Source: an uncultured Elusimicrobiaceae bacterium (GTDB lineage: Bacteria; Elusimicrobiota; Elusimicrobia; Elusimicrobiales; UBA9959). Taken from it: a DNA stretch of 64,000 nucleotides. The stretch's first letter is position 1; the number at the start of each line of letters is the position of its first letter. Both the position numbers and the translations under genes were made by a program. Shown piece by piece: positions 1 through 64,000 of the stretch. The DNA lies in NCBI GenBank assembly GCA_964415175.1, contig CAYPYG010000003.1, positions 65,586-129,585 of the forward strand, in the 5' to 3' direction. The notes beneath the pieces are model-generated. The model ran no database searches, was not told the DNA's origin, and saw only the letters and a list, made by a program, of their open reading frames with translations.

Positions 1-2
1 TG

Positions 3-791
3 CTGCCGGACCTGCCCAAGATAATAAAGCTGGCCGCGAAGATCGGCTATCCCTGGATACAGGTGATGAGCAACGGCCTGAGGCTGGCCGATAAGGCCTA
101 TACGCGCTCCCTGATAGGGGCCGGGGCCAACCTGTTCCGCCTTTCGCTGCACGGCCCCGGGCCGGAGATACACGACCGGCTCGTCGGGGTGGACGGCGCC
201 TTCGCGAAGCTGACGGCCGCTTTCGGCAATATCAGGGAAGGCGGCGCCGAGCTCTGCGTCAACATGGCGCTCAACGCCCCCAATTACAGGTCGCTGCCGG
301 AGATGCTCGGACTGATAACCGGGCGTTTCGGCGTGCGCGACTTCAACATCATCTTCCCTCATTACAGCGGCATGATGGCCAGGAACGCGGACCTGCTCAA
401 GGTCAGCGTCACCAGGGCCGTGCCGTACCTGAGGAAGGCATTGGCGCTTCTGAAGGAGACCGGCGTACGCCCGGAGAGCCGGATACTCATAAATTTCTGC
501 CCCTGCAATATACCCGAGGCGGCCCACCTGATGGCGGAATGGGACCGCCCGGAGCGGGCGGAGGACGACGAGCCGCTCTACTACGTGGAGGGGAAGACCG
601 ACGCCGTTTACTCGGTCAAGGAACGCATACGGGTAAAGAACAAGTCCTGTTCCCGCTGCGTCTACGACAAGGTCTGCATGGGTTTCGAGAAATGGTACGC
701 CGACGTTTTCGGCCGCCGCGAGTTCCGCCCCGTACTCCGCAAGCCGGCCCCTTTCCCGCTGCGGCCGCTGCCCCGCCGGAAAGTCGCCTGA
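3..791 (+). CDS. Radical SAM protein, C-terminal portion (5' end outside window)
   Basis: The frame is open from base 3 (LPDLPKIIKLAAKIGYPWIQVMSNGLRL), so the GTG at 63 is internal. It has barrel-like strands (VMSNG, RLSLHG). The C-terminal NFCPCN...CSRCVYDKVCMG (Cx2Cx5C) tail is shared with 6508-7434 and with the tail of 50095-51885. Confidence 0.6.
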   Translation: MPDLPKIIKLAAKIGYPWIQVMSNGLRLADKAYTRSLIGAGANLFRLSLHGPGPEIHDRLVGVDGAFAKLTAAFGNIREGGAELCVNMALNAPNYRSLPEMLGLITGRFGVRDFNIIFPHYSGMMARNADLLKVSVTRAVPYLRKALALLKETGVRPESRILINFCPCNIPEAAHLMAEWDRPERAEDDEPLYYVEGKTDAVYSVKERIRVKNKSCSRCVYDKVCMGFEKWYADVFGRREFRPVLRKPAPFPLRPLPRRKVA

Positions 792-835
792 CCTGTCCCG
801 GACCCCCCTTCCGGCCGGACGGCCGTTCCGGGGGT

Positions 836-853
836 TTATTATATAATTGTAGC
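836..853 (+). promoter_or_regulatory. AT-rich promoter-like element upstream of Nif-like pair 1
   Basis: Sequence tttattatataattgtagc has TATAAT at 842-847 overlapping ATTGTA at 846-851. It is an AT island in GC-rich DNA about 25 nt upstream of GAGGAGAG + GTG 877. This is sequence pattern only. Confidence 0.3.
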
Positions 854-876
854 GATAGCGGCCCGAGAGGAGAGAA

Positions 877-3378
877 GTGGAGAACATAGTATTTTTCGGC
901 AAAGGCGGCATCGGTAAAAGCACCATCGCCGCCAATGTTTCCGTCCTGCTGGCCGCCGCCGGCCGGAAGGTCCTGCATATCGGCTGCGACCCTAAGCGCG
1001 ATTCGACGCTCGCGCTGACCGGCCGCCGCATAAAGCCTTTCAGCGACGGCGGTTTCGCCGGCGCGGCCGCCCTGGCCGGCGCCGTTCACAAGGGCGCGAA
1101 GGGAATAGACTGCATAGAGGCCGGCGGTCCCCAGGCCGGCGTGGGGTGCGCGGGCGCAGGGATCGGGGCCATGCTCGACGCCGTGCGGGATTCCGGGCTG
1201 ATGGAGCGCAACGCCTACGATACCGTGATCTTCGACGTGCTGGGGGACGTGGTCTGCGGCGGTTTCGCCGCGCCGTTGCGGCGCGGTTTCACCAGCAAGG
1301 CCGTCATCGTAGTCTCCGAGGAGATCCTTTCCCTTTACGCCGCCAACAACCTGGTGGCGATGATAAACAACTACGCCAGGAACGGCGTGTACCTGGCCGG
1401 CCTGGCCGTCAACGCCAAGGATATTTCCGCCGTCCGCCGGACCGAGGAATTCGCAAGGGCCGTCGATACGCGGGTGCTGGGCGTGATACCGCGGGACCCG
1501 GCCGTCGGCAGGGCGGAGAAGGCCCGCAAGCCGGTCGTGCTGCTGGACCCGCGCAGCCCCGCCGCCGGCGCCCTGGCCGGGCTGACGAGGGGGATAATTT
1601 CCTCCGGGAAGCCGGCTTCACCGCCCCGCATGATGAGCGAGCGCGAATTCGAATCCTTTATAGGCGGCGCGGCGGCGGACGAGTCCCGGACCGGTCCCGC
1701 CCCGTCGGGGCGGCCGGCGCCGGTCCCGCCGCCGGCCCTGCTGGCCGCCGCCGGTTTCTCCGTGACGGGTCTCCTGGGCGGCCAGGTCGTATGCGCCTGG
1801 AAGAAGGGGGACGACGCCTGCAAGGTCTTCGTGGCCCCGCTCTCGGAGATCAGGCCCGGCATGACATCCGTCTCCGACTGGGCCTTCTGCTTCGCGCCGG
1901 GCGAAGAGCCGCGCGGCGACAGGGCTGCGTTCGAGTCCGCCGTGCGGGGGATCTCGGCGCTCCGCTTCGATGATTTCGTGGCGGCTTTCAGCGGAGGTCC
2001 GGATTTTTACGGCGACGCCGATTCCTTCGGCCGCACCGGTTACCATCCCCGCCTGCCGGAAGGCGACCGTCCCATAGACCAGCATACCGGCTTCGGCCAG
2101 TGGCACAGGTTCGTGTTCTCCGATAATTCAGGGGTCTGCGTCCCCCCGGGCACGGTCATAGTGGAGCACGGCGATATCGAGTGCCGCTTCAGCAGCTGTT
2201 CCAGCACCCTGCTCAATACTTTCCAGAAAATGGGGGGGCTCGCCAACGATCAGGCCCCGTCGATGGCGCCGTTCCTGCCCAAGGAAGGCTCGACCGTGAT
2301 GAACACGGATTTCGGTTACGGCGACGCCATACGGGGGGACGAGCGCAAGATGGCCGGGAGACTGGCCGCCGTCAAGACCAGGGGCAGCGCCGGGGGCCTG
2401 CTGGAGTTCTACAACGGCTGTTCGCCGCTGCTGCTCTCCAGCGACGTGAACAGTTTCCTGGAAAAGGCCTCGCGCGACCTCGGGATGGAAGTGCTGCGCG
2501 ACAATTTCAATAATTTCGAGGACGCCACTCCCGAGAAGGTCCGCGCGCGCGCGGCGCTGGTAGTCCGCCGGCTGGCCGCCCTGCGGAGGACGAAGCCGTC
2601 CTGCGATCTCAACCTCGTCAATTTCGCGTCATCCAAGGCGCTGCCGCTGGCGGACCTGCTCGCCGGGCGCGGTCTGTCGGCTGCCCCTCCCGAACGGGAC
2701 TTTTACGGTGATATCGCCGCCTCCCGCCTGCAGGTGCTGGCCTATCCGGACCCGGTGCTGACCACCGCCTTCGACGAGCTGAAGATAAAATGGACGGCGC
2801 CGCCGGCCCCCTACGGCTTCGCCGCCACCGAGGCCTGGCTGAGGGAACTCTTCGCCAGGCTCGGGCGCAAGGCGCCGCGCGGCGGCCTGGGGCCTTCCGC
2901 CGCGGAGGCCGCGGGCCGCTCCGCTCTTAAGAAGCGGCTTTCCCGCTTCGCGGCCGGATTCATCGCCTCTCCCGACGAGATCCCCACTCTGGAGGGGACC
3001 TGGGCGGTATCGGGAGTGCCGATGTTCTCGCTGCTGCGGGAAGCGGGCATGCCGGTGCGCCTTTTCGCCTATGCGCGGGACCGGGCGGCCCGGACGCTGG
3101 CCGTGAAAGAAGCGGGACTGCTCGGCAAGAGGACCGGCGCGAGGCCGAGGCTGCTCTTTTTCGATTCTCCCGCCGGTCTTCGCCGCGCGCTGTCGGCCGA
3201 CCGGACCATGCGCATAGTCTACTCCGACATCCCCGGCGACGCGCGGCTGGCCGAGGCGGGGAAGAACGATTTTTCGGCCGCCATGTGCGAACCGGGTTAC
3301 GAAGGGACCATAGAGACGATGCGCCGCCTGGCGAACCTTTGCGAATGGGAGTTCAATGAGCGATACGGCCGCCGATAA
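877..3378 (+). CDS. NifH-like Fe-protein/ATPase domain fused to NifD/NifE/BchN-like component-1 domain (copy 1)
   Basis: N-terminal ~255 aa carry P-loop GKGGIGKST, switch I CDPKRDST, and both Fe-protein cluster-Cys contexts (GGPQAGVGCAGAGIG and FDVLGDVVCGGFAAPLR). A P/A-rich linker follows. The C-terminal ~560 aa have component-1-like motifs VEHGDIECRF and FYNGCSPLLLSSD. GTG start with GAGGAGAG RBS. The same architecture recurs at 17215 and 21023. Confidence 0.85.
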   Translation: MENIVFFGKGGIGKSTIAANVSVLLAAAGRKVLHIGCDPKRDSTLALTGRRIKPFSDGGFAGAAALAGAVHKGAKGIDCIEAGGPQAGVGCAGAGIGAMLDAVRDSGLMERNAYDTVIFDVLGDVVCGGFAAPLRRGFTSKAVIVVSEEILSLYAANNLVAMINNYARNGVYLAGLAVNAKDISAVRRTEEFARAVDTRVLGVIPRDPAVGRAEKARKPVVLLDPRSPAAGALAGLTRGIISSGKPASPPRMMSEREFESFIGGAAADESRTGPAPSGRPAPVPPPALLAAAGFSVTGLLGGQVVCAWKKGDDACKVFVAPLSEIRPGMTSVSDWAFCFAPGEEPRGDRAAFESAVRGISALRFDDFVAAFSGGPDFYGDADSFGRTGYHPRLPEGDRPIDQHTGFGQWHRFVFSDNSGVCVPPGTVIVEHGDIECRFSSCSSTLLNTFQKMGGLANDQAPSMAPFLPKEGSTVMNTDFGYGDAIRGDERKMAGRLAAVKTRGSAGGLLEFYNGCSPLLLSSDVNSFLEKASRDLGMEVLRDNFNNFEDATPEKVRARAALVVRRLAALRRTKPSCDLNLVNFASSKALPLADLLAGRGLSAAPPERDFYGDIAASRLQVLAYPDPVLTTAFDELKIKWTAPPAPYGFAATEAWLRELFARLGRKAPRGGLGPSAAEAAGRSALKKRLSRFAAGFIASPDEIPTLEGTWAVSGVPMFSLLREAGMPVRLFAYARDRAARTLAVKEAGLLGKRTGARPRLLFFDSPAGLRRALSADRTMRIVYSDIPGDARLAEAGKNDFSAAMCEPGYEGTIETMRRLANLCEWEFNERYGRR

Positions 3379-4669
3379 AGTTTTCGAAAGGACTTACCAG
3401 CTGCCTTACCTGCTGGGGGTTTTCATGGCCGTCAACGCCGTGCGGGACGCCTGCCTGGTCGTGGACTCTCCCAACTGCGCTATGGTCAAGGCCGACCTGA
3501 TAGCCGGCAACCACGACCTCTTTTCCACGCTCCTCTCCCCCTCGGGCCGCCACCGCGTGGCCTGTACCATGGTGACCCCTTTCACCCCGCAGAAGAACCC
3601 GGAGAAAAGGGTGGCCGCCATACTGAACAGCATCGCCGGCTCCGGTGAATTCGGCGCCGTCCTGCTCACCGGCCTTCCTTTCGGCTGGCTGGCCGGGATG
3701 GATTACGACGGGATCGCGGCGGCCGTGCCGCCCGGTGTCCCGGCCGCCGCCGTTCCCGCAAAATCGATGGACCTGGACTGGTTGGAAGGCTACGACCTTT
3801 CGCTGGAGGCGCTGGCGCGCTCCCTGCGGTTCCCCGCCAGGCCCCGGCGCGCCGCCGGCAAGGTCGCCCTCGCGGGCTATATGCTGGACCGCAACGAGTT
3901 CGACCACGCGGCCAATCTGAAGGAACTTGAGAGGCTGCTGGCGCTCGCCGGCCTGGAACTCGTCTCCGTCTGGCCCTCCGGCGGCGGCGTGGCGGAACTC
4001 GCGAGGGCCGCCGAAGCTTCGCTGATCGTCTCGCTCCCCTACGGCCGACGGGCCGCCAGGACGCTGGCGGGGAGGACCGGGGCAAAGCTCCTGGAGACCG
4101 GGCTCCCCATGGGCCTGGGCGGCACTTCCGCCTGGCTGGCCGCCGTGAGAAAGGCCGCCGGGCTGAAAGGCGGACCTCCTCCCGCGCTGGCGGAGGCCGA
4201 ACGGGCCGCGGCGGCCGCGCTGGCCCCGGCGCTGCGGGTGCTCCGCAACCGGAACGTCCTCTTTGCCGGCGACCCCCATCTCTACTCCGCGTTCTCCTCG
4301 TTCGCGGCGGAACTCTGCGTCGGCGTGCCGGCGGCCCTGCTGGGCTCCTCCTCCAGAACGCTCGGCCCTTCCGCCGGACGGGCTGAGACCGTTCTCTTCG
4401 CCCCCTCCGCGTCCGAGGCGAGGTCCGCCCTGGCCGCCCTGCCGCGCTACCGCAAACCGGACCTGGCCGTGGCCAATTCTTTCGCCGTTACGGAGGGCTT
4501 CGCCGAAGGGCTGCCTTTCGTCGAGCTGGGTTTCCCGTCCTACGGGCATCACTGTCTTCTCGACGAACCTTATTTCGGCTATGCCGGCGCGCGCGTCCTG
4601 GCGGCGCGCATGCTGAACGCTCTGCAGGCGGGCCTGGCGGCGCCGTCTTTCAGGGAAAGAGGATTCTGA
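3356..4669 (+). CDS. NifK/NifN/BchB-like component-1 type subunit (copy 1)
   Basis: 437 aa with VVDSPNCAMVKADLIAGNHDLFSTLL, RVACTMV, LTGLPF and ELGFPSYGHHCL. It is clearly paralogous to 19661-20959 and 23644-24945. The ATG lies 23 nt inside the upstream gene. Confidence 0.7.
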   Translation: MSDTAADKVFERTYQLPYLLGVFMAVNAVRDACLVVDSPNCAMVKADLIAGNHDLFSTLLSPSGRHRVACTMVTPFTPQKNPEKRVAAILNSIAGSGEFGAVLLTGLPFGWLAGMDYDGIAAAVPPGVPAAAVPAKSMDLDWLEGYDLSLEALARSLRFPARPRRAAGKVALAGYMLDRNEFDHAANLKELERLLALAGLELVSVWPSGGGVAELARAAEASLIVSLPYGRRAARTLAGRTGAKLLETGLPMGLGGTSAWLAAVRKAAGLKGGPPPALAEAERAAAAALAPALRVLRNRNVLFAGDPHLYSAFSSFAAELCVGVPAALLGSSSRTLGPSAGRAETVLFAPSASEARSALAALPRYRKPDLAVANSFAVTEGFAEGLPFVELGFPSYGHHCLLDEPYFGYAGARVLAARMLNALQAGLAAPSFRERGF

Positions 4670-4724
4670 AATTTCTACGGTAAGCGGGGGGCTTCCCCGT
4701 TCTCCGCGGCGGTCCGGGGTCCGG

Positions 4725-5549
4725 TCAGGGGAAGGGCGAGTAGACCAGCCTGTCTATGTTCAGCGCGGCCAGCTGCCTTTCCGAAGAATAGAACCTCTCC
4801 GGGAATTCCAGGAACACGGCGTTCCCTCTTATCAGCAGCTTTTCCTTTATCATCGGATGCCTGAGCTCGAAATGGCCTATCAGGCACTCGCGCGAGCAGC
4901 CCGGAGCGCGCCGCGCGCCGCCGGGAGGGTCGTCGCGCAGGCCGACGGGGCAGGCCCGCGTCGCCGTCAGGTCCAGGTACGGGTAGTGGAGAGTGACGCG
5001 GAAAGAGCGCCGGTCGAAGCCGTAACGCCGGCCTTCGCGGAAATTGGAAAGAGGCAGGGTCCCTATGGCGGGTATCTCGAAGCGGGTTATCCCTATCGAG
5101 CGGAAGAACTCCAGCGCCGCGCCGTTGTGGACTTTCAGCGGCTTGCCGGTGGTGTCGAAAACGTTGTCGCGCAGCAGGCGCCCCGCGTTAAGCCGGAACG
5201 GCAGCCGGCGCTTCGCCGCGAGTTCGACGGCACCGAAATCATTGACCGTGATCTCGAGCCCGGCCGGGCGCAGGCGGCCTTTCGCGGCCAGGGCCGCCAA
5301 TTCCGCGAAGACGCGGTCCAGCTTCGCCGCCCCGCGCTCCCCCAGCATGGGCGTGAGCAGGCAGACCTTCTTGCCCAGTCCGGACAGCCGGACGGCCTCG
5401 CGGCAGAGCGACTCGTCCAGCAGTTCCTCGCAGAATTCCGGTCCGATGTAGACGCGGGAGAAGCCGCGCAGCGCGTCCTCCGGCGCCCCGGTCCCGAGAA
5501 GGGAGTCCAGGGAGACGGGGCCGAGCCTGATCCCCTTTTCGACGGCCAT
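4725..5549 (-). CDS. U32-family-like protein, putative small partner subunit (UbiV-like)
   Basis: Start chosen at ATG 5549 (MAVEKGIRLG), 3 nt after the upstream stop. Contains RVYIGPEFCEELL and a Cys group TRACP...GCSRECL. About 274 aa, directly downstream of a clearer U32 gene. The longer track ORF to 5900 is read-through in another frame. Confidence 0.5.
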   Translation of the reverse strand: MAVEKGIRLGPVSLDSLLGTGAPEDALRGFSRVYIGPEFCEELLDESLCREAVRLSGLGKKVCLLTPMLGERGAAKLDRVFAELAALAAKGRLRPAGLEITVNDFGAVELAAKRRLPFRLNAGRLLRDNVFDTTGKPLKVHNGAALEFFRSIGITRFEIPAIGTLPLSNFREGRRYGFDRRSFRVTLHYPYLDLTATRACPVGLRDDPPGGARRAPGCSRECLIGHFELRHPMIKEKLLIRGNAVFLEFPERFYSSERQLAALNIDRLVYSPFP

Positions 5550-5551
5550 CG

Positions 5552-6499
5552 TCAAAGCCCTCCCCCGTTCCAGCGGGACATCTCCGCTATGAATTCCCGC
5601 CTGGCCGCGGCCGCGGGAAGGCGCGCGCGCAGGCCTTCCGCCAGGGAGATCATCGCGCGCATGGCCCTCACCTTGGAGACCTTCGCCGCGGGCGCGTCGC
5701 GCCGCGTGCCGTATTTGAGGTAACCGACGCCCGCCGAGAGGAGATCGAAGAAGGCGGCGGCGTCCGAGAATCGCGGCGCTCCGCACGGCGTCAGCCGGCG
5801 CTCGAGGCGCGCGAGGAGGGCGGGGAGTTCCGCCGCCCGGCGGGGCAGCTCCGGGGGGAGCGGGCGCACGAGCCCGCCGGCGCCGGCCGAGACCCGGCAC
5901 ATGGCCCCTTCCGGCAGGCCGCGCCGGGTCGTGTAATGTCCCGGCTTGTGCAGCTGGCAGCGGCCGTTCACGTAGACGCAGCCGAAGAAACGGTAGTCGA
6001 AGATCTCGGTCTCTATCCCGCGCTCCCGGCAGAAAGCGAGCAGCGGCCCGGCTTCGCGGGGGTCCAGCTGGTTGGGCAGTATGAACCGGGAGACGCCGAA
6101 CCGGGAGAAGAAGGCCGCGGCGCGGCTGTTGAAGACCGGCTGCACGGAGCTCAGGTGCAGGGCGGCGCGCAGTTTCCGCCCCGGGGCCGAGAACATCCGC
6201 AGCAGGTAAGGACTGGCGAATATGAACGAGTCGGCCCCGGCCTCGTCGAGACGGCGCACGCTCTTTTCCACGGCGGCCAGCCGCCGTACCGTGGCGGTGG
6301 CCAGCAGGGCGTTGACGGCGACGGAGATCTTCCTGCCCAGGGAGTGCGCCAGCCTGATGGCCCCGGGCAGGCGGGCGAGCGGCAGCTCTCCGGAGTGGAA
6401 AGCCGGGAGCTCCCGGGCGGCCGTATAGAATTCGTCGGCACCCGCTTCGGCGAGCGGCCCGAGTTCCTTTATGTCCGAAAAACAGGAGACTATCTTCAT
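5552..6499 (-). CDS. Peptidase-U32-family protein (UbiU/RlhA/TrhP-like putative Fe-S enzyme)
   Basis: Start at ATG 6499 (MKIVSCFSDIKELGPLAEAGADEFYTA). Contains GRKISVAVNAL. EIFDYRFFGCVYVNGRCQLH is a near match to the U32 signature (C-x4-G-x-C-x-L). About 315 aa. The track ORF to 6925 overlaps the upstream gene out of frame. Confidence 0.75.
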   Translation of the reverse strand: MKIVSCFSDIKELGPLAEAGADEFYTAARELPAFHSGELPLARLPGAIRLAHSLGRKISVAVNALLATATVRRLAAVEKSVRRLDEAGADSFIFASPYLLRMFSAPGRKLRAALHLSSVQPVFNSRAAAFFSRFGVSRFILPNQLDPREAGPLLAFCRERGIETEIFDYRFFGCVYVNGRCQLHKPGHYTTRRGLPEGAMCRVSAGAGGLVRPLPPELPRRAAELPALLARLERRLTPCGAPRFSDAAAFFDLLSAGVGYLKYGTRRDAPAAKVSKVRAMRAMISLAEGLRARLPAAAARREFIAEMSRWNGGGL

Positions 6500-6507
6500 G
6501 CCGGGGC

Positions 6508-7434
6508 TCACTGGAAAGGCTCGGGTCTTATCGCCGCCGGGTCGAGGGAGGAAGCGGAGAGTTCCGACCTGCCGTGCACGCGCAGGTAATCCTTTCTGGC
6601 GCCGCAGCAGGCCGGCTCCAGGCGGCAGCGGGAGCAGGCGGCGCACGCGGCCTTGCCGGCCACCCCCGCCTCCAGGACCCGGTCGCCGCGTCTCCAGCGG
6701 TGGAACTCGAAGGAGAACCCTTCGAAGTTCCCGAGGCGGCAGAGCGGGAAGTTCTGGACCACGGCCCTGATCCCGGCGAGTTTCAGCCGGCCGAGCGCCA
6801 GTTTGAGGTACGGTTCGACCTCGGAGTAGCGGGGCACGAGTTCCGCGCTGTCCGCGACCCGTCCCGCGTTGCGCACGAAAGTGAAATTCACGAAGGCCAG
6901 GTCCGGCAGCGCGCCGGCCGTCCACTCCGCGAAGGCCGGCAGGCGGCGGTAATTGCCGCGGTAGATGATATGGAAGAGCCTGATCCTGTCCGCGGCCCCC
7001 ATGGCTTTAAGATTTTCGAGGCCTTTCATGGCCAGGGGGAACTTCACGCTCCGGGTGGCGTGCGCGTAGGTCCTCTCGTCGGCCCCGGGCAGGTTCACCG
7101 TGAAATAGTCTATCTCCTTAACTGCCTTCCGGCAGAATGCCGGGTCGGACAGCGCCACGCCGTTCGTCGAGAGCATGAAACGCCGCACCCCGGCCTTTTT
7201 CAGCGCGGCCACCCAGTCGAAGAAATCGTTCCCGGCGGTCGGCTCGCCTCCGCCCTCCAGGCTGACCGCTTCTATCCGCCGCCGCCGCACTTCGGCCAGG
7301 ACCTTGTTCAGCGGCGCCGCCGGTTCGCCCCTGGGCGGGCTCTGGCAGCAGCGGCAATAGAGGTTGCAGGTGCGGGCCATCGGCACGCACAACTGCTCGC
7401 TGATCCAGCTTTTGTCCCCGGTCTTCCGCTTCAC
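6508..7434 (-). CDS. Radical SAM protein (small, MoaA/PqqE-like core with Cx2Cx5C tail)
   Basis: CNLYCRCC (CxxxCxxC) near the N-terminus, plus SLEGGGEPT and LSTNG. The C-terminal NFPLCRLG...CAACSRCRLEPACCG resembles the tail of the 3-791 product. Its stop lies 9 nt upstream of the U32 start. Confidence 0.8.
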   Translation of the reverse strand: MKRKTGDKSWISEQLCVPMARTCNLYCRCCQSPPRGEPAAPLNKVLAEVRRRRIEAVSLEGGGEPTAGNDFFDWVAALKKAGVRRFMLSTNGVALSDPAFCRKAVKEIDYFTVNLPGADERTYAHATRSVKFPLAMKGLENLKAMGAADRIRLFHIIYRGNYRRLPAFAEWTAGALPDLAFVNFTFVRNAGRVADSAELVPRYSEVEPYLKLALGRLKLAGIRAVVQNFPLCRLGNFEGFSFEFHRWRRGDRVLEAGVAGKAACAACSRCRLEPACCGARKDYLRVHGRSELSASSLDPAAIRPEPFQ

Positions 7435-7474
7435 GAGCGTATTCTATCATTTCAGGCCGGCCCGGCAGGGGAGT

Positions 7475-7506
7475 AAAAAAAAGCCCCCGGGGAGCCGGGG
7501 GCTTTC
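7475..7506 (-). terminator. Rho-independent terminator (bidirectional hairpin) after ygeW-like gene
   Basis: GCCCCCGG (7483-7490) / loop GGAG / CCGGGGGC (7495-7502). On the minus strand it is followed by an 8-T run (A-run 7475-7482 on plus). It lies 25-55 nt downstream of the stop at 7530. Confidence 0.75.
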
Positions 7507-7529
7507 GCGGGGCGCGGCCGCCGTTCCGT

Positions 7530-8741
7530 TCAGCGCGCGCGCCTGCCGCCGGCCTTGAGGAGTTCCGCCAGCAGTTTCGCCGGGTCCTTCTTTGTGCAGG
7601 CGGTTATCATCGCGGCGATGATGAAAGGCTTGTAGCCGGCTTCCTTGTAGGTGCCGATGCGGGCCTTTTCGAAGACGCTCGCGCTCACCTCGCCCGCCTT
7701 GCAGCTGACGCCGGTGATATCGGCCGGCAGGCAGTGCATGTACACGGCCTTGCCTCCCTTCGTGAGCTTCATCTTCGCCTCGTCGCATTCCCAGCTCTTG
7801 AACTTCGCGTTGTTCTCCAGGCACTCCTTCTCCAGCGCCTTGAGACCGGCCTGGTCGCCATTCTCGAGCAGCTGCGTGCGGCGCTCCATCACCTTGAACG
7901 GGGCCCAGCTCTTTGGATAGACGATGTCGGCGTCCTTGAAGGCGCTCTCCATGCTGTTCGATACCTTGAAGCTGCCGCCGGACTTTTTAGCGTGCTTCTT
8001 CGCGACCTCGATGGTGTCGGGCAGCAGGTCGTAGCCCTCGGGGTAGGCCAGCTCCACCTCCATGCCGAAGCGGCTCATCAGCGTGATGACGCCCTGCGGC
8101 ACCGAGAGCGGCTTGCCGTAACTGGGCGAGTAGGCCCAGGTCATGGCTATTTTTTTGCCCTTGAGCTTGTCGAAGCCGCCGAAATGGTTCTTGATGAACA
8201 GCAGGTCGGACATGCTCTGCGTCGGGTGGTCGAGGTCGCACTGGAGGTTGACCACGGCCGGGCGCTGGTTGAGCACGCCCTGCTTATGGCCGTCGTCGAG
8301 GGCTTCGGCGACTTCCTTCATGTAGGTGTGGCCCTTGCCGATGAACATGTCGTCGCGGATGCCGACGGCCTCGGTCAGGAAGGAGATCATGTTGGCGGTC
8401 TCGCGCACGGTCTCGCCGTGGGCTATCTGCGACTTGCCCTCGTCGAGGTCCTGCACGGCCAGTCCGAGCAGGTTGCAAGCGCTGGCGAAGGAGAAGCGGG
8501 TGCGGGTGGAGTTGTCGCGGAAGTTGGAGACGGCCAGGCCGGTCTCGAACATGCGCGCGCTGATATTGCGGGCGTGCATCTCTTTCAGTATCTCGGCGAT
8601 CTTGAGCACCGAGTGTATCTCGGCGTCGTTCTTCTGCCAGGTCAGCAGGAAGTCCTTGTGGTAGAGGTCGGCGTCGAGTTTTTTCAGCTCGGCGATGGCC
8701 TTCTCGAGGTCGAATTTCTGCGTCTTGGTGGCGGTGGGCAT
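7530..8741 (-). CDS. ygeW: YgeW-type (knotted) carbamoyltransferase
   Basis: 403 aa. There is strong recognisable similarity to E. coli YgeW along the whole length: KDFLLTW, FRDNSTRTRFSFASA, LDEGKSQIAHGETVRETANMISF, NLQCDLDHPTQSM, KKIAMTWAYSPSYGKPLSVPQG, YMHCLPADI. Confidence 0.9.
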   Translation of the reverse strand: MPTATKTQKFDLEKAIAELKKLDADLYHKDFLLTWQKNDAEIHSVLKIAEILKEMHARNISARMFETGLAVSNFRDNSTRTRFSFASACNLLGLAVQDLDEGKSQIAHGETVRETANMISFLTEAVGIRDDMFIGKGHTYMKEVAEALDDGHKQGVLNQRPAVVNLQCDLDHPTQSMSDLLFIKNHFGGFDKLKGKKIAMTWAYSPSYGKPLSVPQGVITLMSRFGMEVELAYPEGYDLLPDTIEVAKKHAKKSGGSFKVSNSMESAFKDADIVYPKSWAPFKVMERRTQLLENGDQAGLKALEKECLENNAKFKSWECDEAKMKLTKGGKAVYMHCLPADITGVSCKAGEVSASVFEKARIGTYKEAGYKPFIIAAMITACTKKDPAKLLAELLKAGGRRAR

Positions 8742-8783
8742 GTTTTTTCTCCTGAATGATATCCTTAAAAAGGCTCCTCCGTC

Positions 8784-8797
8784 GGCGCCCGGGCGCC
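8784..8797. repeat. 14-bp perfect palindrome GGCGCCCGGGCGCC in divergent intergenic region
   Basis: Self-complementary by inspection. It lies between the divergent starts at 8741 (-) and 8845 (+). Its function (operator or 5'-UTR hairpin) is unknown. Confidence 0.3.
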
Positions 8798-8810
8798 CGG
8801 ATGCTTAATG

Positions 8811-8842
8811 GATTAAATATATTGTATCGTTTTATTGTCAAG
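8811..8842 (+). promoter_or_regulatory. AT-rich promoter-like element upstream of 8845
   Basis: Sequence gattaaatatattgtatcgttttattgtcaagg has ATTGTA at 8821-8826 and ATTGTC at 8834-8839, immediately upstream of ATG 8845. It is the same motif class as 846-851, 13004-13009 and 30705-30710. Confidence 0.3.
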
Positions 8843-8844
8843 GT

Positions 8845-9516
8845 ATGCGCTTTTTAATTCTCGCGTCCATAACCATTTTCTCCTTTTACGGCTGCTCCCC
8901 CGCGACCTACCGGCTGGGACCGGACGCCCACGCGGATTTCGCCGCCCTGACCTCTCCTCTCACGGAGGGGCGGGACTATTCCGTGGAGGTCTATGACCGC
9001 GGCGCGGAGGTGACTGTCCTGGCGCCTCACGGCGGCGACCTGGAGCGCGGCACCTCGCGCCTGGCCCGGTCCGTGGCCGGCGCCGACTGGAACCTCTATA
9101 TCTTCAACGCCTGGCTGGGGCGGGGCAGCGGCCGGCTGCACCTGACCTCGGCCAATTTCGACGACCCCCGGGCCCTGGACCTGGCGGGCCGCTCCCGGCT
9201 CGCCGTCTCGCTGCACGGCCAGGCCGAGAAGGGCAGATGGGTCTGCGTCGGCGGCGCCAACGCGGAGGCCGGCCGGCTGGTGTCGGAGGCGCTGGAAAAG
9301 GCCGGTTTCAGGACGCAGTTCCCCTGCCGGCGCCTGCCCGGCCGCTCGCCCCGGAACCTGACCAACCGGGCCGCCGCCGGCGGCGTACAGCTGGAAGTCA
9401 GCCTCTCCCTCCTGCGGGAACTTGATAAAGGGGGGGAGGATTTACCAGAATTTACGCTCGCCGTCAGGAAAGGCCTGTCGGCCGCTTTAAAGAGCATCAA
9501 GGAGACTCCCAGATGA
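8845..9516 (+). CDS. Lipoprotein, poly-gamma-glutamate hydrolase-like (DUF867/PghP-like) family
   Basis: Lipobox-like signal MRFLILASITIFSFYGCS. Contains VLAPHGGDLERGTS, LAVSLHG and GGVQLEVS, motifs typical of the DUF867/PghP zinc hydrolase fold. Confidence 0.65.
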   Translation: MRFLILASITIFSFYGCSPATYRLGPDAHADFAALTSPLTEGRDYSVEVYDRGAEVTVLAPHGGDLERGTSRLARSVAGADWNLYIFNAWLGRGSGRLHLTSANFDDPRALDLAGRSRLAVSLHGQAEKGRWVCVGGANAEAGRLVSEALEKAGFRTQFPCRRLPGRSPRNLTNRAAAGGVQLEVSLSLLRELDKGGEDLPEFTLAVRKGLSAALKSIKETPR

Positions 9517-10613
9517 AAAAGATAAGGATATTCGCTTTCGGCGGCAACGAGGTGGCCCCGGTCGGCCTCAAGGACAAGGACGGCAGGACCATCAATCCCG
9601 ATATCGCCATGCAGTGGCAGCGCACCGCCGAGACCGGCAAGCTGGTGGCCGACATCTTCGAGAAACACCCCGAAGACAGGTACGTCATCACTCACGGCAA
9701 CGGCCCGCAGGTCGGCAATATCCTGCAGCGCGCCGAGATGTGCCGCCCGACGCTCTTCCCGCTGCCGCTCGACGTCTGCGTGGCCGATACGCAGGGAGCC
9801 ATGTCCTTCATGATGGCCCAGCTCAACAATGAGCTCAATATCCGCGGCATCGACAATATCCTGGCCGGCGTCGTGACGCAGGTCGTGGTCAACAAGGACG
9901 ACCCGGATTTCAAGAACCCCTCCAAGTACGTCGGCCAGTCCTATACCGCCGAGGAGGCGAAGCGGCGCCAGGCCGAGGGCTGGGTCATGAAGATGTACAA
10001 GAAGGACGCCGCCGGCAACGAGATCTGGCGCCGCGTCGTGCCCTCCCCGGCCCCGGTGGACATCGTCGAGATAGACGCCATCGAGGCCCTGCTGGAGAAG
10101 GGCATAGTGCCGATAACCGTCGGCGGCGGCGGCATCCCCGTGCGCGAGGTGCCGGTCGAGATACAGGACGGCAAAGAGGTTTACTCCACCAATTACGGCG
10201 TGAAGTTCTCCCGCCCCCACAAGGGCGGCAAGCCGCTCAAGATGTACACCGGCGTGGAGGCCGTCATCGACAAGGACCTGGCCAGCGCCCTGCTGGGCTG
10301 CATGCTGATGAAGCGCGCCAAAGCCCGCGGCGAAAAGGTCGAGGTAAGCCTGACCATCTTCACCGGCGAGGACGGCGCCAAGCTCAATTACCAGAAACCC
10401 GACGAGAAGGCGCTGCGCGTCATAAAGGTCTCGGAGCTGGAGGAGATCTACAACCGGAAGCCGGCCCCGTTCCCGCCTGGCTCGATGGGCCCCAAGATCA
10501 AGGCCGTGATAGAGTTCATCAAGAACGGCGGTTCGGTGGCCTATATCTCCAAGACCGAGCTGTTCGAGGAGACGCTCGCGGGCAAGGCCGGCACCACCGT
10601 CCTGCCGGGCTGA
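9513..10613 (+). CDS. Carbamate kinase family protein (ArcC/YqeA-like)
   Basis: Contains IFAFGGNEV, VITHGNGPQVGNIL, ITVGGGGIPV and AVIDKDLASALL. The ATG overlaps the upstream stop (ATGA at 9513-9516). It neighbours ygeW as in the E. coli ygeW-yqeA region. Confidence 0.8.
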   Translation: MKKIRIFAFGGNEVAPVGLKDKDGRTINPDIAMQWQRTAETGKLVADIFEKHPEDRYVITHGNGPQVGNILQRAEMCRPTLFPLPLDVCVADTQGAMSFMMAQLNNELNIRGIDNILAGVVTQVVVNKDDPDFKNPSKYVGQSYTAEEAKRRQAEGWVMKMYKKDAAGNEIWRRVVPSPAPVDIVEIDAIEALLEKGIVPITVGGGGIPVREVPVEIQDGKEVYSTNYGVKFSRPHKGGKPLKMYTGVEAVIDKDLASALLGCMLMKRAKARGEKVEVSLTIFTGEDGAKLNYQKPDEKALRVIKVSELEEIYNRKPAPFPPGSMGPKIKAVIEFIKNGGSVAYISKTELFEETLAGKAGTTVLPG

Positions 10614-10623
10614 GGCGCGAACG

Positions 10624-11865
10624 ATGAAAAAAATAAAAACCCTGCAGTGCATACACTGCGGCAAGGACCATAAGCTTTCGGAGACCAGGTACAACTGCGT
10701 CGCCTGCGGCGGCAACCTGCAGGTGCTCTACGATTACAACCTGGTGAAGAAGCGGCTCAACTACGAGGTCCTCAAGGAGAACTGGGACCGCAGCATCTGG
10801 CGCTACGCGGAGCTGCTGCCGCTGCCCAACCTCAAGCATATCCCGCCGGTGCAGATAGGCTGGACGCCCCTCTACAGGGCCGAGAAGCTGGGCCAGACGA
10901 TAAACGTGCCCAACCTTTTCGTGAAGGACGACGGCCGCAACCCGTCGGCCTCGTTCAAGGACCGCGCCAACGCGGTGGTGGTGGCGCGCGCGATGGACCA
11001 GAAAGAGAAGGTCATTACGACCGCTTCCACCGGCAACGCCGCCTCCTCGCTGGCCTGCCTGACAGGGAGCCTGGACATCTCTACCGTCATTTTCATGCCC
11101 GAGAACGCGCCGCCGGCCAAGATCGCGCAGGTGCTGGTCTTCGGCGCGACGGTCATCCTGGTCAGGGGCAATTACGACGACGCCTTCGACCTCTGCCTCA
11201 AGGCCAGCCGCGAGTACGGCTGGTATAACCGCAGCACCGGCTACAACCCCTTCACGCGCGAGGGCAAGAAGACCTGCGCCTTCGAGATCTGCGAACAGCT
11301 CAAGTGGGAGGTGCCGGACAAGGTCGTAGTGCCCGTCGGGGACGGCAACATCATAAGCGGCGTCTGGAAGGGCTTCGTGGAGTTCCAGAACCTGGACATC
11401 ATCGAGAAGCTGCCGCAGCTGATAGCCGTGCAGGCCGAGGGCAGCGACGCCGTCAAGCGCGCCTTCGAGTCCGGCGCCGACATACAGGCCGTGAGCGGGA
11501 AAACGCTGGCCGACAGCATCTCCGTCTGCGTGCCGCGCGACGGGCAGGCCGCCGTAGGCGCGATAAAGGATTCCGGCGGCTTCGCGGTCTCGGTCACCGA
11601 CGACGAGATCCTGGCCGCCATACCCGAGCTGGCCCGCGGCTCCAACGTTTTCGCCGAGCCCGCCGGGGCCGCCTCCTGGGCGGGCCTCAAGAAGGCCGCC
11701 GCGCAGGGCCTGGTCAAAGAGAACGAGAGCGTGGTCCTGCTGGTCACGGGCAGCGGGCTCAAGGACGTCGGCGCCGCCATGAAGTCCGTCGGCAAGCCGC
11801 ACGTGATAAAGCCCGACCTCGGCGAGCTGAAGAAGCTGGTCTCCGGGCTGAAACTGCCGGCCTGA
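10624..11865 (+). CDS. Threonine-synthase-like PLP-dependent enzyme with N-terminal zinc ribbon
   Basis: CIHCG...CVACGG zinc ribbon followed by LQVLYDY. PLP-lysine motif NPSASFKDRA and glycine loop TASTGNAASSLA. The short ThrC-type layout. Confidence 0.75.
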   Translation: MKKIKTLQCIHCGKDHKLSETRYNCVACGGNLQVLYDYNLVKKRLNYEVLKENWDRSIWRYAELLPLPNLKHIPPVQIGWTPLYRAEKLGQTINVPNLFVKDDGRNPSASFKDRANAVVVARAMDQKEKVITTASTGNAASSLACLTGSLDISTVIFMPENAPPAKIAQVLVFGATVILVRGNYDDAFDLCLKASREYGWYNRSTGYNPFTREGKKTCAFEICEQLKWEVPDKVVVPVGDGNIISGVWKGFVEFQNLDIIEKLPQLIAVQAEGSDAVKRAFESGADIQAVSGKTLADSISVCVPRDGQAAVGAIKDSGGFAVSVTDDEILAAIPELARGSNVFAEPAGAASWAGLKKAAAQGLVKENESVVLLVTGSGLKDVGAAMKSVGKPHVIKPDLGELKKLVSGLKLPA

Positions 11866-11894
11866 GGGCCGGCCGCGCGGCGGCCGGACGGAGC

Positions 11895-12968
11895 ATGACG
11901 GGAAAGAAAGAGATCTCCAAGCTCAAGATCGCGGTCACCTCGGACTGCTGTCTCTCCTGCACGCACTGTTTCATAGATAAATCGGCCGGGCTGACCGTGA
12001 AGGAGCCCGACGCGCGGCGCGCCGTGGACGCGCTTCTGGGGTCCCCCGGGAACGCCAAGAAACTGGAACTCTACGGCGGGGAAGCCCTGCTGAAACTGCC
12101 GCTGCTGGAGCGTATAACGGACTATGCCCGCGCCGCGGCCGCGCGCCGCCGCAAGAAGCTCTCGGTCTGGCTGGCCTCCAACGGTCTCACCCTCGGCCCC
12201 GGAGAACTCGGGTTCGTCCGGTCCAGGGATATCGTGCTTTCGATAAGCCTCTACGGCTCCGCCGCCTCGCACGACCGGGTCCGCCGCTTTCCCGGCGGCC
12301 GGGGAAGTTTCGAAGCGCTGGAACGGCGGCTGCCGGCGGTGTTCGCCGCGCTCGACCCCATGCGCGTGACGGCGCTGCTCTGCGTTCATCCCTCGCGCGC
12401 GGGCCTGGCCGACAGGGACCTCGCCGGCATCCTGTCCCTCGGTTTCCGGATCGTCAACATAGAGTGCGTGCACGGCGCGCCGTGGGGGACCGCGCGGCTG
12501 GCGGCTTTTTCGCGCGCCCTGGCGCGGGCGCGCTCCTCCTTCCTCGGGACCGTGCGGGCCGGCGGTTTCTATGCCTTCGAGCCCTTCATGGAGAGGGCGT
12601 CGCCGGCGCGTGCGAAGGGACCGGATTCCTGCCCTTTCCTGCGCGACCTGGAGCTTTTCCCCGACGGGCATTACTCGCTTTACCCTTTCGGTTTCGTCGA
12701 TTATCCGCGTTACGCCGCCCAGGTCAGGATCGGGACGCCGGCGGAAGGGTTCCTGGGCCGCTTCAGAGACTGCCGCCCCGGCGGGCCGGACTGTCCCTCG
12801 TGCGTGAGCCGTTACTACCGGGTGCCCGGGCTTTCCGGCGGTTCCGAGGCATATTCCCTGCGCACGGCTTTCCTGGACGCCCTGCTGCGGGAGGTGCTCG
12901 CCTCCAAAGACCCCTCCCTCCGGCGCTATTCCGGCCGGCTCGTTTCCCTGGCCGCCTCGGTCTGGTAA
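11895..12968 (+). CDS. Radical SAM protein (distant relative of the paralog family, Cys-rich tail retained)
   Basis: Start at ATG 11895 (MTGKKEISKLKIAVTSDCCLSCTHC = CxxxCxxC). Contains YGGEALL, SISLYGSAASHDRVRRF and CRPGGPDCPSC. The track ORF from 11304 is out-of-frame overlap with the ThrC-like gene. Confidence 0.75.
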   Translation: MTGKKEISKLKIAVTSDCCLSCTHCFIDKSAGLTVKEPDARRAVDALLGSPGNAKKLELYGGEALLKLPLLERITDYARAAAARRRKKLSVWLASNGLTLGPGELGFVRSRDIVLSISLYGSAASHDRVRRFPGGRGSFEALERRLPAVFAALDPMRVTALLCVHPSRAGLADRDLAGILSLGFRIVNIECVHGAPWGTARLAAFSRALARARSSFLGTVRAGGFYAFEPFMERASPARAKGPDSCPFLRDLELFPDGHYSLYPFGFVDYPRYAAQVRIGTPAEGFLGRFRDCRPGGPDCPSCVSRYYRVPGLSGGSEAYSLRTAFLDALLREVLASKDPSLRRYSGRLVSLAASVW

Positions 12969-12993
12969 AGGCGGGGCGGCGGATTGTCGCCGC

Positions 12994-13010
12994 TTATAAT
13001 TTAATTGTAT
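12994..13010 (+). promoter_or_regulatory. AT-rich promoter-like element upstream of 13072
   Basis: Sequence ttataatttaattgtat has TATAAT at 12995-13000 and ATTGTA at 13004-13009, inside a 103-nt intergenic gap. Confidence 0.25.
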
Positions 13011-13071
13011 ACTGGGGGCCGGCGGAGCGTCCGCGCGGACCGCCGCCTGAGAGCGAGGACGGGGGACGATT

Positions 13072-14106
13072 ATGAGGAACTGGATAATCCTGCTGATAAT
13101 AGCGCTGATGGCGCTCATCCTGGGTCTTCAGTACGCGGAAAAGAAGAGAACGGCCGCCACGGCCGTCCCGGGCCCGACGCAGCAAGGCGGGCCCGAGGGC
13201 GTACCCCTGCCCTCCGACACCGGCCCGGACGGCACCTTCGTCAATACCGGCGCGTACGATCCGGATAAGTCCGCCTGCGTGGGCGGCTCGGTCGGGGAGA
13301 TCCTCGGGGCCTACAATATGACCTGGGGGCCGAAATCGGGCAACCAGCCCTATTCGCTGAAAACGGCCGCCACGGAAAAACTGCAGAAAGGCCTGGCCGA
13401 TTATTTTTACTGCCGGGCTTTCGCCGCGAGGGACTCCGCGTCCTGCGAGAACCTGAACAATCTGCCGAGCGACCGGCGGAGGGACTGCCGTCTCGACCTG
13501 GCCGAGATGTTCTCCATGGCCTATTCCGCCGGTGTGTACAGCGACAATTCGTTCTGTGTCGCGAGGCTCAAGGAATCCGAGGCGGATTTCCCCTTCCTCG
13601 CCGGCAAGGACCACGCCGCGTTATGCGCGGCGGCCGCCAGGGGCTGCGAGGGGCTGCCGGCGGACGAGAAGAAGCAGTGCCTGACGCTGTTCCCCAGGTC
13701 CAAGGAGGACTGCGCCGGCGCCCGCGCTTCCTGCCTCGAATATTACGCTCTTTACCGGGCGATAAAGTCCGGCGATCCCGCCGACTGCCCCTCCAGCCAC
13801 AGCGACTCCTGCCGGCCCTTCGTGGCCAAGGCGGAGGCCGAGTGCTCCCCCCTGGCCCTCAACGTAAGCCGGTACTACTGCGCGGAACTGGAAAAGGCCC
13901 GCGACGCCTCCCCGGCTGCCATGCTGATCAGGCAGGAGGAGGCCCGGCAGAAGGACGCCGAGCGGGAGAAGGCCAAGCAGGAGGCGGCCGCGCGGCTGGC
14001 GGCCGAGCACGAAGCGGCCAAACAGGCCGAACGGGAGCGGCTCGAGCGGGAGAAACTGCTCGAGGAGATAAACAAAGAGATCCGGAAGTCGATGGGGAAA
14101 AAATAG
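13072..14106 (+). CDS. Membrane-anchored Cys-rich protein with charged coiled-coil tail (hypothetical)
   Basis: N-terminal TM or signal anchor WIILLIIALMALILGL. The ectodomain has about 16 Cys. The tail is EEARQKDAEREKAKQEAAARLAAEHEAAKQAERERLEREKLLEE. No family was recognised. Confidence 0.6.
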   Translation: MRNWIILLIIALMALILGLQYAEKKRTAATAVPGPTQQGGPEGVPLPSDTGPDGTFVNTGAYDPDKSACVGGSVGEILGAYNMTWGPKSGNQPYSLKTAATEKLQKGLADYFYCRAFAARDSASCENLNNLPSDRRRDCRLDLAEMFSMAYSAGVYSDNSFCVARLKESEADFPFLAGKDHAALCAAAARGCEGLPADEKKQCLTLFPRSKEDCAGARASCLEYYALYRAIKSGDPADCPSSHSDSCRPFVAKAEAECSPLALNVSRYYCAELEKARDASPAAMLIRQEEARQKDAEREKAKQEAAARLAAEHEAAKQAERERLEREKLLEEINKEIRKSMGKK

Positions 14107-14111
14107 TCCGC

Positions 14112-14136
14112 CGGCCCGGCGGGCGGGGCCGGGCCG
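14112..14136 (+). other. GC-rich stem-loop between 13072-14106 and P1
   Basis: CGGCCCGGC (14112-14120) / 7-nt loop / GCCGGGCCG (14128-14136) forms a 9-bp perfect stem. It is followed by TCCTTCC, with no clear U tract, so the terminator call is weak. Confidence 0.35.
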
Positions 14137-14148
14137 TCCTTCCACCCT

Positions 14149-15666
14149 ATGAAACACCCGCGAACGATACCGGAACCTTTCCTGCTTGAGGTCTTCCTGA
14201 CCAACCGGTGCAATATGGACTGCTCCTATTGCGCCTCCCGGCACATGATAACGCAGAAGACCGGCCGCGCCCTGAGCTTCGGGCAGCTCAAGGCCGCGGT
14301 GGACGTTTACGCCGCCTACGGCCGCGACGGCGGCGGGCCCCGCCGCGTTTCCGTGACGGGCGGGGAGCCTCTGCTGGAATTCGATACTCTTAAGCGCTTC
14401 GTCCGCTACGTCAGGCGCCGGTATCCCGGTTTCGAGATCAAGGTCGTGACCAATGCCACGCTGCTGGACAGGGAGAAAGCGGAGTTCTTCTTCGAGAACG
14501 ATGTCTTCCTCGTGATAAGCCTCGACGGCTGCCGGGAGGAGCACGACAGGCACCGCGTCTTCGGGGACGGCGCCGGACGCTCCGCCTTCGACGCCGTCCT
14601 GCGCAATCTCCGGCGCCTGCCGGCCGGGATGCGCCGCTCCGGCAACTTCTGCGTCTCCACGGTCATAACCTCCGAGACCGTCGCCTCTCTGCCCAGGACG
14701 CTGCGCTTCTTCGAGGAACTGGGGTTCCGCCAGGTCGCGCTCGGCTTCGACGAGTACGAGATGTGGAAGCCGGACGGGATACGCCGCCTGGAGAGAGCGC
14801 TAGCGGAGATAAAGGAGCGCCATTTCCGCGGGATAGTCGAGAGCGGCGACCTCGACGACCTCATCTGCTTCTCTTTCGTCGCCAGCTACCGGCTGGAAAG
14901 CCAGCGCCTGCTCTCGGATTATTTCGACGTTTTCTGCCGCGAGGTCACGCTGATGTTCGACGGGTACTTCTATCCCGGCGAGGCGGTCTTCGGCATGTCG
15001 GGGGAGGAGAAGTACAGGATAGGGACCCCGCGGACCGGGATAGACTTCGGCCGGGTCCGGGAGATCTATTCCGAGGCTTTCCCGGTCATACGGCGCTACG
15101 GGGAGAACGTGGGCGTGATCTGGCCGGTCAGCAGGTACTTCCACGCCGCCAACCGCGGCGTCGATCCGGACGCGATGATCGGGAACGCCGTGAGCGTCAA
15201 CGCCGCTTTCGACCGGGTCTTCGGCCCCTATTGGCGCATACAGAAGGTGCTGCTGCTGCTTAAGTCCGACGCGGCTTTCGGCGATTTCGCGCATCGCCCG
15301 AAGTATCTGGCGGGCAGGGAGACCGGCAGGCTGCGGCTCGCCGTATCCGGGATATCCGGACTCGCGGGCCTGCGGGCCGCGACCGACTATTTCCTGTATT
15401 CGCCCGGGAAGAAAAAGTCGCTGGTCCTGGAGGCCGTTGATCCCTCCGCCAGGACCCTGGACGCGGCGGAGGGGATGATTCTCTATTCGGTCATGAAGGC
15501 CCGTTCCCTTGGAAAAAAACTGGAACTGACGCTGGAGGCCGATGCGTCCTGCCTCGATGCCGGACGTTGGCGTTACCTGACCGAGCACGGCGTCAGGATC
15601 GGTATCAAGACTTCGGTAAAGAGCGCGCCCCGGAGATCACAGAACCCGCGGTGCCGCGTCTTATGA
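14149..15666 (+). CDS. Radical SAM paralog P1 (anSME/SPASM-type core, novel C-terminal domain)
   Basis: LLEVFLTNRCNMDCSYCAS; TGGEPLLEF; SLDGCREEHDRHRVF; FGDFAHRPKY; FLYSPGKKKSLVL; MKARSLGKKLEL. Confidence 0.85.
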   Translation: MKHPRTIPEPFLLEVFLTNRCNMDCSYCASRHMITQKTGRALSFGQLKAAVDVYAAYGRDGGGPRRVSVTGGEPLLEFDTLKRFVRYVRRRYPGFEIKVVTNATLLDREKAEFFFENDVFLVISLDGCREEHDRHRVFGDGAGRSAFDAVLRNLRRLPAGMRRSGNFCVSTVITSETVASLPRTLRFFEELGFRQVALGFDEYEMWKPDGIRRLERALAEIKERHFRGIVESGDLDDLICFSFVASYRLESQRLLSDYFDVFCREVTLMFDGYFYPGEAVFGMSGEEKYRIGTPRTGIDFGRVREIYSEAFPVIRRYGENVGVIWPVSRYFHAANRGVDPDAMIGNAVSVNAAFDRVFGPYWRIQKVLLLLKSDAAFGDFAHRPKYLAGRETGRLRLAVSGISGLAGLRAATDYFLYSPGKKKSLVLEAVDPSARTLDAAEGMILYSVMKARSLGKKLELTLEADASCLDAGRWRYLTEHGVRIGIKTSVKSAPRRSQNPRCRVL

Positions 15667-17210
15667 TGAAACGCTTCGCCGCCGGCGCTGACCCTCTACA
15701 GTCGGCCATTCATTTAGCCCAGGATTTTCTGCGCTCTGGAGACGACGAAAAGGCCATTCCGCTGATCGATTGGGTCCTCGCGGCGAATCCGGGTTTGGCG
15801 CATGTCCATTATCTTAAAGCCATGGTCCACGCCCGCCGGGGGGAGCGCGGACGCGCGCTCTGCCGGCTCAGGAAATCCTTGTCCCTCGACCCCGGAAACG
15901 TGCCGGCAGAAAATCTTTTTTTCTTTCTCTCGAAACACGCGGATTGGCGGCCGTCCGAAGGCGACTCATTACATCTTTTTAAAGAGGCCGCCTCGGCCAG
16001 AGAGAGTCGGGACTGGCGGAAACTGCGCACGCGCCTTATCGATATTGCTTTCGCGCAGTCCCATAATAAAGCACCGGATCTTTTGACCGTGCAGATATTA
16101 TGCACGCTTTCTCACTATGAGAAGGCCTGTGAGGCCCTTTCGCTGATGACTTCATCCGTCGGCGGGAGAAGGATGTTCAACCCGGATCATCCCTGGGACC
16201 CGGTCGTCAAATGTGAACTGCCGGCGGGCTATTATGCCCGACATCTCCGGGCGCTTAAAAGAACCAGGGTGCGGCGGGAGCTCTCCGGGTTCCTTACATA
16301 TCTCCGGTGTTCTTTGGAGAGGAGTATCCCTTCGTTGGGAAGCCGGAGATGGATGCGCGCGCTGAATGGGCTGCTGCGCAGAGGCAAAGGGCGCTATGAT
16401 TTCGCGCGGTATATACCCGGCGAGATAATGCTCTTTTCCGGCTCATATGCCGGGGCTGTCCGGGAATTCCGGCGGATGCTTTCTTCCGGATACACCCACC
16501 CCCACGTGCATTGCTATATCGGCGAAGCGCTTTTATGTGAAGGCGACGTGGAGGGAGGGCTGAAAAAGTTCGAGGACGCTTGCGGGGTGGCGTTACCGGA
16601 AGAGAAAGAGGACGTGGTCGTCTGGGAGGGCGAGATGCGGCTGTTCCTGAAACAGTACAGGCGCGTCATCGCCCTTCTAAAGGACAGCGGCCACCGCTAT
16701 GCGGCCGGGTGGCTGGGGGCGGCCTATCTGGAGTTGGGTGATACGAAAAATGCTCTTGCCAGTCTCAGGAAAGCCGTGGTCAGCTCTCCTGAGGACGCGG
16801 AGGTGCGCACCTGGCTTGGGGAAGCTTACAGGCGTGTCGGCCGCAGCAGGGAAGCCTTCAAGGAACTGGAGACGGCCGGCCGTCTTTGGACCGATGATGT
16901 ATCCGTTTCCGGAGAGAGTGGCGGGGCCTGGGTTCGGTTGAATAAAGTGCTTCTGTTCTCTAAAACCGGGGCGGACGCGGCCATGGAGCGCGAGTTCTTC
17001 CTGGCCGAGCGGGAATGGCCTGAGCTTTTTTCCATCGCCCGCAAGGACCTCGGCATGTGCCTCCCGGCGCCGGCGGACCCGGCCGGCCGGCGCCGGATAA
17101 CGGAATACATTCTTGACATCTGCGGAGGCTACAGGCGGATGGAGAGACACTTTCTGCCCATGATAATGCGAAATCGCGGCGCGGCCGGGCCGCGGCCGAA
17201 GGGACGCTGA
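15663..17210 (+). CDS. TPR-repeat protein
   Basis: Start at ATG 15663 (MMKRFAAG) overlaps the P1 stop (ATGA). It has TPR-like helices throughout (AIHLAQDFLRSGDDEKAIPLIDWVL, YLELGDTKNALASLRKAVVSSPEDAEVRTWLGEAYRRVGRSREA). It is visibly less GC-rich than its neighbours. Confidence 0.75.
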   Translation: MMKRFAAGADPLQSAIHLAQDFLRSGDDEKAIPLIDWVLAANPGLAHVHYLKAMVHARRGERGRALCRLRKSLSLDPGNVPAENLFFFLSKHADWRPSEGDSLHLFKEAASARESRDWRKLRTRLIDIAFAQSHNKAPDLLTVQILCTLSHYEKACEALSLMTSSVGGRRMFNPDHPWDPVVKCELPAGYYARHLRALKRTRVRRELSGFLTYLRCSLERSIPSLGSRRWMRALNGLLRRGKGRYDFARYIPGEIMLFSGSYAGAVREFRRMLSSGYTHPHVHCYIGEALLCEGDVEGGLKKFEDACGVALPEEKEDVVVWEGEMRLFLKQYRRVIALLKDSGHRYAAGWLGAAYLELGDTKNALASLRKAVVSSPEDAEVRTWLGEAYRRVGRSREAFKELETAGRLWTDDVSVSGESGGAWVRLNKVLLFSKTGADAAMEREFFLAEREWPELFSIARKDLGMCLPAPADPAGRRRITEYILDICGGYRRMERHFLPMIMRNRGAAGPRPKGR

Positions 17211-17214
17211 ATAA

Positions 17215-19683
17215 ATGGAAAGCATAGTCTTCTTCGGAAAAGGAGGGGTGGGAAAGAGCACCATCGCCTCGAACGTGACGGTCGTCCTGGCCCGCGGCGG
17301 CCGGAAGGTCCTCCATGTGGGCTGCGACCCCAAAATGGATTCGACGCTGGCGCTGATGGGCCGGCATATCCCGCCGTACGCGGGGAAGGCGGGCGACGGA
17401 GACCGGCTGGTCGAGAGCGTCTTCGAATCGCCAGTCCCCGGCGTCCATTGCGTGGAGGCCGGCGGGCCCGAGCCCGGGGTCGGCTGCGCCGGGCTGGGGA
17501 TAGGCATAATGCTGGACGCGATGAAGGACGGCGGGCTCCTGGAGGACGCCGGCTACGGGGCCGCCGTCTTCGACGTTCTGGGCGACGTGGTCTGCGGCGG
17601 TTTCGCCGCCCCTCTGCGCCGCGGTTTCGCCAGGAAGGTCGTGATAGTCACCTCGGAGACGCCGCTCTCGCTTTACGCCGCCAACCGGCTGATAATGATG
17701 ACGGGGAATTATTCGCGCAACGGCGTCTACCTGGCCGGCCTGGCCGTCAACGCGCTGAGGCCGGAGGGTGTCGGTACCGCGGAGGCCTTCGCCGCCGCGG
17801 TCAATACGCGCGTTCTCGGGGTGACGCTCCGGGACCCCGCGGTGTCGGAGGCGGAGAACGCGCGGCTTCCGGCCGTGCTGTCGAGCCCGAAAAGCGACTT
17901 CGCCCGCCGCCTGGTGAAACTCTGTTCCGCCATACAGGCGGCCGGCAGGCCGTCCTCCCCTCCGCGCGCCCTGACCGAGGCCGAGTTCCGCTCTTTTATC
18001 GGGGGGGGCGCCGGCCCCGCCGCCCGCCCTTCCGGCGCGCGCCGGGGCGGCCGTTCCGCTCCCGCGGCGCCGGAGAAACTGATCGTCTCGGCGGGATTCC
18101 GTTTCGCGGGCATCGAGGGGGGGCAGCTCCTTTTCGACTGGACCTCCTCGCGCGGCGTCTTCAGGACCGTCATCGCCCCCGCGTCGGCTTCGAAGGGTGG
18201 CGCGACCGTGTTCTCCGACTGGACGGTCTGCTTCCATCCCTCCGCCGGCCGCGCCTCGGAGGCCTTCGGCGTGGAACTGATGGAGGCGGCGGGACGTCTC
18301 GCTTCGCTGCGTTTCGAGGAGCTGTCCGGGGCCCAGGCCGGACCCGGAGGGGAACCCGTTCCGGCGCTCCGCCACGCGGGCGCCCCGGCGGGGGAACGGC
18401 ATCACCTGGGTTTCGGCCGCTGGCCGCGGTTCATCTTCGCCGGTAGCGAGGTCGACGCCCTGGCGCCGCCGGACTCGGTCATGGCGATGCACGGGGACGA
18501 CGAGTGCCGTTTCTGCATCTGCGAGGGCGGCGCGCTGGGCGCTTTCAGCGAGAACGCCTGCGTCAGGCCGGGCGGCGCGGACATGCCGGGCCCGGTGCTG
18601 CCCAGGTCCGACGAACGGGAGCCTTCCACCGGTCTGCGCTCCATCGAGGCGGTCATGGGCGACGACGATAAGATGCTCGCGGCCATGCGCGCCGCCGCCG
18701 CCCAGGCCGGGCCGGGCGGGCTGGCCGAGTTCTACGTGGGCTGTTCCCCGCTGCTGCTGGCCAGCGACGCCGGGGCCGCGGCCCGTCGCGTCCGCGCTGA
18801 AACCGGCGTCGAGGTCTCCCTGGAGCGCTACTGTTCGCTGGGCAGACATTCCCCGGAGAAGGCGGAGCGCCGCGCCGCCTTCATGGCCGACAAACTTCGC
18901 CGCGCGGCCCGCTCCCCGTCGCGGGACGTGAACCTGGTCTATTACGGCGAATGCCCGCCCGGACTGCGCGCGCTGCTCAACGACAGGGGGATATCCGCGG
19001 AGGAGCCGGGCGAGGATTTTTACGCCGGTTCGGCGGCCGCCAGGCTGCAGGTCCTCTCCGCGCCCGACCCGGTGCTGCAGAACGCCCTCGACCGGGCGGG
19101 TCTGCGCTGGCTGCTGCCGCCGGCGCCCTACGGCCTCGCCGGCACCTCCGCCTGGCTGGAGGCCATAGCCGGCGCCCTGGGCCGCCGGGGTTTCGACGCC
19201 GCTCCTCCGCCCGCGACGCTCGCCGTCCACGCCCGACTGCGCCGCCGCGCCGCCGGAGTTTCCGCCGCTTTCGTACTGCCCGCCGGGGACGCGGCGCTGC
19301 TCTCCGGCGGCGGGGCTTTCAGGCGCGTCCCCGTCCCGGCCGTGCTGGCCGAGGGAGGCTTCGGCCTGCGCTTTTTCGTGCTGGCGCGCCCGGCCGACGG
19401 ACGGAAGGCCGCCGCCGGGCTGAAGGCCGCGCTGCCGGGGTTCAGGTTCCCGGCGCCGGTCCTTTTCTCCTCCCCGCAGGGCCTGGCCCGCCCGCTGAAA
19501 GCCGACCGGTCCGTGCGCCTGGTCTACTCCGACGTGCGTTCGGACGGGCGGGTGACGGCGGCCGGGAAGACCCCTTTCTCCTCCGGTATATTCGAGCCCG
19601 GCTTCGACGGCGCGGCGGAGACGCTGCGCCGCCTGCTGGAACTGTGCGACTGGGATTTCAATGAACGCTACTTCGCGCGCTGA
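17215..19683 (+). CDS. NifH-like domain fused to NifD/E/BchN-like domain (copy 2)
   Basis: GKGGVGKST, CDPKMDST, GGPEPGVGCAGLGIG and FDVLGDVVCGGFAAPLR, then MAMHGDDECRF and FYVGCSPLLLASD. 822 aa. Starts 4 nt after the TPR gene stop. Confidence 0.85.
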   Translation: MESIVFFGKGGVGKSTIASNVTVVLARGGRKVLHVGCDPKMDSTLALMGRHIPPYAGKAGDGDRLVESVFESPVPGVHCVEAGGPEPGVGCAGLGIGIMLDAMKDGGLLEDAGYGAAVFDVLGDVVCGGFAAPLRRGFARKVVIVTSETPLSLYAANRLIMMTGNYSRNGVYLAGLAVNALRPEGVGTAEAFAAAVNTRVLGVTLRDPAVSEAENARLPAVLSSPKSDFARRLVKLCSAIQAAGRPSSPPRALTEAEFRSFIGGGAGPAARPSGARRGGRSAPAAPEKLIVSAGFRFAGIEGGQLLFDWTSSRGVFRTVIAPASASKGGATVFSDWTVCFHPSAGRASEAFGVELMEAAGRLASLRFEELSGAQAGPGGEPVPALRHAGAPAGERHHLGFGRWPRFIFAGSEVDALAPPDSVMAMHGDDECRFCICEGGALGAFSENACVRPGGADMPGPVLPRSDEREPSTGLRSIEAVMGDDDKMLAAMRAAAAQAGPGGLAEFYVGCSPLLLASDAGAAARRVRAETGVEVSLERYCSLGRHSPEKAERRAAFMADKLRRAARSPSRDVNLVYYGECPPGLRALLNDRGISAEEPGEDFYAGSAAARLQVLSAPDPVLQNALDRAGLRWLLPPAPYGLAGTSAWLEAIAGALGRRGFDAAPPPATLAVHARLRRRAAGVSAAFVLPAGDAALLSGGGAFRRVPVPAVLAEGGFGLRFFVLARPADGRKAAAGLKAALPGFRFPAPVLFSSPQGLARPLKADRSVRLVYSDVRSDGRVTAAGKTPFSSGIFEPGFDGAAETLRRLLELCDWDFNERYFAR

Positions 19684-20959
19684 GCGCTTCCCTAAACTTT
19701 TCAGCCTGCCCTACCAGCTGGGGGTCTACCTCGCGGTGAACGCCGTGAGCGACGCCGGGCTGGTAGTGGACGGCGGGGATTGCGTCATGCCCAAGGCCGA
19801 TTTCATCGCCGGGAACCACGATCTCCGGTCCACGCTGCTTTCCCCCGACGGAAAGCACCGTATCGTCTGCACCATGACCGCCCCCCTGCCCCAGGACTCC
19901 AACCACGAGAGGAAGATCTCTTCGCTGCTGGCCGAGGTCGCCTCGGACGGGGGTTTTTCCGCGGTGCTGGTCACCGGCCTGCCTTTCTTCAAGCTGGCCG
20001 GGGTGGATTACGAGGGCGTCGCCGCGGGGATCACGAAAGGGGCGCCGGTCGCCGATGTGCCGGCCCTTTCGCTGGAGGCCGGCTGGCTGGAGGGCTACGA
20101 CCTGGCGCTGGAAGCGCTGGTCCGGCTGCTGCCGGCCCCGCGCCGCCGCGTCCGCCGTCCCGGTAAGCGGCCCCGCGTGGCCGTCGCCGGTTACCTTTTC
20201 GACCGCGGGGAACGCGATCATGCCGCCAATCTCGCGGAACTGGGCCGCCTGCTGCAACTGAGCGGCCTGGAGCTCGTCTCGGTGCTGCCGTCGGGCGTTC
20301 CCTTCCTGGAACTGGCCCGGGGTCTGGAGGCGGACCTCGTAGTCTCCCTTCCCTACGGCCGCCGTGCCGCCGCGCGGCTGGCCGCCCGCTCCGGCGCCGT
20401 CCTGCTGGAGACGGGGCTGCCGATGGGCCTGAAAGGCACTTCGGCCTGGCTGGCCGCGCTGCGCCGCGCCGCCGGACTCCGGGGAGGGCCGCCGGCCGCC
20501 GTCGCCGCGGAGGAAGTCCTGGCCGCCGGGGAGATGGCCCCGCTGCTGGACGTGCTGGCCCACCGCGGCGCCGTATTCGCCGGAGACCCGCATCTGTTCG
20601 GGGCTTTCGCCTCCTTCGCCGGGGAATTGAAGCTCCGCGTGCCGGCCGCGGTGCTGGATTCCGGCACGCGGGAGAAACTGCCGGTCCGTCCGCCTGAACT
20701 CCTGCTCCTGTGCCCGGACATGGCCGGGGCCGCCGGAGCGGTCGCAGCGCTGGCGGGCTATGACAGGCCTCATCTGCTGGTGGGCAATTCTTTCGCGGCG
20801 ACCGAAGGGCTGGCCCCCGGGCTGCCGTTCGTCGAGCTCGGGTTCCCTTCCTACGGACATCACTGCCTCAACGACGAGCCCTTCCTCGGCTTCGCCGGGG
20901 CCAGGACGCTCGCCGGCAGGATGGCGAACGCCTTAAGGGGCGGCAACGGGCCCCGCTGA
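19661..20959 (+). CDS. NifK/N/BchB-like subunit (copy 2)
   Basis: 432 aa with LVVDGGDCVMPKADFIAGNHDLRSTLL, IVCTMT and ELGFPSYGHHCL. It has the same 23-nt overlap with its upstream fusion gene as copy 1. Confidence 0.7.
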   Translation: MNATSRAERFPKLFSLPYQLGVYLAVNAVSDAGLVVDGGDCVMPKADFIAGNHDLRSTLLSPDGKHRIVCTMTAPLPQDSNHERKISSLLAEVASDGGFSAVLVTGLPFFKLAGVDYEGVAAGITKGAPVADVPALSLEAGWLEGYDLALEALVRLLPAPRRRVRRPGKRPRVAVAGYLFDRGERDHAANLAELGRLLQLSGLELVSVLPSGVPFLELARGLEADLVVSLPYGRRAAARLAARSGAVLLETGLPMGLKGTSAWLAALRRAAGLRGGPPAAVAAEEVLAAGEMAPLLDVLAHRGAVFAGDPHLFGAFASFAGELKLRVPAAVLDSGTREKLPVRPPELLLLCPDMAGAAGAVAALAGYDRPHLLVGNSFAATEGLAPGLPFVELGFPSYGHHCLNDEPFLGFAGARTLAGRMANALRGGNGPR

Positions 20960-21022
20960 GCTTTCGCCGGAAACGCCTCCCGTTTTTAGGTAAAATAAAG
21001 CGCGCGCGGAACGGCGTATAAT

Positions 21023-23644
21023 ATGGAAAGCATCGTATTCTTCGGGAAAGGCGGGATAGGCAAGAGCACGCTGGCCTCCAACGTGTCGGCGCTGCTGGCG
21101 GCCGGCGGCGGCCGCGTCCTGCACATCGGCTGCGACCCCAAGATGGATTCCACGCTGGCGCTGATGGGCCGCCATATCCAGCCTTTTTCCGATTCCCCCG
21201 GCCCCGACCCGGAGGCGCGCCTGCGCGAGTTCATCTTCGACGCTCCGGTGAAGGGCGTGCGCTGTATAGAGGTCGGCGGCCCCCGGCCCGGCCTGGGCTG
21301 CGCCGGCACCGGGATAGGCGTCATGCTGGACGCCGTAAGGGATTCGGGACTCCTCGAGAAGGACGGCTACACGGCGGCGGTCTTCGACGTGCTGGGCGAC
21401 GTGGTCTGCGGAGGTTTCGCCGCGCCGCTCCGGCGGGGCTTCGCGAAAAAGGTCGTTATCGTGGTGTCGGAAGAGCTCCTTTCGCTCTATTCCGCCAACA
21501 AACTGATAAAGATGGTCGAGAACTACGCCCGCAACGGCGTCTACCTGGCCGGGCTGGCGGTCAACGCCAAGAACGCGGCCGGCGCGAGAACGGCGGCGGA
21601 TTTCGCTGCCGCCGTGAATACGCGCGTACTGGCCGTCATCCCGCGCGACCCGGCCGTGGCGGCCGCGGAGCGCGGACGGGTGCCGGCGGTACTGGCCTCG
21701 CCGAAGAGCCCTTTCGCCGGGGCTCTGCGCGGTCTTTGCGCCGCCATACGCGCGGCGCGGCCGGGTTCTTCGCCGCCCAGGGCCATGAGCGACCAGGAGT
21801 TCTCGGATTTTATAGAGGGCCGCCCCCCCGCCGCCCGGCCGCCCGCCCCGCGGAGCGTTCTTCCGGCCGGCCGTTCCGGGGCTTCCCGCGGCCTGGCCGC
21901 GGCCTTTACGCGGGCCCGCATGAAACCCATAGGCCTGGAGGGCGGCCAGATCGTCTGCGAGTGGACCGTGCCGTCCTCCTTTGACTGGGGAGAGAGGGGG
22001 CAGGGTCCGGCGAACGGGCGGACCTCGCCGCGCGGGACGCTGAAGATCCTCATCGCCCCCGCCGCCGGCTCCCGGGACGGGCCGATAAGGCTCTCCGACT
22101 GGGCGGTCTGTTTCTACCCCGGCCGGGCGGAGCCCCAGGTACGCGGTCTGGGCGAGGAACTCGCGGCGGCCGCCGCCGGCCTCGCCGGTTTTAAATACGC
22201 GGAGTTGACGGATTATTTCGGCCGCGGCGGGGATCATTACGCCAGGATAAGTTCGTTTTCCGAACACGGGGAACAAACCGGGCCTTTCGGCACGCTCATC
22301 CTCCCGCACATGAGACTGGGGCAGTGGCAGCGGTTTATCTTTCCGCCGGGCACTGTGGACCTGCATATACCGCAGGGCGCGGTCATGGTGGAGCACGGCG
22401 ACATCGAGTGCCGTTTCAGCTGCTGCGACAACGGGGCGTTGAACCTGTTCCGCGAACAAGCCGGTCTCGCCGGTTCCAGCGGCCCCTCGCGCTGCCCGCT
22501 GCTGCCGAAGGAAGAAGCGCACGTGATGAACACCGATTTCGGGGCGCTGGACGCCGCCCGCGGCGACGAAGCGCTGATAAAAGATTCGCTCGACCGCGCC
22601 GCGCGCCTGGCCGGGCCGGGAGGATTGGTGGAATTCTACCTCAGCTGCGCGCCGATGCTGCTGGCCGGCGACACCGCCAGGCTGCTGGAGGGGGTCGAAG
22701 AAGAGCGCGCTGTGACGGCGGTGCAGCTGGGCAGCGACAGCGCCGGGCTGTCGGAGAGGGTCGAGGAAAAGCGCGGCGCGACGGTGGTGGTGGAGAACTG
22801 CAACGGTATTCTTTCCGGCTACGCGTCGGCCAAAACCAAAGCGCGCGCCGCTTTCATGGCCCGCAGGCTGGCGGCGTTCAGGGGCGTGAAACCCTCCGTG
22901 GACGTCAACCTCATCGGTTTCGGGGCTTGCCGGGAAGAGCTCGCCGCCCTGCTGGAGCGGACGGGGCTCACGAGCGCTTCGCCCTCGGAGGATTTTTACG
23001 CGTCGGTCTCGCGCGGCAGGCTGGCCGTGCTGCCCGCCCCCGACGCCGCGCTGTGCGCCGCTTTCGACGAGGCCGGGCTCAAATGGCTCGTCCCGCCCGC
23101 GCCTTACGGCTTCGCCGGAGTCCGCGCCTGGCTGGAAGGCATCCGCGCGGCCCTCGGCCGCCGGACCCCGGCCGCCGGGCCGGCTCCAGGAGCGGAAAAA
23201 GAGCGGCGCGCGCTGGCGCTGGCCGCCGGGCGCTACCGCGCCTGTTTCGTCGCCGCGCCGGAGGAGCTGGAGCCGCTCGCCGGCGGCATCCTCACGGGCG
23301 GCGTGCCGGTGCTGCCGGTAGTGCTCGAGGGCGGCTTCAGGGCGGACCTGCTGGTATACGCGCCGGACCCCGCGGCCAGAACCAGGGCGGCCGCGGCGGC
23401 GCTCGCTCTCGGGCGGAAGCTCGGGGCGCCGCTGCGGCCGCGCTTCTTCTCCACGCCCGCGCGGCTCGACGCGCTGCTCAGGCGGCCCCGCGCCATGAAG
23501 CTCGTCTATTCCGACGCCAGGCTGGACCCCCGCGTGACCGGCGCCGGCCGGAGACCTTTTTCCGCGGCGCTGTTCGAGCCGGGTTATGACGGGGCGCTGG
23601 AGACGGTCCGCCGGCTGCTGGAACTCTGCGAGTGTGACTTTTAA
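21023..23644 (+). CDS. NifH-like domain fused to NifD/E/BchN-like domain (copy 3)
   Basis: GKGGIGKST, CDPKMDST, GGPRPGLGCAGTGIG and FDVLGDVVCGGFAAPLR, then MVEHGDIECRF and FYLSCAPMLLAGD. 873 aa, with an insertion relative to copies 1 and 2. Confidence 0.85.
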   Translation: MESIVFFGKGGIGKSTLASNVSALLAAGGGRVLHIGCDPKMDSTLALMGRHIQPFSDSPGPDPEARLREFIFDAPVKGVRCIEVGGPRPGLGCAGTGIGVMLDAVRDSGLLEKDGYTAAVFDVLGDVVCGGFAAPLRRGFAKKVVIVVSEELLSLYSANKLIKMVENYARNGVYLAGLAVNAKNAAGARTAADFAAAVNTRVLAVIPRDPAVAAAERGRVPAVLASPKSPFAGALRGLCAAIRAARPGSSPPRAMSDQEFSDFIEGRPPAARPPAPRSVLPAGRSGASRGLAAAFTRARMKPIGLEGGQIVCEWTVPSSFDWGERGQGPANGRTSPRGTLKILIAPAAGSRDGPIRLSDWAVCFYPGRAEPQVRGLGEELAAAAAGLAGFKYAELTDYFGRGGDHYARISSFSEHGEQTGPFGTLILPHMRLGQWQRFIFPPGTVDLHIPQGAVMVEHGDIECRFSCCDNGALNLFREQAGLAGSSGPSRCPLLPKEEAHVMNTDFGALDAARGDEALIKDSLDRAARLAGPGGLVEFYLSCAPMLLAGDTARLLEGVEEERAVTAVQLGSDSAGLSERVEEKRGATVVVENCNGILSGYASAKTKARAAFMARRLAAFRGVKPSVDVNLIGFGACREELAALLERTGLTSASPSEDFYASVSRGRLAVLPAPDAALCAAFDEAGLKWLVPPAPYGFAGVRAWLEGIRAALGRRTPAAGPAPGAEKERRALALAAGRYRACFVAAPEELEPLAGGILTGGVPVLPVVLEGGFRADLLVYAPDPAARTRAAAAALALGRKLGAPLRPRFFSTPARLDALLRRPRAMKLVYSDARLDPRVTGAGRRPFSAALFEPGYDGALETVRRLLELCECDF

Positions 23645-24945
23645 TGAAGAACGCCGCGGCTCCCGAAAAATTCCGGAAGACCTACGACCCGCCCTACCTG
23701 CTGGGAGTCTATCTCGCGGTCAACGCCGTTCCCGACGCGGCCGTCATGGTGGACGGGCCCAGCTGCGTCATAACGAAAGCGGATTATATCGCCGGCAACC
23801 ACGATCTTCATTCCACGCTTCTCTCCTGCGACGGGCGGCACAGGGTGATGTGCACCGTGACCAGCACGATGCCGCAGCCGCCCAACCCCGAGGATAAACT
23901 GTCCGCGCTGCTGGAAAGCGCGGCCGGTTCCGGCCTCTACGGCGTGGTGCTGCTTACCGGGCTGCCTTTCATGAGGCTTATCGGCATGGATTACGAGGGG
24001 ATAGCCTCCCGCGTCCGTTCCGGCGCGCCGGTAGCCGTCGTGCCCCCGCTTTCCCTGGAGGGCGACTGGCTGGACGGTTACGCGAAGGCGCTGGACGCGC
24101 TGGTCTCCGCGCTGCCCGTCCGCCGGGTACGCAAGAGGCGCCGTTCGGCGGTGATAGCGGGTTATCTTTTCGACAGGAACGAGCGCGACCACTCCGCCAA
24201 CATTTCCGGTCTGAAGCGCCTGCTCGCGGCCGCGGGCGTGGACCTGCTGGCCGTGCTGCCCGGGGGGAAGGAATTCAAAAGCTGGGAGCGCGCCCGGGAG
24301 GCGGAACTGGTCATTTCGATGCCGTACGGCAGGCAGGCCGCCGCGCGGCTGGCCGCCATGACAGGCGCGCGCCTCGTGGAAACTGGTCTTCCCGTCGGGA
24401 TCGGGGGAACGTCCGCCTGGCTGGCCTCCGTAAGGGCCGCCGCGGGACTCAAAGGTCCTCTGCCTCCGGTCCTCGCGGAACTGGAACGGGCGACCAGGCG
24501 TGAACTCGCTCCGGCGCAGGCCGCGCTCGCGCATCATAACATCGTTTTCGCGGGGGACCCTTACCTTTATTCCGCGCTCCGCGGCTTCGCGCTCGAGCTG
24601 TGCATGCGGGTGCCTGCCGCTTTTATCGGCTCTTTAAGCCGCCCGTTGTCCGCACCGGGTCCCGCCGCCAAGCTCGTTATGTTCGCCCCGGAGGTCGCGG
24701 AGGCGGCGGAGGCGCTGGCCGCGCTGGGCCGTTACGACAGGCCGCACCTGGGCGTATGCGATTCGCTGGCCATCACCGCGGGGCTGACCGGCGGTGTTCC
24801 CGCGGTGGAGCTGGGGTTCCCGTCCTACGCCCATCATTGTCTGAGCGACGAGCCTTTTATGGGTTATGAAGGCGCCAGGTCCCTGGCAGGCCGGCTGCTG
24901 AACGCCCTTCAGTCCGCGGAGCCGGCGGCCGACCGCGGGCGATGA
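23644..24945 (+). CDS. NifK/N/BchB-like subunit (copy 3)
   Basis: 433 aa with VMVDGPSCVITKADYIAGNHDLHSTLL, VMCTVT and ELGFPSYAHHCL. The ATG shares one base with the upstream TAA (TAATG). Confidence 0.7.
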   Translation: MKNAAAPEKFRKTYDPPYLLGVYLAVNAVPDAAVMVDGPSCVITKADYIAGNHDLHSTLLSCDGRHRVMCTVTSTMPQPPNPEDKLSALLESAAGSGLYGVVLLTGLPFMRLIGMDYEGIASRVRSGAPVAVVPPLSLEGDWLDGYAKALDALVSALPVRRVRKRRRSAVIAGYLFDRNERDHSANISGLKRLLAAAGVDLLAVLPGGKEFKSWERAREAELVISMPYGRQAAARLAAMTGARLVETGLPVGIGGTSAWLASVRAAAGLKGPLPPVLAELERATRRELAPAQAALAHHNIVFAGDPYLYSALRGFALELCMRVPAAFIGSLSRPLSAPGPAAKLVMFAPEVAEAAEALAALGRYDRPHLGVCDSLAITAGLTGGVPAVELGFPSYAHHCLSDEPFMGYEGARSLAGRLLNALQSAEPAADRGR

Positions 24946-26403
24946 CTATCCCTGGTCCGGGAGCGGCCCAGGCCGGGATGTCCCCGCGAGCCTGAGTTTC
25001 TTGCCAAGGTAGCGCGCCTTCATGGCGGCGTAGAGCGCCATCCCGTCCGCCAGTTCCCGGCAGGACGCGGGTTCCCCGGCGCATTCCAGCGCCAGTTCCT
25101 TGCGCTCGCCCGGAGAGTAAAGGAAGGGGTCGAGCCTCTCCCGCAGTTTTACCGTCGAACAATCTGGACGGACCGCGAGGCGGAGGGAGCGTATCTCCTT
25201 GTCCCCCCGGTGGCGCGGCAGGTGAGTGAAGTCCCCGAAACCGGGGGTCATGTAGAGGCTTTTGTAGATGGCGAAGATGGAGAGATAATAGCGGGACTCC
25301 TCCTGGAAGGCCCGGTTCAGCTCGGAGGTGCTTTCCAGGATACGGTCTATTTTTTTCTCCGGGTAGCCGTTCACGAGCCCCCAGTAGTAGCCTTCCACCG
25401 GATTGCGCGGACCGGAGCGGTAGCGGCATTTCCTGGAAACCTCGTCGAGCATGGGGGCGAGTATGTCCCTGAGCCGCCCGAGGTCTATGCCGCTCTCCAG
25501 GTCCCCTATGCGGTATTTCGGGTCGATGGGCGGCGGCGCGGTCACGAAATCCGGCGAAGGGTAGAAGAAGCCGTCGTAGTGCAGGGCGAGCGTGCCCGAA
25601 GTGCATTCCCTGCCGTCGTCCTCCGATTTCAGCTCCCGCCTCAGCGGGAATTCCGCGAACGCGGCCTCGGTGCGTTTCACGTCCGAGCCCGGGTTCAGCG
25701 CTCCGAGGAACCCGTCTATCATGCGTCGTAAAGCCAGCCGGAAGCGTTCGATATCGGCCCTCTCCCATATTCCGTAAGCCTCCAGGCCTACCGGGATGGT
25801 CCTCGCCCCGAGGTCGTGCCTGAAAAAATCGACTATCTCCGGCAGCGCGTCCACGGTCCCGGGCGTCAGCGTGGGGGTGATGCAGCAGCGGTCCATGCGC
25901 TCCGGCGTCGGGTAGCCCTTCCTGAGATTTGCCGTCACGGCCTCGAAGACCGAGCCGCGCCCGCCGTCCGCGAATTTCCTGTGCAGATCGTTGACCGGTT
26001 TTATCCCGTCGAGGCTTACGCGCGCGAGAACCCCGTTCCGGAAGAAATAATCCGCCCGGTCCTTCGTCAGGAGGGTCCCGTTGGTGGCCACGGCCAGCTC
26101 GAAGTCCAGCCCCTCGGAGCGTATGTAATCGATGGTCCTTTTGACCAGGTCGAACTCCAGCAGGGGCTCCCCGCCGGAGAACTCCAGCTTGACGGACCCG
26201 GTGAACGTGCGGCGCATCCTGGGGCCCCTGGACACCAGGTCCACGAAGCGCTTCAACTGGGCGAAGGTCAGCGTCCTGTTCTCCGCGCCCCCCCGGAGAT
26301 GCCTGGTGTAGCAGTAGGAGCAGGCCTGGTTGCAGCGGTTCGTCATGATGATCTCGAGGTCGAGCATGGGCGGCTTGGCCGGTTTTGACGGTCCTGTCTT
26401 CAT
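24946..26403 (-). CDS. Radical SAM paralog P2
   Basis: Start at ATG 26403 (MKTGPSKPAKPPMLDLEIIMTNRCNQACSYCYT). SGGEPLLEF; SLDGIKPVNDLHRKF; GFGDFTHLPRH; FLYSPGERKEL; MKARYLGKKLRL. The track ORF to 26871 is read-through of P3. Confidence 0.85.
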   Translation of the reverse strand: MKTGPSKPAKPPMLDLEIIMTNRCNQACSYCYTRHLRGGAENRTLTFAQLKRFVDLVSRGPRMRRTFTGSVKLEFSGGEPLLEFDLVKRTIDYIRSEGLDFELAVATNGTLLTKDRADYFFRNGVLARVSLDGIKPVNDLHRKFADGGRGSVFEAVTANLRKGYPTPERMDRCCITPTLTPGTVDALPEIVDFFRHDLGARTIPVGLEAYGIWERADIERFRLALRRMIDGFLGALNPGSDVKRTEAAFAEFPLRRELKSEDDGRECTSGTLALHYDGFFYPSPDFVTAPPPIDPKYRIGDLESGIDLGRLRDILAPMLDEVSRKCRYRSGPRNPVEGYYWGLVNGYPEKKIDRILESTSELNRAFQEESRYYLSIFAIYKSLYMTPGFGDFTHLPRHRGDKEIRSLRLAVRPDCSTVKLRERLDPFLYSPGERKELALECAGEPASCRELADGMALYAAMKARYLGKKLRLAGTSRPGPLPDQG

Positions 26404-26405
26404 CG

Positions 26406-27905
26406 TCACCTCGTTCTCCCCGGAAAGTGCTCCAGTTCCACGCGCAGCTTTTTCCCCAGCCAGGCGGCCTTCATGGCCGAATACATGAGGACGGCTTCGG
26501 TCTTTTCTTCCGCCGCCCCGGCGGACCCCAGCACAAGGGTCTTCCGCCCGCCGGGAGAATAAAGGAAGTGGTCCACCTCGCCGCGCAGCCGGGCAAGGGA
26601 GGACTCTTCGCCGGCCTCCAGCCGCAGGCGGCGGACCTCCGCGCCCGCCGCGTGTTTCGGCGCGTGGGGGAAATCCCCGAAACCGGCTTCGCGGGAGAGC
26701 CCGCCGTAAAGCCGGTGCAGTCTGAGGAACCCTCCGGCCTCTTCGCGGAAGACCCTGTTGACCTCGGAGGTGCTCTCCAGGATCCGCTCTATCCGCGCGC
26801 GGGAGTAGCGGTTCACCAGGCCCCAGTAATAGCCCTCCACGGGAGAGCGCGGCCCGGACCGGAACCGGCACTTGCGGTCTATGGCGCGCAGCATCGGCGC
26901 GAAAGCGCGGCGCACCGCCGCGAAGTCTATCCCGCTTTCCAGGTCCCCGACGCGGTACTTTTCCTCCGGCGGGGGCGGGGCGACCACGAAGTCCGGCGAG
27001 GGATAAAAGTGTCCGTCGTAGAGAAGGGCGAGCGTCACGGTGGCCTGTTCCGGCCCCTCGCGGTAGCAGCGGATGTCCTGGCGTACGGGGAAATCGGCGA
27101 AAGCGGCCTCTATCTCCTTAGGGTCGCCCCCGGGAGCGAGGGGGGACAGGAAACCGCGGACGGAGCGCCGCAGGGCCAGGCGCAGACGCCGCAGGCCGGC
27201 GGCGTCCCATTCGCCGAAGGCCTCCAGTCCTATCCTGAGCTTGCGCACCCCCATTTCCCCGCGGAAAAAACGGATCGTGTCCGGCAGGGTAGGGATGGTC
27301 TCCGGGTCCAGGGTCGGGGATATGTTGCAATAGGCCCTGTGGCGCTCCGTGGGGAAGCAGGCGGAGATGTTCTTCATGACGGCGTCGAAGACGGATTTGT
27401 CCCTGTCGTGGGCGAAGACCCGGTGCCTGTCGTTGACCGCCTTCAGTCCGTCCAGGCTTATCCTTATGTCGACTCCGTTGGCGACCAGCCAGTCCGCGCG
27501 CTCCGGGGTCAGCAGCGTGCCGTTCGTGGCGATGGCGAGCTCGAAATCCAGACCGCGCCCGCGGATATACTCCACCGCGCGTTTGAGCGACGAATACTCC
27601 ATGAGCGGCTCGCCCCCGGCGAACTCCAGGCGCACCGGGCCGGCGAACTCCGTCCTTATCGCGCGGTCGGAGGCCAGGAGGTCCACGAAGCGTTCGAGCT
27701 GTTCCGGTGTCAGCTTTCTGGCGGAGCTGTCGTCGCGGAGATGGCGCGAGGAGCAGTAGGAACAGGCCAGGTTGCAGCGGTTGGTCAGGAATACTTCGAC
27801 CTCGAAGGCCGGCCGCGGGACCGGTGAGGCCGCCTTTTTCATTCCGGCGGCCGCCCCGCGGCGGGCGGGAACGGGGCTGTTTGCGCGTGACGTCGTTCTG
27901 CTCAT
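26406..27905 (-). CDS. Radical SAM paralog P3
   Basis: FEVEVFLTNRCNLACSYCSS; GGEPLMEY; SLDGLKAVNDRHRVF; GFGDFPHAPKH; FLYSPGGRKTL; MKAAWLGKKLRV. The start could alternatively be the internal MKKAAS, 21 codons downstream. Confidence 0.8.
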   Translation of the reverse strand: MSRTTSRANSPVPARRGAAAGMKKAASPVPRPAFEVEVFLTNRCNLACSYCSSRHLRDDSSARKLTPEQLERFVDLLASDRAIRTEFAGPVRLEFAGGEPLMEYSSLKRAVEYIRGRGLDFELAIATNGTLLTPERADWLVANGVDIRISLDGLKAVNDRHRVFAHDRDKSVFDAVMKNISACFPTERHRAYCNISPTLDPETIPTLPDTIRFFRGEMGVRKLRIGLEAFGEWDAAGLRRLRLALRRSVRGFLSPLAPGGDPKEIEAAFADFPVRQDIRCYREGPEQATVTLALLYDGHFYPSPDFVVAPPPPEEKYRVGDLESGIDFAAVRRAFAPMLRAIDRKCRFRSGPRSPVEGYYWGLVNRYSRARIERILESTSEVNRVFREEAGGFLRLHRLYGGLSREAGFGDFPHAPKHAAGAEVRRLRLEAGEESSLARLRGEVDHFLYSPGGRKTLVLGSAGAAEEKTEAVLMYSAMKAAWLGKKLRVELEHFPGRTR

Positions 27906-27977
27906 CTTCGGGCCGGGCGCGGGCGGCCGCGGCGCCTTATGATTTTAACACTTTTCCGCGCCGGGTAAGGCCCGCCT

Positions 27978-27990
27978 ATTTAATATAATC
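27978..27990. promoter_or_regulatory. AT-rich element in divergent intergenic region between P3 (-) and P4 (+)
   Basis: Sequence atttaatataatc has TATAAT at 27984-27989, about 50 nt upstream of ATG 28039, which has a GGAGGAAGGAG RBS. It is the only AT island in the 133-nt gap. Confidence 0.3.
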
Positions 27991-28038
27991 TACGCCAGGA
28001 GCGCCGCGCCGCGCGCGGGGAGGAAGGAGCCGCCGGGA

Positions 28039-29427
28039 ATGAAAAAAAAGAGCGTGAAGCCGCAGCACCCCCGTTCGCCTTTCCTGCTGGAACTGGTGCT
28101 CTCCAACCGCTGCAACCTGGCCTGCGACTATTGTTCCTCCTCTTTCCTTCTGAAAGATAAGACCAGGAAGGTCCTTCCGTTCGGAACTCTCCGGCGCGCC
28201 GTCGACCTTTACGCGGTCTGTCTGCAGAAGAACGGCCTCGCCGGTGAGGGGCTCGTCTCCTTCACGGGCAACGAGCCGCTCCTGGATTTCCCGCTGCTGC
28301 GCCGGGTCGTCCGCTATATACGCCGCGCGTACCCCCGGATGAGGATGCGGCTGGATACGAACGGCACACTGCTGGACGCGGGGAAGGCCTCCTTCCTTTC
28401 CCGCAACGGCGTGCGTATCTTCGTCAGCCTGGACGGCTGCCGCGCGGCCCACGACAGGCACCGGACCTTTCCCGGCGGACGCGGGTCCTTCGACGCCGTC
28501 GTCGGGGCGCTCCGCGCTCTGCCGGAAGAGCTGCGCTCGGGCGGGGGACTCTGCGTCTGGTCGGTCGTCACGCCGGAGACCATCGGCCTGCTGCCGGAGT
28601 CCCTGGACCTCTTCCGCGGGCTCGGGGTCGGCACGGTGGTGCTCGGCCTCGAGACCTACGCCAGGTGGGACGCCGCGGCCCTTCGCCGGCTGAAGGCCGC
28701 TTTCCGGCTGTTCAGATCGCGGCCGCTCGAAGCGCTCGGCGGCTCCCCCCCGCCCCGCTTCCTCTTCGGCCTTTCGGGCGCCTCCGATTTCCGCGGGATG
28801 ATCGGGCAGGCCGTCTCGCTGGCGCTGGACGGCCGGTTCTATCCCTGCGATTTCGCCCTCATACCTCCGGGCGGGCGGGACCTCAGCGTGGGGGACCTGG
28901 AGAGCGGCATAGACATGCGGAAGCTGGACCGGATGATCTCGTCGCCCATGTTCCGCCGCATCGAACGCGGCTGCGAGCGCATGTCGGGCCTGCGCGCGCC
29001 GGTGGAGAGATATTACCGCGGGCTTTCCCTGGGGCTTTCCGGGCGGGAACTCTCCCGCGACCTGCGGGACACTTCCAGGGTCAACCTGCTTTTCGCGCGG
29101 GAGATGTCCGGTTATCTCGGACTGCTGGAGACCGGCGAGCGGCTGGCGACCGCTCCCGGTTTCGGCGACCTGGCCCACTCTCCCAAGTATTCCGCGGACA
29201 AGACCGCGGCCGCGTTCAGGCTGCGTCCGGGCGGCGCGCCGCTTTCCGCGCAGCGCGCCGGCCTGGACCTTTTCCTGTACGCGCCCGGCCGGAGAAAATC
29301 CCTGACCCTCGGGTTCGCGGCCGGGGACGACGCGGCCCGCGGGCCGGCCGCCGACCTCTGCGCTTATTCACTGGCCAAGGCCGGCCTGCTGGGCCTGAAA
29401 CTCGCCGTCAGCCTGGAGCCGGAGTGA
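28039..29427 (+). CDS. Radical SAM paralog P4
   Basis: LLELVLSNRCNLACDYCSS; TGNEPLLDF; SLDGCRAAHDRHRTF; GFGDLAHSPKY; FLYAPGRRKSL. Confidence 0.85.
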   Translation: MKKKSVKPQHPRSPFLLELVLSNRCNLACDYCSSSFLLKDKTRKVLPFGTLRRAVDLYAVCLQKNGLAGEGLVSFTGNEPLLDFPLLRRVVRYIRRAYPRMRMRLDTNGTLLDAGKASFLSRNGVRIFVSLDGCRAAHDRHRTFPGGRGSFDAVVGALRALPEELRSGGGLCVWSVVTPETIGLLPESLDLFRGLGVGTVVLGLETYARWDAAALRRLKAAFRLFRSRPLEALGGSPPPRFLFGLSGASDFRGMIGQAVSLALDGRFYPCDFALIPPGGRDLSVGDLESGIDMRKLDRMISSPMFRRIERGCERMSGLRAPVERYYRGLSLGLSGRELSRDLRDTSRVNLLFAREMSGYLGLLETGERLATAPGFGDLAHSPKYSADKTAAAFRLRPGGAPLSAQRAGLDLFLYAPGRRKSLTLGFAAGDDAARGPAADLCAYSLAKAGLLGLKLAVSLEPE

Positions 29428-30692
29428 GAGGGGATTTCCTGCTGGAGGTCTTCATCGGATGGCCCGGCTGCGGGAACGGGACCTCCGGGATCGCGCCGGA
29501 ACTCCTGCGCCGGGCGCTGGTCCGCGCGCGGCGCTTCGCCGGCCGGGGCGGGCGTTTCAAGATCGTTTTCACCGGCGGAGAGCCGCTCGGGGACCCCGGC
29601 CCGCTGTTCCGGCTGCTCCGGGCGGCGCGCCGCGCGGTCCCTTCGGCGGAACTGGAGGTCGTCTCCTCCGCGGAACTGCTGACCCCGCGGACCGTCCGGG
29701 ACCTGGTCTCCGCCGGCGCGGAGATAAGCGCCCGTTTCGACCTGCGCGGCGGCCGCCGCGCCCGCGCGGTCGTCCCCGCCCCTCTGGCCGCGACGATGTC
29801 CGACGGACGTCTCGCCGCGAGGGTGCACGCCGCCGCCGTTCTCGATTCGCGTTCGATAGGACGCCTGCCGGAGATCGCCCGCCTCCTCGGAGCACGCTCC
29901 GGGTTCAAGCAGCTGGAGATAGCGCTGGACGCCGGGGTAACATGGACCCCCGCCGCTCTGGACCGGCTGCGCCTGGAGCTGAAAGGCCTGAAAAGGTCCG
30001 CGGCCGCGGCGCTCGCCGCCGGCGGCCCGCCCGCCGGTTTTATTTTCAGCGGTTTCTCCGGGGCGCCCGCCGAGGAGGACCCGGGCCGGGCCCTCACGCT
30101 GTTCCCCGACGGGAGTTTCTTCCCGTCCGACCTGGCGACCCTGCCGCCGCTGCGGCGCTTCGCGGCCGGGGACGCCGCGGGGGGCATAGACGCTTCCCGG
30201 CTGCGCCGCCTGGCGGCCTTTCAGTCCGGGCTGGCCCGGAAGTACGGTGCGGGGCCCGTTTCGCCGGCCGAGAGTTACGCCCTGGGCGCCGCGCGCGGGC
30301 TTTCAGGGCGCGCGCTCGAGGGTTTCCTGGAGGGCGCCGCCCGCGTCAACCGGGTCTTCGCGGAGGAGGCCGGACCGCTGTTCTTCCTGGCCGGTATTTT
30401 CGCCCGCCTGCGCCGCGAACCCGGTTTCGGCGACCTGGTCCATCCGCCCAAATACGCCGCCCCGGTGCTCATGAGGGAGATGGCCATCGCCTGCGACGGT
30501 CCCGCGCCGGCCTCCCTGCGGGCCTGCGCCGACCTTTTCCTGCGGTCCCCCGGCGCGGCCAAGAGACTCTCGCTGGGAGGCCGGCCGGGTTCCCCGGCGG
30601 TCCCCCTCGCGGCCTACCTGCTGGCCGCCTCGCTGCTGCTCGGAAGGAAGTCCGCTCTTTCGATGATCCCTCCCGCCGGCCGTTCTCGCTAG
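29424..30692 (+). CDS. Degenerate paralog P5 lacking the CxxxCxxC radical-SAM cluster motif
   Basis: GTG start overlaps the P4 stop (GTGA 29424-29427). FLLEVFIGWPGCGNGTSG replaces TNRCNxxCxYC. It keeps TGGEPLG, GFGDLVHPPKY and FLRSPGAAKRL. The track ORF from 28665 is out-of-frame overlap with P4. Confidence 0.7.
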   Translation: MRGDFLLEVFIGWPGCGNGTSGIAPELLRRALVRARRFAGRGGRFKIVFTGGEPLGDPGPLFRLLRAARRAVPSAELEVVSSAELLTPRTVRDLVSAGAEISARFDLRGGRRARAVVPAPLAATMSDGRLAARVHAAAVLDSRSIGRLPEIARLLGARSGFKQLEIALDAGVTWTPAALDRLRLELKGLKRSAAAALAAGGPPAGFIFSGFSGAPAEEDPGRALTLFPDGSFFPSDLATLPPLRRFAAGDAAGGIDASRLRRLAAFQSGLARKYGAGPVSPAESYALGAARGLSGRALEGFLEGAARVNRVFAEEAGPLFFLAGIFARLRREPGFGDLVHPPKYAAPVLMREMAIACDGPAPASLRACADLFLRSPGAAKRLSLGGRPGSPAVPLAAYLLAASLLLGRKSALSMIPPAGRSR

Positions 30693-30697
30693 CTTTC

Positions 30698-30712
30698 TTA
30701 TTTTATTGTATC
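30698..30712 (+). promoter_or_regulatory. AT-rich promoter-like element upstream of AKR gene
   Basis: Sequence cttattttattgtatca has ATTGTA at 30705-30710, within the 102-nt gap after P5. Confidence 0.25.
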
Positions 30713-30723
30713 ATTGGCATAAG

Positions 30724-30766
30724 AGCCGCTGTGATGCATTCCGTAACCGCATTCGGCGGCTTTTTT
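30724..30766 (+). terminator. Terminator-like hairpin plus T-run (terminator or leader attenuator)
   Basis: AGCCGC (30724-30729) pairs with GCGGCT (30756-30761), with partial inner pairing (GATGC/GCATT). It is followed by TTTTTT (30761-30766). It lies downstream of the AT-rich element and 29 nt upstream of ATG 30795. Confidence 0.45.
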
Positions 30767-30794
30767 CAAGCCCCGGCGGCGGGGAGCTCCGGTC

Positions 30795-32090
30795 ATGAAA
30801 AAAAGGAAACTGGGAAATACAGGGCTCCGCGTCTCCGTGCTGGGTTACGGTTCGGGGGTGCTGAGTTCCGTTCCTCCGGGGGAGCCTTCGGCGGCGCGTC
30901 TCCTCAACCGGCTTCTCGACTCCGGCGTCAACTATATCGACACCTCGCCCGACTACGGCAGCAGCGAAGAGCTCATCGGCCGGGCCCTGTCCGGGAGGAG
31001 GAGCGAGTTCTTCCTGGCCACCAAGTGCGGCTGCCCGGACAGGGGCTGGAGCCGCGGACATGTCTGGACCGCCGCCAGACTGCTGCACAATATCGAGAAC
31101 AGTCTGCGCCGCCTGAAGACCTCCTGCGTCGACGTGTGGCAGCTCCATAATCCGCCCCCGGAACTGGTCCGGCGCGGCGGCCTGCTGGAGGTCATGGAGA
31201 AGGTGCGGCGGCAGGGGAAGGCCCGTTTCGTTTCCGTCAGCACTTTTCTGCCCGACGCGGAGGAGTACATCGGCTGGGGGGCTTTCGACGTGTTCCAGCT
31301 GCCCTACGGCGCGCTGGACCGGCGCAACGAGTCCGCGGTCGCCGCGGCCTCCTGTTCAGGGGCCGGCGTGGTGGTCCGAGGGAGCATAGCGGAGGGCGAG
31401 CCGAAAGGCGCGCTTTCGCGCGACAGGCTCTGGAAGTTCTGGGCGGCGGCCGGCCTCGACGGCCTGCGCCCGGAGGACGAGAGCCGGACGGCTTTCCTGC
31501 TGCGCTTCGCTCTTTCCAACCCGGACGTGGACACCGCCGTCCTCGGTACCCGTTCTTCCGCGCATCTGGACGAGGCCGTGCGGGCGGCCGAAGCCGGTCC
31601 TCTGCCCGCGGAACTGGTCCGGGAGGTCCGCCGCAGGCTGGACGCCGCGGGCTGCCCGTCCGCGCCTCCCCGCGGGCGCAGGAAAGCCGGCGGCGGGCCG
31701 GGCAGCGTCGAAGTCGAGGTGAAGCCGGCGGAGGCCGCCTGCCTGCCGGCGCTCGTCGAGTCCGCCGCCGCGGGCGGCGCGCGGATCAGGCTGCGCCCAG
31801 GGACCGGCCCCTGGGACAGGTCGTCCCTGGCGGCCCTAAGGCGCGGTCTGGCCGGCCTCGGCAAGACCATTATCTCGGGCGTCGCCAGGGGGCGCCGCCT
31901 GCACCTGGACGGCGCCGGCGGCCGCGCGGCTTCGGGGACGGGCCCGGCGGCGGAGGAACTTCGCCGGGGGCTGGACAGGATAGCGGAAGGAGTGGAGTCG
32001 CTGGCGGACAGAAGCAAGGCGTTCAGGGAGTACCTCGACGAAGCCGCGGGCGGCCGCGGCGTGCGGGGGCGCGGACGCGGCAAGAGGTAA
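30795..32090 (+). CDS. Aldo/keto reductase with ~140-aa C-terminal extension related to the locus-specific module
   Basis: AKR N-terminus KLGNTGLRVSVLGYG, then NYIDTSPDYG and VDVWQLHN. The extension (~31665-32090) has LRRGLAGLGKTII and KAFREYLDEA, matching LRAGLAGLGQLLL / PAFKAYLAAL of 42353-43135. Confidence 0.8.
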   Translation: MKKRKLGNTGLRVSVLGYGSGVLSSVPPGEPSAARLLNRLLDSGVNYIDTSPDYGSSEELIGRALSGRRSEFFLATKCGCPDRGWSRGHVWTAARLLHNIENSLRRLKTSCVDVWQLHNPPPELVRRGGLLEVMEKVRRQGKARFVSVSTFLPDAEEYIGWGAFDVFQLPYGALDRRNESAVAAASCSGAGVVVRGSIAEGEPKGALSRDRLWKFWAAAGLDGLRPEDESRTAFLLRFALSNPDVDTAVLGTRSSAHLDEAVRAAEAGPLPAELVREVRRRLDAAGCPSAPPRGRRKAGGGPGSVEVEVKPAEAACLPALVESAAAGGARIRLRPGTGPWDRSSLAALRRGLAGLGKTIISGVARGRRLHLDGAGGRAASGTGPAAEELRRGLDRIAEGVESLADRSKAFREYLDEAAGGRGVRGRGRGKR

Positions 32091-32099
32091 GGAGAGGCC

Positions 32100-34283
32100 A
32101 TGAAAAGCACTTATACCGAACAGGTCGGCATGACCAACGCTCTTTCGATAGAGATCTTCATCACCAACCGCTGCAGCATGGACTGTTCCTACTGCTCGTC
32201 GCGGTACATGATACACGAGAAGGACGCCAGGCGCCTGAGCTTCGAGCAGCTCAAGGTCGCCTTCGACGCGCTGGACCGCGATCCCTACATCAAAAAGCAT
32301 TTCGGCGGCAAGGTGCACGTGGACCTGACCGGCGGCGAGCCGCTGATAGAGTACGAGACCATAAAACAGATCGTGGCCTACGTGCGGGCCAACCTGAAGC
32401 TCGAATACGAGTTCGAGCTGGAGACCAACGGCACGCTGCTCACCGAGGAGCGGATAAAGTACCTCATCGACAACAAGATAGAGATACGGCTCAGCCTCGA
32501 CGGCTACAAGGCCCAGAACGACAAGCACCGCCGGTTCCGCAACGCCAGCGACGCCTCCGCCTACGAGGCCATCATCCGCAAGATGAAAATGGGCCTTATC
32601 GGGACCAGGCACATGGACCTGGTCTATGTCGGGGCCATACTGGACGCGGAGGACTTCCAGAACCTGCCCAAGGTGATGGACTATTTCAAGAACGAACTGG
32701 GCTTCAGGCGCATGGAGATAGGTCCGTCGGCCTACGAGCTCTGGGACGAGGCGGCCATCGCCCGTCTCCGCAAGGCCCTGCGCAGCATGACGCCCGAGCT
32801 GATGGCCACGCTGGAGCACCAGATGGGCATCAATAAGCGCGAGTCCGTCTTCCACGAATTCCTCTTCACCCAGTCGAAGACCATCGGCACGGCCTACGAG
32901 GACCTGGCCAAGAAGACCATAACCCTGTTCTACGACGGCTGCTGGTACATGTGCGACTTCGTGGTCAAGCCGCCGCTCGACCCGAAGTTCCGCGTCGGGG
33001 AGCTGAAGAAAGGGATAGATTTCGGCCGCATCCGGACGATAAGCCGCTACCCGATGTTCAAGGAGATCTACTCCAAGTGCGAGCACCGCTCCGGGTTCTT
33101 CTCCCCCGTAGAGGGTTATTACTGGGGAGTGGTCCATAAGTTCACGCCGAAACAGCTCGACGACATGATGTGGAACACCTCCAACATGAACAAGGTCCTG
33201 GGCGAGGAGGTCGGCTGGTACACCAAGCTGCAGAAGACCTATTACGACCTTTACATGAAGCCCGGCTTCGGCGACTTCGGCCACGACCCCAAGCATAAGG
33301 CCGGCAAGGAGATGCGCACGCTCCGCCTGTCGGTCAGCGACTCGTCCGATATCGTCAGGCTGAGGGCCGCGGTGGACTTCTTCCTCTACTCGCCCGGCGA
33401 CCGCAAGCGCCTGGTCATGGACGCCACCGACAACGGCGCGGAGACCGCGCGGATAGTCGAAGGCATGGTCCTCTACTCGCTGGTCAAGACCGGCAAGGGC
33501 TACCTGGACAAGAAGCTCCGCCTGATGCTGGAGACCGACGCGAAGGGTTTCGACGACGACAACTGGCGCTTCCTCGACGACCACGGCGTGCAGGTCGGCA
33601 TCAAGGCGGCCTCCCGCTACAGCGCCGCCACGGCCTACCGCCGCAGCTACCAGATGGACGCCGCCCTGAACACGGTCGACAGCACCTACGCCGTGCCCGG
33701 CGTCACGCGGCGCAACGCGCGGAACCTGCCGACCCTGGTGGAGGCGGCCGTGCGCAACGGCTGCCGCTGGGTGCGGCTGGAACTGTCGGGCCGCGAGGAC
33801 TGGCGCGACGCCGACATCGCGGGGCTGCGCTCCGGGATGGAGAAGCTCGGCCAGGCGCTCGTGGCCGGCATCGCCAAAGGAGAGCCGGTTTACCTGCTTA
33901 ACTTCGAGGAGGCCGAAACCCCCGCCGGCTGCCCCGTCTTCGCCGATTCCTTCCTGGCCGACGGCGGCGGCGACTACAGGCTTGTCCCGCCGCAATGGCG
34001 CTATGACGGCCGCGGCGTGAAGGTCGGCGATTTCGACCGCGGCGTCGGGGAGCTCGCCGGCTGCGCCTGGTCCGCCGCTTCGGGGACCTGCGCGGCCTGC
34101 GCGCGCCGGCCGGCCGCCGCCGGTTACGACGCCTGGGCGGAGCGGGAATTCTCCGCGGGGCTGCGCAGGGCGCTGGAAGGCATCAGATACCTGGCCGCCA
34201 AAAAGAAGCCCTTCGCCGCCTACCTGGAGGCCCTGCGCTCCGACAGGGAGAGGGTCTCGGGGCTGCTCATAAACAAGAAATGA
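32100..34283 (+). CDS. Radical SAM paralog P6 fused to C-terminal Cys4 module
   Basis: SIEIFITNRCSMDCSYCSS; TGGEPLIEY; SLDGYKAQNDKHRRF; GFGDFGHDPKH; FLYSPGDRKRL. Then a ~220-aa extension carries AGCPVF...YRLVPPQWRYDGRGVKVG...GCAWSAASGTCAAC...FAAYLEAL. AAGGAGAGG RBS. Confidence 0.85.
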   Translation: MKSTYTEQVGMTNALSIEIFITNRCSMDCSYCSSRYMIHEKDARRLSFEQLKVAFDALDRDPYIKKHFGGKVHVDLTGGEPLIEYETIKQIVAYVRANLKLEYEFELETNGTLLTEERIKYLIDNKIEIRLSLDGYKAQNDKHRRFRNASDASAYEAIIRKMKMGLIGTRHMDLVYVGAILDAEDFQNLPKVMDYFKNELGFRRMEIGPSAYELWDEAAIARLRKALRSMTPELMATLEHQMGINKRESVFHEFLFTQSKTIGTAYEDLAKKTITLFYDGCWYMCDFVVKPPLDPKFRVGELKKGIDFGRIRTISRYPMFKEIYSKCEHRSGFFSPVEGYYWGVVHKFTPKQLDDMMWNTSNMNKVLGEEVGWYTKLQKTYYDLYMKPGFGDFGHDPKHKAGKEMRTLRLSVSDSSDIVRLRAAVDFFLYSPGDRKRLVMDATDNGAETARIVEGMVLYSLVKTGKGYLDKKLRLMLETDAKGFDDDNWRFLDDHGVQVGIKAASRYSAATAYRRSYQMDAALNTVDSTYAVPGVTRRNARNLPTLVEAAVRNGCRWVRLELSGREDWRDADIAGLRSGMEKLGQALVAGIAKGEPVYLLNFEEAETPAGCPVFADSFLADGGGDYRLVPPQWRYDGRGVKVGDFDRGVGELAGCAWSAASGTCAACARRPAAAGYDAWAEREFSAGLRRALEGIRYLAAKKKPFAAYLEALRSDRERVSGLLINKK

Positions 34284-35845
34284 CGGCCAGGACCCTGTCT
34301 CGCGGCAAAGGCGGCGGGCCCGCCGGCGGAAGCGCCGGCCGGGCCATCGCCCCGACGCTGCTCGAGGTGGAGGTCTATCTTACCAACCGCTGCAACCTCG
34401 CCTGCTCCTACTGTTCCGCCAGGCACATCATACGCGAGCGCGACGTCTCGCGGCTCACCGGCGCGCAGCTCGTGCGGGCGGTCGACCTGCTGGCCGGCGA
34501 CCCCGGGGTGCGCCGGCGCTACGGCGGGCGCGTCAGGCTGACCTTCAAGGGAGGGGAGCCTCTCCTGGAGTACGGCGCGATGAAGGCGGCGATAGACCGC
34601 GTCAGGGAGCGCCGCCTCGGCTTCGAGCTGGCGCTGACCACCAACGGCACGCTGCTGACCCCGGAGCGGATGGACTACCTGGCGGCGAACGGCGTGGAGG
34701 TCTGCGTCAGCATAGACGGCTACAAGGAGGTCAACGACCTCCACCGCAAGTTCAAAGGGGCGGGCGGGCGTTCCGTCTACGACGCGGTGATGGGGAACCT
34801 GCGGCGGCTGATGGGGGACGAACGCTACCGCCGGCGCATACACATAGGGACCACTTTCACCGCCGACACCATCGCCAGCGCGCCGGAAGTGGCCGAGTTC
34901 TTCAGCCGCCGCCTCGGCTTCCGCCAGCTCAAGATAGGCATAGAGGTCTACGGGATCTGGGGACGGGCCGGCATCGCCGCGCTCCGCCGGGCTTTGCGGG
35001 CTTTCAAGTCGAGGTTCCTCGCTTCCCTGCCCGCGGCGGCGGCCGCCGGCCGCGTGGAGGAGCTCCTCTCCGAGATACAGTTCTCCCAGTACATGCGCAA
35101 CCTGCCCAATGTGTGGGACGGGGAGGCCCCGCTCAACGAGCTGGCCGCCAATCCCCTCGCCCTTTTCTACGACGGCGCCTTCTATCCCTGCGACCTGGCC
35201 CTGAAACCGCCCCTGGAGGCCGGGTACCGCGTGGGCGACCTCCGCAGCGGCCTCGATCTCCGGCGCTTCGACGAGATATGCGCCCTGCCGCGCTTCGCCG
35301 GGCTGTCCCGGAAATGCGCCCATCCTTCCGGCCTGCTCTCCCCCGTCGAGCGCTGCTGCTGGGGGATAGTCAACGGCTACGGCCCCGCCAGGCTGGCGCG
35401 CCTGCTGGAGAACACCTCCGAGGTCAACGAGGTATTCGGGCGGGAGATGGGCCCGTATGCCAGGATGCAGAGGGTCTGCGAACAGCTTTTCATGACGCCG
35501 GGCTTCGGCGATTTCGCGCATGAGCCGAAGTACCGCGCCCCGCGCGAAGTCCGCTCGCTGCGGGTCCGGGCCGCGCCGGGCGGGGATATCGTGCGGCTCC
35601 GGGCGGCCGCCGACTACGCGCTCTGCTCCCCGGGTCCGCGCAAGAAGCTCGTTATAGAGACGCCCCGCGGCGGCGGGGCGCTGGACCTCGCCGAGGCCCT
35701 CTCGCTGTACGCCGCGGTGAAGGCCCGGTGCCTCGGCAAGAGGCTGCTGCTCGCGGTGCGCTCCCCGGCGGGCGCCGCCGACGCCGCGAGAAAAAGGTCC
35801 TTCGCGGAGCTGGGCGTGCGGCTGGAGGAAACATGGGGGGAGTGA
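34280..35845 (+). CDS. Radical SAM paralog P7
   Basis: LLEVEVYLTNRCNLACSYCSA; KGGEPLLEY; SIDGYKEVNDLHRKF; GFGDFAHEPKY; VKARCLGKRLLL. ATGA overlap at 34280-34283. Confidence 0.85.
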   Translation: MTARTLSRGKGGGPAGGSAGRAIAPTLLEVEVYLTNRCNLACSYCSARHIIRERDVSRLTGAQLVRAVDLLAGDPGVRRRYGGRVRLTFKGGEPLLEYGAMKAAIDRVRERRLGFELALTTNGTLLTPERMDYLAANGVEVCVSIDGYKEVNDLHRKFKGAGGRSVYDAVMGNLRRLMGDERYRRRIHIGTTFTADTIASAPEVAEFFSRRLGFRQLKIGIEVYGIWGRAGIAALRRALRAFKSRFLASLPAAAAAGRVEELLSEIQFSQYMRNLPNVWDGEAPLNELAANPLALFYDGAFYPCDLALKPPLEAGYRVGDLRSGLDLRRFDEICALPRFAGLSRKCAHPSGLLSPVERCCWGIVNGYGPARLARLLENTSEVNEVFGREMGPYARMQRVCEQLFMTPGFGDFAHEPKYRAPREVRSLRVRAAPGGDIVRLRAAADYALCSPGPRKKLVIETPRGGGALDLAEALSLYAAVKARCLGKRLLLAVRSPAGAADAARKRSFAELGVRLEETWGE

Positions 35846-37251
35846 AGCGCCCCGCCGGGCCGGAGCCGTTCCTGGTCGAAATATTCCTGACCGGCCGCTG
35901 CAACATGGACTGTACCTACTGCGCGGCGCGTTACATGATCCATGCGAAGGAGCCCGGCCTGCTGACTTTCGAACAGCTGAAGCGGGCGGCGGAAGTGATA
36001 GCCGCCGACCGCGTGGTGAGGCGGAAGCACGGGGGGAGGGTCAGGATCTCCTTCACCGGCGGCGAGCCGATGCTCGAGTTCGCTCTTATCGAGAAGGCGG
36101 TGCGCCATATGCGGGCGCGGTACCCGGACTGGGAATTCGACGTCTCCACCAACGGCACGCTCCTGACACCGGAGAGGCTCGAGTTCTTCCTGCGCAACGA
36201 CGTGGGGCTCAGCGTCAGCCTGGACGGTTTCGGCCGCGTCAACGATTCCCACCGCCGCTTCGTCTCGGGAAAGGCTTCCGCTTTCGGCGTGGTCGAGCGG
36301 AGCCTGCGCGCCGGCCTGGACGATCCGCGCTACCGCGACCTGTTCCACGTCGCCGCGACGCTGACCTCCCGCACCATCGGGGACCTGCCCGGCGTCGTGA
36401 GTTTCTTCAGGGAACGGACGGGGCTCAGGGAGCTCGAGATAGCGCTGGAGGCCTACGAGGACTGGGGACCGCCGGCGCGCGCCGGGCTGCGCCGCGTCCT
36501 GCGCGGGCTGGGGAGGAGATGCGCGGCGGCCCTGGAGCGCGGCGAAGGGGCCGAGGAGGCTTTCAGGGAATTCATCTTCACGCAGGCGAAGGGGGCCGAG
36601 GGACGGGAACTGACCCAAAAAGCGCTGACGCTCTTTTACGACGGCCGTTTCTACCCGTGCGACTTCGTGGTCAAGCCGCCGCTGGAGGAGGAATACTGCG
36701 TGGGGGACCTGGAGCGGGGACTGGACCACGGCCGCCTGGAAGCCCTGGAGCGGCTGCCTCTTTTCAGGGAGATAGAGAGGAAATGCGAGTTCAAGTCCGG
36801 CCTGCTCTCCCCCGTCGAGCGCTACTACTGGGGGATGGTGCACGGCTATTCGAGGGCCGGACTGGACGCCGTCCTTCTCAATACTTCCGAGGTCAACAGA
36901 ATCTTCCACGAGGAACTGGGACCTTACCTGCGCCTCCAGCGCGCCTACGCCAGGCTGTTCATGTCCCCCGGCTTCGGCGATTTCGTCCACGCCCCTAAAT
37001 TCGCCGGGAGCTCCGCCGCCGGCCTGCTCCGGCTGGCCGTTCCGGCCGGAGCCCCGCCCGCGCGGCTGCGGGCCGCGGCCGACTGGCAGCTCCACTCTCC
37101 CGGCGCCGGCGCGCTCAGGCTGGCCGCGGCGGACGGCCGTCCGGCGCGGGCCGCCGCCGGGGACATCGCTTTCTACGCCATGGTCAAATCGCGCATGCTG
37201 GGGAAGAGGTCGCGCGTGGAGCTGGAAGCGGACGGCGGGGGGCGGGCATGA
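35833..37251 (+). CDS. Radical SAM paralog P8
   Basis: Start at ATG 35833 (MGGVKRPAGPEPFLVEIFLTGRCNMDCTYCAA), a 13-nt overlap with P7. TGGEPMLEF; SLDGFGRVNDSHRRF; GFGDFVHAPKF; VKSRMLGKRSRV. Confidence 0.85.
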   Translation: MGGVKRPAGPEPFLVEIFLTGRCNMDCTYCAARYMIHAKEPGLLTFEQLKRAAEVIAADRVVRRKHGGRVRISFTGGEPMLEFALIEKAVRHMRARYPDWEFDVSTNGTLLTPERLEFFLRNDVGLSVSLDGFGRVNDSHRRFVSGKASAFGVVERSLRAGLDDPRYRDLFHVAATLTSRTIGDLPGVVSFFRERTGLRELEIALEAYEDWGPPARAGLRRVLRGLGRRCAAALERGEGAEEAFREFIFTQAKGAEGRELTQKALTLFYDGRFYPCDFVVKPPLEEEYCVGDLERGLDHGRLEALERLPLFREIERKCEFKSGLLSPVERYYWGMVHGYSRAGLDAVLLNTSEVNRIFHEELGPYLRLQRAYARLFMSPGFGDFVHAPKFAGSSAAGLLRLAVPAGAPPARLRAAADWQLHSPGAGALRLAAADGRPARAAAGDIAFYAMVKSRMLGKRSRVELEADGGGRA

Positions 37252-38648
37252 TAGTCAACCCTCTGCGCGCCGACCACCGCCCGCGGGAGGAGTTCCTGCT
37301 CGAGGTCTTCCTTACCAACCGCTGCAACCTGGACTGCTCGTACTGCTCCTCGCGGCGGATGATAGACGAGCCGGCGCGGCGCGCCCTTTCTTTCGGGCAG
37401 GTGCGGCGCGCGGTGGACGTCTTCGCCGCCTACGGGCGCCGCCGCGGCGCGCGCCAGGAGCGCACCGTCTTTTTCACCGGCGGCGAGCCTTTCCTGGAAT
37501 ACGACGTTCTCCGGCGCTCCGTGGAGTACATCGACTCCCTGCCGGGCGGGTTCCGCGTCAGGATAGCCACCAACGCGACGATGCTGGACCCGGCGAGGGT
37601 GAAGTTCCTGCTGGACCATGACGTCCGGATATTCGTCAGTCTCGACGGCTGCCGGAAAGCGCACGACCGCCACCGGGTCTCCCGCGGCGGCCGCGGCTCC
37701 TTCACGGAGATAGACCGGGCGTTGCGCCGGCTGCCGCGCTCCGTGCGCGGCGGGCCCAATTTCTGCGTTTCCGCCACCTTCACCTCCGAGACCGCGAAGT
37801 GGCTTCCCGAGAGCCTGGATTACTTCCGGGACCTGGGCATAAGAGTGGTCGAGATCTGCCCCGAGGCCTACGAGGTCTGGCGGCCGGCGGACATAGCCCG
37901 CGCGGCCGCGGTGCTGGCCCGCGTGGCGAGGGAGCGCCTCTACCGCCGCTTCGAAGGGGAGGCCGGCGGGCCGCAGTTCGTGTTCTCCAATAGTTCGGCC
38001 CCCGACAACTCGAAATGGGCCGTCGCCGACTACAGGGATACCCTGCTGCACAGCGTCAGTTTCATGTACGACGGCTTTTTCTATCCCTGCGAGGCGGTCT
38101 TCGGCGGCGGGACGGAGGCCGCCTACCGCATCGGCGACGCGGAGCGCGGCATAGACCGGCGGCGGGCGGAGAAAGTGTACGCGGCCGCGCTCGCGCGCAT
38201 ACGCCGCTGCGCCCCCTCGGTCGGCACGCTGCTGACGGCAGGGCGCTATTATTACGCCGTGAACGCCGGGCTCGACCCGGCGGAATATTTCGACAACGCC
38301 CGCCGGGTTAACGAGGCCTTCGACTCGGCGTTGGGAGGCTGCCTGCGCGCCCAGCTGCTGCATGACCGCGTCACGGCGCTGCCCGATTTCGGCGATTTCG
38401 CTCACGCTCCCCGCCTCGCCTCCCGGCGGGAGCTCCCCGCCCTAAGGCTGGAAGCTGCGCCCGGCTCCGACCCGGCCCGCCTGCGGGCCTGCGTCGACCA
38501 TTTCCTGTACTCTCCCGGCGCGCGAAAGGCGCTGGCCATCCGCCGCGCCGCCGGCGCGGAGGAAGTATCCTCGGCCCTGGCGCTGTACGCCCTTTCCAAG
38601 GCGGGCCGCCTGCGCAAAAGACTTTCCGTCAGGACGGAGGCGGCGTGA
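37248..38648 (+). CDS. Radical SAM paralog P9
   Basis: FLLEVFLTNRCNLDCSYCSS; TGGEPFLEY; SLDGCRKAHDRHRVS; DFGDFAHAPRL; FLYSPGARKAL. ATGA overlap at 37248-37251. Confidence 0.85.
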   Translation: MIVNPLRADHRPREEFLLEVFLTNRCNLDCSYCSSRRMIDEPARRALSFGQVRRAVDVFAAYGRRRGARQERTVFFTGGEPFLEYDVLRRSVEYIDSLPGGFRVRIATNATMLDPARVKFLLDHDVRIFVSLDGCRKAHDRHRVSRGGRGSFTEIDRALRRLPRSVRGGPNFCVSATFTSETAKWLPESLDYFRDLGIRVVEICPEAYEVWRPADIARAAAVLARVARERLYRRFEGEAGGPQFVFSNSSAPDNSKWAVADYRDTLLHSVSFMYDGFFYPCEAVFGGGTEAAYRIGDAERGIDRRRAEKVYAAALARIRRCAPSVGTLLTAGRYYYAVNAGLDPAEYFDNARRVNEAFDSALGGCLRAQLLHDRVTALPDFGDFAHAPRLASRRELPALRLEAAPGSDPARLRACVDHFLYSPGARKALAIRRAAGAEEVSSALALYALSKAGRLRKRLSVRTEAA

Positions 38649-40942
38649 AGGATGCCGCCGTCAGACCGCCGGAGCGGGAGGTCGAGGTCCACGGGCCTTC
38701 GCTGACCCCGGCGAAGGCCGCCCCGCTGCTGCGTACGGGCGCCGAGGTCTGGGCCGTTTTCGAAGGCGCGGCCGGCGCGCGCGCTACGGCGGCCGCGCTC
38801 GCCGCCCTTCCCCCGGACCTGCTCCGGCGGGTATGCGTGTCCGGCGTTTTCGGCCCCGCCGACGCCGGCTCGCTGCTGCGCTCCGCCCGGCTCTTCCGCA
38901 AGACGGACATAAAAGAACTGGTCTTCGAACTGGACGCGCGCGCCGCGTGGAGGGGAAAGGGGCTGGCGCGGCTGCGCGCGGAGCTGAAGCGGATAGCCCT
39001 GGACTTCGCCCGCGAACTGCGGTCGGGTTCGTTCCCGTGGCCGCAGCCGAGCCGCCTCTACGGCATCGACCTGGCCGGAGGTTCCTTCGCCCCGCCCGGC
39101 GCAGCCGCCGCGGTAAGGAAGGAGATCGGGCCTTTCGCCGCCATAGAGAGGAAGCTCCGCCGCCTGGCCGCCGGGGACGCGGCCGGGGCCCTGGAATTCT
39201 TCCAGCCCCTCACGGCCCGCGGCTTCCGCGGCCGTATCGGGCGCAAGGCGGAGACTCTCAGGCGGCTGGCCGCGTCCGGCAGGGCCGTGCCGCCGTCCTA
39301 CGTGCTTTCGGCGGGAACGCTGCGGCGCCTGTCGCCGGCGCTCGGCGCGGACCGGCGGGGGCCGTCCCCGCGCGGCGCCGGCCTCCGGTTCCTGGCCGAA
39401 CTGCGCGGGCTTTTCCCGGCGGGCCGCCGCTTCATCGTCAGGAGTTCCTCCGCCGAAGAGGACGGGCCGGGCGCTTCCTTCGCCGGGGTCTTCCGCTCGG
39501 AAGTGGTCGCTTCGCCGGGCGCCGCTCCCGCCGCGATACGGCGCTGCCTGGTCTCCGGGCGGGACGCGGGAGCGGCCGCCTACAGGCGTCTCGCCGGCCG
39601 CGGCCGGCGGCCCGCCGGAGGCATGGCGCTGCTGTTCCAGCCTTTCGTAGAGACCGGGCTCGGGGGCGTCGCCGTCTTCGACGGGCAGGGCCGGGCCGTC
39701 ATGGAACTTTCCCGCGGCGGCAACGACGGCATAACGGGCGGCCGTTCCGCCGACTGGCGTTATACTCTCGACGCGCGCGCCCGCCGCCTGGACTGCCCGC
39801 CGCGCTCCCCGCTGTCCCGTTCCGCGGCCGCGCGGCTGCTCTCGGCGCTGGCCTCCGCGAAGAGCGCTCTGTTCCCGTCGGGCGCCGCCTCGTTCGAATT
39901 CCTGGCCGGGGAAGGAGAACCCCTTTTCCTGCAGGCGCGCCCCCTGCCGCGCGCGCCCGAAGAGCCGCGCGCGGACATGCCGGCCGTCTACGCGCGCATA
40001 GCGGCGGCCATGGCCGGCCTCGGCCTCGGGCCGCGCGGCTGGAGCCTGGCCGAGACGGCGGACGTGGCGGCCTTCAATTTCCTCGGCCTCGCGCGGCCGG
40101 CGGGAGAACGCCTGGAACATTTCCGCGTCAGGATAAGCCGCGCGGCCAGGGAGAAGATCTCCCCGCGCGGCTGGGTCAGCGTCAAGTACGACGACGACGA
40201 CGACACTCTTTTTCCCTCCGGGCTCCCGCCGCTCCGCCGCGCCGCGCTGGAACGCCTGGCCGAAGAGGGGATATTCGTCATTTTCGTGCTGCCGAAAGAA
40301 GGCGAGACGGTCCTGCGGAGGACGCTCTCTTTCCCCGCGCCGGGCGGCCGGCTGCGCGTCCCGTTCTCCTATTCCCCCGAAGGGCTGGAGAAGGAGGAGG
40401 AACGCGACCTGCTCCGGCGCGGCCCGGCGGAGGCGGCCGCCTGGCTGAGGCGCCTGGCCCGCGAACGGGAGATCTGGCTGGGCGTGCGCCGCGTCGTCCG
40501 GGCCGGAAAGACCGGGGCCTACGGCCGGGCGCTGGCCCGCTTCCTCCCGGGGGAACTGGCGCTCATAGCGCGCAAGGAGCGGCTGGCGCGCCGCGCGGCC
40601 GCGCGCGCTCCCGGGGACGGCGCCGCGGTAAAAGGGCTGCCTTTCCGCCCGTCCGACGCGGTAGTCTCCGGCGTGGCCGTGACGGCCGCCCGGGCCGCCG
40701 CCTGGAAAGGCGGACCCTTCGTCTATTTCGGCCACGACCTGGAGCCCTGTTTCCTGCCGCTGATGGGCCGCATAAAGGCGGTCGTCGTCTCGCGGGGGGC
40801 CTTCGGTTCCCACGCGGCGCAGATCTGCTCGGAACTCGGCGTCCCGCTGATACTCGAAACGTCCAACCTGGGCCTGGTCAGGGACGGCGACCGGGTCGCG
40901 CTGGACCTGCGCACCGGGGAAGTGAGGAGGAAGCCGGAATGA
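38645..40942 (+). CDS. PEP-utilising-enzyme-like phosphotransferase (ATP-grasp PPDK_N-type domain + C-terminal swivel-His domain, no TIM-barrel domain)
   Basis: GTG start with GTGA overlap at 38645-38648. The central region has RIGRKAETLRRLAASGRAVPPSYVL and FIVRSSSAEEDGPGASFAGVF (PpsA/PPDK nucleotide-binding domain). The C-terminal end has VVVSRGAFGSHAAQICSELGVPLIL (phospho-His mobile domain). The N-terminal ~190 aa are unassigned. Confidence 0.75.
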   Translation: MKDAAVRPPEREVEVHGPSLTPAKAAPLLRTGAEVWAVFEGAAGARATAAALAALPPDLLRRVCVSGVFGPADAGSLLRSARLFRKTDIKELVFELDARAAWRGKGLARLRAELKRIALDFARELRSGSFPWPQPSRLYGIDLAGGSFAPPGAAAAVRKEIGPFAAIERKLRRLAAGDAAGALEFFQPLTARGFRGRIGRKAETLRRLAASGRAVPPSYVLSAGTLRRLSPALGADRRGPSPRGAGLRFLAELRGLFPAGRRFIVRSSSAEEDGPGASFAGVFRSEVVASPGAAPAAIRRCLVSGRDAGAAAYRRLAGRGRRPAGGMALLFQPFVETGLGGVAVFDGQGRAVMELSRGGNDGITGGRSADWRYTLDARARRLDCPPRSPLSRSAAARLLSALASAKSALFPSGAASFEFLAGEGEPLFLQARPLPRAPEEPRADMPAVYARIAAAMAGLGLGPRGWSLAETADVAAFNFLGLARPAGERLEHFRVRISRAAREKISPRGWVSVKYDDDDDTLFPSGLPPLRRAALERLAEEGIFVIFVLPKEGETVLRRTLSFPAPGGRLRVPFSYSPEGLEKEEERDLLRRGPAEAAAWLRRLAREREIWLGVRRVVRAGKTGAYGRALARFLPGELALIARKERLARRAAARAPGDGAAVKGLPFRPSDAVVSGVAVTAARAAAWKGGPFVYFGHDLEPCFLPLMGRIKAVVVSRGAFGSHAAQICSELGVPLILETSNLGLVRDGDRVALDLRTGEVRRKPE

Positions 40943-42315
40943 AGTCCGTCCTCCCGCCGCCCACGCTGGAACTTTATTTCACCAACCGGTGCAACCTGGA
41001 CTGCGCGTATTGTTCCAGCCGCGCCGTCAAAGCGGGCGGGACCAGGACGATGAGCCTGGAGGAGATAGTCCGCGGAACGGACCTGGCCCTGGACTATGTC
41101 CGCCGGGCCGGCGGCGGCCCGCTTACCGTGGGACTTACCGGCGGAGAGCCGCTCACGGAATTCCCGCTGCTGCGGCGCGCGGTGGAGACGCTGCGCCGCA
41201 GGCGCGGCCTGAACCTGCACGTCTGCACCAACGGGACCCTGCTGGACCGGGAGAAGGCCGGCTTCCTGCTCGACAGCGGCGTGGAACTGGACATAAGTCT
41301 CGACGGGCCGGCGGCGCTGCACGACCGCAACAGGCGGGCGGGGCCGGGCGGGCCGCGCTCCGTCTTCGCCGCGGTACTGCGGAACCTGGAGCGTCTGCCG
41401 CCCTCCTGGACGGGGCGGATGCGCGCCGTCTCCACCTTCGATTCCCGCACCATCGGCGGCGCCGCCGGCGCGCTGGAATTCCTGCGGGACCTGGGTTTCC
41501 GGCAGGCCGGCTTCGGCATCGACATATACGAGAACTGGTCCCGGCGGGACCTCGTACGGCTGGCCGGGACGCTCGCCCTGTTCCGGCGCCGGTATACCGG
41601 CGCCTGGCTCTCGGCGCTGCGGTCCCGGCGGCCCGACCCGCCCCCCTTCCCGTTCGAGGACGGCCTGGTCGGAAGCCTGCGGCCGGAGGACTCCCGCGAG
41701 CTCTCGCTTTCGGTGGACGGCTATTTCTTCCCCTCGGACACGGTCCGCCGCGGTCCCGGCCGGCCGGGCTGGACGGTGGGCGACCTGCGGACGGGTATCG
41801 ACGCCTCCCTGCTGTCGAAAGCCCGGGCCAGGGTCTCGCGCGCCGCGTCCGGTCTCGGTTTCTCCAACTGGATAATACCTCCCGCCGACCGCTACTGGCA
41901 CGCGGTGTTCCGCGGCGCCGACCCCGTCCCTTCGCTGGCCAACGCGGCGGAGGTCTCGGCCGTGTTCGGACGGGAACTGGGCGGCCTGCTGGAGGCCCGG
42001 CGGGCGCTGGACGCGCTGGCGGTCGAGCCCGGTTTCGGGGACCTCGTCCACCGTCCCAGGCACGCCGCCCCGCGCGGCGTGGGCTCTTTCGCCTCCGCCG
42101 CGGGACGGCTGGCGGCGGCCAGGAGGGGAGTGGACTATTTCCTGCATTCCCCGGCGCGCGGCGGCCGGCTGACCCTGGAAGGCGCGGACGGGGAACGCTC
42201 CCGGCGCCTGGCGTTCTACGCGCTGCTGAAGGCGGCGCGGCTGGGGGGCTCGCTGAAGATCGCGCTCCGCCGGCAGGGCCCCGGCGGCCCCCGTTATGGT
42301 AAAATTGGAAGATAA
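40939..42315 (+). CDS. Radical SAM paralog P10
   Basis: TLELYFTNRCNLDCAYCSS; TGGEPLTEF; SLDGPAALHDRNRRA; GFGDLVHRPRH; FLHSPARGGRL; LKAARLGGSLKI. ATGA overlap at 40939-40942. The track ORF 38833-42315 is a composite. Confidence 0.85.
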   Translation: MKSVLPPPTLELYFTNRCNLDCAYCSSRAVKAGGTRTMSLEEIVRGTDLALDYVRRAGGGPLTVGLTGGEPLTEFPLLRRAVETLRRRRGLNLHVCTNGTLLDREKAGFLLDSGVELDISLDGPAALHDRNRRAGPGGPRSVFAAVLRNLERLPPSWTGRMRAVSTFDSRTIGGAAGALEFLRDLGFRQAGFGIDIYENWSRRDLVRLAGTLALFRRRYTGAWLSALRSRRPDPPPFPFEDGLVGSLRPEDSRELSLSVDGYFFPSDTVRRGPGRPGWTVGDLRTGIDASLLSKARARVSRAASGLGFSNWIIPPADRYWHAVFRGADPVPSLANAAEVSAVFGRELGGLLEARRALDALAVEPGFGDLVHRPRHAAPRGVGSFASAAGRLAAARRGVDYFLHSPARGGRLTLEGADGERSRRLAFYALLKAARLGGSLKIALRRQGPGGPRYGKIGR

Positions 42316-42352
42316 ATACTCGGAGGCGGGGCGACCGCCACGGAGGCGGACA

Positions 42353-43135
42353 ATGAAAGGTTTCGATCAGGACGAGATAAGGTTCATCAAGGAACACGGT
42401 ATTTTCCTCGGCTTGCGCGACACGGGCGGCGGGAAGCCTTCGCCCGACCTGGCCGGCTATGACAGGCTCTACGGCATAATCGGGCTCGACCGCCGCAACG
42501 CTTCGAGGGCCGCGGCCCTGGCCGGGACCGCGCTGAAGAACGGGTACACGCGGCTGCGTTTCGAACTCTGCGGCAAGGGCCGCTGGACCGCCAGGGAGCT
42601 CGACGGCCTGCGCGCCGGCCTGGCCGGGCTGGGCCAGCTGCTGCTCAAAAGCGTCATCGCGAAAAAACCTTTCATCCTCCTGAACCTGGAGGACCTGCTG
42701 GACCCCGAAGAGGGCTGCCGCATCTTCTCCGATATGCTGATGGCCGACGCTAAAGGGAACTACGTGCTGGTGCCCCCGCAGTGGCGCTACGACGGCCGCG
42801 GGGTCAAGGTCGGCCACGCCGACACCGGCATAAAGGAGTACCAGGGCTGCGTCCACGACGCCAAGTCGGCCCGCTGCGTCGAATGCGAGAAGAAGAATTT
42901 CGCGCTGCTGGCCAAGATCTACGACGGCAACGCCACCGCCGGTTTCCGCGCCGGCATAGGGAAGATCTTCGAGAGCGTCCGCTACCTGGCCGGCGCCAAG
43001 CCCGCCTTCAAGGCCTACCTGGCCGCCCTCCGGGAGGACAGGGACCTGGAGTCGGGCCTGTTCATAAACGAGGCCGGCAAGAAGGCGGAGAAGACGAAGA
43101 GGGCGAAAACGGCGGCCAGGGCGAAGACGCGTTAA
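42353..43135 (+). CDS. Free-standing Cys4 module protein (cluster-motif-less relative of the paralog C-terminal half)
   Basis: Start at ATG 42353 (MKGFDQDEIRF), preceded by GGAGGCGG. EGCRIF...YVLVPPQWRYDGRGVKVG...GCVHDAKSARCVEC...PAFKAYLAAL is collinear with the C-terminal extension of P6. It has a Lys-rich tail. Confidence 0.7.
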   Translation: MKGFDQDEIRFIKEHGIFLGLRDTGGGKPSPDLAGYDRLYGIIGLDRRNASRAAALAGTALKNGYTRLRFELCGKGRWTARELDGLRAGLAGLGQLLLKSVIAKKPFILLNLEDLLDPEEGCRIFSDMLMADAKGNYVLVPPQWRYDGRGVKVGHADTGIKEYQGCVHDAKSARCVECEKKNFALLAKIYDGNATAGFRAGIGKIFESVRYLAGAKPAFKAYLAALREDRDLESGLFINEAGKKAEKTKRAKTAARAKTR

Positions 43136-43187
43136 CGGTCCGCCCGCCGCCGGCTTCCCGCTCCCGTTCCCAGCGGTCCGCCACATT

Positions 43188-44546
43188 ATGTCCGTTTTCC
43201 GACCCACGAGGCTGGAGATCTTCCTCACCAACAAGTGCAACCTCAGGTGCACCTACTGCTCCTCCAGGCATCTCCTGGCCGGCGCGGCCAGGACGCTGTC
43301 CGCCCCCGCGCTTAAAAGAGCCGTCTCCGTCTTCGCCGCCTACGGCCCGGGGCCCGGCGGCCCGCGCACCATCTGCTTCACCGGCGGCGAGCCGCTGCTG
43401 GAGTTCCCCCTGCTGAAGGAGGCCGTGCTCCACATCCGCTCTCTGCGCGAGCGCTTCGATATCACCGTCAACACCAACGCCACCCTGCTCGACCGGAGCA
43501 AGGCCGCCTTCCTGGCCCGCAGCGGCGTCTACCTGGCCGTCAGCCTGGACGGGGGGAAGGAAGTCCACGACGCCCACCGCGTCTTCGCGGGAGGGGGGAA
43601 GGCCTCGGTCTACGACGCGCTGCTGCGCAACCTGCGCGCGCTGCCGCCGGATTCCCTGTCCGGCGTGCGGGCCTCCGTGACCGTCACCTCGCGCACGATG
43701 CCGTCGCTGCCGGACACCATAGAGACCCTGCAGGACATGGGTTTCCGTTTCGTCGAACTGGGGCTGGACGCCTACGAGCGCTGGACGCCGGCCGGGCTCC
43801 GCGCCCTGGGGCGGACGCTGGACGCCCTGCGGGGCCGCTACGCCGCCGCGCTGGCCTCGGGCGACCCCGCCAGGATCGCCCGCGTCTTTTCCTTCTCTCT
43901 CGAGAACAAGCGGCAGAAGGCCGGCTTCTACACCCCGCTGGGGGATGTTTCGCTTTCGCCGGAGGGGATCTTCTACCCGTCGGATACGCTGGCCACGGCC
44001 GCCGAGGGCGGCGCGGATTTCGCCGTGGGGGACCTGGAGAAGGGGATAGACGAGTCGAAGCTGCGCGCCGTCTACCGCCGGGCGGCCGCGATCATACCGC
44101 CCGGCGCGCGCGCGGAAGGAGCCTTCTCCCCCGTGGACAGGTGCCTCTACTGCCTCGTCCACGGCCTGGACCCGCGCGCCCTGCTCGCCGACGCCGCGGC
44201 CGCCAACCGCCTTTTCTCGGAGAAGATAGGCGGCCTGCTGGAAGTGCAGCGGGTCTGGCGCGAGCTGGCCAGGGACAGGGAGTTCGGCGACCTCGCCCAC
44301 GCGCCGAGGCAGGCCGCCTCCAAACCCGTGCGGCGGCTGGCCGTCGCGGCCGGAGGACTTTCGCCGGCCGCCCTGCGCGCCGCCGCCGACTTCGCCCTTT
44401 ATTCGCCCTCCCCGTCGGTGCGGCTGCGGCTGGCCGCCGGCCGCGGCGGCGGGCCCGCCCTGGGGACGGCGGCGGTCTACTCCTCGCTCAAGGCCAGGCT
44501 GCTGGGCAAAAAGCTGCGCCTGGCGGCGGAGGCGGACCTCTTATGA
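43188..44546 (+). CDS. Radical SAM paralog P11
   Basis: RLEIFLTNKCNLRCTYCSS; TGGEPLLEF; SLDGGKEVHDAHRVF; EFGDLAHAPRQ; LKARLLGKKLRL. Confidence 0.85.
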   Translation: MSVFRPTRLEIFLTNKCNLRCTYCSSRHLLAGAARTLSAPALKRAVSVFAAYGPGPGGPRTICFTGGEPLLEFPLLKEAVLHIRSLRERFDITVNTNATLLDRSKAAFLARSGVYLAVSLDGGKEVHDAHRVFAGGGKASVYDALLRNLRALPPDSLSGVRASVTVTSRTMPSLPDTIETLQDMGFRFVELGLDAYERWTPAGLRALGRTLDALRGRYAAALASGDPARIARVFSFSLENKRQKAGFYTPLGDVSLSPEGIFYPSDTLATAAEGGADFAVGDLEKGIDESKLRAVYRRAAAIIPPGARAEGAFSPVDRCLYCLVHGLDPRALLADAAAANRLFSEKIGGLLEVQRVWRELARDREFGDLAHAPRQAASKPVRRLAVAAGGLSPAALRAAADFALYSPSPSVRLRLAAGRGGGPALGTAAVYSSLKARLLGKKLRLAAEADLL

Positions 44547-45865
44547 GCGCGGGACTTTTCTCGAGGCGGCTGGACATCTTCGTCACCAACAGGTGCAACC
44601 TGGACTGCGACTACTGTTCCTCCAGGGGGATGCTCGGCCCCTCCGCCGCCCGCTCCCTGTCCGCCGCGGAACTGCGCCGGGCCGTGGACCTTTTCGCGGC
44701 TTGCGGGCCGGGGGGCGGGGAGCCGCGCACCATCGCTTTCAGCGGCGGGGAGCCTTTCCTCGAGTTCGACGCGGTCGCCGCCGCGGCGCGCTATATCCGT
44801 TCCCGCCGGGAGAAGTTCCTCGTCAGCGTGACCACCAACGGCACGCTGCTGACCCGCGACAGGGCCCTGCGCCTGCTGGACGAAGGGGTCTGCCTGGTGC
44901 TGAGCGTGGACGGCGGCCGCGCCGCCACCGACCGCCACCGCCGGTTCCGCTCCGGCGGCGCTTCCGTCTTCGGCGCCGTGAAGAGGAACCTCGGGCGGCT
45001 GCCGGCCAGCGCGCTGAACCGGCTGCACGTGACGCTGACGCTCACCTCCCGCACGATAGCGTCCGTGGCGGAGAGCGCGCGCCTGCTGGAGGAGATGGGC
45101 TTCGCTTCCGTCGAGATAGGCCTGGACGTCTACGAGACCTGGACCCCGGAGAAGCTGGCCCTGCTCGGCCGGGCCCTGGCGTCCTTCCGGGACCGCGCGC
45201 TGCGCTCCGCCGACGCCGGCGTCCTGCGGCGCGGCGGCGGACTGGTCTTCCGCTCCTTCTTCCAGGACTACGACGCCGGCGAGAAAGTGCTGCCTTTCGA
45301 TACGCTCTGCCTTTCCCCCGAAGGCGTCTTCTTCCCCTGCGACGCGCTCTGCGCCGCCTGGCCGCGGCAGGACCGCTACTCGGTCGGCGACCTGCGCCGC
45401 GGAGTGGACCTGCGCCGCCTCCGGCGGATATACGCCGGCGCCCTGTCCTTCATCCGCCGCCGCGGCCGGGCCGACGGCGTGCTCTCGCCCGTCGACAGGT
45501 ACTTCTTCGCCCTGGCCAGGGGGACCGACCCGGCCGCGCTGCTGCGCAACGGGGCCGAGGTGGACCGGATCTTCGACAGGGAACTGGGAGGCCTGGCCGG
45601 GGTGGAGAAATGCGCCGCCTCGGCGCGCTTCGCCCCGGCCGCGCCCGCGCCCTTCCGCTCGGCCCGGGCGGCCCTTCCCGGCGGGCCGGCGGCCTGCGGC
45701 GCCGTCCGCTCGCTTCTCTCCGGCGCCGGCGACAAAACCCTTTCGCTGCGGTTGCCCGGCGGCAGCGGCCGGCCGGCGGCCTCCGGCCCGCTCGCGCTCT
45801 ATTCGCTGCTGGCCGCCCGCGGCCGCCGCGGCAGGTTCGCCCTTTCGCTGGAGGCCGGCGCATGA
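44543..45865 (+). CDS. Radical SAM paralog P12 (C-terminal motifs degenerate)
   Basis: RLDIFVTNRCNLDCDYCSS; SGGEPFLEF; SVDGGRAATDRHRRF. The GFGDF and LYSPG motifs are not recognisable. ATGA overlap at 44543-44546. Confidence 0.8.
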   Translation: MSAGLFSRRLDIFVTNRCNLDCDYCSSRGMLGPSAARSLSAAELRRAVDLFAACGPGGGEPRTIAFSGGEPFLEFDAVAAAARYIRSRREKFLVSVTTNGTLLTRDRALRLLDEGVCLVLSVDGGRAATDRHRRFRSGGASVFGAVKRNLGRLPASALNRLHVTLTLTSRTIASVAESARLLEEMGFASVEIGLDVYETWTPEKLALLGRALASFRDRALRSADAGVLRRGGGLVFRSFFQDYDAGEKVLPFDTLCLSPEGVFFPCDALCAAWPRQDRYSVGDLRRGVDLRRLRRIYAGALSFIRRRGRADGVLSPVDRYFFALARGTDPAALLRNGAEVDRIFDRELGGLAGVEKCAASARFAPAAPAPFRSARAALPGGPAACGAVRSLLSGAGDKTLSLRLPGGSGRPAASGPLALYSLLAARGRRGRFALSLEAGA

Positions 45866-47283
45866 ACCGCTCCTCCGCCCTCCGCGCGCTTCAGCTGCTG
45901 CCGGCCAGCCTTGAGATCTACCTGACCTCCGCCTGCAATATGCGCTGCGGCTATTGCTCCAGTTCCGCCATCGTGAACGGCCCGGCCCGGCGCCTGACGG
46001 CGGGGCAGGTGAAGCGCGGCATAGATATTTTCGCCGCCCTCTGTTCGCCCCGGACCGCGGCGGCCGCCGGCGGGGACCCCAAGTTCCGGGTCGTCGGCCT
46101 GACCGGCGGGGAGCCGCTGCTCGAGTTCGGCGCCGTCGCAGCCGCCGTCGAGCACGTGCGCAAGAACCACAAGCGGCTCTCGGTGACGGTCTCGACCAAC
46201 GGCCTGCTGCTGGACCGGGAGAAGGCGCGGTTCCTGCTGGACCGGGACGTGGACCTCACGGTCAGCCTGGACGGGCCGCGCCGGGCCACGGATTCCCAGC
46301 GGCGCTTCGCGGCCGGCGGGGGCTCCGTATCCGCCGCGGTGCTGCGCCGCCTCGCGCGGCTGCCCGCCTCCTATCTCCGCCGCATGCGCGTGATGGCCAC
46401 CTTCACCCCGGATACCGCGCCGGACATCGCCGGCAGCGTGCGCTTCCTGCGGAGGCTCGGTTTCGCCGCCGTGGAGGCCGACCTCGACATGTACGCCGAC
46501 TGGACCGCCCGCGACCTGGCCCGCCTGCGCGCCGGCCTGGCCCGCCTGCGCGGCCTCTACATGCGGGGTTTCCGCGACGGGGACTGGACCTCCGACTGGG
46601 GGGATATCTTCGGCGGCGCGCTGCAGAACAAAGTGCGCGGCGCCGGCCCCTACGAGGCCTTCCACGAATTCTCCCTCTCCTGCGACGGCTGGTTCTACCC
46701 GGCCGACGTGCCCGCCCTGTTCGGGCCCGGGCCGGGTCCCGGCGCTTTCGCCGTGGGCGGCCTGGAAAAAGGCGTCGACCTCCGGCGGCTTAAAGGATAT
46801 TTCGACGGGGCCGCCGCCTTCCTGGGGCGCCGCTCCGGTACCGGCGAGGCGGTGCCGCCCGCCTGCCGCTATTTCAACGCCCTGGCCAGGGGGCTCGACC
46901 CCGCCGCCGCGATGGCGGGTTTCGGCCGCCTCTGCGCCGCGTTCGACGAAGAGCTCGGCGGCCTGCTGCGCCTGGAGCGCGTCTTCCGCCGGCTGGCCCG
47001 CGCCCGCGATTTCGGGGACTTCTCCCATCGGCCGAGAACCCTGCCCCGCCACCGGGCGGCTTCGCTCGCCGTGCATCCGTCCGCAGGACTCGGCGCGGCG
47101 CGCCGCGCCGCCGACGGGGCGCTCTATGCCCCCGGCCGCCGCAAGGTCCTGCGCTTCGCCGATCCGGGACCGGCCGGGCGCGGCGACGCGCTGGGGCTGG
47201 CCCTCTATTCCGCCCTCAAGGGCGCCTGGCTGGGCGGGAAGCCGCGCGTCGCCCTGGAATCCGGCGGCGGGAGGTCCTCGTGA
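45862..47283 (+). CDS. Radical SAM paralog P13
   Basis: SLEIYLTSACNMRCGYCSS; TGGEPLLEF; SLDGPRRATDSQRRF; DFGDFSHRPRT; ALYAPGRRKVL; LKGAWLGGKPRV. ATGA overlap at 45862-45865. Confidence 0.85.
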   Translation: MNRSSALRALQLLPASLEIYLTSACNMRCGYCSSSAIVNGPARRLTAGQVKRGIDIFAALCSPRTAAAAGGDPKFRVVGLTGGEPLLEFGAVAAAVEHVRKNHKRLSVTVSTNGLLLDREKARFLLDRDVDLTVSLDGPRRATDSQRRFAAGGGSVSAAVLRRLARLPASYLRRMRVMATFTPDTAPDIAGSVRFLRRLGFAAVEADLDMYADWTARDLARLRAGLARLRGLYMRGFRDGDWTSDWGDIFGGALQNKVRGAGPYEAFHEFSLSCDGWFYPADVPALFGPGPGPGAFAVGGLEKGVDLRRLKGYFDGAAAFLGRRSGTGEAVPPACRYFNALARGLDPAAAMAGFGRLCAAFDEELGGLLRLERVFRRLARARDFGDFSHRPRTLPRHRAASLAVHPSAGLGAARRAADGALYAPGRRKVLRFADPGPAGRGDALGLALYSALKGAWLGGKPRVALESGGGRSS

Positions 47284-48689
47284 GCCGCGCTGTCCCTCTC
47301 CCGGCCGCGCGCCGGCTGCGCGCCGTCCCCTCTTCCCTGGACATATACATGACGGACGCCTGCAATATGCGCTGCGGCTACTGCGCCAGCGCCAGGTTCA
47401 TAGAGGGCGGCGGGGCCAGGACGCTGCCGCCGCGGCTCCTGCTGAGGGGAGTGGACGCCTTCGCGGCGCTGGTCGCCCCCCGCCGCGGCGCGGCCGATCC
47501 TGCCGCGGTGAGGGAGATCTCCTTCACCGGCGGCGAGCCGCTGCTCCGCTGGGACCTGCTGAGGGATTCGGTCCGGGCGATAAAGCGCGAATACCCCTGG
47601 CTCAAGCAGACCGTCTTCACCAACGGCACTCTGCTCACGCCGGAAAAGGCGGACACGCTGCTGCGCGCGGGCGTCAGGATAGTGGTGAGCCTCGACGGCG
47701 GCCGCGCCGTCAACGACCGGCACCGCCGGCTGGCCGACGGCCGCCCCGGCTTCGCGGCCGTGGCCGCGAACCTGCGCCGCCTCGGCGCCGCCCGCCGCGC
47801 GGAGCTGCACCTGATGGCCACCTTTACCTCCGCTACCGCCGGGAAACTGGTCGATACCGTGCGGCTGTTCAGGACCTTCGGCTGCCGCGACATACATCTC
47901 GGCCTGGACCTTTACGAGGACTGGTCCCCCGCGGCCCTGGCCCGCCTGCGGGCCGCCCTGGCGGAACTGCGCGGCTACTGCCTGCGCGGCGGCGCCGCCG
48001 TCCGGGGGCCGGGCGGGGACTGGGATTTCAACTTCTATTTCAAGGACCGCGTGTCCGCCTGCCTCGACCTGACGCCGTCGAACTCCTTCACCCTCTCGCC
48101 CGACGGCTTCTTCTATCCCTGCGACGAGCTCTGCATCTCGGCCGCGGACCCGGCGAAGTACGCCGTCGGGTCGGCGGAGAGCGGCCTGGACCTGCGCCGG
48201 CTGGAACGGGTCTACTCCGCCGTGGAGCGGCGCGTGAGGGGGCTGGACCTGGTCAACGGCGTGCTTTCGCCCATAGACAGGTATTTCCGCGCGGTACTGG
48301 ACGGGCGCGACCCGTCCGCCTCCCTGCGGGCCGGCGGGCGGGTGACGCGCGTCTTCCTGGAGGAGCTCGGCGGGCTGGTGGAAGTGGAGCGGCTTTTCAA
48401 ACTGCTGGTGCGCGCGCCCGGTTTCGGCGATCTCATGCACCGGCCCCGCCACGCCCTGCGCGCCGGGGCCCGCCGCGCGCGGCTGTCCGCGCCGGCTTCG
48501 CCCGCCGCGCTGGCGGCTTCGCGGGCCGCCGCGGACCTGCTGCTTTACTCCCCGGGGAAGCGCAAGGAACTGGTCCTGCGGAGCGAAGGGGCTTTCGGCG
48601 AGGCGGCCCGCGGCCTCGCCCTCTACGCGGCGCTCAAGGGCGCGCGGCTCGGCGGGCGGACCCGGGTGGGCCTGGAGGCGGGCCGGTGA
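47280..48689 (+). CDS. Radical SAM paralog P14
   Basis: SLDIYMTDACNMRCGYCAS; TGGEPLLRW; SLDGGRAVNDRHRRL; GFGDLMHRPRH; LLYSPGKRKEL; LKGARLGGRTRV. GTGA overlap at 47280-47283. Confidence 0.85.
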   Translation: MSRAVPLPAARRLRAVPSSLDIYMTDACNMRCGYCASARFIEGGGARTLPPRLLLRGVDAFAALVAPRRGAADPAAVREISFTGGEPLLRWDLLRDSVRAIKREYPWLKQTVFTNGTLLTPEKADTLLRAGVRIVVSLDGGRAVNDRHRRLADGRPGFAAVAANLRRLGAARRAELHLMATFTSATAGKLVDTVRLFRTFGCRDIHLGLDLYEDWSPAALARLRAALAELRGYCLRGGAAVRGPGGDWDFNFYFKDRVSACLDLTPSNSFTLSPDGFFYPCDELCISAADPAKYAVGSAESGLDLRRLERVYSAVERRVRGLDLVNGVLSPIDRYFRAVLDGRDPSASLRAGGRVTRVFLEELGGLVEVERLFKLLVRAPGFGDLMHRPRHALRAGARRARLSAPASPAALAASRAAADLLLYSPGKRKELVLRSEGAFGEAARGLALYAALKGARLGGRTRVGLEAGR

Positions 48690-50077
48690 AAAAGAACCCC
48701 GCCCTTCCGCTCTATCCGCGGGCCGAATTCCCCCGGGAGCTGGACGTCTGCCTGACCGACGCCTGCAACCTCGACTGCCGCTACTGCTATTTCACCGCCA
48801 AGGCCAGGACCGCGCCGTCCTCCCTCTCGCCGGCGCAGGTTGAGCGGGCGCTGGACCTTTACCTCGAGCGCCTGCCGGCCCGGCGCGTGCAGAAGTTCAG
48901 CTTTTCCGGCGGCGAGCCGCTGCTGCGCTGGGACTCGCTCATAAGCGGCGTGGCCTCCGCCCGCCGCCGGCTGGGCCCGCGGCCCAATATCGAAGTTTTC
49001 ACCAACGGCACCCTGCTCGACCGGCGTAAGGCGGAGGCCCTGCTGGCGCACGACCCCGAGCTGGTCATAAGCCTGGACGGGCCGCGCGCGGTCTGCGACG
49101 CGGGCCGCCGCTTCTACGGCCGCGGCGGCTCGGTATTCGACGCCGTCGACCGCAATCTCCGCGCGCTCGGGCGGGGACTGGTCTCGCGCTGCTTCGCCGG
49201 CTCCACTTTCAGCGCCGCGACGGTCTCCAGGATGCGCGAGAGCGTGGAGTACCTGCTGGAGCGCGGCTTTAAATGCGTGATAGTGGACCTGGACGTCCTG
49301 GCGCGCTGGGACCGGCGCGCGCTGGACGTCCTGCGCCGGCAGGCGGAGGGCCTCAAGAAACTTTACTCCTCTTCCATGAACCTGGGTTTCGGCGAGGTGC
49401 AGCAGCGGCTGCGCTTCGACTTCCTGATCTCGCGGGAGGAGCTGCGGCAGGTGGCGCGCCCCGCGGGGCTCAGGGAACTTTCCCTGGCGCCCGACGGGAA
49501 GTTCTACCCCAGCGGGCTGGTCTCCGGGCGCGGCGCGGAGAAGGCGCGCTACGCCGTCGGCAGCCTCGCGGAAGGTTTCGACACGGACAGGATGAACGCC
49601 GTGCTGGGCGAGCTGCGCGGCTATTTCGGCCGGCACGCCAGGAGCGGCTACAACGGCTGCCCCACCCACGTCTATTTCGCCTGCCGCCTGGAGGGGCGCT
49701 CCGCGGAGGAGGTCTTCGATTCGGGCGAACGCCTGTTCGGGGCGCTGGACCCGGTAGTGGGCCCCGTCATAGATTTCGAGCTGCTGCAGAACTCCCTGGC
49801 CTCGGCGAAGGACCTCGGGGATTTCGATCACCCGCCGCGGCTGGCGCCCGCCGCGGGCCCGGCGGAGCTGAGGCTCTCCCTTTCTCCCGGGGCGGGCCGG
49901 GCCAGGGACGCCGCGGACGCGGCGCTTTATTCGCCCGGCCCCTGCAAGCGCCTGGAACTGGCGGCCGCGGAGAACGACCCGCCCGACGCGCTGCGCCGCC
50001 TCGCGGCCTATTCCCTGATGAAGGCGCGGCTGCTGGGGAAGAAAGTCAGGCTCGCGGTCGCGGCGGGGGCCGATTAA
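48686..50077 (+). CDS. Radical SAM paralog P15
   Basis: GTG start with GTGA overlap at 48686-48689. ELDVCLTDACNLDCRYCYF; SGGEPLLRW; SLDGPRAVCDAGRRF; DLGDFDHPPRL; ALYSPGPCKRL; MKARLLGKKVRL. Confidence 0.85.
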   Translation: MKKNPALPLYPRAEFPRELDVCLTDACNLDCRYCYFTAKARTAPSSLSPAQVERALDLYLERLPARRVQKFSFSGGEPLLRWDSLISGVASARRRLGPRPNIEVFTNGTLLDRRKAEALLAHDPELVISLDGPRAVCDAGRRFYGRGGSVFDAVDRNLRALGRGLVSRCFAGSTFSAATVSRMRESVEYLLERGFKCVIVDLDVLARWDRRALDVLRRQAEGLKKLYSSSMNLGFGEVQQRLRFDFLISREELRQVARPAGLRELSLAPDGKFYPSGLVSGRGAEKARYAVGSLAEGFDTDRMNAVLGELRGYFGRHARSGYNGCPTHVYFACRLEGRSAEEVFDSGERLFGALDPVVGPVIDFELLQNSLASAKDLGDFDHPPRLAPAAGPAELRLSLSPGAGRARDAADAALYSPGPCKRLELAAAENDPPDALRRLAAYSLMKARLLGKKVRLAVAAGAD

Positions 50078-50094
50078 AGTATCATATTCACGGC

Positions 50095-51885
50095 ATGGCC
50101 ATGGACGATACGCAACTCAGGGCGCTTTTCGGGCTGATGGACGCGGAGAACCCGCCCGAATACCCGCCCCATTACCCGCCGCCCGCGCTCTGGAAAAAGA
50201 CCTTCTCCGGCGCGGACGCCGCCGCCGCCTGGCGGCGCGCGCTGGCTCGCCGCGGCGACCTGGTCCTCTACGTCCACCTGCCTTTCTGCCGAGAGGTCTG
50301 CGCTTTCTGCGGCTTCTACGCCCGCCCCTGCCCCGGTCCCGGCGCCGTCGACGATTATCTCTCCGCGCTGGAGAGGGAGGCGGCCCTGCTCTCGCCCCTT
50401 TTCGCGGGCCGCCGCTTCAAATGGCTCTGTTTCGGCGGCGGCACGCCGTCGCTGCTCTCCGGCCCGCAGCTGGAGCGCCTCTTCGACGCGGTGAAAGGGA
50501 ACTTCCGGCCCGCGCGGGGGGCCCGCACCGCCTTCGAATCGCACCCGGACAGCCTGGACCCGGCCAAGCTGCGGCTGCTCAAGAAGCTCGGCGTGGACTG
50601 GCTTTCCATCGGCGTGCAGACCTTCGACGACGGGGTGCTGAAAAAGAACGGCCGCCGGCAGGACAATTCCAGGGTGCCGGGCCTGGTGCGCGCCGCCCGG
50701 GCCGCGGGCATAAAGAACGTCCAGCTCGACCTCATCGCCGGCCTGCCCTTCCAGTCCCGGGAGGCTTTCGAGGCCGACGTGGAGAAGGCCGCGCGGCTGG
50801 ACCCCGAGCGCATCTACCTCTTCCCGTTCCAGGCCAAGGAACGCGTGCGGCTGAAGGCGCGGCAGGCGCCCTGGCTGTGGGAGGCCTACCGCCGCGCGGT
50901 GGAGTCGCTCTCCCGGCGGGGCTACGAGCTCAGCTGCGGCCGCTGGCTTTATAAAAGGAGCGGCGGCGACTGGCCTTACAGCTACGACCAGGGCGAGCGC
51001 ATGTCCCGCGATTTCTACTCGGTGCTGGGTCTCGGCGCCGGCGCCATCTCCTACGCCAGGTACGGCGCGCGTTACCAGAACCTGGCGGACCCCGCCGACT
51101 ACGCGCGGGCGCTGTCCGGCGGCCGCCTGCCCGCGGCCAGGGGCTGCCGGCTGGGCGAAAAGGAGGAGGCGCTCAATTTCCTCCTGCTCAATTTCCTCCA
51201 GCGCGGCGCGCTGGACCGGCGGGAATTCCGCTCCGTCTTCGGCCGCGGCCCGCGCGGCGCCTTCGGCCGGGTCCTGGACTCGCTGGCCGCCGACGGTACG
51301 CTGGTCGCCTCCCGGGACGGCTGGCTCCTGGACGACAGGGAGAACGGCCTGTTCCGTCTCAGGAAGGCCTTTTACCCGGCGCGGCCGCTGACCGCCGCCG
51401 CGCGCGGCTGCGGCCGGCGCCTGGTCTCCGCGGCGCGCGCCGCGCGCCGGCCTTCCGCCGCGACGGCAGGGAGCGGCCGCGACGGCGCCCCCGGCACGCT
51501 CGTTTTCGAAGCGGGGCGCGCCCCTTTCGCCGCGCTCGCGCCCGCGCTGCTGCGGGAGATAAAAGCGCGCCGTCCCGTGACGGTCCTTCTCTACTGCGCC
51601 GGGCCCGGGCCGGGCCCCGCGCTGCCGCGCCTGGCGGAGCTGGTCGGCCGCGCGGGGCTGAAGGCGGCCGTCAACCTGCCGCCCTGCCTGCTGCCCGGCC
51701 TGCCGCGGCTGCCACAGGCCGCGCCGGCCGGGAGCGGCGATCCCGGCGTCTTCCGGCCGGAAGGCTGGGTCAAGCCGGCGCGCTGCGCCGACTGCGCGCT
51801 GCAGCTGGAATGCCCGGGCCTGGACGCCGCCTACGCCGCGCGCCACGGCGCGCGGGCGGTGAAGCCGCTGAGGAGGCGCCCGTGA
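50095..51885 (+). CDS. HemN/HemW-family radical SAM protein with ~130-aa Cys-containing C-terminal extension
   Basis: Start at ATG 50095 (MAMDDTQ). LYVHLPFCREVCAFCGFY matches the HemN-type cluster motif. Also GGGTPSLL and SIGVQTFDD. The tail (~51493-51882) has NLPPCLLPG...CADCALQLECPG (Cx2Cx5C), as in 3-791 and 6508-7434. Confidence 0.85.
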   Translation: MAMDDTQLRALFGLMDAENPPEYPPHYPPPALWKKTFSGADAAAAWRRALARRGDLVLYVHLPFCREVCAFCGFYARPCPGPGAVDDYLSALEREAALLSPLFAGRRFKWLCFGGGTPSLLSGPQLERLFDAVKGNFRPARGARTAFESHPDSLDPAKLRLLKKLGVDWLSIGVQTFDDGVLKKNGRRQDNSRVPGLVRAARAAGIKNVQLDLIAGLPFQSREAFEADVEKAARLDPERIYLFPFQAKERVRLKARQAPWLWEAYRRAVESLSRRGYELSCGRWLYKRSGGDWPYSYDQGERMSRDFYSVLGLGAGAISYARYGARYQNLADPADYARALSGGRLPAARGCRLGEKEEALNFLLLNFLQRGALDRREFRSVFGRGPRGAFGRVLDSLAADGTLVASRDGWLLDDRENGLFRLRKAFYPARPLTAAARGCGRRLVSAARAARRPSAATAGSGRDGAPGTLVFEAGRAPFAALAPALLREIKARRPVTVLLYCAGPGPGPALPRLAELVGRAGLKAAVNLPPCLLPGLPRLPQAAPAGSGDPGVFRPEGWVKPARCADCALQLECPGLDAAYAARHGARAVKPLRRRP

Positions 51886-53351
51886 AGAAAAAGGAGACGC
51901 TGCCGATAGGCTCCTTCGACATCTGCCTGTCCAACCGCTGCAACCTGGCGTGCCGGTACTGCTATTTCGATTCCATAAACCGGGGCGCGCCGCGGTTCCT
52001 GGACTTCGCGGCCGTGAAGAAGGCCGTCGACGCCTATGTCTCCCTCGTTTCCGTCAGGGGCATAGACAAGATCAGCGTCGCGGGCGGCGAGCCGTTCCTG
52101 GATTTCCCGCTGCTGCTGAAGATAGCGAAGTACATACGGCGTTCCTGCGGGCCGCGGACGGAGATAGAGGTCTTCACCAACGGCACGCTGGCGACGCCGG
52201 AGAAAGTGCGGCGCCTGCTTCCCTACACCGGCAAGATAGTGGTGAGCCTGGACGGCGGAAAGGGGAGCAACGATCTCAACCGGGTCTTCCTGAAAGGCGG
52301 AGGTTCGGTCTTCGAGGCCGTGATGAACAATCTCCGCGGCCTCACCGCGGCGGAGCGGCTGAAGGTGTGCGCCAGCATGACGGTGACGGCCGCCACCGCC
52401 GGCGGCCTCTGTTCCAATGTGCGGTTCCTGCGCGGGCTGGGCCTGGGCGAGGTGCAGATAAACCTGAACCTGCTCGAGCGGTGGTCCGCCCCGTCGCTGG
52501 AGCGTCTGCGCGCCTCGGTCCGGGAACTGAAGTCCTATTACGGCGCGCTGGCGGCCGCGCGGCTGCGCTCCTTCGAGGGTTTCCGCTTCGGCCTGGAGTA
52601 CATCCTGCTCAAATGGGACGAGACTCTCAGCGAGAGCGGGGTCTTCAAGGAGATCTCCGTCGCGCCGGACGGTCGTTTCTATCCCTGCGGCATAGTCTCC
52701 ACTTACGGCCCGCAGAAAGAGGTTTTCGCCGTCGGTTCGCTGGAAAAGGGGTTCGACCGCCGCCGTCTTCGTTCGCTGCGCGGCAAGGCCGTCCGCGCCA
52801 TGCTGCCCGCGGACCGCGGGATAGGGCTGCTGGAATACATCCCCAACCCGATGCTGCTCTATTTCGAGACCCGGCTCAAAGGCGAGGACCTGCGGGAGGT
52901 CTTCGCCAACGCGCGCCGCGTCTTCAAGGTCTTCTACGACGAGCTTTCCGTCTTCCTGCGGCTGGAGAGGTTCTTCGACATCCTCTCCAGCGACCCGCTG
53001 GTGGGCGACTTCTCCCACGAGCCGCCCTTCAGGTCCGGAAAGGGACTGCGGTCCCTGGCCGTCGCCATGGGCGAGCCCGGCCGACCGGCCGCCAAGGCCT
53101 GCGCCTGCGGCAAGGGCTGGGTCGGTTTCCCGGGCCTGGCGCAGCGGCGGCGCGCGGCCGACCTGCTGCTCTATTCCCCCGGCGGGAACAAGGAGCTGCG
53201 GCTGCGCTCGGAGCGTCCGTCGGAGGAGTTCGAACTGACCGGCTCCGCGGCCGTCTACGCGGCCCTCAAGGCCCGCGCGCTGGGAGGAAAGCTGAAGGTG
53301 AAAGTGGAACTCCCGCCGGGCGGCGTCACTTCTTCTTCTTCACGTACTTGA
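51882..53351 (+). CDS. Radical SAM paralog P16
   Basis: GTG start with GTGA overlap at 51882-51885. SFDICLSNRCNLACRYCYF; AGGEPFLDF; SLDGGKGSNDLNRVF; LVGDFSHEPPF; LLYSPGGNKEL; LKARALGGKLKV. Confidence 0.85.
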   Translation: MKKKETLPIGSFDICLSNRCNLACRYCYFDSINRGAPRFLDFAAVKKAVDAYVSLVSVRGIDKISVAGGEPFLDFPLLLKIAKYIRRSCGPRTEIEVFTNGTLATPEKVRRLLPYTGKIVVSLDGGKGSNDLNRVFLKGGGSVFEAVMNNLRGLTAAERLKVCASMTVTAATAGGLCSNVRFLRGLGLGEVQINLNLLERWSAPSLERLRASVRELKSYYGALAAARLRSFEGFRFGLEYILLKWDETLSESGVFKEISVAPDGRFYPCGIVSTYGPQKEVFAVGSLEKGFDRRRLRSLRGKAVRAMLPADRGIGLLEYIPNPMLLYFETRLKGEDLREVFANARRVFKVFYDELSVFLRLERFFDILSSDPLVGDFSHEPPFRSGKGLRSLAVAMGEPGRPAAKACACGKGWVGFPGLAQRRRAADLLLYSPGGNKELRLRSERPSEEFELTGSAAVYAALKARALGGKLKVKVELPPGGVTSSSSRT

Positions 53352-55395
53352 GCCGGCTTATGCCGGTGCCGGGGAAGTAGAAGTCCAGTATCTCCCTGTA
53401 TTTCTTCCCGTGCCTGCCCGCCATGCCCGCCGCCCCCGACTGGCACAGCCCTATGCCGTGCCCCCAGCCGCCGCCGTAGAGCCAGTAGTTGCGCACTCTG
53501 CCGTCGGGGAACCTGTTGGTCTCCATGAAGAAAAGCGTGCTCTTGAGCGAGCCGAACCCCAGGATATTGCGTATCAGGTGCTCGCGGTCCACGTCCACGG
53601 TCTTCCTGGAGCCGACGAAGCGTATGGAGTTGACGTTGCCGGAGACGGCCCGGCGCAGCGGGACCACTTCTTTCAGCGAGCCGGTGCCGTAACTCCTGTT
53701 CACCCTGAACTCGATGTCCTTGTGCTTGAGTATGCGCAGCCAGCGGTATTCGGAAGGGCGCACGGCTTCCGGGTAATTGCAGCTGGCCGGCGGGTTCCCG
53801 GTCATCCAGAGATGGAAATCCCAGGGCCCGCGCGGCGCCGCGGGCGCTTCCTCTTCGGGCATGTCCGGGCGCCCCTTAAGATAGGCCAGCGGGCTCCAGC
53901 CGGTGACCTCGCCCGAGGACTGGGTGTGGCCGCCGCAGTTGGAGTGGTAGAAGGTCCAGGCGGGCTTGCCCTTGTAGGTCAGTATCTCGGACTCCGTCTC
54001 CAGCACGGCTTTATTGGTGGAGTTCGCCTCGTGGCCCACGCCGCGGTAGACCTGGCAGTGCTGGCTGTCGCAGATGTGGTAGCCGTCGGCTTTGTGCGGT
54101 CCGCCGCGGGAACGCAGCACGGCCTGCGTGCGGGCTATGACGGCCTGCGCCTTGAGCGATTCGTAGGGCCATTGCGGGGAGACCTCGGCCGGCACTACCC
54201 CGAGCAGGTAGAGCTCCATGTCGATGTGATTGCGCACGCCGATGCCGCGGCCGGGCAGGGGGTAGAGTTCCAGCGCGCCGCGGTACTGGCGGTCGGAATA
54301 CCTGAAGTACGGGTTGCCGCAGTTCCTGACGGCCTCTATTATCACGGAGCCGGTCCTCTTGTCGAGCGATTCGAGCATTATGGCCCCCTGGAAACGGCCG
54401 TAGACCGCGCCCTCCGCGTTCTTCAGCACTATCCTGCCGTTCTCGAAAAGGGCGGTCCAGCTCTCGCCCGCCGGGACCGTCGCGTAGAGTTTGCCGCTGG
54501 ACCGGCCCGTTATCGTGAAGCCCTCGAAGGAGCGCAGCCGCAGTATATTGTTGCGGCCCTGTTTGCCGGTATTATCGGTGCCGACGCCCACTTTCAGCCT
54601 CACCGACTTCTCCAGAGCCTGCACGGCGTCGACGTGCTCCACGCGCGTGGGAGAGGTGATGCGGAAAGGCGGCCTGATGTCCTCGGGCTGCTTCGTCAGC
54701 TTCCCTTCGAGGACCTTTATGTTCTCCGCGGCTATCGGGTGCTCCGGCGCGTAGTCCAGGACCCTGTAGTACTGGTTCCAGGCCTCGTCGAACTTCTTCT
54801 GCCGCGCGTAGATGCCGGCCAGCGGCAGCCGGGCCTCCACGAAGGAAGGGTCCTGCCGGAGCACTTCGATGAGCTTTTCCTCGGCCTCGGCGTACATGCG
54901 GAAGTTCACGTAGTTCCAGGCGATGATATAATCCACGCCGGAGAAATCGGGCCGCAGTTCCTTGTAGCGCGACAGCAGGCGCATCGTGCCCGCCCTGTCC
55001 CCCAGATGGGAGCGCACGCTGGCCATGCCGAGCACCGATCTCGAATGGCCCGGCCTCAGCTTCAGCGCCCTTTCGAAGAAATAGACGGCCTTGTCGTAGG
55101 AAGCCTCGTGGAAATATAGCCAGCCAGCCTCGCACAGGATGTCCGGGTCCCCGGGCTTCTCCGCCGCGGCTTTTTCCAGCAGTTCCGCCGCGCGGCGGCC
55201 CCTGCCCAGCTGTTTCAGGACCATCGCGGCGTCCAGCAGCGGCTTCACCGAAGAAGGGTCGGCCTCGAAAGCGTCCTGGTAGGCCCTGGCCGAGTCGGTC
55301 AGGCGGCCGGACAGGTAGAGGTTGTAAGCATCGGCCGAGGCGCCGGCCGGGGCGGCCGTGAAAAGGAGCAACAGGGGGAAAAAATAAATATTCAT
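53326..55395 (-). CDS. Secreted TPR-repeat protein with C-terminal SpoIID/LytB domain
   Basis: Signal peptide MNIYFFPLLLLFTAAPAGASA, then N-terminal TPR helices. SpoIID-type motifs are YLLGVVPAEV, LKAQAVIARTQ, HICDSQHCQVYRG and TFYHSNCGGHTQS. The 3' end overlaps P16 by 26 nt (convergent). Confidence 0.85.
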   Translation of the reverse strand: MNIYFFPLLLLFTAAPAGASADAYNLYLSGRLTDSARAYQDAFEADPSSVKPLLDAAMVLKQLGRGRRAAELLEKAAAEKPGDPDILCEAGWLYFHEASYDKAVYFFERALKLRPGHSRSVLGMASVRSHLGDRAGTMRLLSRYKELRPDFSGVDYIIAWNYVNFRMYAEAEEKLIEVLRQDPSFVEARLPLAGIYARQKKFDEAWNQYYRVLDYAPEHPIAAENIKVLEGKLTKQPEDIRPPFRITSPTRVEHVDAVQALEKSVRLKVGVGTDNTGKQGRNNILRLRSFEGFTITGRSSGKLYATVPAGESWTALFENGRIVLKNAEGAVYGRFQGAIMLESLDKRTGSVIIEAVRNCGNPYFRYSDRQYRGALELYPLPGRGIGVRNHIDMELYLLGVVPAEVSPQWPYESLKAQAVIARTQAVLRSRGGPHKADGYHICDSQHCQVYRGVGHEANSTNKAVLETESEILTYKGKPAWTFYHSNCGGHTQSSGEVTGWSPLAYLKGRPDMPEEEAPAAPRGPWDFHLWMTGNPPASCNYPEAVRPSEYRWLRILKHKDIEFRVNRSYGTGSLKEVVPLRRAVSGNVNSIRFVGSRKTVDVDREHLIRNILGFGSLKSTLFFMETNRFPDGRVRNYWLYGGGWGHGIGLCQSGAAGMAGRHGKKYREILDFYFPGTGISRLKYVKKKK

Positions 55396-55518
55396 CGCCA
55401 GCGCAGCGCCAAATCCTATAATATCTTATGAAATTAGGGGGAACCCTCAAAAAAGCCGGACTTGCGGCGCAATAAAAAATGGACCTGGAACGTTATATAT
55501 GCGAGGAGGCCGGGCGAC

Positions 55519-56112
55519 ATGCTGAGCGACGCTGAACTGGTCCGGTCCTTCAGGGGCGGCGACGAGGCCGCTCTGGGAGAGCTGATAGAGCGGCACAGGA
55601 ACGGGCTTTACGCCTACCTGCGCCGGCTGGCCGGGGACGCGGCGAGGGCGGAGGATATGTTCCAGGACACCTGGGTCAAGGTCGCGCGCAACATAGGCGC
55701 CTACAGGGAGGAAAGCAAATTCTCCGCCTGGCTTTTTTCGGTCGCCCACAACACCGCCATGGACGCGCTCAGGCGACGCCGGCCCGATAACGTATCTCTG
55801 GACGCGGCATCGGCGGGGGACACCATGCGGCATGGCGTCCCGGTTCCGTTCGGCCGCCCGCTGTCCGAGGTCATAGCCTCCGCCGAGCCCGGCCCCGAGG
55901 CTTCTTACGCGGCTTCGGAGTCCCGCCGGACCATAGACGCGGCGCTGGCGGCGCTTTCGCCGGAGCAGAGGGAAGTCTTCCTGCTCAGGCATTATTCGGG
56001 GATGTCGTTCAGGGAGATCGCGGAGGCGCTGGGCGTGCCGATCGGCACCGTTCTCGCGCGGGCTTCCAGGGCGGCGGCGAAACTCAGGGAGAAACTGGCG
56101 GGGGAAATATGA
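55519..56112 (+). CDS. ECF-type RNA polymerase sigma factor (sigma-70 family, group 4)
   Basis: Start at ATG 55519, with GAGGAGG 9 nt upstream. Region 2 is DMFQDTWVKVARNIGAY...FSAWLFSVAHNTAMDALRRR. Region 4 is LSPEQREVFLLRHYSGMSFREIAEALGVPIGTVLARASRA. Confidence 0.85.
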   Translation: MLSDAELVRSFRGGDEAALGELIERHRNGLYAYLRRLAGDAARAEDMFQDTWVKVARNIGAYREESKFSAWLFSVAHNTAMDALRRRRPDNVSLDAASAGDTMRHGVPVPFGRPLSEVIASAEPGPEASYAASESRRTIDAALAALSPEQREVFLLRHYSGMSFREIAEALGVPIGTVLARASRAAAKLREKLAGEI

Positions 56113-56582
56113 GCTGTGATAAAGAAGGAAAGACTTTGCTGCTGTATTACGGCGAACTGCCGCCTGGCGAGGCGGCCGCCGCGCGCGCCCACGCCGACTC
56201 CTGCGCGGATTGCCGCCGCCTGCTGGCCGGTCTGGGGAAGGCCGCAGCCATGCTGGCCGCCTCCGACCCCGCCGCGCCCGCCGGCCTGTCCGCCCTGACG
56301 CTGGAGCGCGCCGTGGCCGGAGGCCAGGGCCTGCTTTCCTGGATTTTCCTCGACTGGCGGCGGGCGGCCGTTTCGGCCGCGGCCGCGGTCATGATGGTCG
56401 CCGTTTTCCGCGGCGCCGCGCCCGAGCCCGTTCCGCAGGCGGTCTCGCTGGCGACGATAGAGGAGGGGCTCGAGGACCTGGAATATTCCATCTACCAGGC
56501 GCGGGTGGACTTCTCCTCGCGCGACACGCAGGATTTCGACTATAAGTACGCGGACATGGAGTCGAGAAAAGAAAGCGTTTAA
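56109..56582 (+). CDS. Anti-sigma factor (zf-HC2-like) with one TM segment
   Basis: ATGA overlap with the sigma gene. Contains HADSCADCRRLL (H-x3-C-x2-C) and a hydrophobic segment AAVSAAAAVMMVAVF. Confidence 0.7.
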   Translation: MSCDKEGKTLLLYYGELPPGEAAAARAHADSCADCRRLLAGLGKAAAMLAASDPAAPAGLSALTLERAVAGGQGLLSWIFLDWRRAAVSAAAAVMMVAVFRGAAPEPVPQAVSLATIEEGLEDLEYSIYQARVDFSSRDTQDFDYKYADMESRKESV

Positions 56583-56598
56583 GATGACCGGAGGGTAT

Positions 56599-57315
56599 AT
56601 GAAAAGGACTGTGGCGGTGTTATTCGGTTCGATGCTGGCTTTCGCGGCGTCGGCGCCTTTCGCGGCGGCCCTGGACGACGGGCCGGACGGGGAGGAGATC
56701 GAGATAGAGGAGGTTTTCGAGGGAGGCCCGGGTATGGGAATGGGCCCCGGCGGCCGGCAGGGCGGCGGTCCCGGCATGATGCAGCGCGGCCCGCAGGAGC
56801 GGCAGATGAACGTCAAGTTCCGCAAGACCATGCGCCAGGGGGAGGGCCGCTTCGGCTGGGAGGAGGAGGGAGGCGAGGACAGGGTGCTGGAGATCGTGAA
56901 GAAGCACGATCCCGCCTTCCACGGCAAGTTGCTCGGACTGCGCGAGTCCGCCCCGGCCAAGTACAAGATGGCGACCCGGATGGCCGGCAAGGCCTTCATG
57001 ATGTCCAGGATGGAACAGGACCCGTCGCTGGAGAAGGACGCGGTGCGCATGATGGCGCTGGAGTACGAGACCCGCGAACTCGGCCTCTCCTATGAGAAGG
57101 CCAAGGACTCCGAGAAGGCGAAGCTAAAGGCCGAGCTGAAGAAAGGCCTCTCCGAACTGTTCGACCTGCGCCTCAAGGGGCAGGAACTGCGCGTGAAGCG
57201 CATGGAGAAGGACCTCGCCAAGCTCAAGGGCCAGCTCGAGAAGCGAAAGGGCTCCAAGGCCAGGCTCGTGGAGAGCCGCCTGGAGCAGATGACCGGCGAA
57301 GCCGAGACCTGGTAA
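56599..57315 (+). CDS. Secreted Gly/Met-rich, coiled-coil protein (hypothetical periplasmic)
   Basis: Start at ATG 56599 (MKRTVAVLFGSMLAFAASAPFAAA signal). GGPGMGMGPGGRQGGGPGMMQRGP is followed by a K/E-rich helical region. It is third in the sigma/anti-sigma operon. Confidence 0.6.
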   Translation: MKRTVAVLFGSMLAFAASAPFAAALDDGPDGEEIEIEEVFEGGPGMGMGPGGRQGGGPGMMQRGPQERQMNVKFRKTMRQGEGRFGWEEEGGEDRVLEIVKKHDPAFHGKLLGLRESAPAKYKMATRMAGKAFMMSRMEQDPSLEKDAVRMMALEYETRELGLSYEKAKDSEKAKLKAELKKGLSELFDLRLKGQELRVKRMEKDLAKLKGQLEKRKGSKARLVESRLEQMTGEAETW

Positions 57316-57335
57316 GCCGCCGTCGCCGGGAAATA

Positions 57336-57369
57336 AAGAACCCCCGCGGGCCCGCCCGCGGGGGTTCTT
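57336..57369. terminator. Bidirectional rho-independent terminator between convergent genes
   Basis: AAGAACCCCCGCGGG (57336-57350) / loop CCCG / CCCGCGGGGGTTCTT (57355-57369) forms a perfect 15-bp stem. It is flanked by A/T runs on both sides (gaaataa ... atttgg). Confidence 0.85.
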
Positions 57370-57385
57370 ATTTGGACCGCGGCCC

Positions 57386-58588
57386 TTACTTCACCAGCTT
57401 GGCCGCGTCGACCATGCCGGCGCCCTGGTGGCCGGGATCGACGGCCGGGAGCAGCGTCGCCGCGCCCTTGAGCGCCGCGCGCACGGCTTCCGCGCCCTTA
57501 TGGCCGGCTTCCACCGCCAGCGCCGCCAGGCCCGCCGCGTGGGGGCTGGCCATCGAGGTGCCGGACATCGTGGTGTAGCCGCCGCCCTTCTTGGTCGAGT
57601 AGACGCTGACGCCGGGGGCTATAACGGAGAGTTCCGGGCCCTTGGACGAGAAGTAGGCCAGCTTGTCGGAGGAGTCCGACGCCGAGACCGCGATGGCCTC
57701 CGGGTACTTGGCGGGGTAGTTGACCGCGCCGGAGTCGTTGCCCGCGGCGCAGACTATCGCTATGCCGGCCTTGTGCGCCTCGGTCATCGCCTCCGCGAGG
57801 GCCGCGGTGCCGCTGCGGCCGCCCAGGCTCATATTGATGACCTGCATCCCGTTCTCGACGGCCCACTGTATGCCGGCGACGATCCAGGAATACTGGCCGG
57901 AGCCGTTCTTATCGAGGACCTTCACGCCGTAGAGACTGGCGCGGGGGGCCACGCCGGCCACGCCGGCGCCGTCGCGCACCGCGGCGACCGTGCCGGACAC
58001 GTGGGTGCCGTGGCCCTGGTCGTCCATCGGGTCGGGGCCCTGGGTCACCGCGTTCCAGCCGCCCTTATAATTGGGGGCCAGCTCGGGGTGGGTATAGTCT
58101 ATGCCGGTGTCTATCACGGCGACCTTGACGCCGTCGCCGGTCACATCGGTCCAGGCTCCGGCGGCGTTGACGCGCTTTATGCCCCAGGGCAGCTCGGCGT
58201 CCTCTTCCTTAGTGAAGGAGACGGAGGGCGCGGCGGCCGGGGTAGCCAGTTCGCCGGCGGAGGTCAGCGCGGACTCCATGGTCGGCAGCGGGCTGGTCCT
58301 CAGCGAGGCTTCGTTGAGCCAGGGCAGGTAGAGGTCGTCCTCCACGTTGGTCACGCCTTTGAGCGACCAGATCTTGAAATCCTTGACGTCCTCGGGGAAG
58401 ACGGCCGCGACCGCGCCGATGAGCCGCAGGTCGCGCTCCACGGTGCCGCCGATGCTGTTTATCTGGACGAACCTCTCCGACGACTTCATGTGCCTGTCGA
58501 ACGTCACTATCTTGCTCCCGCCGGCGAAGGCCGAGGCCGCGAAGGACGCGGTCAGCGCCAGGGACAACATTATTTTGAGCTGCTTCAT
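57386..58588 (-). CDS. Secreted subtilisin-like serine protease (peptidase S8) with N-terminal propeptide
   Basis: Signal MKQLKIMLSLALTASFAASAFA. The catalytic triad contexts are VAVIDTGIDYTHPEL, HGTHVSGTVAA and GTSMASPHAAGLAAL. Confidence 0.9.
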   Translation of the reverse strand: MKQLKIMLSLALTASFAASAFAGGSKIVTFDRHMKSSERFVQINSIGGTVERDLRLIGAVAAVFPEDVKDFKIWSLKGVTNVEDDLYLPWLNEASLRTSPLPTMESALTSAGELATPAAAPSVSFTKEEDAELPWGIKRVNAAGAWTDVTGDGVKVAVIDTGIDYTHPELAPNYKGGWNAVTQGPDPMDDQGHGTHVSGTVAAVRDGAGVAGVAPRASLYGVKVLDKNGSGQYSWIVAGIQWAVENGMQVINMSLGGRSGTAALAEAMTEAHKAGIAIVCAAGNDSGAVNYPAKYPEAIAVSASDSSDKLAYFSSKGPELSVIAPGVSVYSTKKGGGYTTMSGTSMASPHAAGLAALAVEAGHKGAEAVRAALKGAATLLPAVDPGHQGAGMVDAAKLVK

Positions 58589-58638
58589 GAAGAACCTCCG
58601 TTGGGTCAGGCCGGAGCCTACCCTTTGTACCTACAGCA

Positions 58639-58668
58639 TTTATAGGACTTTTGATTGACAGGTGTCAA
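58639..58668 (-). promoter_or_regulatory. Sigma-70-like promoter for the S8 protease gene
   Basis: On the minus strand, TTGACA (58663-58668), an 18-nt spacer, then TATAAA (58639-58644). GGAGG RBS at ~58596-58600 before ATG 58588. TTGACA is also part of the inverted repeat TTGACAggTGTCAA (58655-58668). Confidence 0.5.
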
Positions 58669-58710
58669 GCGCCGTATTGACCGGGGACAAGGCGGCGGGC
58701 GGAGGACGGG

Positions 58711-59634
58711 TCAGAAAGGGGTCTTGACCTTGCTGGTATCGAACTTGTCCACGACGCCGCTCACTTCCGGGTTGGACATGAGCATGGCGAGGGTCTGCGG
58801 GTTCTGCATGGCCAGCTGCACCAGCTGGGGGTTCTCCTGCACCAGGGCGGCGATCGCGTTCGGATCGTTCATCAGCGCCTTGGCCGCCGGCGTCTCCAGC
58901 ATGGCCGCGACCATGCCGCTGGAGGCCACGGCGCTTACCACGGCCGGATTGTTCATGGCCGCCTTGACCACGGGGTTGTTGAGGAAACTGACCGGGCCGG
59001 AGCCCTTGAGGTACTGTTTGAGCGCTTCGGGGCTCGAAGTCGCCTGCTTGACCGTGCCGCGGGCCATGAAGCCTTCGACCACGTACTTGTTGTTGAGCAG
59101 CGCCCTCACCGCCTTGGGGTTCTTCATCGCGGCGCCGACGGCCTTGGTCAGATAGCCTTTCTGGTGCCCGACGCTCATCTGCTCCCGCTTGTTCACGTCG
59201 GCCATGTCCGGCTTCTTTATCCCGGCGGCCAGCGCTTTGGACGCGGACATGCGCTCGTCGCCGCCGCCGGTCCCGCCGTCCCGGCCCTCCGCCGGCTTGG
59301 CGCCCCGCTTTTTCTCCCCGTCGGAAGAGGCGGAGCCGGACCTCACCAGGGGCTGTTCCGGCTCCTCGCCTCCCGTCCGGTACCTGACGCGCAGGACGCC
59401 GTCCACGAATTCAGGCTCCTCCAGCTCTCCCCAATCCTTGAGCTCCCCTTCGTCGGAAGCGAAGGCGCTGTAATCCTCCTTCGAGAGGCTGATCTCGCTG
59501 GAGTCTATCTTCATGCTCCAGCGGACCAGCGGCCAGAGCAGCAGCAGGTAGACCGGCGTCAGGTAGAGCCAGATGCGCCAGCCGGATCGTTTTTCGCCTG
59601 TCTCCATAAAGGGGTAAATATGATATAACACCAA
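58711..59634 (-). CDS. Membrane-anchored protein with C-terminal STI1/ubiquilin-like NP-repeat helices (hypothetical)
   Basis: TM segment WRIWLYLTPVYLLLLWPLV. The C-terminal repeats are NNPVVKAAMNNPAVVSAV...LMNDPNAIAALVQENPQLVQLAMQNPQTLAMLMSNPEV. The start may be the internal METGEK (59607). Confidence 0.6.
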   Translation of the reverse strand: MVLYHIYPFMETGEKRSGWRIWLYLTPVYLLLLWPLVRWSMKIDSSEISLSKEDYSAFASDEGELKDWGELEEPEFVDGVLRVRYRTGGEEPEQPLVRSGSASSDGEKKRGAKPAEGRDGGTGGGDERMSASKALAAGIKKPDMADVNKREQMSVGHQKGYLTKAVGAAMKNPKAVRALLNNKYVVEGFMARGTVKQATSSPEALKQYLKGSGPVSFLNNPVVKAAMNNPAVVSAVASSGMVAAMLETPAAKALMNDPNAIAALVQENPQLVQLAMQNPQTLAMLMSNPEVSGVVDKFDTSKVKTPF

Positions 59635-59669
59635 ATATAGCCCGCTGTCAATGATATCTTTCTGAATAC

Positions 59670-60929
59670 ATGACCAAATACCTGTTATACTACCCCGCGC
59701 TGTTCGCGGCCAACCTGCTGCAGGCCTTCCTTTTTTTTACCGGGCTCTACTACCTTTTTCTCAGTTTCAGGGGCCTGGCCCGTCCGCCCGCGGCGCCGCG
59801 CGACCCGGGAACGAGGGCCGTCTTCGCCGTCATGCTGCCGGCCTATAACGAGGAGAAGGTCGTGAAGTATTCCCTCGAAAGCCTACTGGGTATGGATTAC
59901 CCGCGCGAGGCTTTCGACGTCTGGCTGGTGGCCGACCACTGCACCGACGCGACGGCGGAGATAGGCGAGGCGGCCGGCGCGCGGGTGCTGCGCTACGGCC
60001 CCGCCGACGGTCCCGCCGGCAAGGCGCGGGCGCTGAACTGGGGCACGGACCGCGCGCTGGCGCACCGGCGCTACGACGCCTTCTGTTATTTCGACGCCGA
60101 TTCCCTGGCCCATCCCGGCTTCCTGAAGGCGATGAACGCGAGACTGGCCGCGGGGGAGACGGCGATACAGGGGCGGCAGCTCGCCAAGAACAAGCGCGAA
60201 GGGCTCATCCCGCGGATCCTGGCGGCCGGCCACTGCATCACGAACCGCTTCTTCCAGCAGCCCAAGGAGGCCTGGGGACTTTCCGCCACGTTCCACGGCA
60301 AAGGGATCTGCCTGACGGCTTCCGTCGCCGCCGCCTTCCGCTGGGACCAGCACTGCCTGACCGAGGACCTGGAACTCCAGATGCGCCTGGCCCGGCACGG
60401 GGTGCGCATCGCCTGGGCGGCCGACGCCGTAGTGTACGACGAGGAGCCGGTGACGCTGGCGCAGTACGTCAAACGCTCCATACGCTGGACGCGCGGTTCA
60501 CTGGACACGGCGCGCAGGCATCTGCGGGGGCTGTGGGCGCGCGCCGTCCTGAAGGGCGATTTGCGCGCGCTGGAGGCCGGCGTCTACTGCGCCCAGGCCT
60601 ACAAGTTCGCGGTCGTTTTGCTTGCGGCCGCCCTTATTTATTACACTAGGGACGGCTTCAACCTCGTGCTGTGGTTCTACGAGGTGCTGCCGGGTTCGCG
60701 GGCGGCCCTGAAAGCGCTGTCCCTCGCGCCCCTGTTGCTCTACCCCTCGACCGCGATACTGCTGGCGGGGGAAGGAGCGGACGTTTTCGCGGCTTACTTC
60801 CTGCATCCCGTGCTGCTCTCGCTGAGGATGCCGGTCTTCGTTGCGGGGCTTTTCCGCAGCCGGGACTACTGGGGCAGGACGGAACACGCCAGCCGGGTCG
60901 CCATTTCCGAACTGGCCGACCAGGAATAG
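59670..60929 (+). CDS. Membrane glycosyltransferase family 2 (processive-type)
   Basis: N- and C-terminal TM segments. Contains AVMLPAYNEEKVV, YFDADS and a QxxRW-like KRSIRWTRG. Confidence 0.8.
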   Translation: MTKYLLYYPALFAANLLQAFLFFTGLYYLFLSFRGLARPPAAPRDPGTRAVFAVMLPAYNEEKVVKYSLESLLGMDYPREAFDVWLVADHCTDATAEIGEAAGARVLRYGPADGPAGKARALNWGTDRALAHRRYDAFCYFDADSLAHPGFLKAMNARLAAGETAIQGRQLAKNKREGLIPRILAAGHCITNRFFQQPKEAWGLSATFHGKGICLTASVAAAFRWDQHCLTEDLELQMRLARHGVRIAWAADAVVYDEEPVTLAQYVKRSIRWTRGSLDTARRHLRGLWARAVLKGDLRALEAGVYCAQAYKFAVVLLAAALIYYTRDGFNLVLWFYEVLPGSRAALKALSLAPLLLYPSTAILLAGEGADVFAAYFLHPVLLSLRMPVFVAGLFRSRDYWGRTEHASRVAISELADQE

Positions 60930-60950
60930 GCCGCCGCACGGAGGATGAAA

Positions 60951-61556
60951 ATGAACAGGATGATCCTACTGCCGGCCTGCCTGGCCGCGGCCGCGCTGCT
61001 GGCCCCGGTCTCGTTCGCCGCCGACCTCGAAGTGCCCCCGGAACCGGGCGCCCTCAGCGTCTCCAGGCCGGAGGCCGGGGCCGTGATCACCGATCTGGGC
61101 GGGCGGCTGAAGCTGAGCGCCCGCCAGGAAGAGCGCATCTCGGGCGCGATACAGAAGCAGACGCGCGACTTCGACACGATCTTCAAGGAATACGAGGCGG
61201 CGGCCGCCGAGGAGAAGAAATGGCGGTACCGCATGAACGAGACCCGGTACCGGCTTTCCCTGATAAGCAGGGGGATACCCGACCTCGTCAGGGAATACCT
61301 GGACGAGGAGCAGCGGGAGGCCTTCGACGAACTCCTGGAGGAGCGGCGCAGGACCCTGGCCGAGATGAAGCAGTCCGCCCAGCCGCCGGAGAAACCGGCC
61401 GAGGCGAAGCCCAGGCCCAAGAAGAAGGTCCTGGTGCGGAAAAAGAAGGCCCCGTCCAAGGCCAAACCCGCCCCGGCCGCGCCGGCCGCCCCGGCTCCGG
61501 CCGAAGAGCCGCCGGCCCCCGAAGAAGAGTACGACGACCTGGGTTCTTATCCCTGA
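60951..61556 (+). CDS. Secreted protein with K/P/A-rich tail (hypothetical)
   Basis: Signal MNRMILLPACLAAAALLAPVSFA. ATG 60951 is preferred (GGAGG at 60940-60944), and ATG 60945 is an alternative. The tail is PEKPAEAKPRPKKKVLVRKKKAPSKAKPAPAAPAAPAPAEEPPAPEEE. Confidence 0.6.
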   Translation: MNRMILLPACLAAAALLAPVSFAADLEVPPEPGALSVSRPEAGAVITDLGGRLKLSARQEERISGAIQKQTRDFDTIFKEYEAAAAEEKKWRYRMNETRYRLSLISRGIPDLVREYLDEEQREAFDELLEERRRTLAEMKQSAQPPEKPAEAKPRPKKKVLVRKKKAPSKAKPAPAAPAAPAPAEEPPAPEEEYDDLGSYP

Positions 61557-61630
61557 ACTCCCGGTCCGGGACCGGCGCGGGGCCGCGCCCGTCCCGCGGG
61601 GCGGGGGGACGGGCTGAAGGCCCCGCCGAT

Positions 61631-64000
61631 ATGCTGAGAAGGAGATTTTCCGGGGGGGAGCCTCCCGCGGGTATTGCGATGCCGGAATTCATCCCACCAC
61701 GCGCTCCGGGCCGACGCCGGGGCGTAACCCTTACCGAACTGATGATAGCGATGTCCGTCATCACCATAGGCGTGGTGGGAGGGATGGGCGCTTTCAAGTA
61801 CATCAACGTCGCCCTGGCGCAGTCGAGGCTGAAGACCATCGCCACCAACCTCGCGCAGGAGCGGATGGAAGTGCTCAAGAACATGTCGTACTTCCAGATC
61901 AAGGTCACCACCGCCCCGGCCGTCAGTTCCGGCTATTCGCCTGATTTCATCTACGACACCGGCAGTTACCCCCCGGAACTGATAACCCTCTGGGGCATGC
62001 CGCCTTTCACCCGTTCCGTGAACGTGGACTACGCCTACGTGTCCGGCAACACGGTCTCCACCGTCACGTATACGGCCAGCGATACCGGGATGAAAAGGAT
62101 CACGGTCTACGTCACCTGGACCGACCGCGGCGAAGGCCGGAAGGTCCAGATCGACAGCTATTACCAGAACCCGGACGCCGCCACGCTGAGCGCCGGTTTC
62201 AGCGGCACGGTGAGCGAAGCGGGAGTGCCGGCGCAGGGCGTCCTGGTCCAGGTGGTAGGCACCCCGAAGTGGAGAGGTTACACCGACGCGGCCGGGGAAT
62301 ACCGGTTCCAGGTGGCGCCGGGGACCTATACGCTCAGCTGTTCGTCGGCCGGGTTCTTCTCCCAGACGACCCCCCAGAGCCTCAGCGTGCCGCAGGGCTC
62401 CTATGTGCCGAAGGATTTCTCCATCGTCCGCATCGGGACCGGCACCATCGCCTCCGACAGCGTCTACGCGGTCAATCCGGGCCTGGTCATAAGCCAGGTC
62501 GTGGCCTCGACGGTGCAGGCCGGGGGTTTCGACGCGCAGTACGTGGAACTTTTCAATCCGACGTCCGCCCCGGTAGATATCGGCCTGAACGCTTTCAGCC
62601 ATTCCATAAGGCTCAATTACGGCAGCAAGTACATGAACCAGCTCTGCTCCGACATCCCGCTGGTCTATGTCTCCACTTTCGTCCCCGCCGGAAGCTATTA
62701 CCTGATCGCCAACGCGCCCTCCCTTACCGTCGGGGGGGTCGCGCTGACGGCCGACGCGTATTACACCGATTCGGCCAACTCGGCCTGTTCCGTCGGCAGC
62801 CCGCCGGGTTTCGCCTGGGCGCCGCCGGGCGCGAAACCGATCCTGATGTACGACCACAGCGGCGCGGTCTGGCTCACGGACGCTTCGGGTCCCGTCATCG
62901 ACTCCGTCGGTTGGCGGCATACGGCCAGCGTGCCGGCCGAATGCGAAACTTCCTGCATCCCCCTGCCGGCCGGCCTCAAGCGGGATGACCAGCTCGTCCG
63001 GTTCTCCCTGCCCTGCGCGCCGGGGACGGTCTACGGCCGCGCCTACGACAGCGGGAACAACGCGAACGATTTTTATTACAACCCCGGCGGCGCGGCCGCC
63101 GGCCTGCCCTACCGCCCCTTCAACAAGGCCGCCGGCGCGCAGACCGTGCTTTCGGGCGTCCCGGCGACCGGGGCTTACGTGCTTTCCGACGACGGCAATT
63201 CCCCGGCCGTCCGCTCGTCGGTCAGTTCCGTCTCCGGCGCGCAGGGGCAGACCTGCCCGGTCTCCTCCTTCACGCTGGTCGGGGTGGCCACCGGCACCTG
63301 GAGCCTGACGGCGGCGTACGGCTCCTATATGGCGGTGATCGCGGGCGTGACGGTCTCGCAGAACGCGACGACCATGGTCCCCGGCGCCTCCACCTCTCCG
63401 CCCTGGCCCGTCGCCGGCCTCAATTATTCGGTCCTGACCTCCACTTATACTGGCGGGCTGGTCTCCGGCCACGTTTACGGCGCGGGGCCGGATCACTGGA
63501 CGCCGCTCCAGGGCAAGGCGGTCTGCTCCTCCGACGGCAATTCCATAACGACCGACGCCCAGGGCTGGTACTTCCTCGCCGTTTCGACGGGCACGGCCGT
63601 GATCACGGCCAACTGCGGTTCCGACGACGGCAATTACGGGACGGAGAACGCGGTGGTGAGCGTGAACCAGGGCGAGGTGACCACGGCGCCGGACCTGCAC
63701 CTCTCCCGCGGCGGCTATATCCGGGGTTACGTCACTTCCGGGACGGGGGCCCTGCCCAATATCCCGGTGCGGGCCTCCAACGGAGGGCCCGTCTACGAGG
63801 ATGTCAGCGACATCACGGGCTATTTCTACATCTTCGCCGCCACTTCCTCCGCCACCTACCAGATAGAACCCGACCTGGACCCGCTGCAGACCTATACCTC
63901 GGTGCCCGACATGCCGCTGGCCGCCGACGTGACCGTCGCGGGGGCCGTCGTCTTCGCCGGCACCATCACGGTGGTGGGGGCCATGGGGACCATCAACGGC
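61631..64000 (+). CDS. Large prepilin-type N-terminal-motif protein with CarboxypepD_reg-like and lamin-tail-like (LTD) regions; 3' end outside window
   Basis: It is not in the ORF track because no stop occurs. I translated 61631-64000 and found it open throughout. Contains RRGVTLTELMIAMSVITIGVVGG (pilin-like cleavage/methylation segment), GYTDAAGEYRFQVAPGTYTL and VISQVV...AQYVELFNPTSAPVDI (LTD-like). An alternative start is ATG 61679 (MPEFIPP). Confidence 0.7.
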   Translation, partial: MLRRRFSGGEPPAGIAMPEFIPPRAPGRRRGVTLTELMIAMSVITIGVVGGMGAFKYINVALAQSRLKTIATNLAQERMEVLKNMSYFQIKVTTAPAVSSGYSPDFIYDTGSYPPELITLWGMPPFTRSVNVDYAYVSGNTVSTVTYTASDTGMKRITVYVTWTDRGEGRKVQIDSYYQNPDAATLSAGFSGTVSEAGVPAQGVLVQVVGTPKWRGYTDAAGEYRFQVAPGTYTLSCSSAGFFSQTTPQSLSVPQGSYVPKDFSIVRIGTGTIASDSVYAVNPGLVISQVVASTVQAGGFDAQYVELFNPTSAPVDIGLNAFSHSIRLNYGSKYMNQLCSDIPLVYVSTFVPAGSYYLIANAPSLTVGGVALTADAYYTDSANSACSVGSPPGFAWAPPGAKPILMYDHSGAVWLTDASGPVIDSVGWRHTASVPAECETSCIPLPAGLKRDDQLVRFSLPCAPGTVYGRAYDSGNNANDFYYNPGGAAAGLPYRPFNKAAGAQTVLSGVPATGAYVLSDDGNSPAVRSSVSSVSGAQGQTCPVSSFTLVGVATGTWSLTAAYGSYMAVIAGVTVSQNATTMVPGASTSPPWPVAGLNYSVLTSTYTGGLVSGHVYGAGPDHWTPLQGKAVCSSDGNSITTDAQGWYFLAVSTGTAVITANCGSDDGNYGTENAVVSVNQGEVTTAPDLHLSRGGYIRGYVTSGTGALPNIPVRASNGGPVYEDVSDITGYFYIFAATSSATYQIEPDLDPLQTYTSVPDMPLAADVTVAGAVVFAGTITVVGAMGTING

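What the first reader, a model, noticed from the sequence alone, without database searches (positions are those of the whole stretch)
42353..43135. A Cys4 module (LVPPQWRYDGRGVKVG) occurs free-standing, fused to rSAM P6, and in partial form on the AKR and possibly the PEP-enzyme
The 260-aa product of 42353-43135 is collinear with the C-terminal ~220 aa of P6 (~33650-34283). Both share the following elements:
- R-L-x-x-E-L-x-G-x3-W...LR-x-G-L/M...LG
- G-C-x-I/V-F
- Y-x-LVPPQWRYDGRGVKVG
- G-C-x9-C-x2-C
- F-x-AYL-x-AL

The AKR extension (~31665-32090) keeps the first and last elements (LRRGLAGLGKTII, KAFREYLDEA). The N-terminus of the PEP-utilising enzyme (VFELDARAAWRGKGLARLRAEL) is weakly similar. 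The module also parallels the second half of the rSAM paralogs themselves (RELEIALEAYEDW...LRRVL; FYPCDFVVKPP..YRVGDL). It therefore looks like a cluster-motif-less derivative of the family with four conserved Cys, possibly a metal or Fe-S site. It may act as a shared docking or substrate-carrier domain that recruits different enzymes.
Basis: partly seen in the sequence, partly recalled or inferred. Interest (0 to 1): 0.7.

Follow-up and report, generated by a model that had tools for sequence, protein, structure and literature searches.

The report
Dead radical-SAM domain keeping four cysteines
The 260-residue protein is the rear two-thirds of a radical-SAM enzyme fold that has lost its catalytic iron-sulfur and SAM-binding motifs but kept a four-cysteine auxiliary site. 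It occurs free, fused to one radical-SAM paralog and, in shortened form, on an aldo-keto reductase, inside an uncharacterised nitrogenase-like/radical-SAM gene cluster of Elusimicrobia.

Summary
The product of 42353-43135 matches P6 residues 482-726 (40% identity, E 1e-51). A module profile finds the reductase extension (E 1.7e-10; 3.6e-15 with the tail+module profile). That extension lacks the hairpin/Cys4 part.

The module has no Pfam or NCBIfam match. It is a radical-SAM (rSAM) derivative. It aligns end to end with the C-terminal ~220 residues of compact rSAM enzymes (hhalign 98.5%, E 2e-15). Its four cysteines fall on their four invariant non-catalytic cysteines.

The module is only part of a domain. 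The missing N-terminal third (beta1-beta3, without CX3CX2C and GGE) is the conserved ~75-residue tail ending the window's 16 rSAM paralogs. An AF2 model of tail+module matches CteB and anSME (Foldseek E 1e-8). The module alone does not (E 0.12).

The N-terminus of the PEP-utilising enzyme is a separate half-rSAM fragment, closer to the paralog core (E 3e-13) than to the module.

The module is most likely a non-catalytic partner domain of the rSAM paralogs that probably carries an Fe-S cluster. This rests on fusions and conserved adjacency. Metal binding and docking mode are untested. It is a new variant of a known kind, of moderate interest.

The parts
42353..43135 (+). Free-standing module gene (260 aa). 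It comprises alpha3'-beta4'-beta5'-beta6' of a pseudo-rSAM barrel, then the hairpin/Cys4 subdomain, then two C-terminal helices and a basic tail.
42716..42886 (+). Hairpin/Cys4 subdomain of the free module. C122 is at 42716-42718. LVPPQWRYDGRGVKVG is at 42767-42814. C166 is at 42848-42850, C175 at 42875-42877 and C178 at 42884-42886.
   Evidence: Invariant columns. The cysteines align to the four invariant non-triad cysteines of compact rSAMs and to SPASM positions of CteB. This is the AF2 low-confidence stretch 127-160.
32100..33299 (+). P6 catalytic rSAM domain (aa 1-400) with CX3CX2C. Its amino-acid composition is atypical.
33300..33533 (+). P6 tail (aa 401-478). It is beta1'-alpha1'-beta2'-alpha2'-beta3' of the pseudo-rSAM domain. 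The cluster loop is deleted and the GGE motif is lost.
33534..34283 (+). P6 fused copy of the module (aa 479-727), with Cys4.
31716..32048 (+). Short-form module on the C-terminus of the aldo-keto reductase (gene 30795-32090, aa ~308-418). The hairpin/Cys4 part, about 75 aa, is deleted.
38672..39034 (+). N-terminal half-rSAM fragment (aa ~10-130) of the PEP-utilising enzyme (gene 38645-40942). It is derived from the paralog core (beta3-alpha6), not from the module lineage.
40939..42315 (+). rSAM paralog g40, directly upstream of the free module (37-nt gap). It ends with the tail (about 42091-42270). g40 plus the module is collinear with P6.
   Evidence: The same gene order occurs in L004-L007.
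11895..12968 (+). Compact rSAM (357 aa) of the lineage from which tail+module derives. It has an intact CX3CX2C, GGE and the same four extra cysteines.
14149..15666 (+). rSAM paralog with tail plus one further pseudo-domain element (GRWRYLTEHGVRIGIK, alpha3'/beta4').
24946..27905 (-). Two rSAM paralogs with tails: 26406-27905, and 24946 to about 26400 (start uncertain).
28039..30692 (+). rSAM paralog 28039-29427 and pseudo-paralog g29 (29424-30692). g29 has no CX3CX2C. Both carry tails.
34280..38648 (+). Three rSAM paralogs with tails: 34280-35845, 35833-37251 and 37248-38648.
43188..50077 (+). Five rSAM paralogs with tails: 43188-44546, 44543-45865 (degenerate tail), 45862-47283, 47280-48689 and 48686-50077.
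51810..53351 (+). rSAM paralog with tail.

Best explanation
What it is (shown).
- The module is the C-terminal two-thirds of a catalytically dead radical-SAM domain.
- That domain descends from a compact, twitch-like rSAM enzyme that became fused behind a CteB/PapB-like rSAM.
- The dead domain lost the CX3CX2C loop and the GGE SAM-binding motif.
- It kept the (beta/alpha)6 architecture and, in most full-length copies, four cysteines. These sit at positions that are invariant in its active relatives and correspond to SPASM/twitch auxiliary-cluster ligands.
- Its first third (beta1'-beta3') survives as the C-terminal tail of the 16 rSAM paralogs.
- The remainder is present in cis in P6 and as a separate gene right after paralog g40.

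How it most likely works (inferred).
- It is a non-catalytic partner domain or subunit of the rSAM paralogs.
- It probably carries one [4Fe-4S] cluster on Cys122/166/175/178. The paralogs themselves have no complete auxiliary-cluster site.
- It would therefore supply an electron-relay or substrate-holding site next to the catalytic barrel.
- Docking could be by completing the paralog's tail into a whole pseudo-barrel, or by pairing with the cis copy in P6-type enzymes.
- The shortened copy on the reductase would tether that enzyme to the same assembly. The separate half-barrel on the PEP-utilising enzyme might do the same; there is no direct evidence for that.

My estimates: rSAM-derived pseudo-domain 0.9; physical partner of the rSAM paralogs 0.7; Cys4 binds Fe-S 0.55; docking by tail completion 0.25-0.3.
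For: Identity.
- A1 (module) versus compact rSAMs A4: 98.5%, E 2.2e-15, 222 columns, all four cysteines aligned.
- The module HMM hits P0025-27 at whole-library E 3e-4 to 7e-4; per sequence this is about 1e-13.
- Tail+module versus A4: 98.5%, E 1.5e-15. Versus the paralog core: 96.3%, E 2e-9. Controls score at most 22.
- The tail+module HMM hits the compact rSAM at 11895-12968 at E 2.3e-10, aligning AVDALLGSPGNAKKLELYGGEALL with AVDFFLYSPGDRKRLVMDATDNG.
- A tail-only HMM hits the same rSAM at iE 6.7e-9.
- The AF2 tail+module model has pTM 0.72 and six beta/alpha units. Foldseek top hits are CteB (E 1.1e-8, 270 columns), then anSME, ChlB and TigE; all 16 hits at E<=1e-3 are rSAM/SPASM enzymes, and SkfB follows at E 5.4e-3. 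The module alone reaches only E 0.12.
- There is no CX3CX2C or GGE motif and no PF04055 hit.

Cysteine mapping.
- In compact rSAMs aligned to CteB, the first Cys corresponds to the first SPASM Cys (CX9-15G).
- The CX2C corresponds to the first CX2C of CX2CX5CX3C.
- Cys4 is retained in members as distant as P0014, P0016 and P0021.

Partnership.
- Fusions to three different paralog subtypes exist (P6/P0012, P0021, P0017/20/22-24).
- The order paralog -> module -> paralog is conserved in L004-L007.
- In a 38%-GC MAG the free module's stop overlaps the start of a paralog that has its own module.
- The paralogs lack conserved non-triad cysteines.
- Purifying selection acts on the module.
Against: - No metal or interaction data exist. 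AF2 is least confident exactly in the hairpin/Cys4 region.
- P6 orthologues (P0012; L001) have lost all four cysteines yet keep LVPPQWRYDGRG. Short forms lack the whole subdomain, so the cluster cannot be essential to every copy.
- The second twitch ligand (GX4C) is absent, so a structural Zn site is possible.

Against tail completion as the general docking mode:
- Free modules in L001 and L011 start at beta5' and lack alpha3'/beta4'.
- The PEP fragment starts at beta3, so the pieces do not share one clean breakpoint.
- In L011 the only nearby paralog already has a full cis module.
- These loci also hold obvious fragments, such as a 199-aa 'GFGDF+tail' protein and pseudo-paralogs. Some pieces may be decay products.
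Confidence: 0.55

Rival explanations
1. The module is a pure adapter or scaffold, with no redox role. It would be a shared docking or substrate-carrier domain that brings the reductase, the PEP-utilising enzyme and the rSAM paralogs together. The four cysteines would hold a structural metal such as Zn, or nothing.
For: - The same fold piece is attached to three unrelated enzyme types.
- Cys-less and subdomain-less versions persist.
- The hairpin motif is conserved even where the cysteines are gone.
Against: - The Cys4 pattern is conserved more deeply than the hairpin motif (P0014, P0016, P0021).
- It maps onto the invariant auxiliary-site cysteines of active relatives.
- The PEP fragment is of separate origin, so it is not one shared adapter.
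Confidence: 0.2
2. The module is a stand-alone small Fe-S or metal protein, for example an electron donor or acceptor for the cluster's enzymes, that does not dock through the paralog tails. The tail would be only a structural C-terminal extension of the paralogs.
For: - Free modules exist without an upstream paralog on the same strand (L001).
- Free modules occur beside a paralog that already has a cis module.
- N-terminally shorter free forms exist.
Against: - Tail and module form one predicted domain in cis.
- The free gene begins exactly where the paralogs end.
- Fusions occur repeatedly.
- A half barrel is unlikely to be a self-sufficient fold (inference).
Confidence: 0.15
3. The module is evolutionary debris. 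The module, the reductase extension and the PEP N-terminus would be non-functional leftovers of recombination among tandem rSAM paralogs.
For: - The loci contain pseudo-paralogs and fragments (g29; the 318-aa and 199-aa proteins in L001).
- The window's reductase extension is a shortened, more diverged copy of the full module seen in P0011.
Against: - The module has an intact ORF, coding GC3 pattern and Shine-Dalgarno sequence.
- dN/dS is 0.13-0.38, and about 50 columns are invariant.
- Synteny is conserved across genomes of 38-70% GC.
- The PEP N-terminus is as conserved as the rest of that enzyme: 71% versus 74-78% identity.
Confidence: 0.05
4. The module is a peptide-recognition element, like the RRE/PqqD domain of RiPP maturases, that binds a precursor peptide for the paralogs.
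For: The paralogs' nearest named relatives are RiPP maturases: PapB, SCIFF/CteB and CcpM.
Against: - No PqqD/RRE or any other Pfam match appears even at E<=10.
- The predicted fold is beta/alpha, not winged helix.
- No intergenic space or small repeated ORF for a precursor was seen in the cluster.
Confidence: 0.05

Closest known systems
SPASM/twitch radical-SAM enzymes with solved structures: CteB (5WGG/5WHY), anSMEcpe (4K36-4K39), ChlB, TigE, SkfB. BtrN is the one-cluster twitch case (from my own knowledge).
   Same: The tail+module model superposes on the rSAM core of CteB (Foldseek E 1.1e-8, TM 0.52, 270 columns). The first Cys, the conserved Gly and the CX2C occupy SPASM/twitch ligand positions.
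   Different: There is no CX3CX2C, no GGE and no PF04055 hit. The GX4C Cys and the CX5CX3C...C part are absent. A different Cys (C166) lies 8 residues before the CX2C. The polypeptide is split, with one third on the paralogs and two thirds free.
Compact ~350-370-residue rSAM lineage (P0025-P0027; window gene 11895-12968). It is unnamed; its nearest NCBIfam model is the PapB family, below cutoff.
   Same: The C-terminal ~220 residues align with the module (98.5%, E 2.2e-15). Both share the same four-Cys pattern and the xF(R/K)xYL helix. The N-terminal AxDxxxxSPGxxKxL segment matches the tail.
   Different: These are intact enzymes with CX3CX2C and YGGE. The module/tail has neither.
Pseudo-rSAM proteins, such as the NCBIfam TIGR04347 'pseudo-SAM/SPASM protein' family
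   Same: Both are rSAM/SPASM homologues that lack the SAM-cluster motif. This is a precedent for catalytically dead members. The family appears among weak hits of the window's paralogs.
   Different: The module does not match that model (no families). It is a partial domain, and it occurs both fused and free.
Group VI nitrogenase-like (NFL) gene clusters of groundwater Elusimicrobia (Meheust et al. 2020, doi 10.1101/765248; Chem Rev 2026, PMC13474568)
   Same: The window is from an Elusimicrobiales MAG. It has three NifH-NifD-like fusions with NifK-like partners, many rSAM genes and a HemN-like gene. This matches the published description.
   Different: The main text of the 2020 preprint and the sections of the 2026 review that I read do not mention the module, the paralog tail, or the reductase and PEP-enzyme fusions. 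The product and function of these clusters were still unknown in July 2026. Phylogenetic placement of these NifH/D in Group VI was not tested here.
Half-barrel fragments of (beta/alpha)8 enzymes that reassemble, e.g. HisF-N/HisF-C (from my own knowledge; analogy only)
   Same: This is the proposed docking mode: two fragments of one beta/alpha barrel, on different polypeptides, complete each other.
   Different: No evidence of reassembly exists here. The breakpoints of the different fragments are not identical.

Membership tests
Radical SAM superfamily (PF04055) | CX3CX2C motif ligating the SAM-binding [4Fe-4S] cluster | tested here: not met
   The motif is absent from the module and from the tail that precedes it in P6. 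The loop is deleted relative to the compact rSAM (LKIAVTSDCCLSCTHC... versus LRLSVSDSS-).
Radical SAM superfamily (PF04055) | GGE (SAM amino-group binding) motif after beta2 | tested here: not met
   The position aligned to YGGE of compact rSAMs reads DATD / RAxD in tails.
Radical SAM superfamily (PF04055) | Partial (beta/alpha)6 TIM-barrel core | tested here: met
   The AF2 model of P6 401-727 has six beta/alpha units and pTM 0.72. All 16 Foldseek hits at E<=1e-3 are rSAM/SPASM enzymes, the best being CteB at E 1.1e-8. This is met only for tail+module; the module alone is a part-barrel.
Radical SAM superfamily (PF04055) | Match to the Pfam/NCBIfam models | tested here: not met
   No family was found for the module or tail+module, even at E<=10.
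SPASM / twitch auxiliary-cluster domain | First Cys and Gly of CX9-15GX4C | tested here: met
   C122-x12-G135 aligns, through the compact rSAM family, to the corresponding Cys and Gly of CteB.
SPASM / twitch auxiliary-cluster domain | Second Cys (GX4C) at the end of the beta-hairpin | tested here: not met
   No Cys lies four or five residues after G135 (V140/P141, inside the LVPP motif). It is also absent in compact rSAMs.
SPASM / twitch auxiliary-cluster domain | CX2C after the hairpin (twitch), plus CX5CX3C...C for a second cluster (SPASM) | tested here: inconclusive
   The CX2C is present (C175, C178) and aligned to CteB CDSC. The CX5CX3C and seventh Cys are absent, so it is not SPASM. It is twitch-like, with C166 as a possible substitute ligand.
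SPASM / twitch auxiliary-cluster domain | Actually binds a [4Fe-4S] cluster | not testable with these tools
   This needs metal analysis and spectroscopy. AF2 confidence is low in this region.
Compact twitch-like rSAM lineage (P0025-27, window 11895-12968) | Homology over the C-terminal half, including the four invariant non-triad cysteines | tested here: met
   hhalign 98.5%, E 2.2e-15, 222 columns. HMM whole-library E 3e-4 to 7e-4.
Compact twitch-like rSAM lineage (P0025-27, window 11895-12968) | Intact catalytic N-terminal half | tested here: not met
   The module starts after beta3. The tail equivalent is degenerate.
Group VI NFL-associated gene cluster (Elusimicrobia) | NifH/NifD/NifK-like genes next to many rSAM genes in Elusimicrobia | tested here: met
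   Source names 'Elusimicrobiales bacterium' are.
Group VI NFL-associated gene cluster (Elusimicrobia) | Phylogenetic placement of NifH/D within Group VI | not tested
   No tree was built.
RiPP recognition element (PqqD-like) | Winged-helix fold / PqqD model match | tested here: not met
   There is no Pfam hit at E<=10. The predicted structure is beta/alpha.

The most novel reading that the evidence does not exclude
The pseudo-rSAM barrel acts as a split docking device. Each of the ~16 rSAM paralogs carries the first third (the tail). The remaining part sits on a free Fe-S module and, in shortened form, on the reductase. A related half-barrel of separate origin sits on the PEP-utilising enzyme. 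Completing the barrel in trans would plug different accessory activities, or a shared auxiliary cluster or substrate holder, into successive radical enzymes. The whole would be an assembly line making the unknown product of the nitrogenase-like cluster.
Probability: 0.2. Interest if true: 0.75.

Novelty: new variant of a known kind. Interest (0 to 1): 0.55.

Why it matters
- These nitrogenase-like/rSAM clusters of Elusimicrobia were highlighted in 2020 as likely makers of an unknown cofactor. They were still uncharacterised in a 2026 review.
- This analysis shows that a previously unannotated protein, the C-terminal tails of the paralogs, and extensions on two accessory enzymes are all pieces of radical-SAM folds without catalytic motifs.
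- This yields concrete, testable hypotheses. One is which subunits assemble (module with g40/P6). Another is where an auxiliary Fe-S cluster may reside, given that the paralogs have none. A third is which constructs to co-express for biochemistry.
- It also documents a rare family: 18 clusters among 1.84 billion representatives.
- More generally, it is an example of an enzyme fold recycled as a non-catalytic partner and split across genes.

Tried and rejected
- **PDB sequence search.** The module profile found only chance hits at E>1.
- **Fold search.** Foldseek with the module-only model gave nothing at E<=1e-3. It became significant only with the tail added.
- **Wrong frame.** An initial family scan used the wrong-frame ORF 40989-42302, and likewise 29459-31150, 44593- and 49273-. 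GC3 by frame corrected these to g40, g29, g44, g48 and a shorter HemN-like gene.
- **Tail distribution.** A word-indexed database search with the tail alignment was uninformative: 2 hits, with the candidate cap reached. How widespread tail-bearing paralogs are without modules remains unknown.
- **PEP N-terminus.** The homologue search gave a single sequence, so its profile is thin.
- **ORF 3-791.** It looked like another half-rSAM but is an ordinary rSAM cut by the window edge.
- **Tandem duplication.** The idea that tail+module is a duplicate of the paralog itself was replaced by descent from the compact rSAM lineage, which scores higher.
- **Recent fission.** A simple recent fission of a P6-like gene into g40 plus module is unlikely. 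g40 belongs to a different paralog subgroup from P6 by alignment.
- **RRE/peptide-binding domain.** Rejected.
Full report
**Context**

The window is about 68% GC. The closest database proteins come from Elusimicrobiales MAGs.

Gene calling by GC at third codon positions and Pfam/NCBIfam scans show one large, mostly plus-strand cluster. It contains:
- three NifH-NifD-like fusions, each followed by a NifK-like gene (877-4669, 17215-20959, 21023-24945);
- a HemN-like rSAM (50095-51885);
- a compact rSAM (11895-12968);
- an aldo-keto reductase (30795-32090);
- a PEP-utilising/ATP-grasp enzyme (38645-40942);
- sixteen paralogs of one ~460-residue rSAM family, one of which (g29, 29424-30692) lacks the CX3CX2C motif.

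This matches the published description of the 'Group VI' nitrogenase-like clusters of groundwater Elusimicrobia. Their product was still unknown in a July 2026 review. I did not build a tree to confirm Group VI placement.

**Checking the observation**

The gene.
- The product of 42353-43135 is a real gene. It has a coding GC3 pattern and a GGAGG sequence 6 nt before the ATG.
- Homologues start at the same Met.
- dN/dS against orthologues is 0.13-0.38.

The match to P6.
- The product matches P6 residues 482-726 at 40% identity over 249 residues, E 1e-51.
- In an alignment of ten homologues plus P6, about 50 columns are invariant. These include C122, C166, C175 and C178 and much of LVPPQWRYDGRGVKVG.
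- The spacing is C-x8-C-x2-C.

The reductase extension.
- It is found by the module HMM at E 1.7e-10, in two pieces that skip the hairpin/Cys4 part.
- The tail+module HMM finds it at iE 3.6e-15.
- A related genome has the same reductase with a complete, Cys4-bearing module (P0011). The window's version carries a ~75-residue internal deletion.

The PEP-utilising enzyme.
- Its N-terminus is only marginally similar to the module: E 0.57 and 0.024 by HMM, and hhalign 45.6%.
- It is clearly a fragment of the rSAM paralog core (beta3 to alpha6): core HMM E 3.1e-13, hhalign 98.3% with E 1.4e-14, and E 2e-11 in an orthologue.

**What the module is**

It has no Pfam or NCBIfam match, even at E<=10, and no PDB sequence match. 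A full HMM scan of 1.84 billion representative proteins finds only 18 relatives.

Those relatives are informative. They comprise:
- free modules;
- P6-type fusions;
- a reductase fusion;
- fusions of a short, Cys-less form to other paralog subtypes;
- a free 'tail + short module' protein (P0015);
- at E 3e-4 to 7e-4, three intact compact rSAM enzymes (P0025-27), whose C-terminal halves align with the module.

Profile-profile comparison confirms the last point. Module versus compact rSAMs gives 98.5%, E 2.2e-15 over 222 columns. The module's four cysteines fall on the four invariant non-triad cysteines of those enzymes.

When the compact family is aligned to CteB (E 7e-36), the cysteines map as follows:
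- the first of these cysteines and the following Gly correspond to the start of the SPASM motif (CX9-15G);
- the CX2C corresponds to the first CX2C of CX2CX5CX3C.

The hairpin Cys (GX4C) and the second-cluster cysteines are absent. The site is therefore twitch-like, with C166 as a possible fourth ligand. That last point is inference.

**The module is only part of a domain**

The paralogs end in a conserved ~75-residue tail (LRL...LRAAxDxFLYSPGxRKxLxL...LYSxxKAxxLGKKLRVxLE). g44's copy is degenerate and undetected by the independent tail+module HMM, and g29's is marginal there; a profile built from the window's own tails matches both. The free module begins exactly where the tail stops: g40 ends ...LKIALRRQGPGGPRYGKIGR*, and the module starts MKGFDQDEIRF. 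The same junction in P6 reads ...LRLMLETDAKGFDDDNWRF.

Sequence evidence for tail plus module as one unit:
- A profile of tail+module from ten proteins aligns collinearly with the paralog core from alpha1 to alpha6 (96.3%, E 2e-9, 177 columns).
- It aligns better still with the compact rSAMs (98.5%, E 1.5e-15).
- Its HMM hits the window's compact rSAM at E 2.3e-10. There AVDALLGSPGNAKKLELYGGEALL pairs with AVDFFLYSPGDRKRLVMDATDNG, and SNGLTL pairs with ETDAKG.
- A tail-only HMM hits the same enzyme at iE 6.7e-9.
- Reversed and column-shuffled controls never exceed a score of 22.4, against observed scores of 39 to 113. The tail-alone comparison with the paralog core is marginal, at 24.0 versus 19.7.

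Structural evidence:
- An AF2 model of P6 401-727 (pLDDT 70.9, pTM 0.72) shows six beta/alpha units.
- It matches CteB at E 1.1e-8 (TM 0.52, 270 columns), followed by anSME, ChlB and TigE (all at E<=1e-3) and SkfB at E 5.4e-3.
- The module-only model (pLDDT 70.6) reaches only E 0.12.

Together, tail plus module is a degenerate rSAM domain without the cluster loop and without GGE. It descends from the compact lineage and sits behind the catalytic domain. Most paralogs retain only its first third.

**How it probably works**

Shown:
- The module cannot perform SAM chemistry.
- It is under purifying selection.
- It is fused to several paralog subtypes.
- The gene order paralog -> module -> paralog is conserved in four other loci.
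- In a 38%-GC MAG, a free module is translationally coupled to a paralog that has its own cis module.
- Outside the catalytic triad, no cysteine column is conserved in more than 8 of the 16 paralogs. g40 has only one extra Cys.

Inferred:
- The module is a non-catalytic partner of the rSAM paralogs. This uses fusion/fission logic, an established inference principle.
- It probably carries one Fe-S cluster that the paralogs lack.
- It docks either by completing the tail or by pairing with the cis copy in P6-type enzymes.

Caveats:
- P6 orthologues in L001/P0012 have lost all four cysteines while a Cys4-bearing free module sits in the same locus.
- Short forms lack the subdomain entirely.
- Free modules in L001 and L011 start at beta5', and the PEP fragment starts at beta3. 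The fragments therefore do not share one breakpoint.
- These loci contain obvious decay products.
- AF2 is least confident in the most conserved stretch, the hairpin/Cys4 region. This is expected for a cofactor- or partner-dependent region but proves nothing.

**Comparison and novelty**

The module is not a member of the radical SAM family as an enzyme: the CX3CX2C motif, the GGE motif and the Pfam model were all tested and not met. It is not a SPASM domain. It is a twitch-like remnant of a compact rSAM.

Pseudo-rSAM proteins are known as a kind, for example the NCBIfam TIGR04347 name seen. A partial pseudo-domain split between a universal paralog tail and a free or fused remainder is not mentioned in the papers I could search and read.

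I rate it a new variant of a known kind, with interest 0.55. The most novel reading still open is a split-barrel docking system linking accessory enzymes to successive radical enzymes, at a probability of about 0.2.

Noticed in passing
window 877-4669, 17215-20959, 21023-24945: There are three separate sets of a NifH-NifD-like fusion protein followed by a NifK-like protein in one 64-kb window. This fits the multi-copy 'lineage IV' situation described for Group VI nitrogenase-like systems.
   Followed up: partly
window 14149-53351 (16 genes): Sixteen paralogs of one ~460-residue rSAM family are present. Their twitch-like region has lost its cysteines: no non-triad Cys column is conserved in more than 8 of 16. 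One member (g29, 29424-30692) has also lost the CX3CX2C motif.
   Followed up: partly
window 38672-39034: The PEP-utilising/ATP-grasp enzyme carries an N-terminal half-rSAM fragment derived from the paralog core (E 3e-13). It is as conserved between genomes as the rest of the enzyme (71% versus 74-78% identity).
   Followed up: yes
window 32100-33299: The catalytic domain of P6 is a compositional outlier. Gly+Ala+Arg+Pro is 0.21 and Phe+Tyr+Met+Ile+Asn+Lys is 0.34, against 0.32-0.50 and 0.12-0.23 in the other paralogs. This explains the local GC dip and AT skew. The cause is unknown, but it suggests a different selective regime.
   Followed up: no
window 15540-15666 and 15567-17210: Paralog 14149-15666 continues past the tail into the next pseudo-domain element (GRWRYLTEHGVRIGIK) and then stops. 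The next gene is a TPR protein with unusually low GC3 (0.61-0.73) for this genome. It may be an insertion that truncated a former fusion.
   Followed up: no
L001 5463-6062 (-) and 8362-9318 (+): A related locus encodes a free 199-residue protein made of only the 'GFGDF + tail' end of a paralog. It also encodes a 318-residue pseudo-paralog without the Cys triad or twitch region. Fragmentary rSAM pieces are common in these clusters.
   Followed up: partly
L001 6268-6900 and 9440-11569: Within one locus, the free module keeps all four cysteines while the module fused to the P6 orthologue has lost all four but keeps LVPPQWRYDGRG.
   Followed up: yes
L011 3054-5797 (38% GC MAG, GCA_964534135.1): A distant, AT-rich organism has a minimal version: a free module overlapping the start of a single paralog with a full cis module. 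Next to it are a HemN-like double rSAM, B12-rSAMs, a DegT aminotransferase, a glycosyltransferase and a PMT_2/FGE-sulfatase protein. No nitrogenase-like genes occur in the 15.8 kb seen.
   Followed up: partly
window 7530-11865: Upstream genes encode an OTCase-like protein (minus strand), a poly-gamma-glutamate hydrolase-like protein, an amino-acid-kinase-like protein and a PLP-dependent (PALP) enzyme. They may supply or tailor an amino-acid-derived building block for the cluster.
   Followed up: no
window 50095-51885: The HemN-like rSAM has a ~200-residue C-terminal extension ending in a Cys-rich stretch (CADCALQLEC). It has no family match and no similarity to the module.
   Followed up: no
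window 3-791: This is an rSAM gene cut by the left edge of the window. It has a C-terminal CSRCVYDKVC motif. It produced a spurious 'half-rSAM' hit.
   Followed up: yes

What the first reader, a model, noticed from the sequence alone, without database searches (positions are those of the whole stretch)
50095..51885. HemN-family rSAM carrying an extra Cx2Cx5C tail shared with two small rSAMs of the locus
The HemN-type motifs (LYVHLPFCREVCAFCGFY, GGGTPSLL) are clear. After the HemN-like region, a ~130-aa extension (~51493-51882) contains NLPPCLLPG...CADCALQLECPGLDAAY. The same layout ends the products of 3-791 (NFCPCNIP...CSRCVYDKVCMGFEKWY) and 6508-7434 (NFPLCRLG...CSRCRLEPACCGARKDY). This looks like a partial SPASM/twitch-type auxiliary-cluster motif grafted onto a HemN scaffold. 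I do not know that combination from characterised HemN, HemW, ChuW or HutW proteins. HemN relatives act on tetrapyrroles or haem, which supports a tetrapyrrole-like substrate.
Basis: partly seen in the sequence, partly recalled or inferred. Interest (0 to 1): 0.6.

Follow-up and report, generated by a model that had tools for sequence, protein, structure and literature searches.

The report
HemN-like enzyme with relic second radical-SAM domain
This gene encodes a HemN-type radical-SAM enzyme joined to the shrunken remnant of a second, HxsC-type radical-SAM domain; only that domain's four-cysteine end-cap, probably an extra iron-sulfur site, has been strictly kept, inside an Elusimicrobia nitrogenase-like gene cluster of unknown function.

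Summary
The 596-aa product of 50095-51885 has a complete HemN fold (residues 1 to about 445). A ~130-aa extension follows, ending in PxC...Cx2Cx5CxG. The same ending closes the two small rSAMs at 3-791 and 6508-7434, and no other ORF in the window has it.

The interpretation needs correcting. The tail is not a SPASM/twitch piece grafted onto HemN: no SPASM HMM matches it and the 7-Cys motif is absent. It is the C-terminal cap of an HxsC-like ~300-aa rSAM unit. About 20 Elusimicrobia orthologue clusters show the history. Six carry a full second rSAM domain with its own CX3CX2C after the HemN part. Others have lost that motif. The window protein and three other lineages have deleted most of the barrel. 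The four tail cysteines are invariant in all 21 sequences.

The cap is widespread: 2536 representative proteins match it, mostly tandem rSAM units, and it has no Pfam model. Published HxsC mutagenesis treats this region as a second 4Fe-4S site.

The most likely function is an auxiliary Fe-S site serving the HemN-like active site. This is an inference. The tetrapyrrole-substrate argument is weak. I rate it a new variant of a known kind, of moderate interest.

The parts
50095..51885 (+). Focal gene: HemN-like rSAM fused to the relic of an HxsC-like rSAM domain (596 aa; the start may instead be the ATG at 50101)
   Evidence: Translation; GC3 frame plot; 20 orthologue clusters
50287..50310 (+). 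CX3CX2C (C65, C69, C72) of the HemN-like rSAM core. The next residues are G-F, so HemN's fourth Cys is absent
   Evidence: (invariant)
50434..50451 (+). GGGTPS SAM-binding loop (res 114-119)
   Evidence: Invariant in A2; aligned to HemN GGGTP
50257..51429 (+). HemN-fold body: rSAM barrel (Pfam 59-231) plus a HemN_C-like helical/winged region (~355-445)
   Evidence: Pfam Radical_SAM 73.5 bits; Foldseek 1OLT E=1e-28, TMt 0.78, 427 columns; AF2 pLDDT mostly 80-96
51430..51495 (+). Ala/Arg/Ser-rich linker (res ~446-467); residues 453-464 are predicted disordered
   Evidence: pLDDT <50 for 453-464; variable in A2
51496..51672 (+). Relic of the second rSAM barrel: strand-helix-strand-helix-strand (res 468-526). 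It aligns to strand 1, helix 1, strand 2, helix 2 and the last strand of the full second domain in long orthologues. CX3CX2C and the middle of the barrel are deleted
   Evidence: A2 alignment; AF2 elements E468-472, H478-492, E496-500, H510-519, E523-526, pLDDT 80-92
51673..51882 (+). Four-Cys cap (res 527-596): C531 (51685-87), C564 (51784-86), C567 (51793-95), C573 (51811-13), G575, Y580
   Evidence: Invariant in 21/21 orthologues; C1 93% and C2-C4 100% in 284 tail instances from 144 representative proteins
3..791 (+). Small HxsC-like rSAM, 5' end cut by the window edge; tail at about 408-755
   Evidence: HxsC4 match runs to model end 335/335; E=2e-22 against the second domain of P0019
6508..7434 (-). 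Small HxsC-like rSAM (308 aa; CX3CX2C at C22/C26/C29; tail Cys C231, C266, C269, C275; tail about 6511-6822)
   Evidence: all 7 Cys invariant in 41 sequences; AF2 pLDDT 93
48686..50077 (+). Upstream PapB-like rSAM. Its GTG start overlaps the stop of the preceding rSAM gene (GTGA)
   Evidence: same gene order in L005 and L001
51882..53351 (+). Downstream PapB-like rSAM. Its GTG start at 51882 overlaps the focal stop TGA 51883-85 (GTGA)
   Evidence: same gene order in L005 and L001

Best explanation
The gene encodes a two-part radical-SAM protein. Residues 1 to about 445 form a complete, apparently active HemN-fold enzyme. It has CX3CX2C, GGGTP, the residues aligned to HemN E145, R184 and D209, and a HemN_C-like domain. 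This part belongs to a clade of its own, distinct from the HemN, HemW, ChuW/HutW, HemZ and STM4012 models.

Residues ~468-596 are what remains of a second, HxsC-type rSAM domain that was fused to the C-terminus in the ancestor of this Elusimicrobia clade. In this genome the second domain has lost its own CX3CX2C and the middle of its barrel, so it can no longer cleave SAM. Its terminal four-Cys cap (PxC...CX2CX5CxG) is strictly retained.

Inferred: the cap ligates an auxiliary [4Fe-4S] cluster, as proposed for the equivalent CX2C of HxsC and as the CX2CX5C triad does in SPASM enzymes.

More speculative: this cluster gives the HemN-like active site a built-in redox partner. It could accept the electron in an oxidative step such as decarboxylation or desaturation, as the auxiliary clusters of AhbD and anSME do. 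Alternatively it could relay electrons to or from the translationally coupled neighbouring rSAMs. The protein acts as one step in the multi-rSAM, nitrogenase-like (Group VI NFL) pathway, whose substrate is unknown.
For: HemN body:
- Pfam Radical_SAM.
- NCBIfam best hits are STM4012 198, hemN 156, HemZ 135, HemW 127 and HutW 127 bits, all below their cut-offs.
- Foldseek to 1OLT gives E=1e-28 over 427 columns.
- phmmer gives 1OLT 120 bits and NocN 96 bits.
- E148, R187 and D212 are invariant.

Fusion origin:
- P0009, P0010, P0012, P0013, P0014 and P0019 have a second CX3CX2C, GGEP and other core motifs.
- Pfam finds two Radical_SAM stretches in P0013 and P0019, and in two representative-library proteins with the same architecture, P0269 and P0363.
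- The second domains score best against HxsC4/HxsC.
- The P0019 second domain aligns end to end with window 3-791 (E=2e-22, 250 aa, through the tail).
- The P0013 second domain aligns with 6508-7434 at E=3e-9.

Decay with retention:
- In an NJ tree of the HemN part, intact forms are scattered through both sub-branches, while motif-less and deleted forms are derived several times.
- The four Cys are invariant in all 21 sequences.

Generality of the cap:
- 2536 representative proteins match at E<=1e-3, mostly 2-4 tandem units.
- 30 of the 124 two-tail proteins have only one CX3CX2C.
- Among the 284 tail instances, C1 is present in 93% and C2-C4 in 100%.

Fe-S role: the HXS paper describes a 'second 4Fe-4S cluster domain' in HxsC, and C342A/C345A impairs HxsA processing (PMC13128918).

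Operon context: GTGA start/stop overlaps with flanking rSAMs. The order rSAM, fusion, rSAM is conserved in L001, L005 and L006. Stand-alone tail-bearing rSAMs lie in the same clusters.
Against: - There is no direct evidence that the cap binds Fe-S rather than Zn, or binds any metal.
- AF2 confidence in the Cys region of the focal protein is low (pLDDT 42-73), and I could not read coordinates to check that the four thiols converge.
- The tail profile matches no solved structure and no Pfam family.
- The HXS paper's 'second cluster' is an annotation backed by a mutant phenotype, not by spectroscopy.
- The electron-acceptor role is an analogy only.
- The NJ tree has no bootstrap support.
- One orthologue (P0020) sits outside any rSAM cluster, and none of the four distant orthologue loci examined shows Nfl genes within 10 kb. 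The link to the nitrogenase-like system is therefore not obligatory.
Confidence: 0.65

Rival explanations
1. One reading: a partial SPASM/twitch auxiliary-cluster domain was grafted directly onto a HemN scaffold.
For: CX2CX5C is the core of the SPASM motif. HxsC-like cores score second-tier against twitch and SPASM enzymes such as MoaA, NirJ, AhbD and PqqE. Foldseek aligns the small-rSAM model to anSME over 284-291 of 307 columns, longer than most other hits.
Against: No PF13186 or TIGR04085-type hit for the whole proteins or for the isolated tails, even at E<=10. The X3C, GX4C and terminal Cys are absent. AF2 predicts short helices and loops, not the SPASM/twitch beta-hairpin. Long orthologues show that the tail arrived as part of a complete rSAM domain, not as a separate module.
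Confidence: 0.15
2. The four-Cys cap is a structural zinc site or a docking/oligomerisation knob with no redox role. It is kept because it holds the HemN-like enzyme in a complex with the neighbouring rSAMs.
For: Four Cys including a CX2C pair can bind Zn. The cap survives wherever its own rSAM unit is catalytically dead. Translational coupling with neighbours suggests a complex. HxsC forms a complex with HxsD (PMC13128918).
Against: The C...CX2CX5C spacing is typical of rSAM auxiliary [4Fe-4S] sites rather than zinc ribbons (CX2C...CX2C). All relatives are Fe-S enzymes. The HxsC paper assigns this region as a 4Fe-4S domain.
Confidence: 0.15
3. The extension is a functionless evolutionary remnant on its way to being lost.
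For: The second domain has clearly decayed, by loss of CX3CX2C and by three different internal deletions. Confidence in the focal model's Cys region is low.
Against: Five residues are invariant and five more nearly invariant in the tail across sequences only 36-60% identical overall. No orthologue has lost the cap despite repeated deletions next to it. GC3 coding signal continues to the stop codon.
Confidence: 0.05

Closest known systems
HemN / CpdH, oxygen-independent coproporphyrinogen III dehydrogenase (E. coli, PDB 1OLT)
   Same: Same fold over ~427 residues, including the C-terminal domain. Shares CX3CX2C, GGGTP and the residues aligned to E145, R184 and D209.
   Different: 26% identity. 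Scores 156 bits against a cut-off of 325 for TIGR00538. The fourth Cys of CX3CX2CXC is replaced by Phe. It has a clade-specific CGRWxYKxxGGDWPYSYDQGE block and an N-terminal PPEYPxHYPPP motif. It carries the extra ~150-aa relic domain with four Cys. HemN has no auxiliary cluster.
Class C rSAM methyltransferases and other HemN-like enzymes (NocN 9P2U, ChuW/HutW, HemW, STM4012 family)
   Same: HemN-like core. NocN is the second-best solved relative by sequence (96 bits). STM4012 is the best NCBIfam model (198 bits).
   Different: All models score below their cut-offs. HemW's CXHNX2YW motif (PMC13495026) is absent. None of these families carries a second rSAM domain or a Cys cap; relatives are 370-470 aa.
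HxsC / HxsC4 radical SAM maturases (TIGR03977, NF038332) of the His-Xaa-Ser antiphage system
   Same: Best-scoring family for the two small rSAMs, for the second domain of the long orthologues and for the tandem-unit proteins, with matches running to the ends of the models. HxsC has a C-terminal CX2C called a second 4Fe-4S domain, with a mutant phenotype (PMC13128918).
   Different: Scores of 57-184 bits are below the cut-offs of 268 and 500. No family scan returned HxsA or HxsD, and HxsB-model hits on the window's rSAMs are far below cut-off. In the focal protein only the last ~130 aa of the unit survive.
SPASM/twitch rSAM enzymes with auxiliary clusters (anSME 4K37, AhbD, PqqE, MoaA, BtrN)
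   Same: They also carry an auxiliary Cys-ligated Fe-S site C-terminal to the barrel, and share the CX2CX5C triad. From my knowledge of anSME and AhbD, their auxiliary clusters serve as an electron route for oxidative radical chemistry, including propionate-to-vinyl decarboxylation of a tetrapyrrole by AhbD.
   Different: No HMM match. Only four Cys are present, enough for one site. The fourth ligand candidate is upstream (PxC, right after the last strand) rather than downstream. No beta-hairpin is predicted.
Group VI nitrogenase-like (NFL) loci of Elusimicrobia (Meheust et al. 2020; Chem Rev 2026 review)
   Same: The window has three NifH-like/NifD-like fusions plus NifK-like genes and about 16 rSAM genes. 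Orthologues are named Elusimicrobia/Elusimicrobiales. The paper notes an rSAM with a HemN_C domain in GWA2_69_24.
   Different: The papers do not describe the C-terminal relic domain, its HxsC-type origin or the four-Cys cap. I did not test NifH phylogenetic placement.

Membership tests
HemN/CpdH (TIGR00538 equivalog) | Whole-protein score at or above the curated cut-off | tested here: not met
   156.2 bits against cut-off 324.95; only residues 26-247 match
HemN/CpdH | HemN three-dimensional fold, including the C-terminal domain | tested here: met
   Foldseek 1OLT E=1e-28, TMt 0.78, 427 of 434 columns. Pfam HemN_C PF06969 gives no hit at E<0.01, but it is on record (faint) for the orthologue P0008 and listed for P0008, P0017 and P0018
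HemN/CpdH | Fourth conserved Cys, CX3CX2CXC (Cys71 in E. coli HemN; from my knowledge of Layer et al.) | tested here: not met
   The sequence is CREVCAFCGF; HemN has CHKLCYFCGC at the aligned position
HemW (TIGR00539) | Score at or above cut-off, and the CXHNX2YW motif (PMC13495026) | tested here: not met
   127.5 bits against 205.4. The protein contains no CxHNxxYW; its only similar stretch reads CGRWLYK, and I did not align it to a HemW sequence
ChuW/HutW (TIGR04107) | Score at or above cut-off | tested here: not met
   127.4 bits against 400
STM4012 family rSAM (NF006067) | Score at or above cut-off | tested here: not met
   198.3 bits against 380, although this is the best model and covers residues 51-406
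SPASM domain (PF13186 / 7-Cys motif) | HMM match | tested here: not met
   No PF13186 hit for the three whole proteins at E<0.01 or for 14 isolated tails at E<=10
SPASM domain | CX9-15GX4C, gap, CX2CX5CX3C, gap, C (two auxiliary clusters) | tested here: not met
   Only C(23-54 aa)CX2CX5C is conserved. The position +4 after the last Cys is never a conserved Cys
Twitch domain (single auxiliary cluster) | One auxiliary [4Fe-4S] bound by Cys C-terminal to the barrel, with a beta-hairpin | tested here: inconclusive
   Four invariant Cys are compatible with this. No hairpin is predicted. Cluster binding cannot be tested here
HxsC-like rSAM unit (TIGR03977 / NF038332) | Best-matching family across the unit, including its C-terminal end | tested here: met
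   HxsC/HxsC4 are the top hits for 3-791, 6508-7434, three of the four second domains tested (P0010, P0019, P0009; second and third behind TrsS for P0013) and five of the six tandem-unit or single-unit representatives scanned. Matches reach model positions 288/292 and 335/335
HxsC equivalog / HXS system | Score at or above cut-off, and the partners HxsA, HxsB, HxsD | tested here: not met
   Scores are 39-92 bits for the window's two small rSAMs and the orthologues' second domains, and reach 259 (HxsC) and 385 (HxsC4) bits for the tandem-unit protein P0242; all are below the cut-offs of 268 and 500. No scan returned HxsA or HxsD, and HxsB-model hits on neighbouring rSAMs are 53-86 bits against 370
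Group VI NFL locus (Meheust 2020) | NifH-like plus divergent NifD/K-like genes next to many rSAM genes in Elusimicrobia | tested here: met
   Three Fer4_NifH+Oxidored_nitro fusions, each followed by an Oxidored_nitro gene, with about 16 rSAM genes. Orthologue names are Elusimicrobia
Group VI NFL locus | NifH placed in the Group VI clade by phylogeny | not tested
   No NifH tree was built

The most novel reading that the evidence does not exclude
The ancestral and still extant long forms (P0009, P0010, P0012-14, P0019) are true two-active-site radical-SAM enzymes: a HemN-type site plus an HxsC-type site on one chain. The reduced form in this window shows that what matters to the HemN half is the partner's auxiliary Fe-S cap. 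On this reading the cap is a built-in electron acceptor or relay, the component that E. coli HemN lacks and whose physiological equivalent is, to my knowledge, still unidentified. The protein would then be a HemN-fold enzyme with an auxiliary cluster, something no characterised family member examined here has, and a handle on the chemistry of the Group VI nitrogenase-like pathway.
Probability: 0.25. Interest if true: 0.7.

Novelty: new variant of a known kind. Interest (0 to 1): 0.5.

Why it matters
HemN-like enzymes form a large, functionally diverse and mostly mis-annotated family. None of the characterised members I could check (relatives; review PMC10114718) has an auxiliary cluster domain or a second rSAM domain. 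This clade offers a natural deletion series running from full second rSAM, to motif-less barrel, to bare cap. The series isolates the four-Cys cap as the part under selection.

The cap is also a widespread, unmodelled module. It occurs in 2536 representative proteins and has no Pfam family. It marks the end of HxsC-type rSAM units, including many tandem-unit proteins and pseudo-rSAM units. A domain model for it would improve annotation.

Finally, the gene sits in the Group VI nitrogenase-like cluster, which a 2026 review still lists as of unknown function. Knowing which rSAMs carry redox-active auxiliary sites narrows the biochemical hypotheses for that pathway.

Tried and rejected
- Tail-only profile (A3) against PDB sequences gave only designed repeat proteins and eS26 at E>0.007, which is noise.
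- Tail-only sequences against Pfam at E<=10 gave nothing relevant.
- NCBIfam on the isolated focal tail gave no family.
- Foldseek of the small-rSAM model against PDB returned generic rSAM barrels: GDGT-MAS, DesII, NifB, viperin. It does not settle the SPASM question.
- I looked for tetrapyrrole support. A TP_methylase gene lies near the P0013 orthologue, but it matches no NCBIfam model at E<=1e-8. I do not count it as evidence.
- I checked whether orthologues always sit beside Nfl genes. Within 10 kb they do not, so I dropped the idea that the fusion is tied specifically to the nitrogenase-like genes. It is tied to rSAM-rich clusters.
- I considered a frameshift or assembly artefact creating the long ORF. 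I rejected it because the fused ORF recurs in about 20 clusters from NCBI, JGI, ENA and Logan assemblies.
- A literature search for 'two/tandem/dual radical SAM domains' found nothing relevant.
Full report
**Observation**

The window is 68% GC, and a GC3 frame plot gives a clear gene map. The products of 3-791 (+, cut at the window edge) and 6508-7434 (-) end as described. The three C-termini align with an invariant pattern: N, C, then CX2CX5C-x-G, Y and G.

The similarity is statistically real:
- BLASTP of the focal tail against 3-791 gives E=6e-6.
- hhalign of the focal tail against a 41-sequence profile of the 6508-7434 family gives E=1.3e-5 over 76 columns that include all four Cys.
- A tail HMM run over all six-frame ORFs of the window finds only these three proteins.

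**The HemN part**

Sequence evidence:
- Pfam sees only Radical_SAM, at residues 59-231.
- NCBIfam ranks STM4012 family (198 bits), hemN (156), HemZ (135), HemW (127.5) and ChuW/HutW (127.4). All are far below their cut-offs.

Structure evidence:
- An AF2 model built on the orthologue alignment has mean pLDDT 82 and pTM 0.81.
- Foldseek places it on E. coli HemN 1OLT with E=1e-28, TM 0.78 normalised to HemN, and 427 aligned columns of 434.
- The whole HemN architecture, including the C-terminal domain, is therefore present within residues 1 to about 445.

By sequence, the only solved relatives are HemN (120 bits) and the class C methyltransferase NocN (96 bits).

The fourth Cys of HemN's CX3CX2CXC is Phe here, and the protein contains no HemW-type CXHNX2YW motif (PMC13495026). 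The clade instead has its own invariant block, CGRWxYKxxGGDWPYSYDQGE, and an N-terminal PPEYPxHYPPP motif. It is a HemN-like enzyme of its own kind, not a member of any named equivalog.

**What the tail really is**

A search of 5.8 billion proteins gives a sharply bounded clade of about 20 clusters (332-1271 bits), all from Elusimicrobia MAGs and 591-799 aa long. Scores then drop to ordinary 370-470-aa HemW/HemN proteins at 166 bits or less.

Aligning the clade and listing motifs explains the tail. The orthologues fall into three states:

| State of the second domain | Members |
|---|---|
| Complete second rSAM domain with its own CX3CX2C (e.g. FECHPTYECNADCLFCYNG), GGEP and NG motifs, ending in the same tail | P0009, P0010, P0012, P0013, P0014, P0019 |
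| Second barrel kept, CX3CX2C lost | P0007, P0008, P0015-18, P0020 |
| Different internal deletions of the barrel | window protein with P0001-3; P0004-6; P0011 |

Further support:
- Pfam finds two Radical_SAM stretches in P0013 and P0019, and in P0269 and P0363, two representative-library proteins with the same architecture.
- The second domains score best against HxsC4/HxsC.
- The P0019 second domain aligns with the window's small rSAM 3-791 over 250 residues, through the very end of the tail (E=2e-22).
- The P0013 second domain aligns with 6508-7434 at E=3e-9.

In the focal model the relic forms a confident strand-helix-strand-helix-strand unit (468-526, pLDDT 80-92) after a disordered linker (453-464). 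The Cys region that follows is less confident.

An NJ tree of the HemN part places intact two-motif forms in both sub-branches (no bootstrap). A complete rSAM domain cannot plausibly be rebuilt from a relic, so the fusion is ancestral and the window's form is derived. Throughout, C531, C564, C567, C573 and G575 are invariant in 21 of 21 sequences.

**The cap is a general module**

The small rSAM 6508-7434 has more than 120 Elusimicrobia orthologue clusters. In 41 aligned sequences all seven Cys are invariant: C22, C26, C29 plus C231, C266, C269, C275.

A profile of 14 tails searched against 1.84 billion representatives gives 2536 hits at E<=1e-3 and 242 at E<=1e-10. Most are 580-1300-aa proteins with two to four matched stretches. 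These are tandem ~300-aa rSAM units, each closed by the cap.

In 284 tail instances from 144 proteins, the first Cys is present in 93%, the CX2CX5C triad in 100% and the Gly in 98%. Thirty of the 124 two-tail proteins have only one CX3CX2C. A dead rSAM unit that keeps its cap is therefore a recurrent theme, not a peculiarity of this gene. NCBIfam assigns these proteins to HxsC/HxsC4, with matches running to the ends of the models.

**Is it SPASM or twitch?**

By sequence it is not:
- No PF13186 hit for whole proteins or for isolated tails at E<=10.
- No PDB sequence match.
- The X3C, GX4C and terminal Cys of the 7-Cys motif are absent.

**Function**

Shown:
- An intact HemN-type rSAM site.
- A catalytically dead relic of a second rSAM domain.
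- An invariant four-Cys cap.
- GTGA start/stop overlaps linking the gene to the downstream rSAM, and linking the two upstream rSAMs to each other.
- A conserved gene order of rSAM, fusion, rSAM in relatives, with stand-alone cap-bearing rSAMs in the same clusters.

Inferred: the cap binds an auxiliary [4Fe-4S] cluster. Support comes from the HXS study, which describes a second 4Fe-4S domain in HxsC whose C342A/C345A mutant impairs substrate processing (PMC13128918). It also comes from the role of CX2CX5C in SPASM enzymes, which I cite from my own knowledge.

Speculative: the cluster acts as an internal electron acceptor or relay for the HemN-like reaction, by analogy with AhbD and anSME.

- HemN-like enzymes act on many non-tetrapyrrole substrates (review PMC10114718; NocN is the second-best solved hit).
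- No tetrapyrrole gene is in the window.
- The 13 long rSAM paralogues resemble peptide maturases such as PapB, CcpM and Nif11-type enzymes.

**Context and novelty**

The window matches the published description of a Group VI nitrogenase-like locus of Elusimicrobia. It has three NifH-like/NifD-like fusions, each followed by a NifK-like gene, and about 16 rSAM genes. This locus type was described by Meheust et al. 2020, who noted an rSAM with a HemN_C domain in GWA2_69_24 and proposed tetrapyrrole reduction. A 2026 review still lists it as of unknown function.

Neither paper describes the relic domain, its HxsC-type origin or the cap. I found no literature on HemN-like proteins with a second rSAM domain or an auxiliary cluster.

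I rate it a new variant of a known kind, of moderate interest.

Noticed in passing
window 877-3378/3356-4669; 17215-19683/19661-20959; 21023-23644/23644-24945 (+): There are three paralogous sets in which a NifH-like ATPase (Fer4_NifH, res 3-260) is fused in one ORF to an Oxidored_nitro (NifD/K-like) domain, each followed by a second Oxidored_nitro gene. The published descriptions of Group VI NFL systems that I read speak of separate NflH, NflD and NflK, so the H-D fusion may be unreported.
   Followed up: partly
window 11874-12968, 14149-15666, 24946-26400(-), 26406-27905(-), 28039-29427, 32100-34283, 34280-35845, 35728-37251, 37248-38648, 43188-44546, 47280-48689, 48686-50077, 51882-53351: Thirteen paralogous rSAM genes score best against peptide-maturase models (PapB, CcpM, Nif11-type, HxsB), all below cut-off. 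None has the 7-Cys SPASM motif. Some keep the SPASM-like 'PDGxxYP' hairpin with the Cys replaced (LAPDGKFYPSG) or single (APDGRFYPCG). They look like maturases without SPASM cysteines, which raises the possibility of a peptide or protein substrate rather than a tetrapyrrole.
   Followed up: partly
window 44593-47283 (+): The 896-aa mechanical ORF is really two genes. The frame plot switches at ~45.9 kb, and the syntenic relative L005 has two rSAM genes (440 and 473 aa) there.
   Followed up: partly
window 5552-6511 (-), next to the small rSAM 6508-7434: A peptidase_U32-family protein whose only NCBIfam hit is UbiU, the O2-independent hydroxylase component (49 bits, below cut-off). It abuts the cap-bearing small rSAM and hints at anaerobic hydroxylation chemistry in the pathway.
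   Followed up: no
window 7530-11865: An amino-acid-type gene block lies inside the rSAM/NFL cluster: OTCase-like carbamoyltransferase (-), poly-gamma-glutamate hydrolase-like, amino-acid kinase-like and a PLP-dependent (PALP) enzyme. A PEP-utilising/PPDK-like protein (38645-40942) and an aldo-keto reductase (30795-32090) are also present. Their role is unexplained.
   Followed up: no
window 48686-48689 and 51882-51885: GTGA overlaps, in which a GTG start overlaps a TGA stop, join consecutive rSAM genes. This implies translational coupling along the rSAM row.
   Followed up: yes
representative proteins P0242, P0245, P0247, P0250, P0268 etc.: There is a large, apparently unnamed class of proteins built from 2-4 tandem HxsC-like rSAM units (580-1300 aa), each closed by the PxC...CX2CX5CxG cap. 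In about a quarter of the two-unit proteins one unit has lost CX3CX2C. No Pfam model covers the cap.
   Followed up: partly
P0243 (1233 aa) and P0251 (1138 aa): Other very large proteins combine a GGGTP-containing (possibly HemN-like) unit with three Radical_SAM stretches and cap motifs. HemN-like/HxsC-like fusions may therefore have arisen more than once.
   Followed up: no
L006 (JGI 3300045051 contig, orthologue P0016) and the P0015 contig: These loci have rows of 11-12 consecutive rSAM genes around the fusion gene, including at least five stand-alone cap-bearing small rSAMs. No nitrogenase-like gene lies within 10 kb. The rSAM super-cluster can therefore exist apart from the Nfl genes.
   Followed up: partly
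L001 4743-5492 (-), near orthologue P0013: A 249-aa TP_methylase (PF00590) gene lies inside the rSAM cluster and matches no NCBIfam model at E<=1e-8. It is either an atypical tetrapyrrole-type methylase or unrelated.
   Followed up: partly
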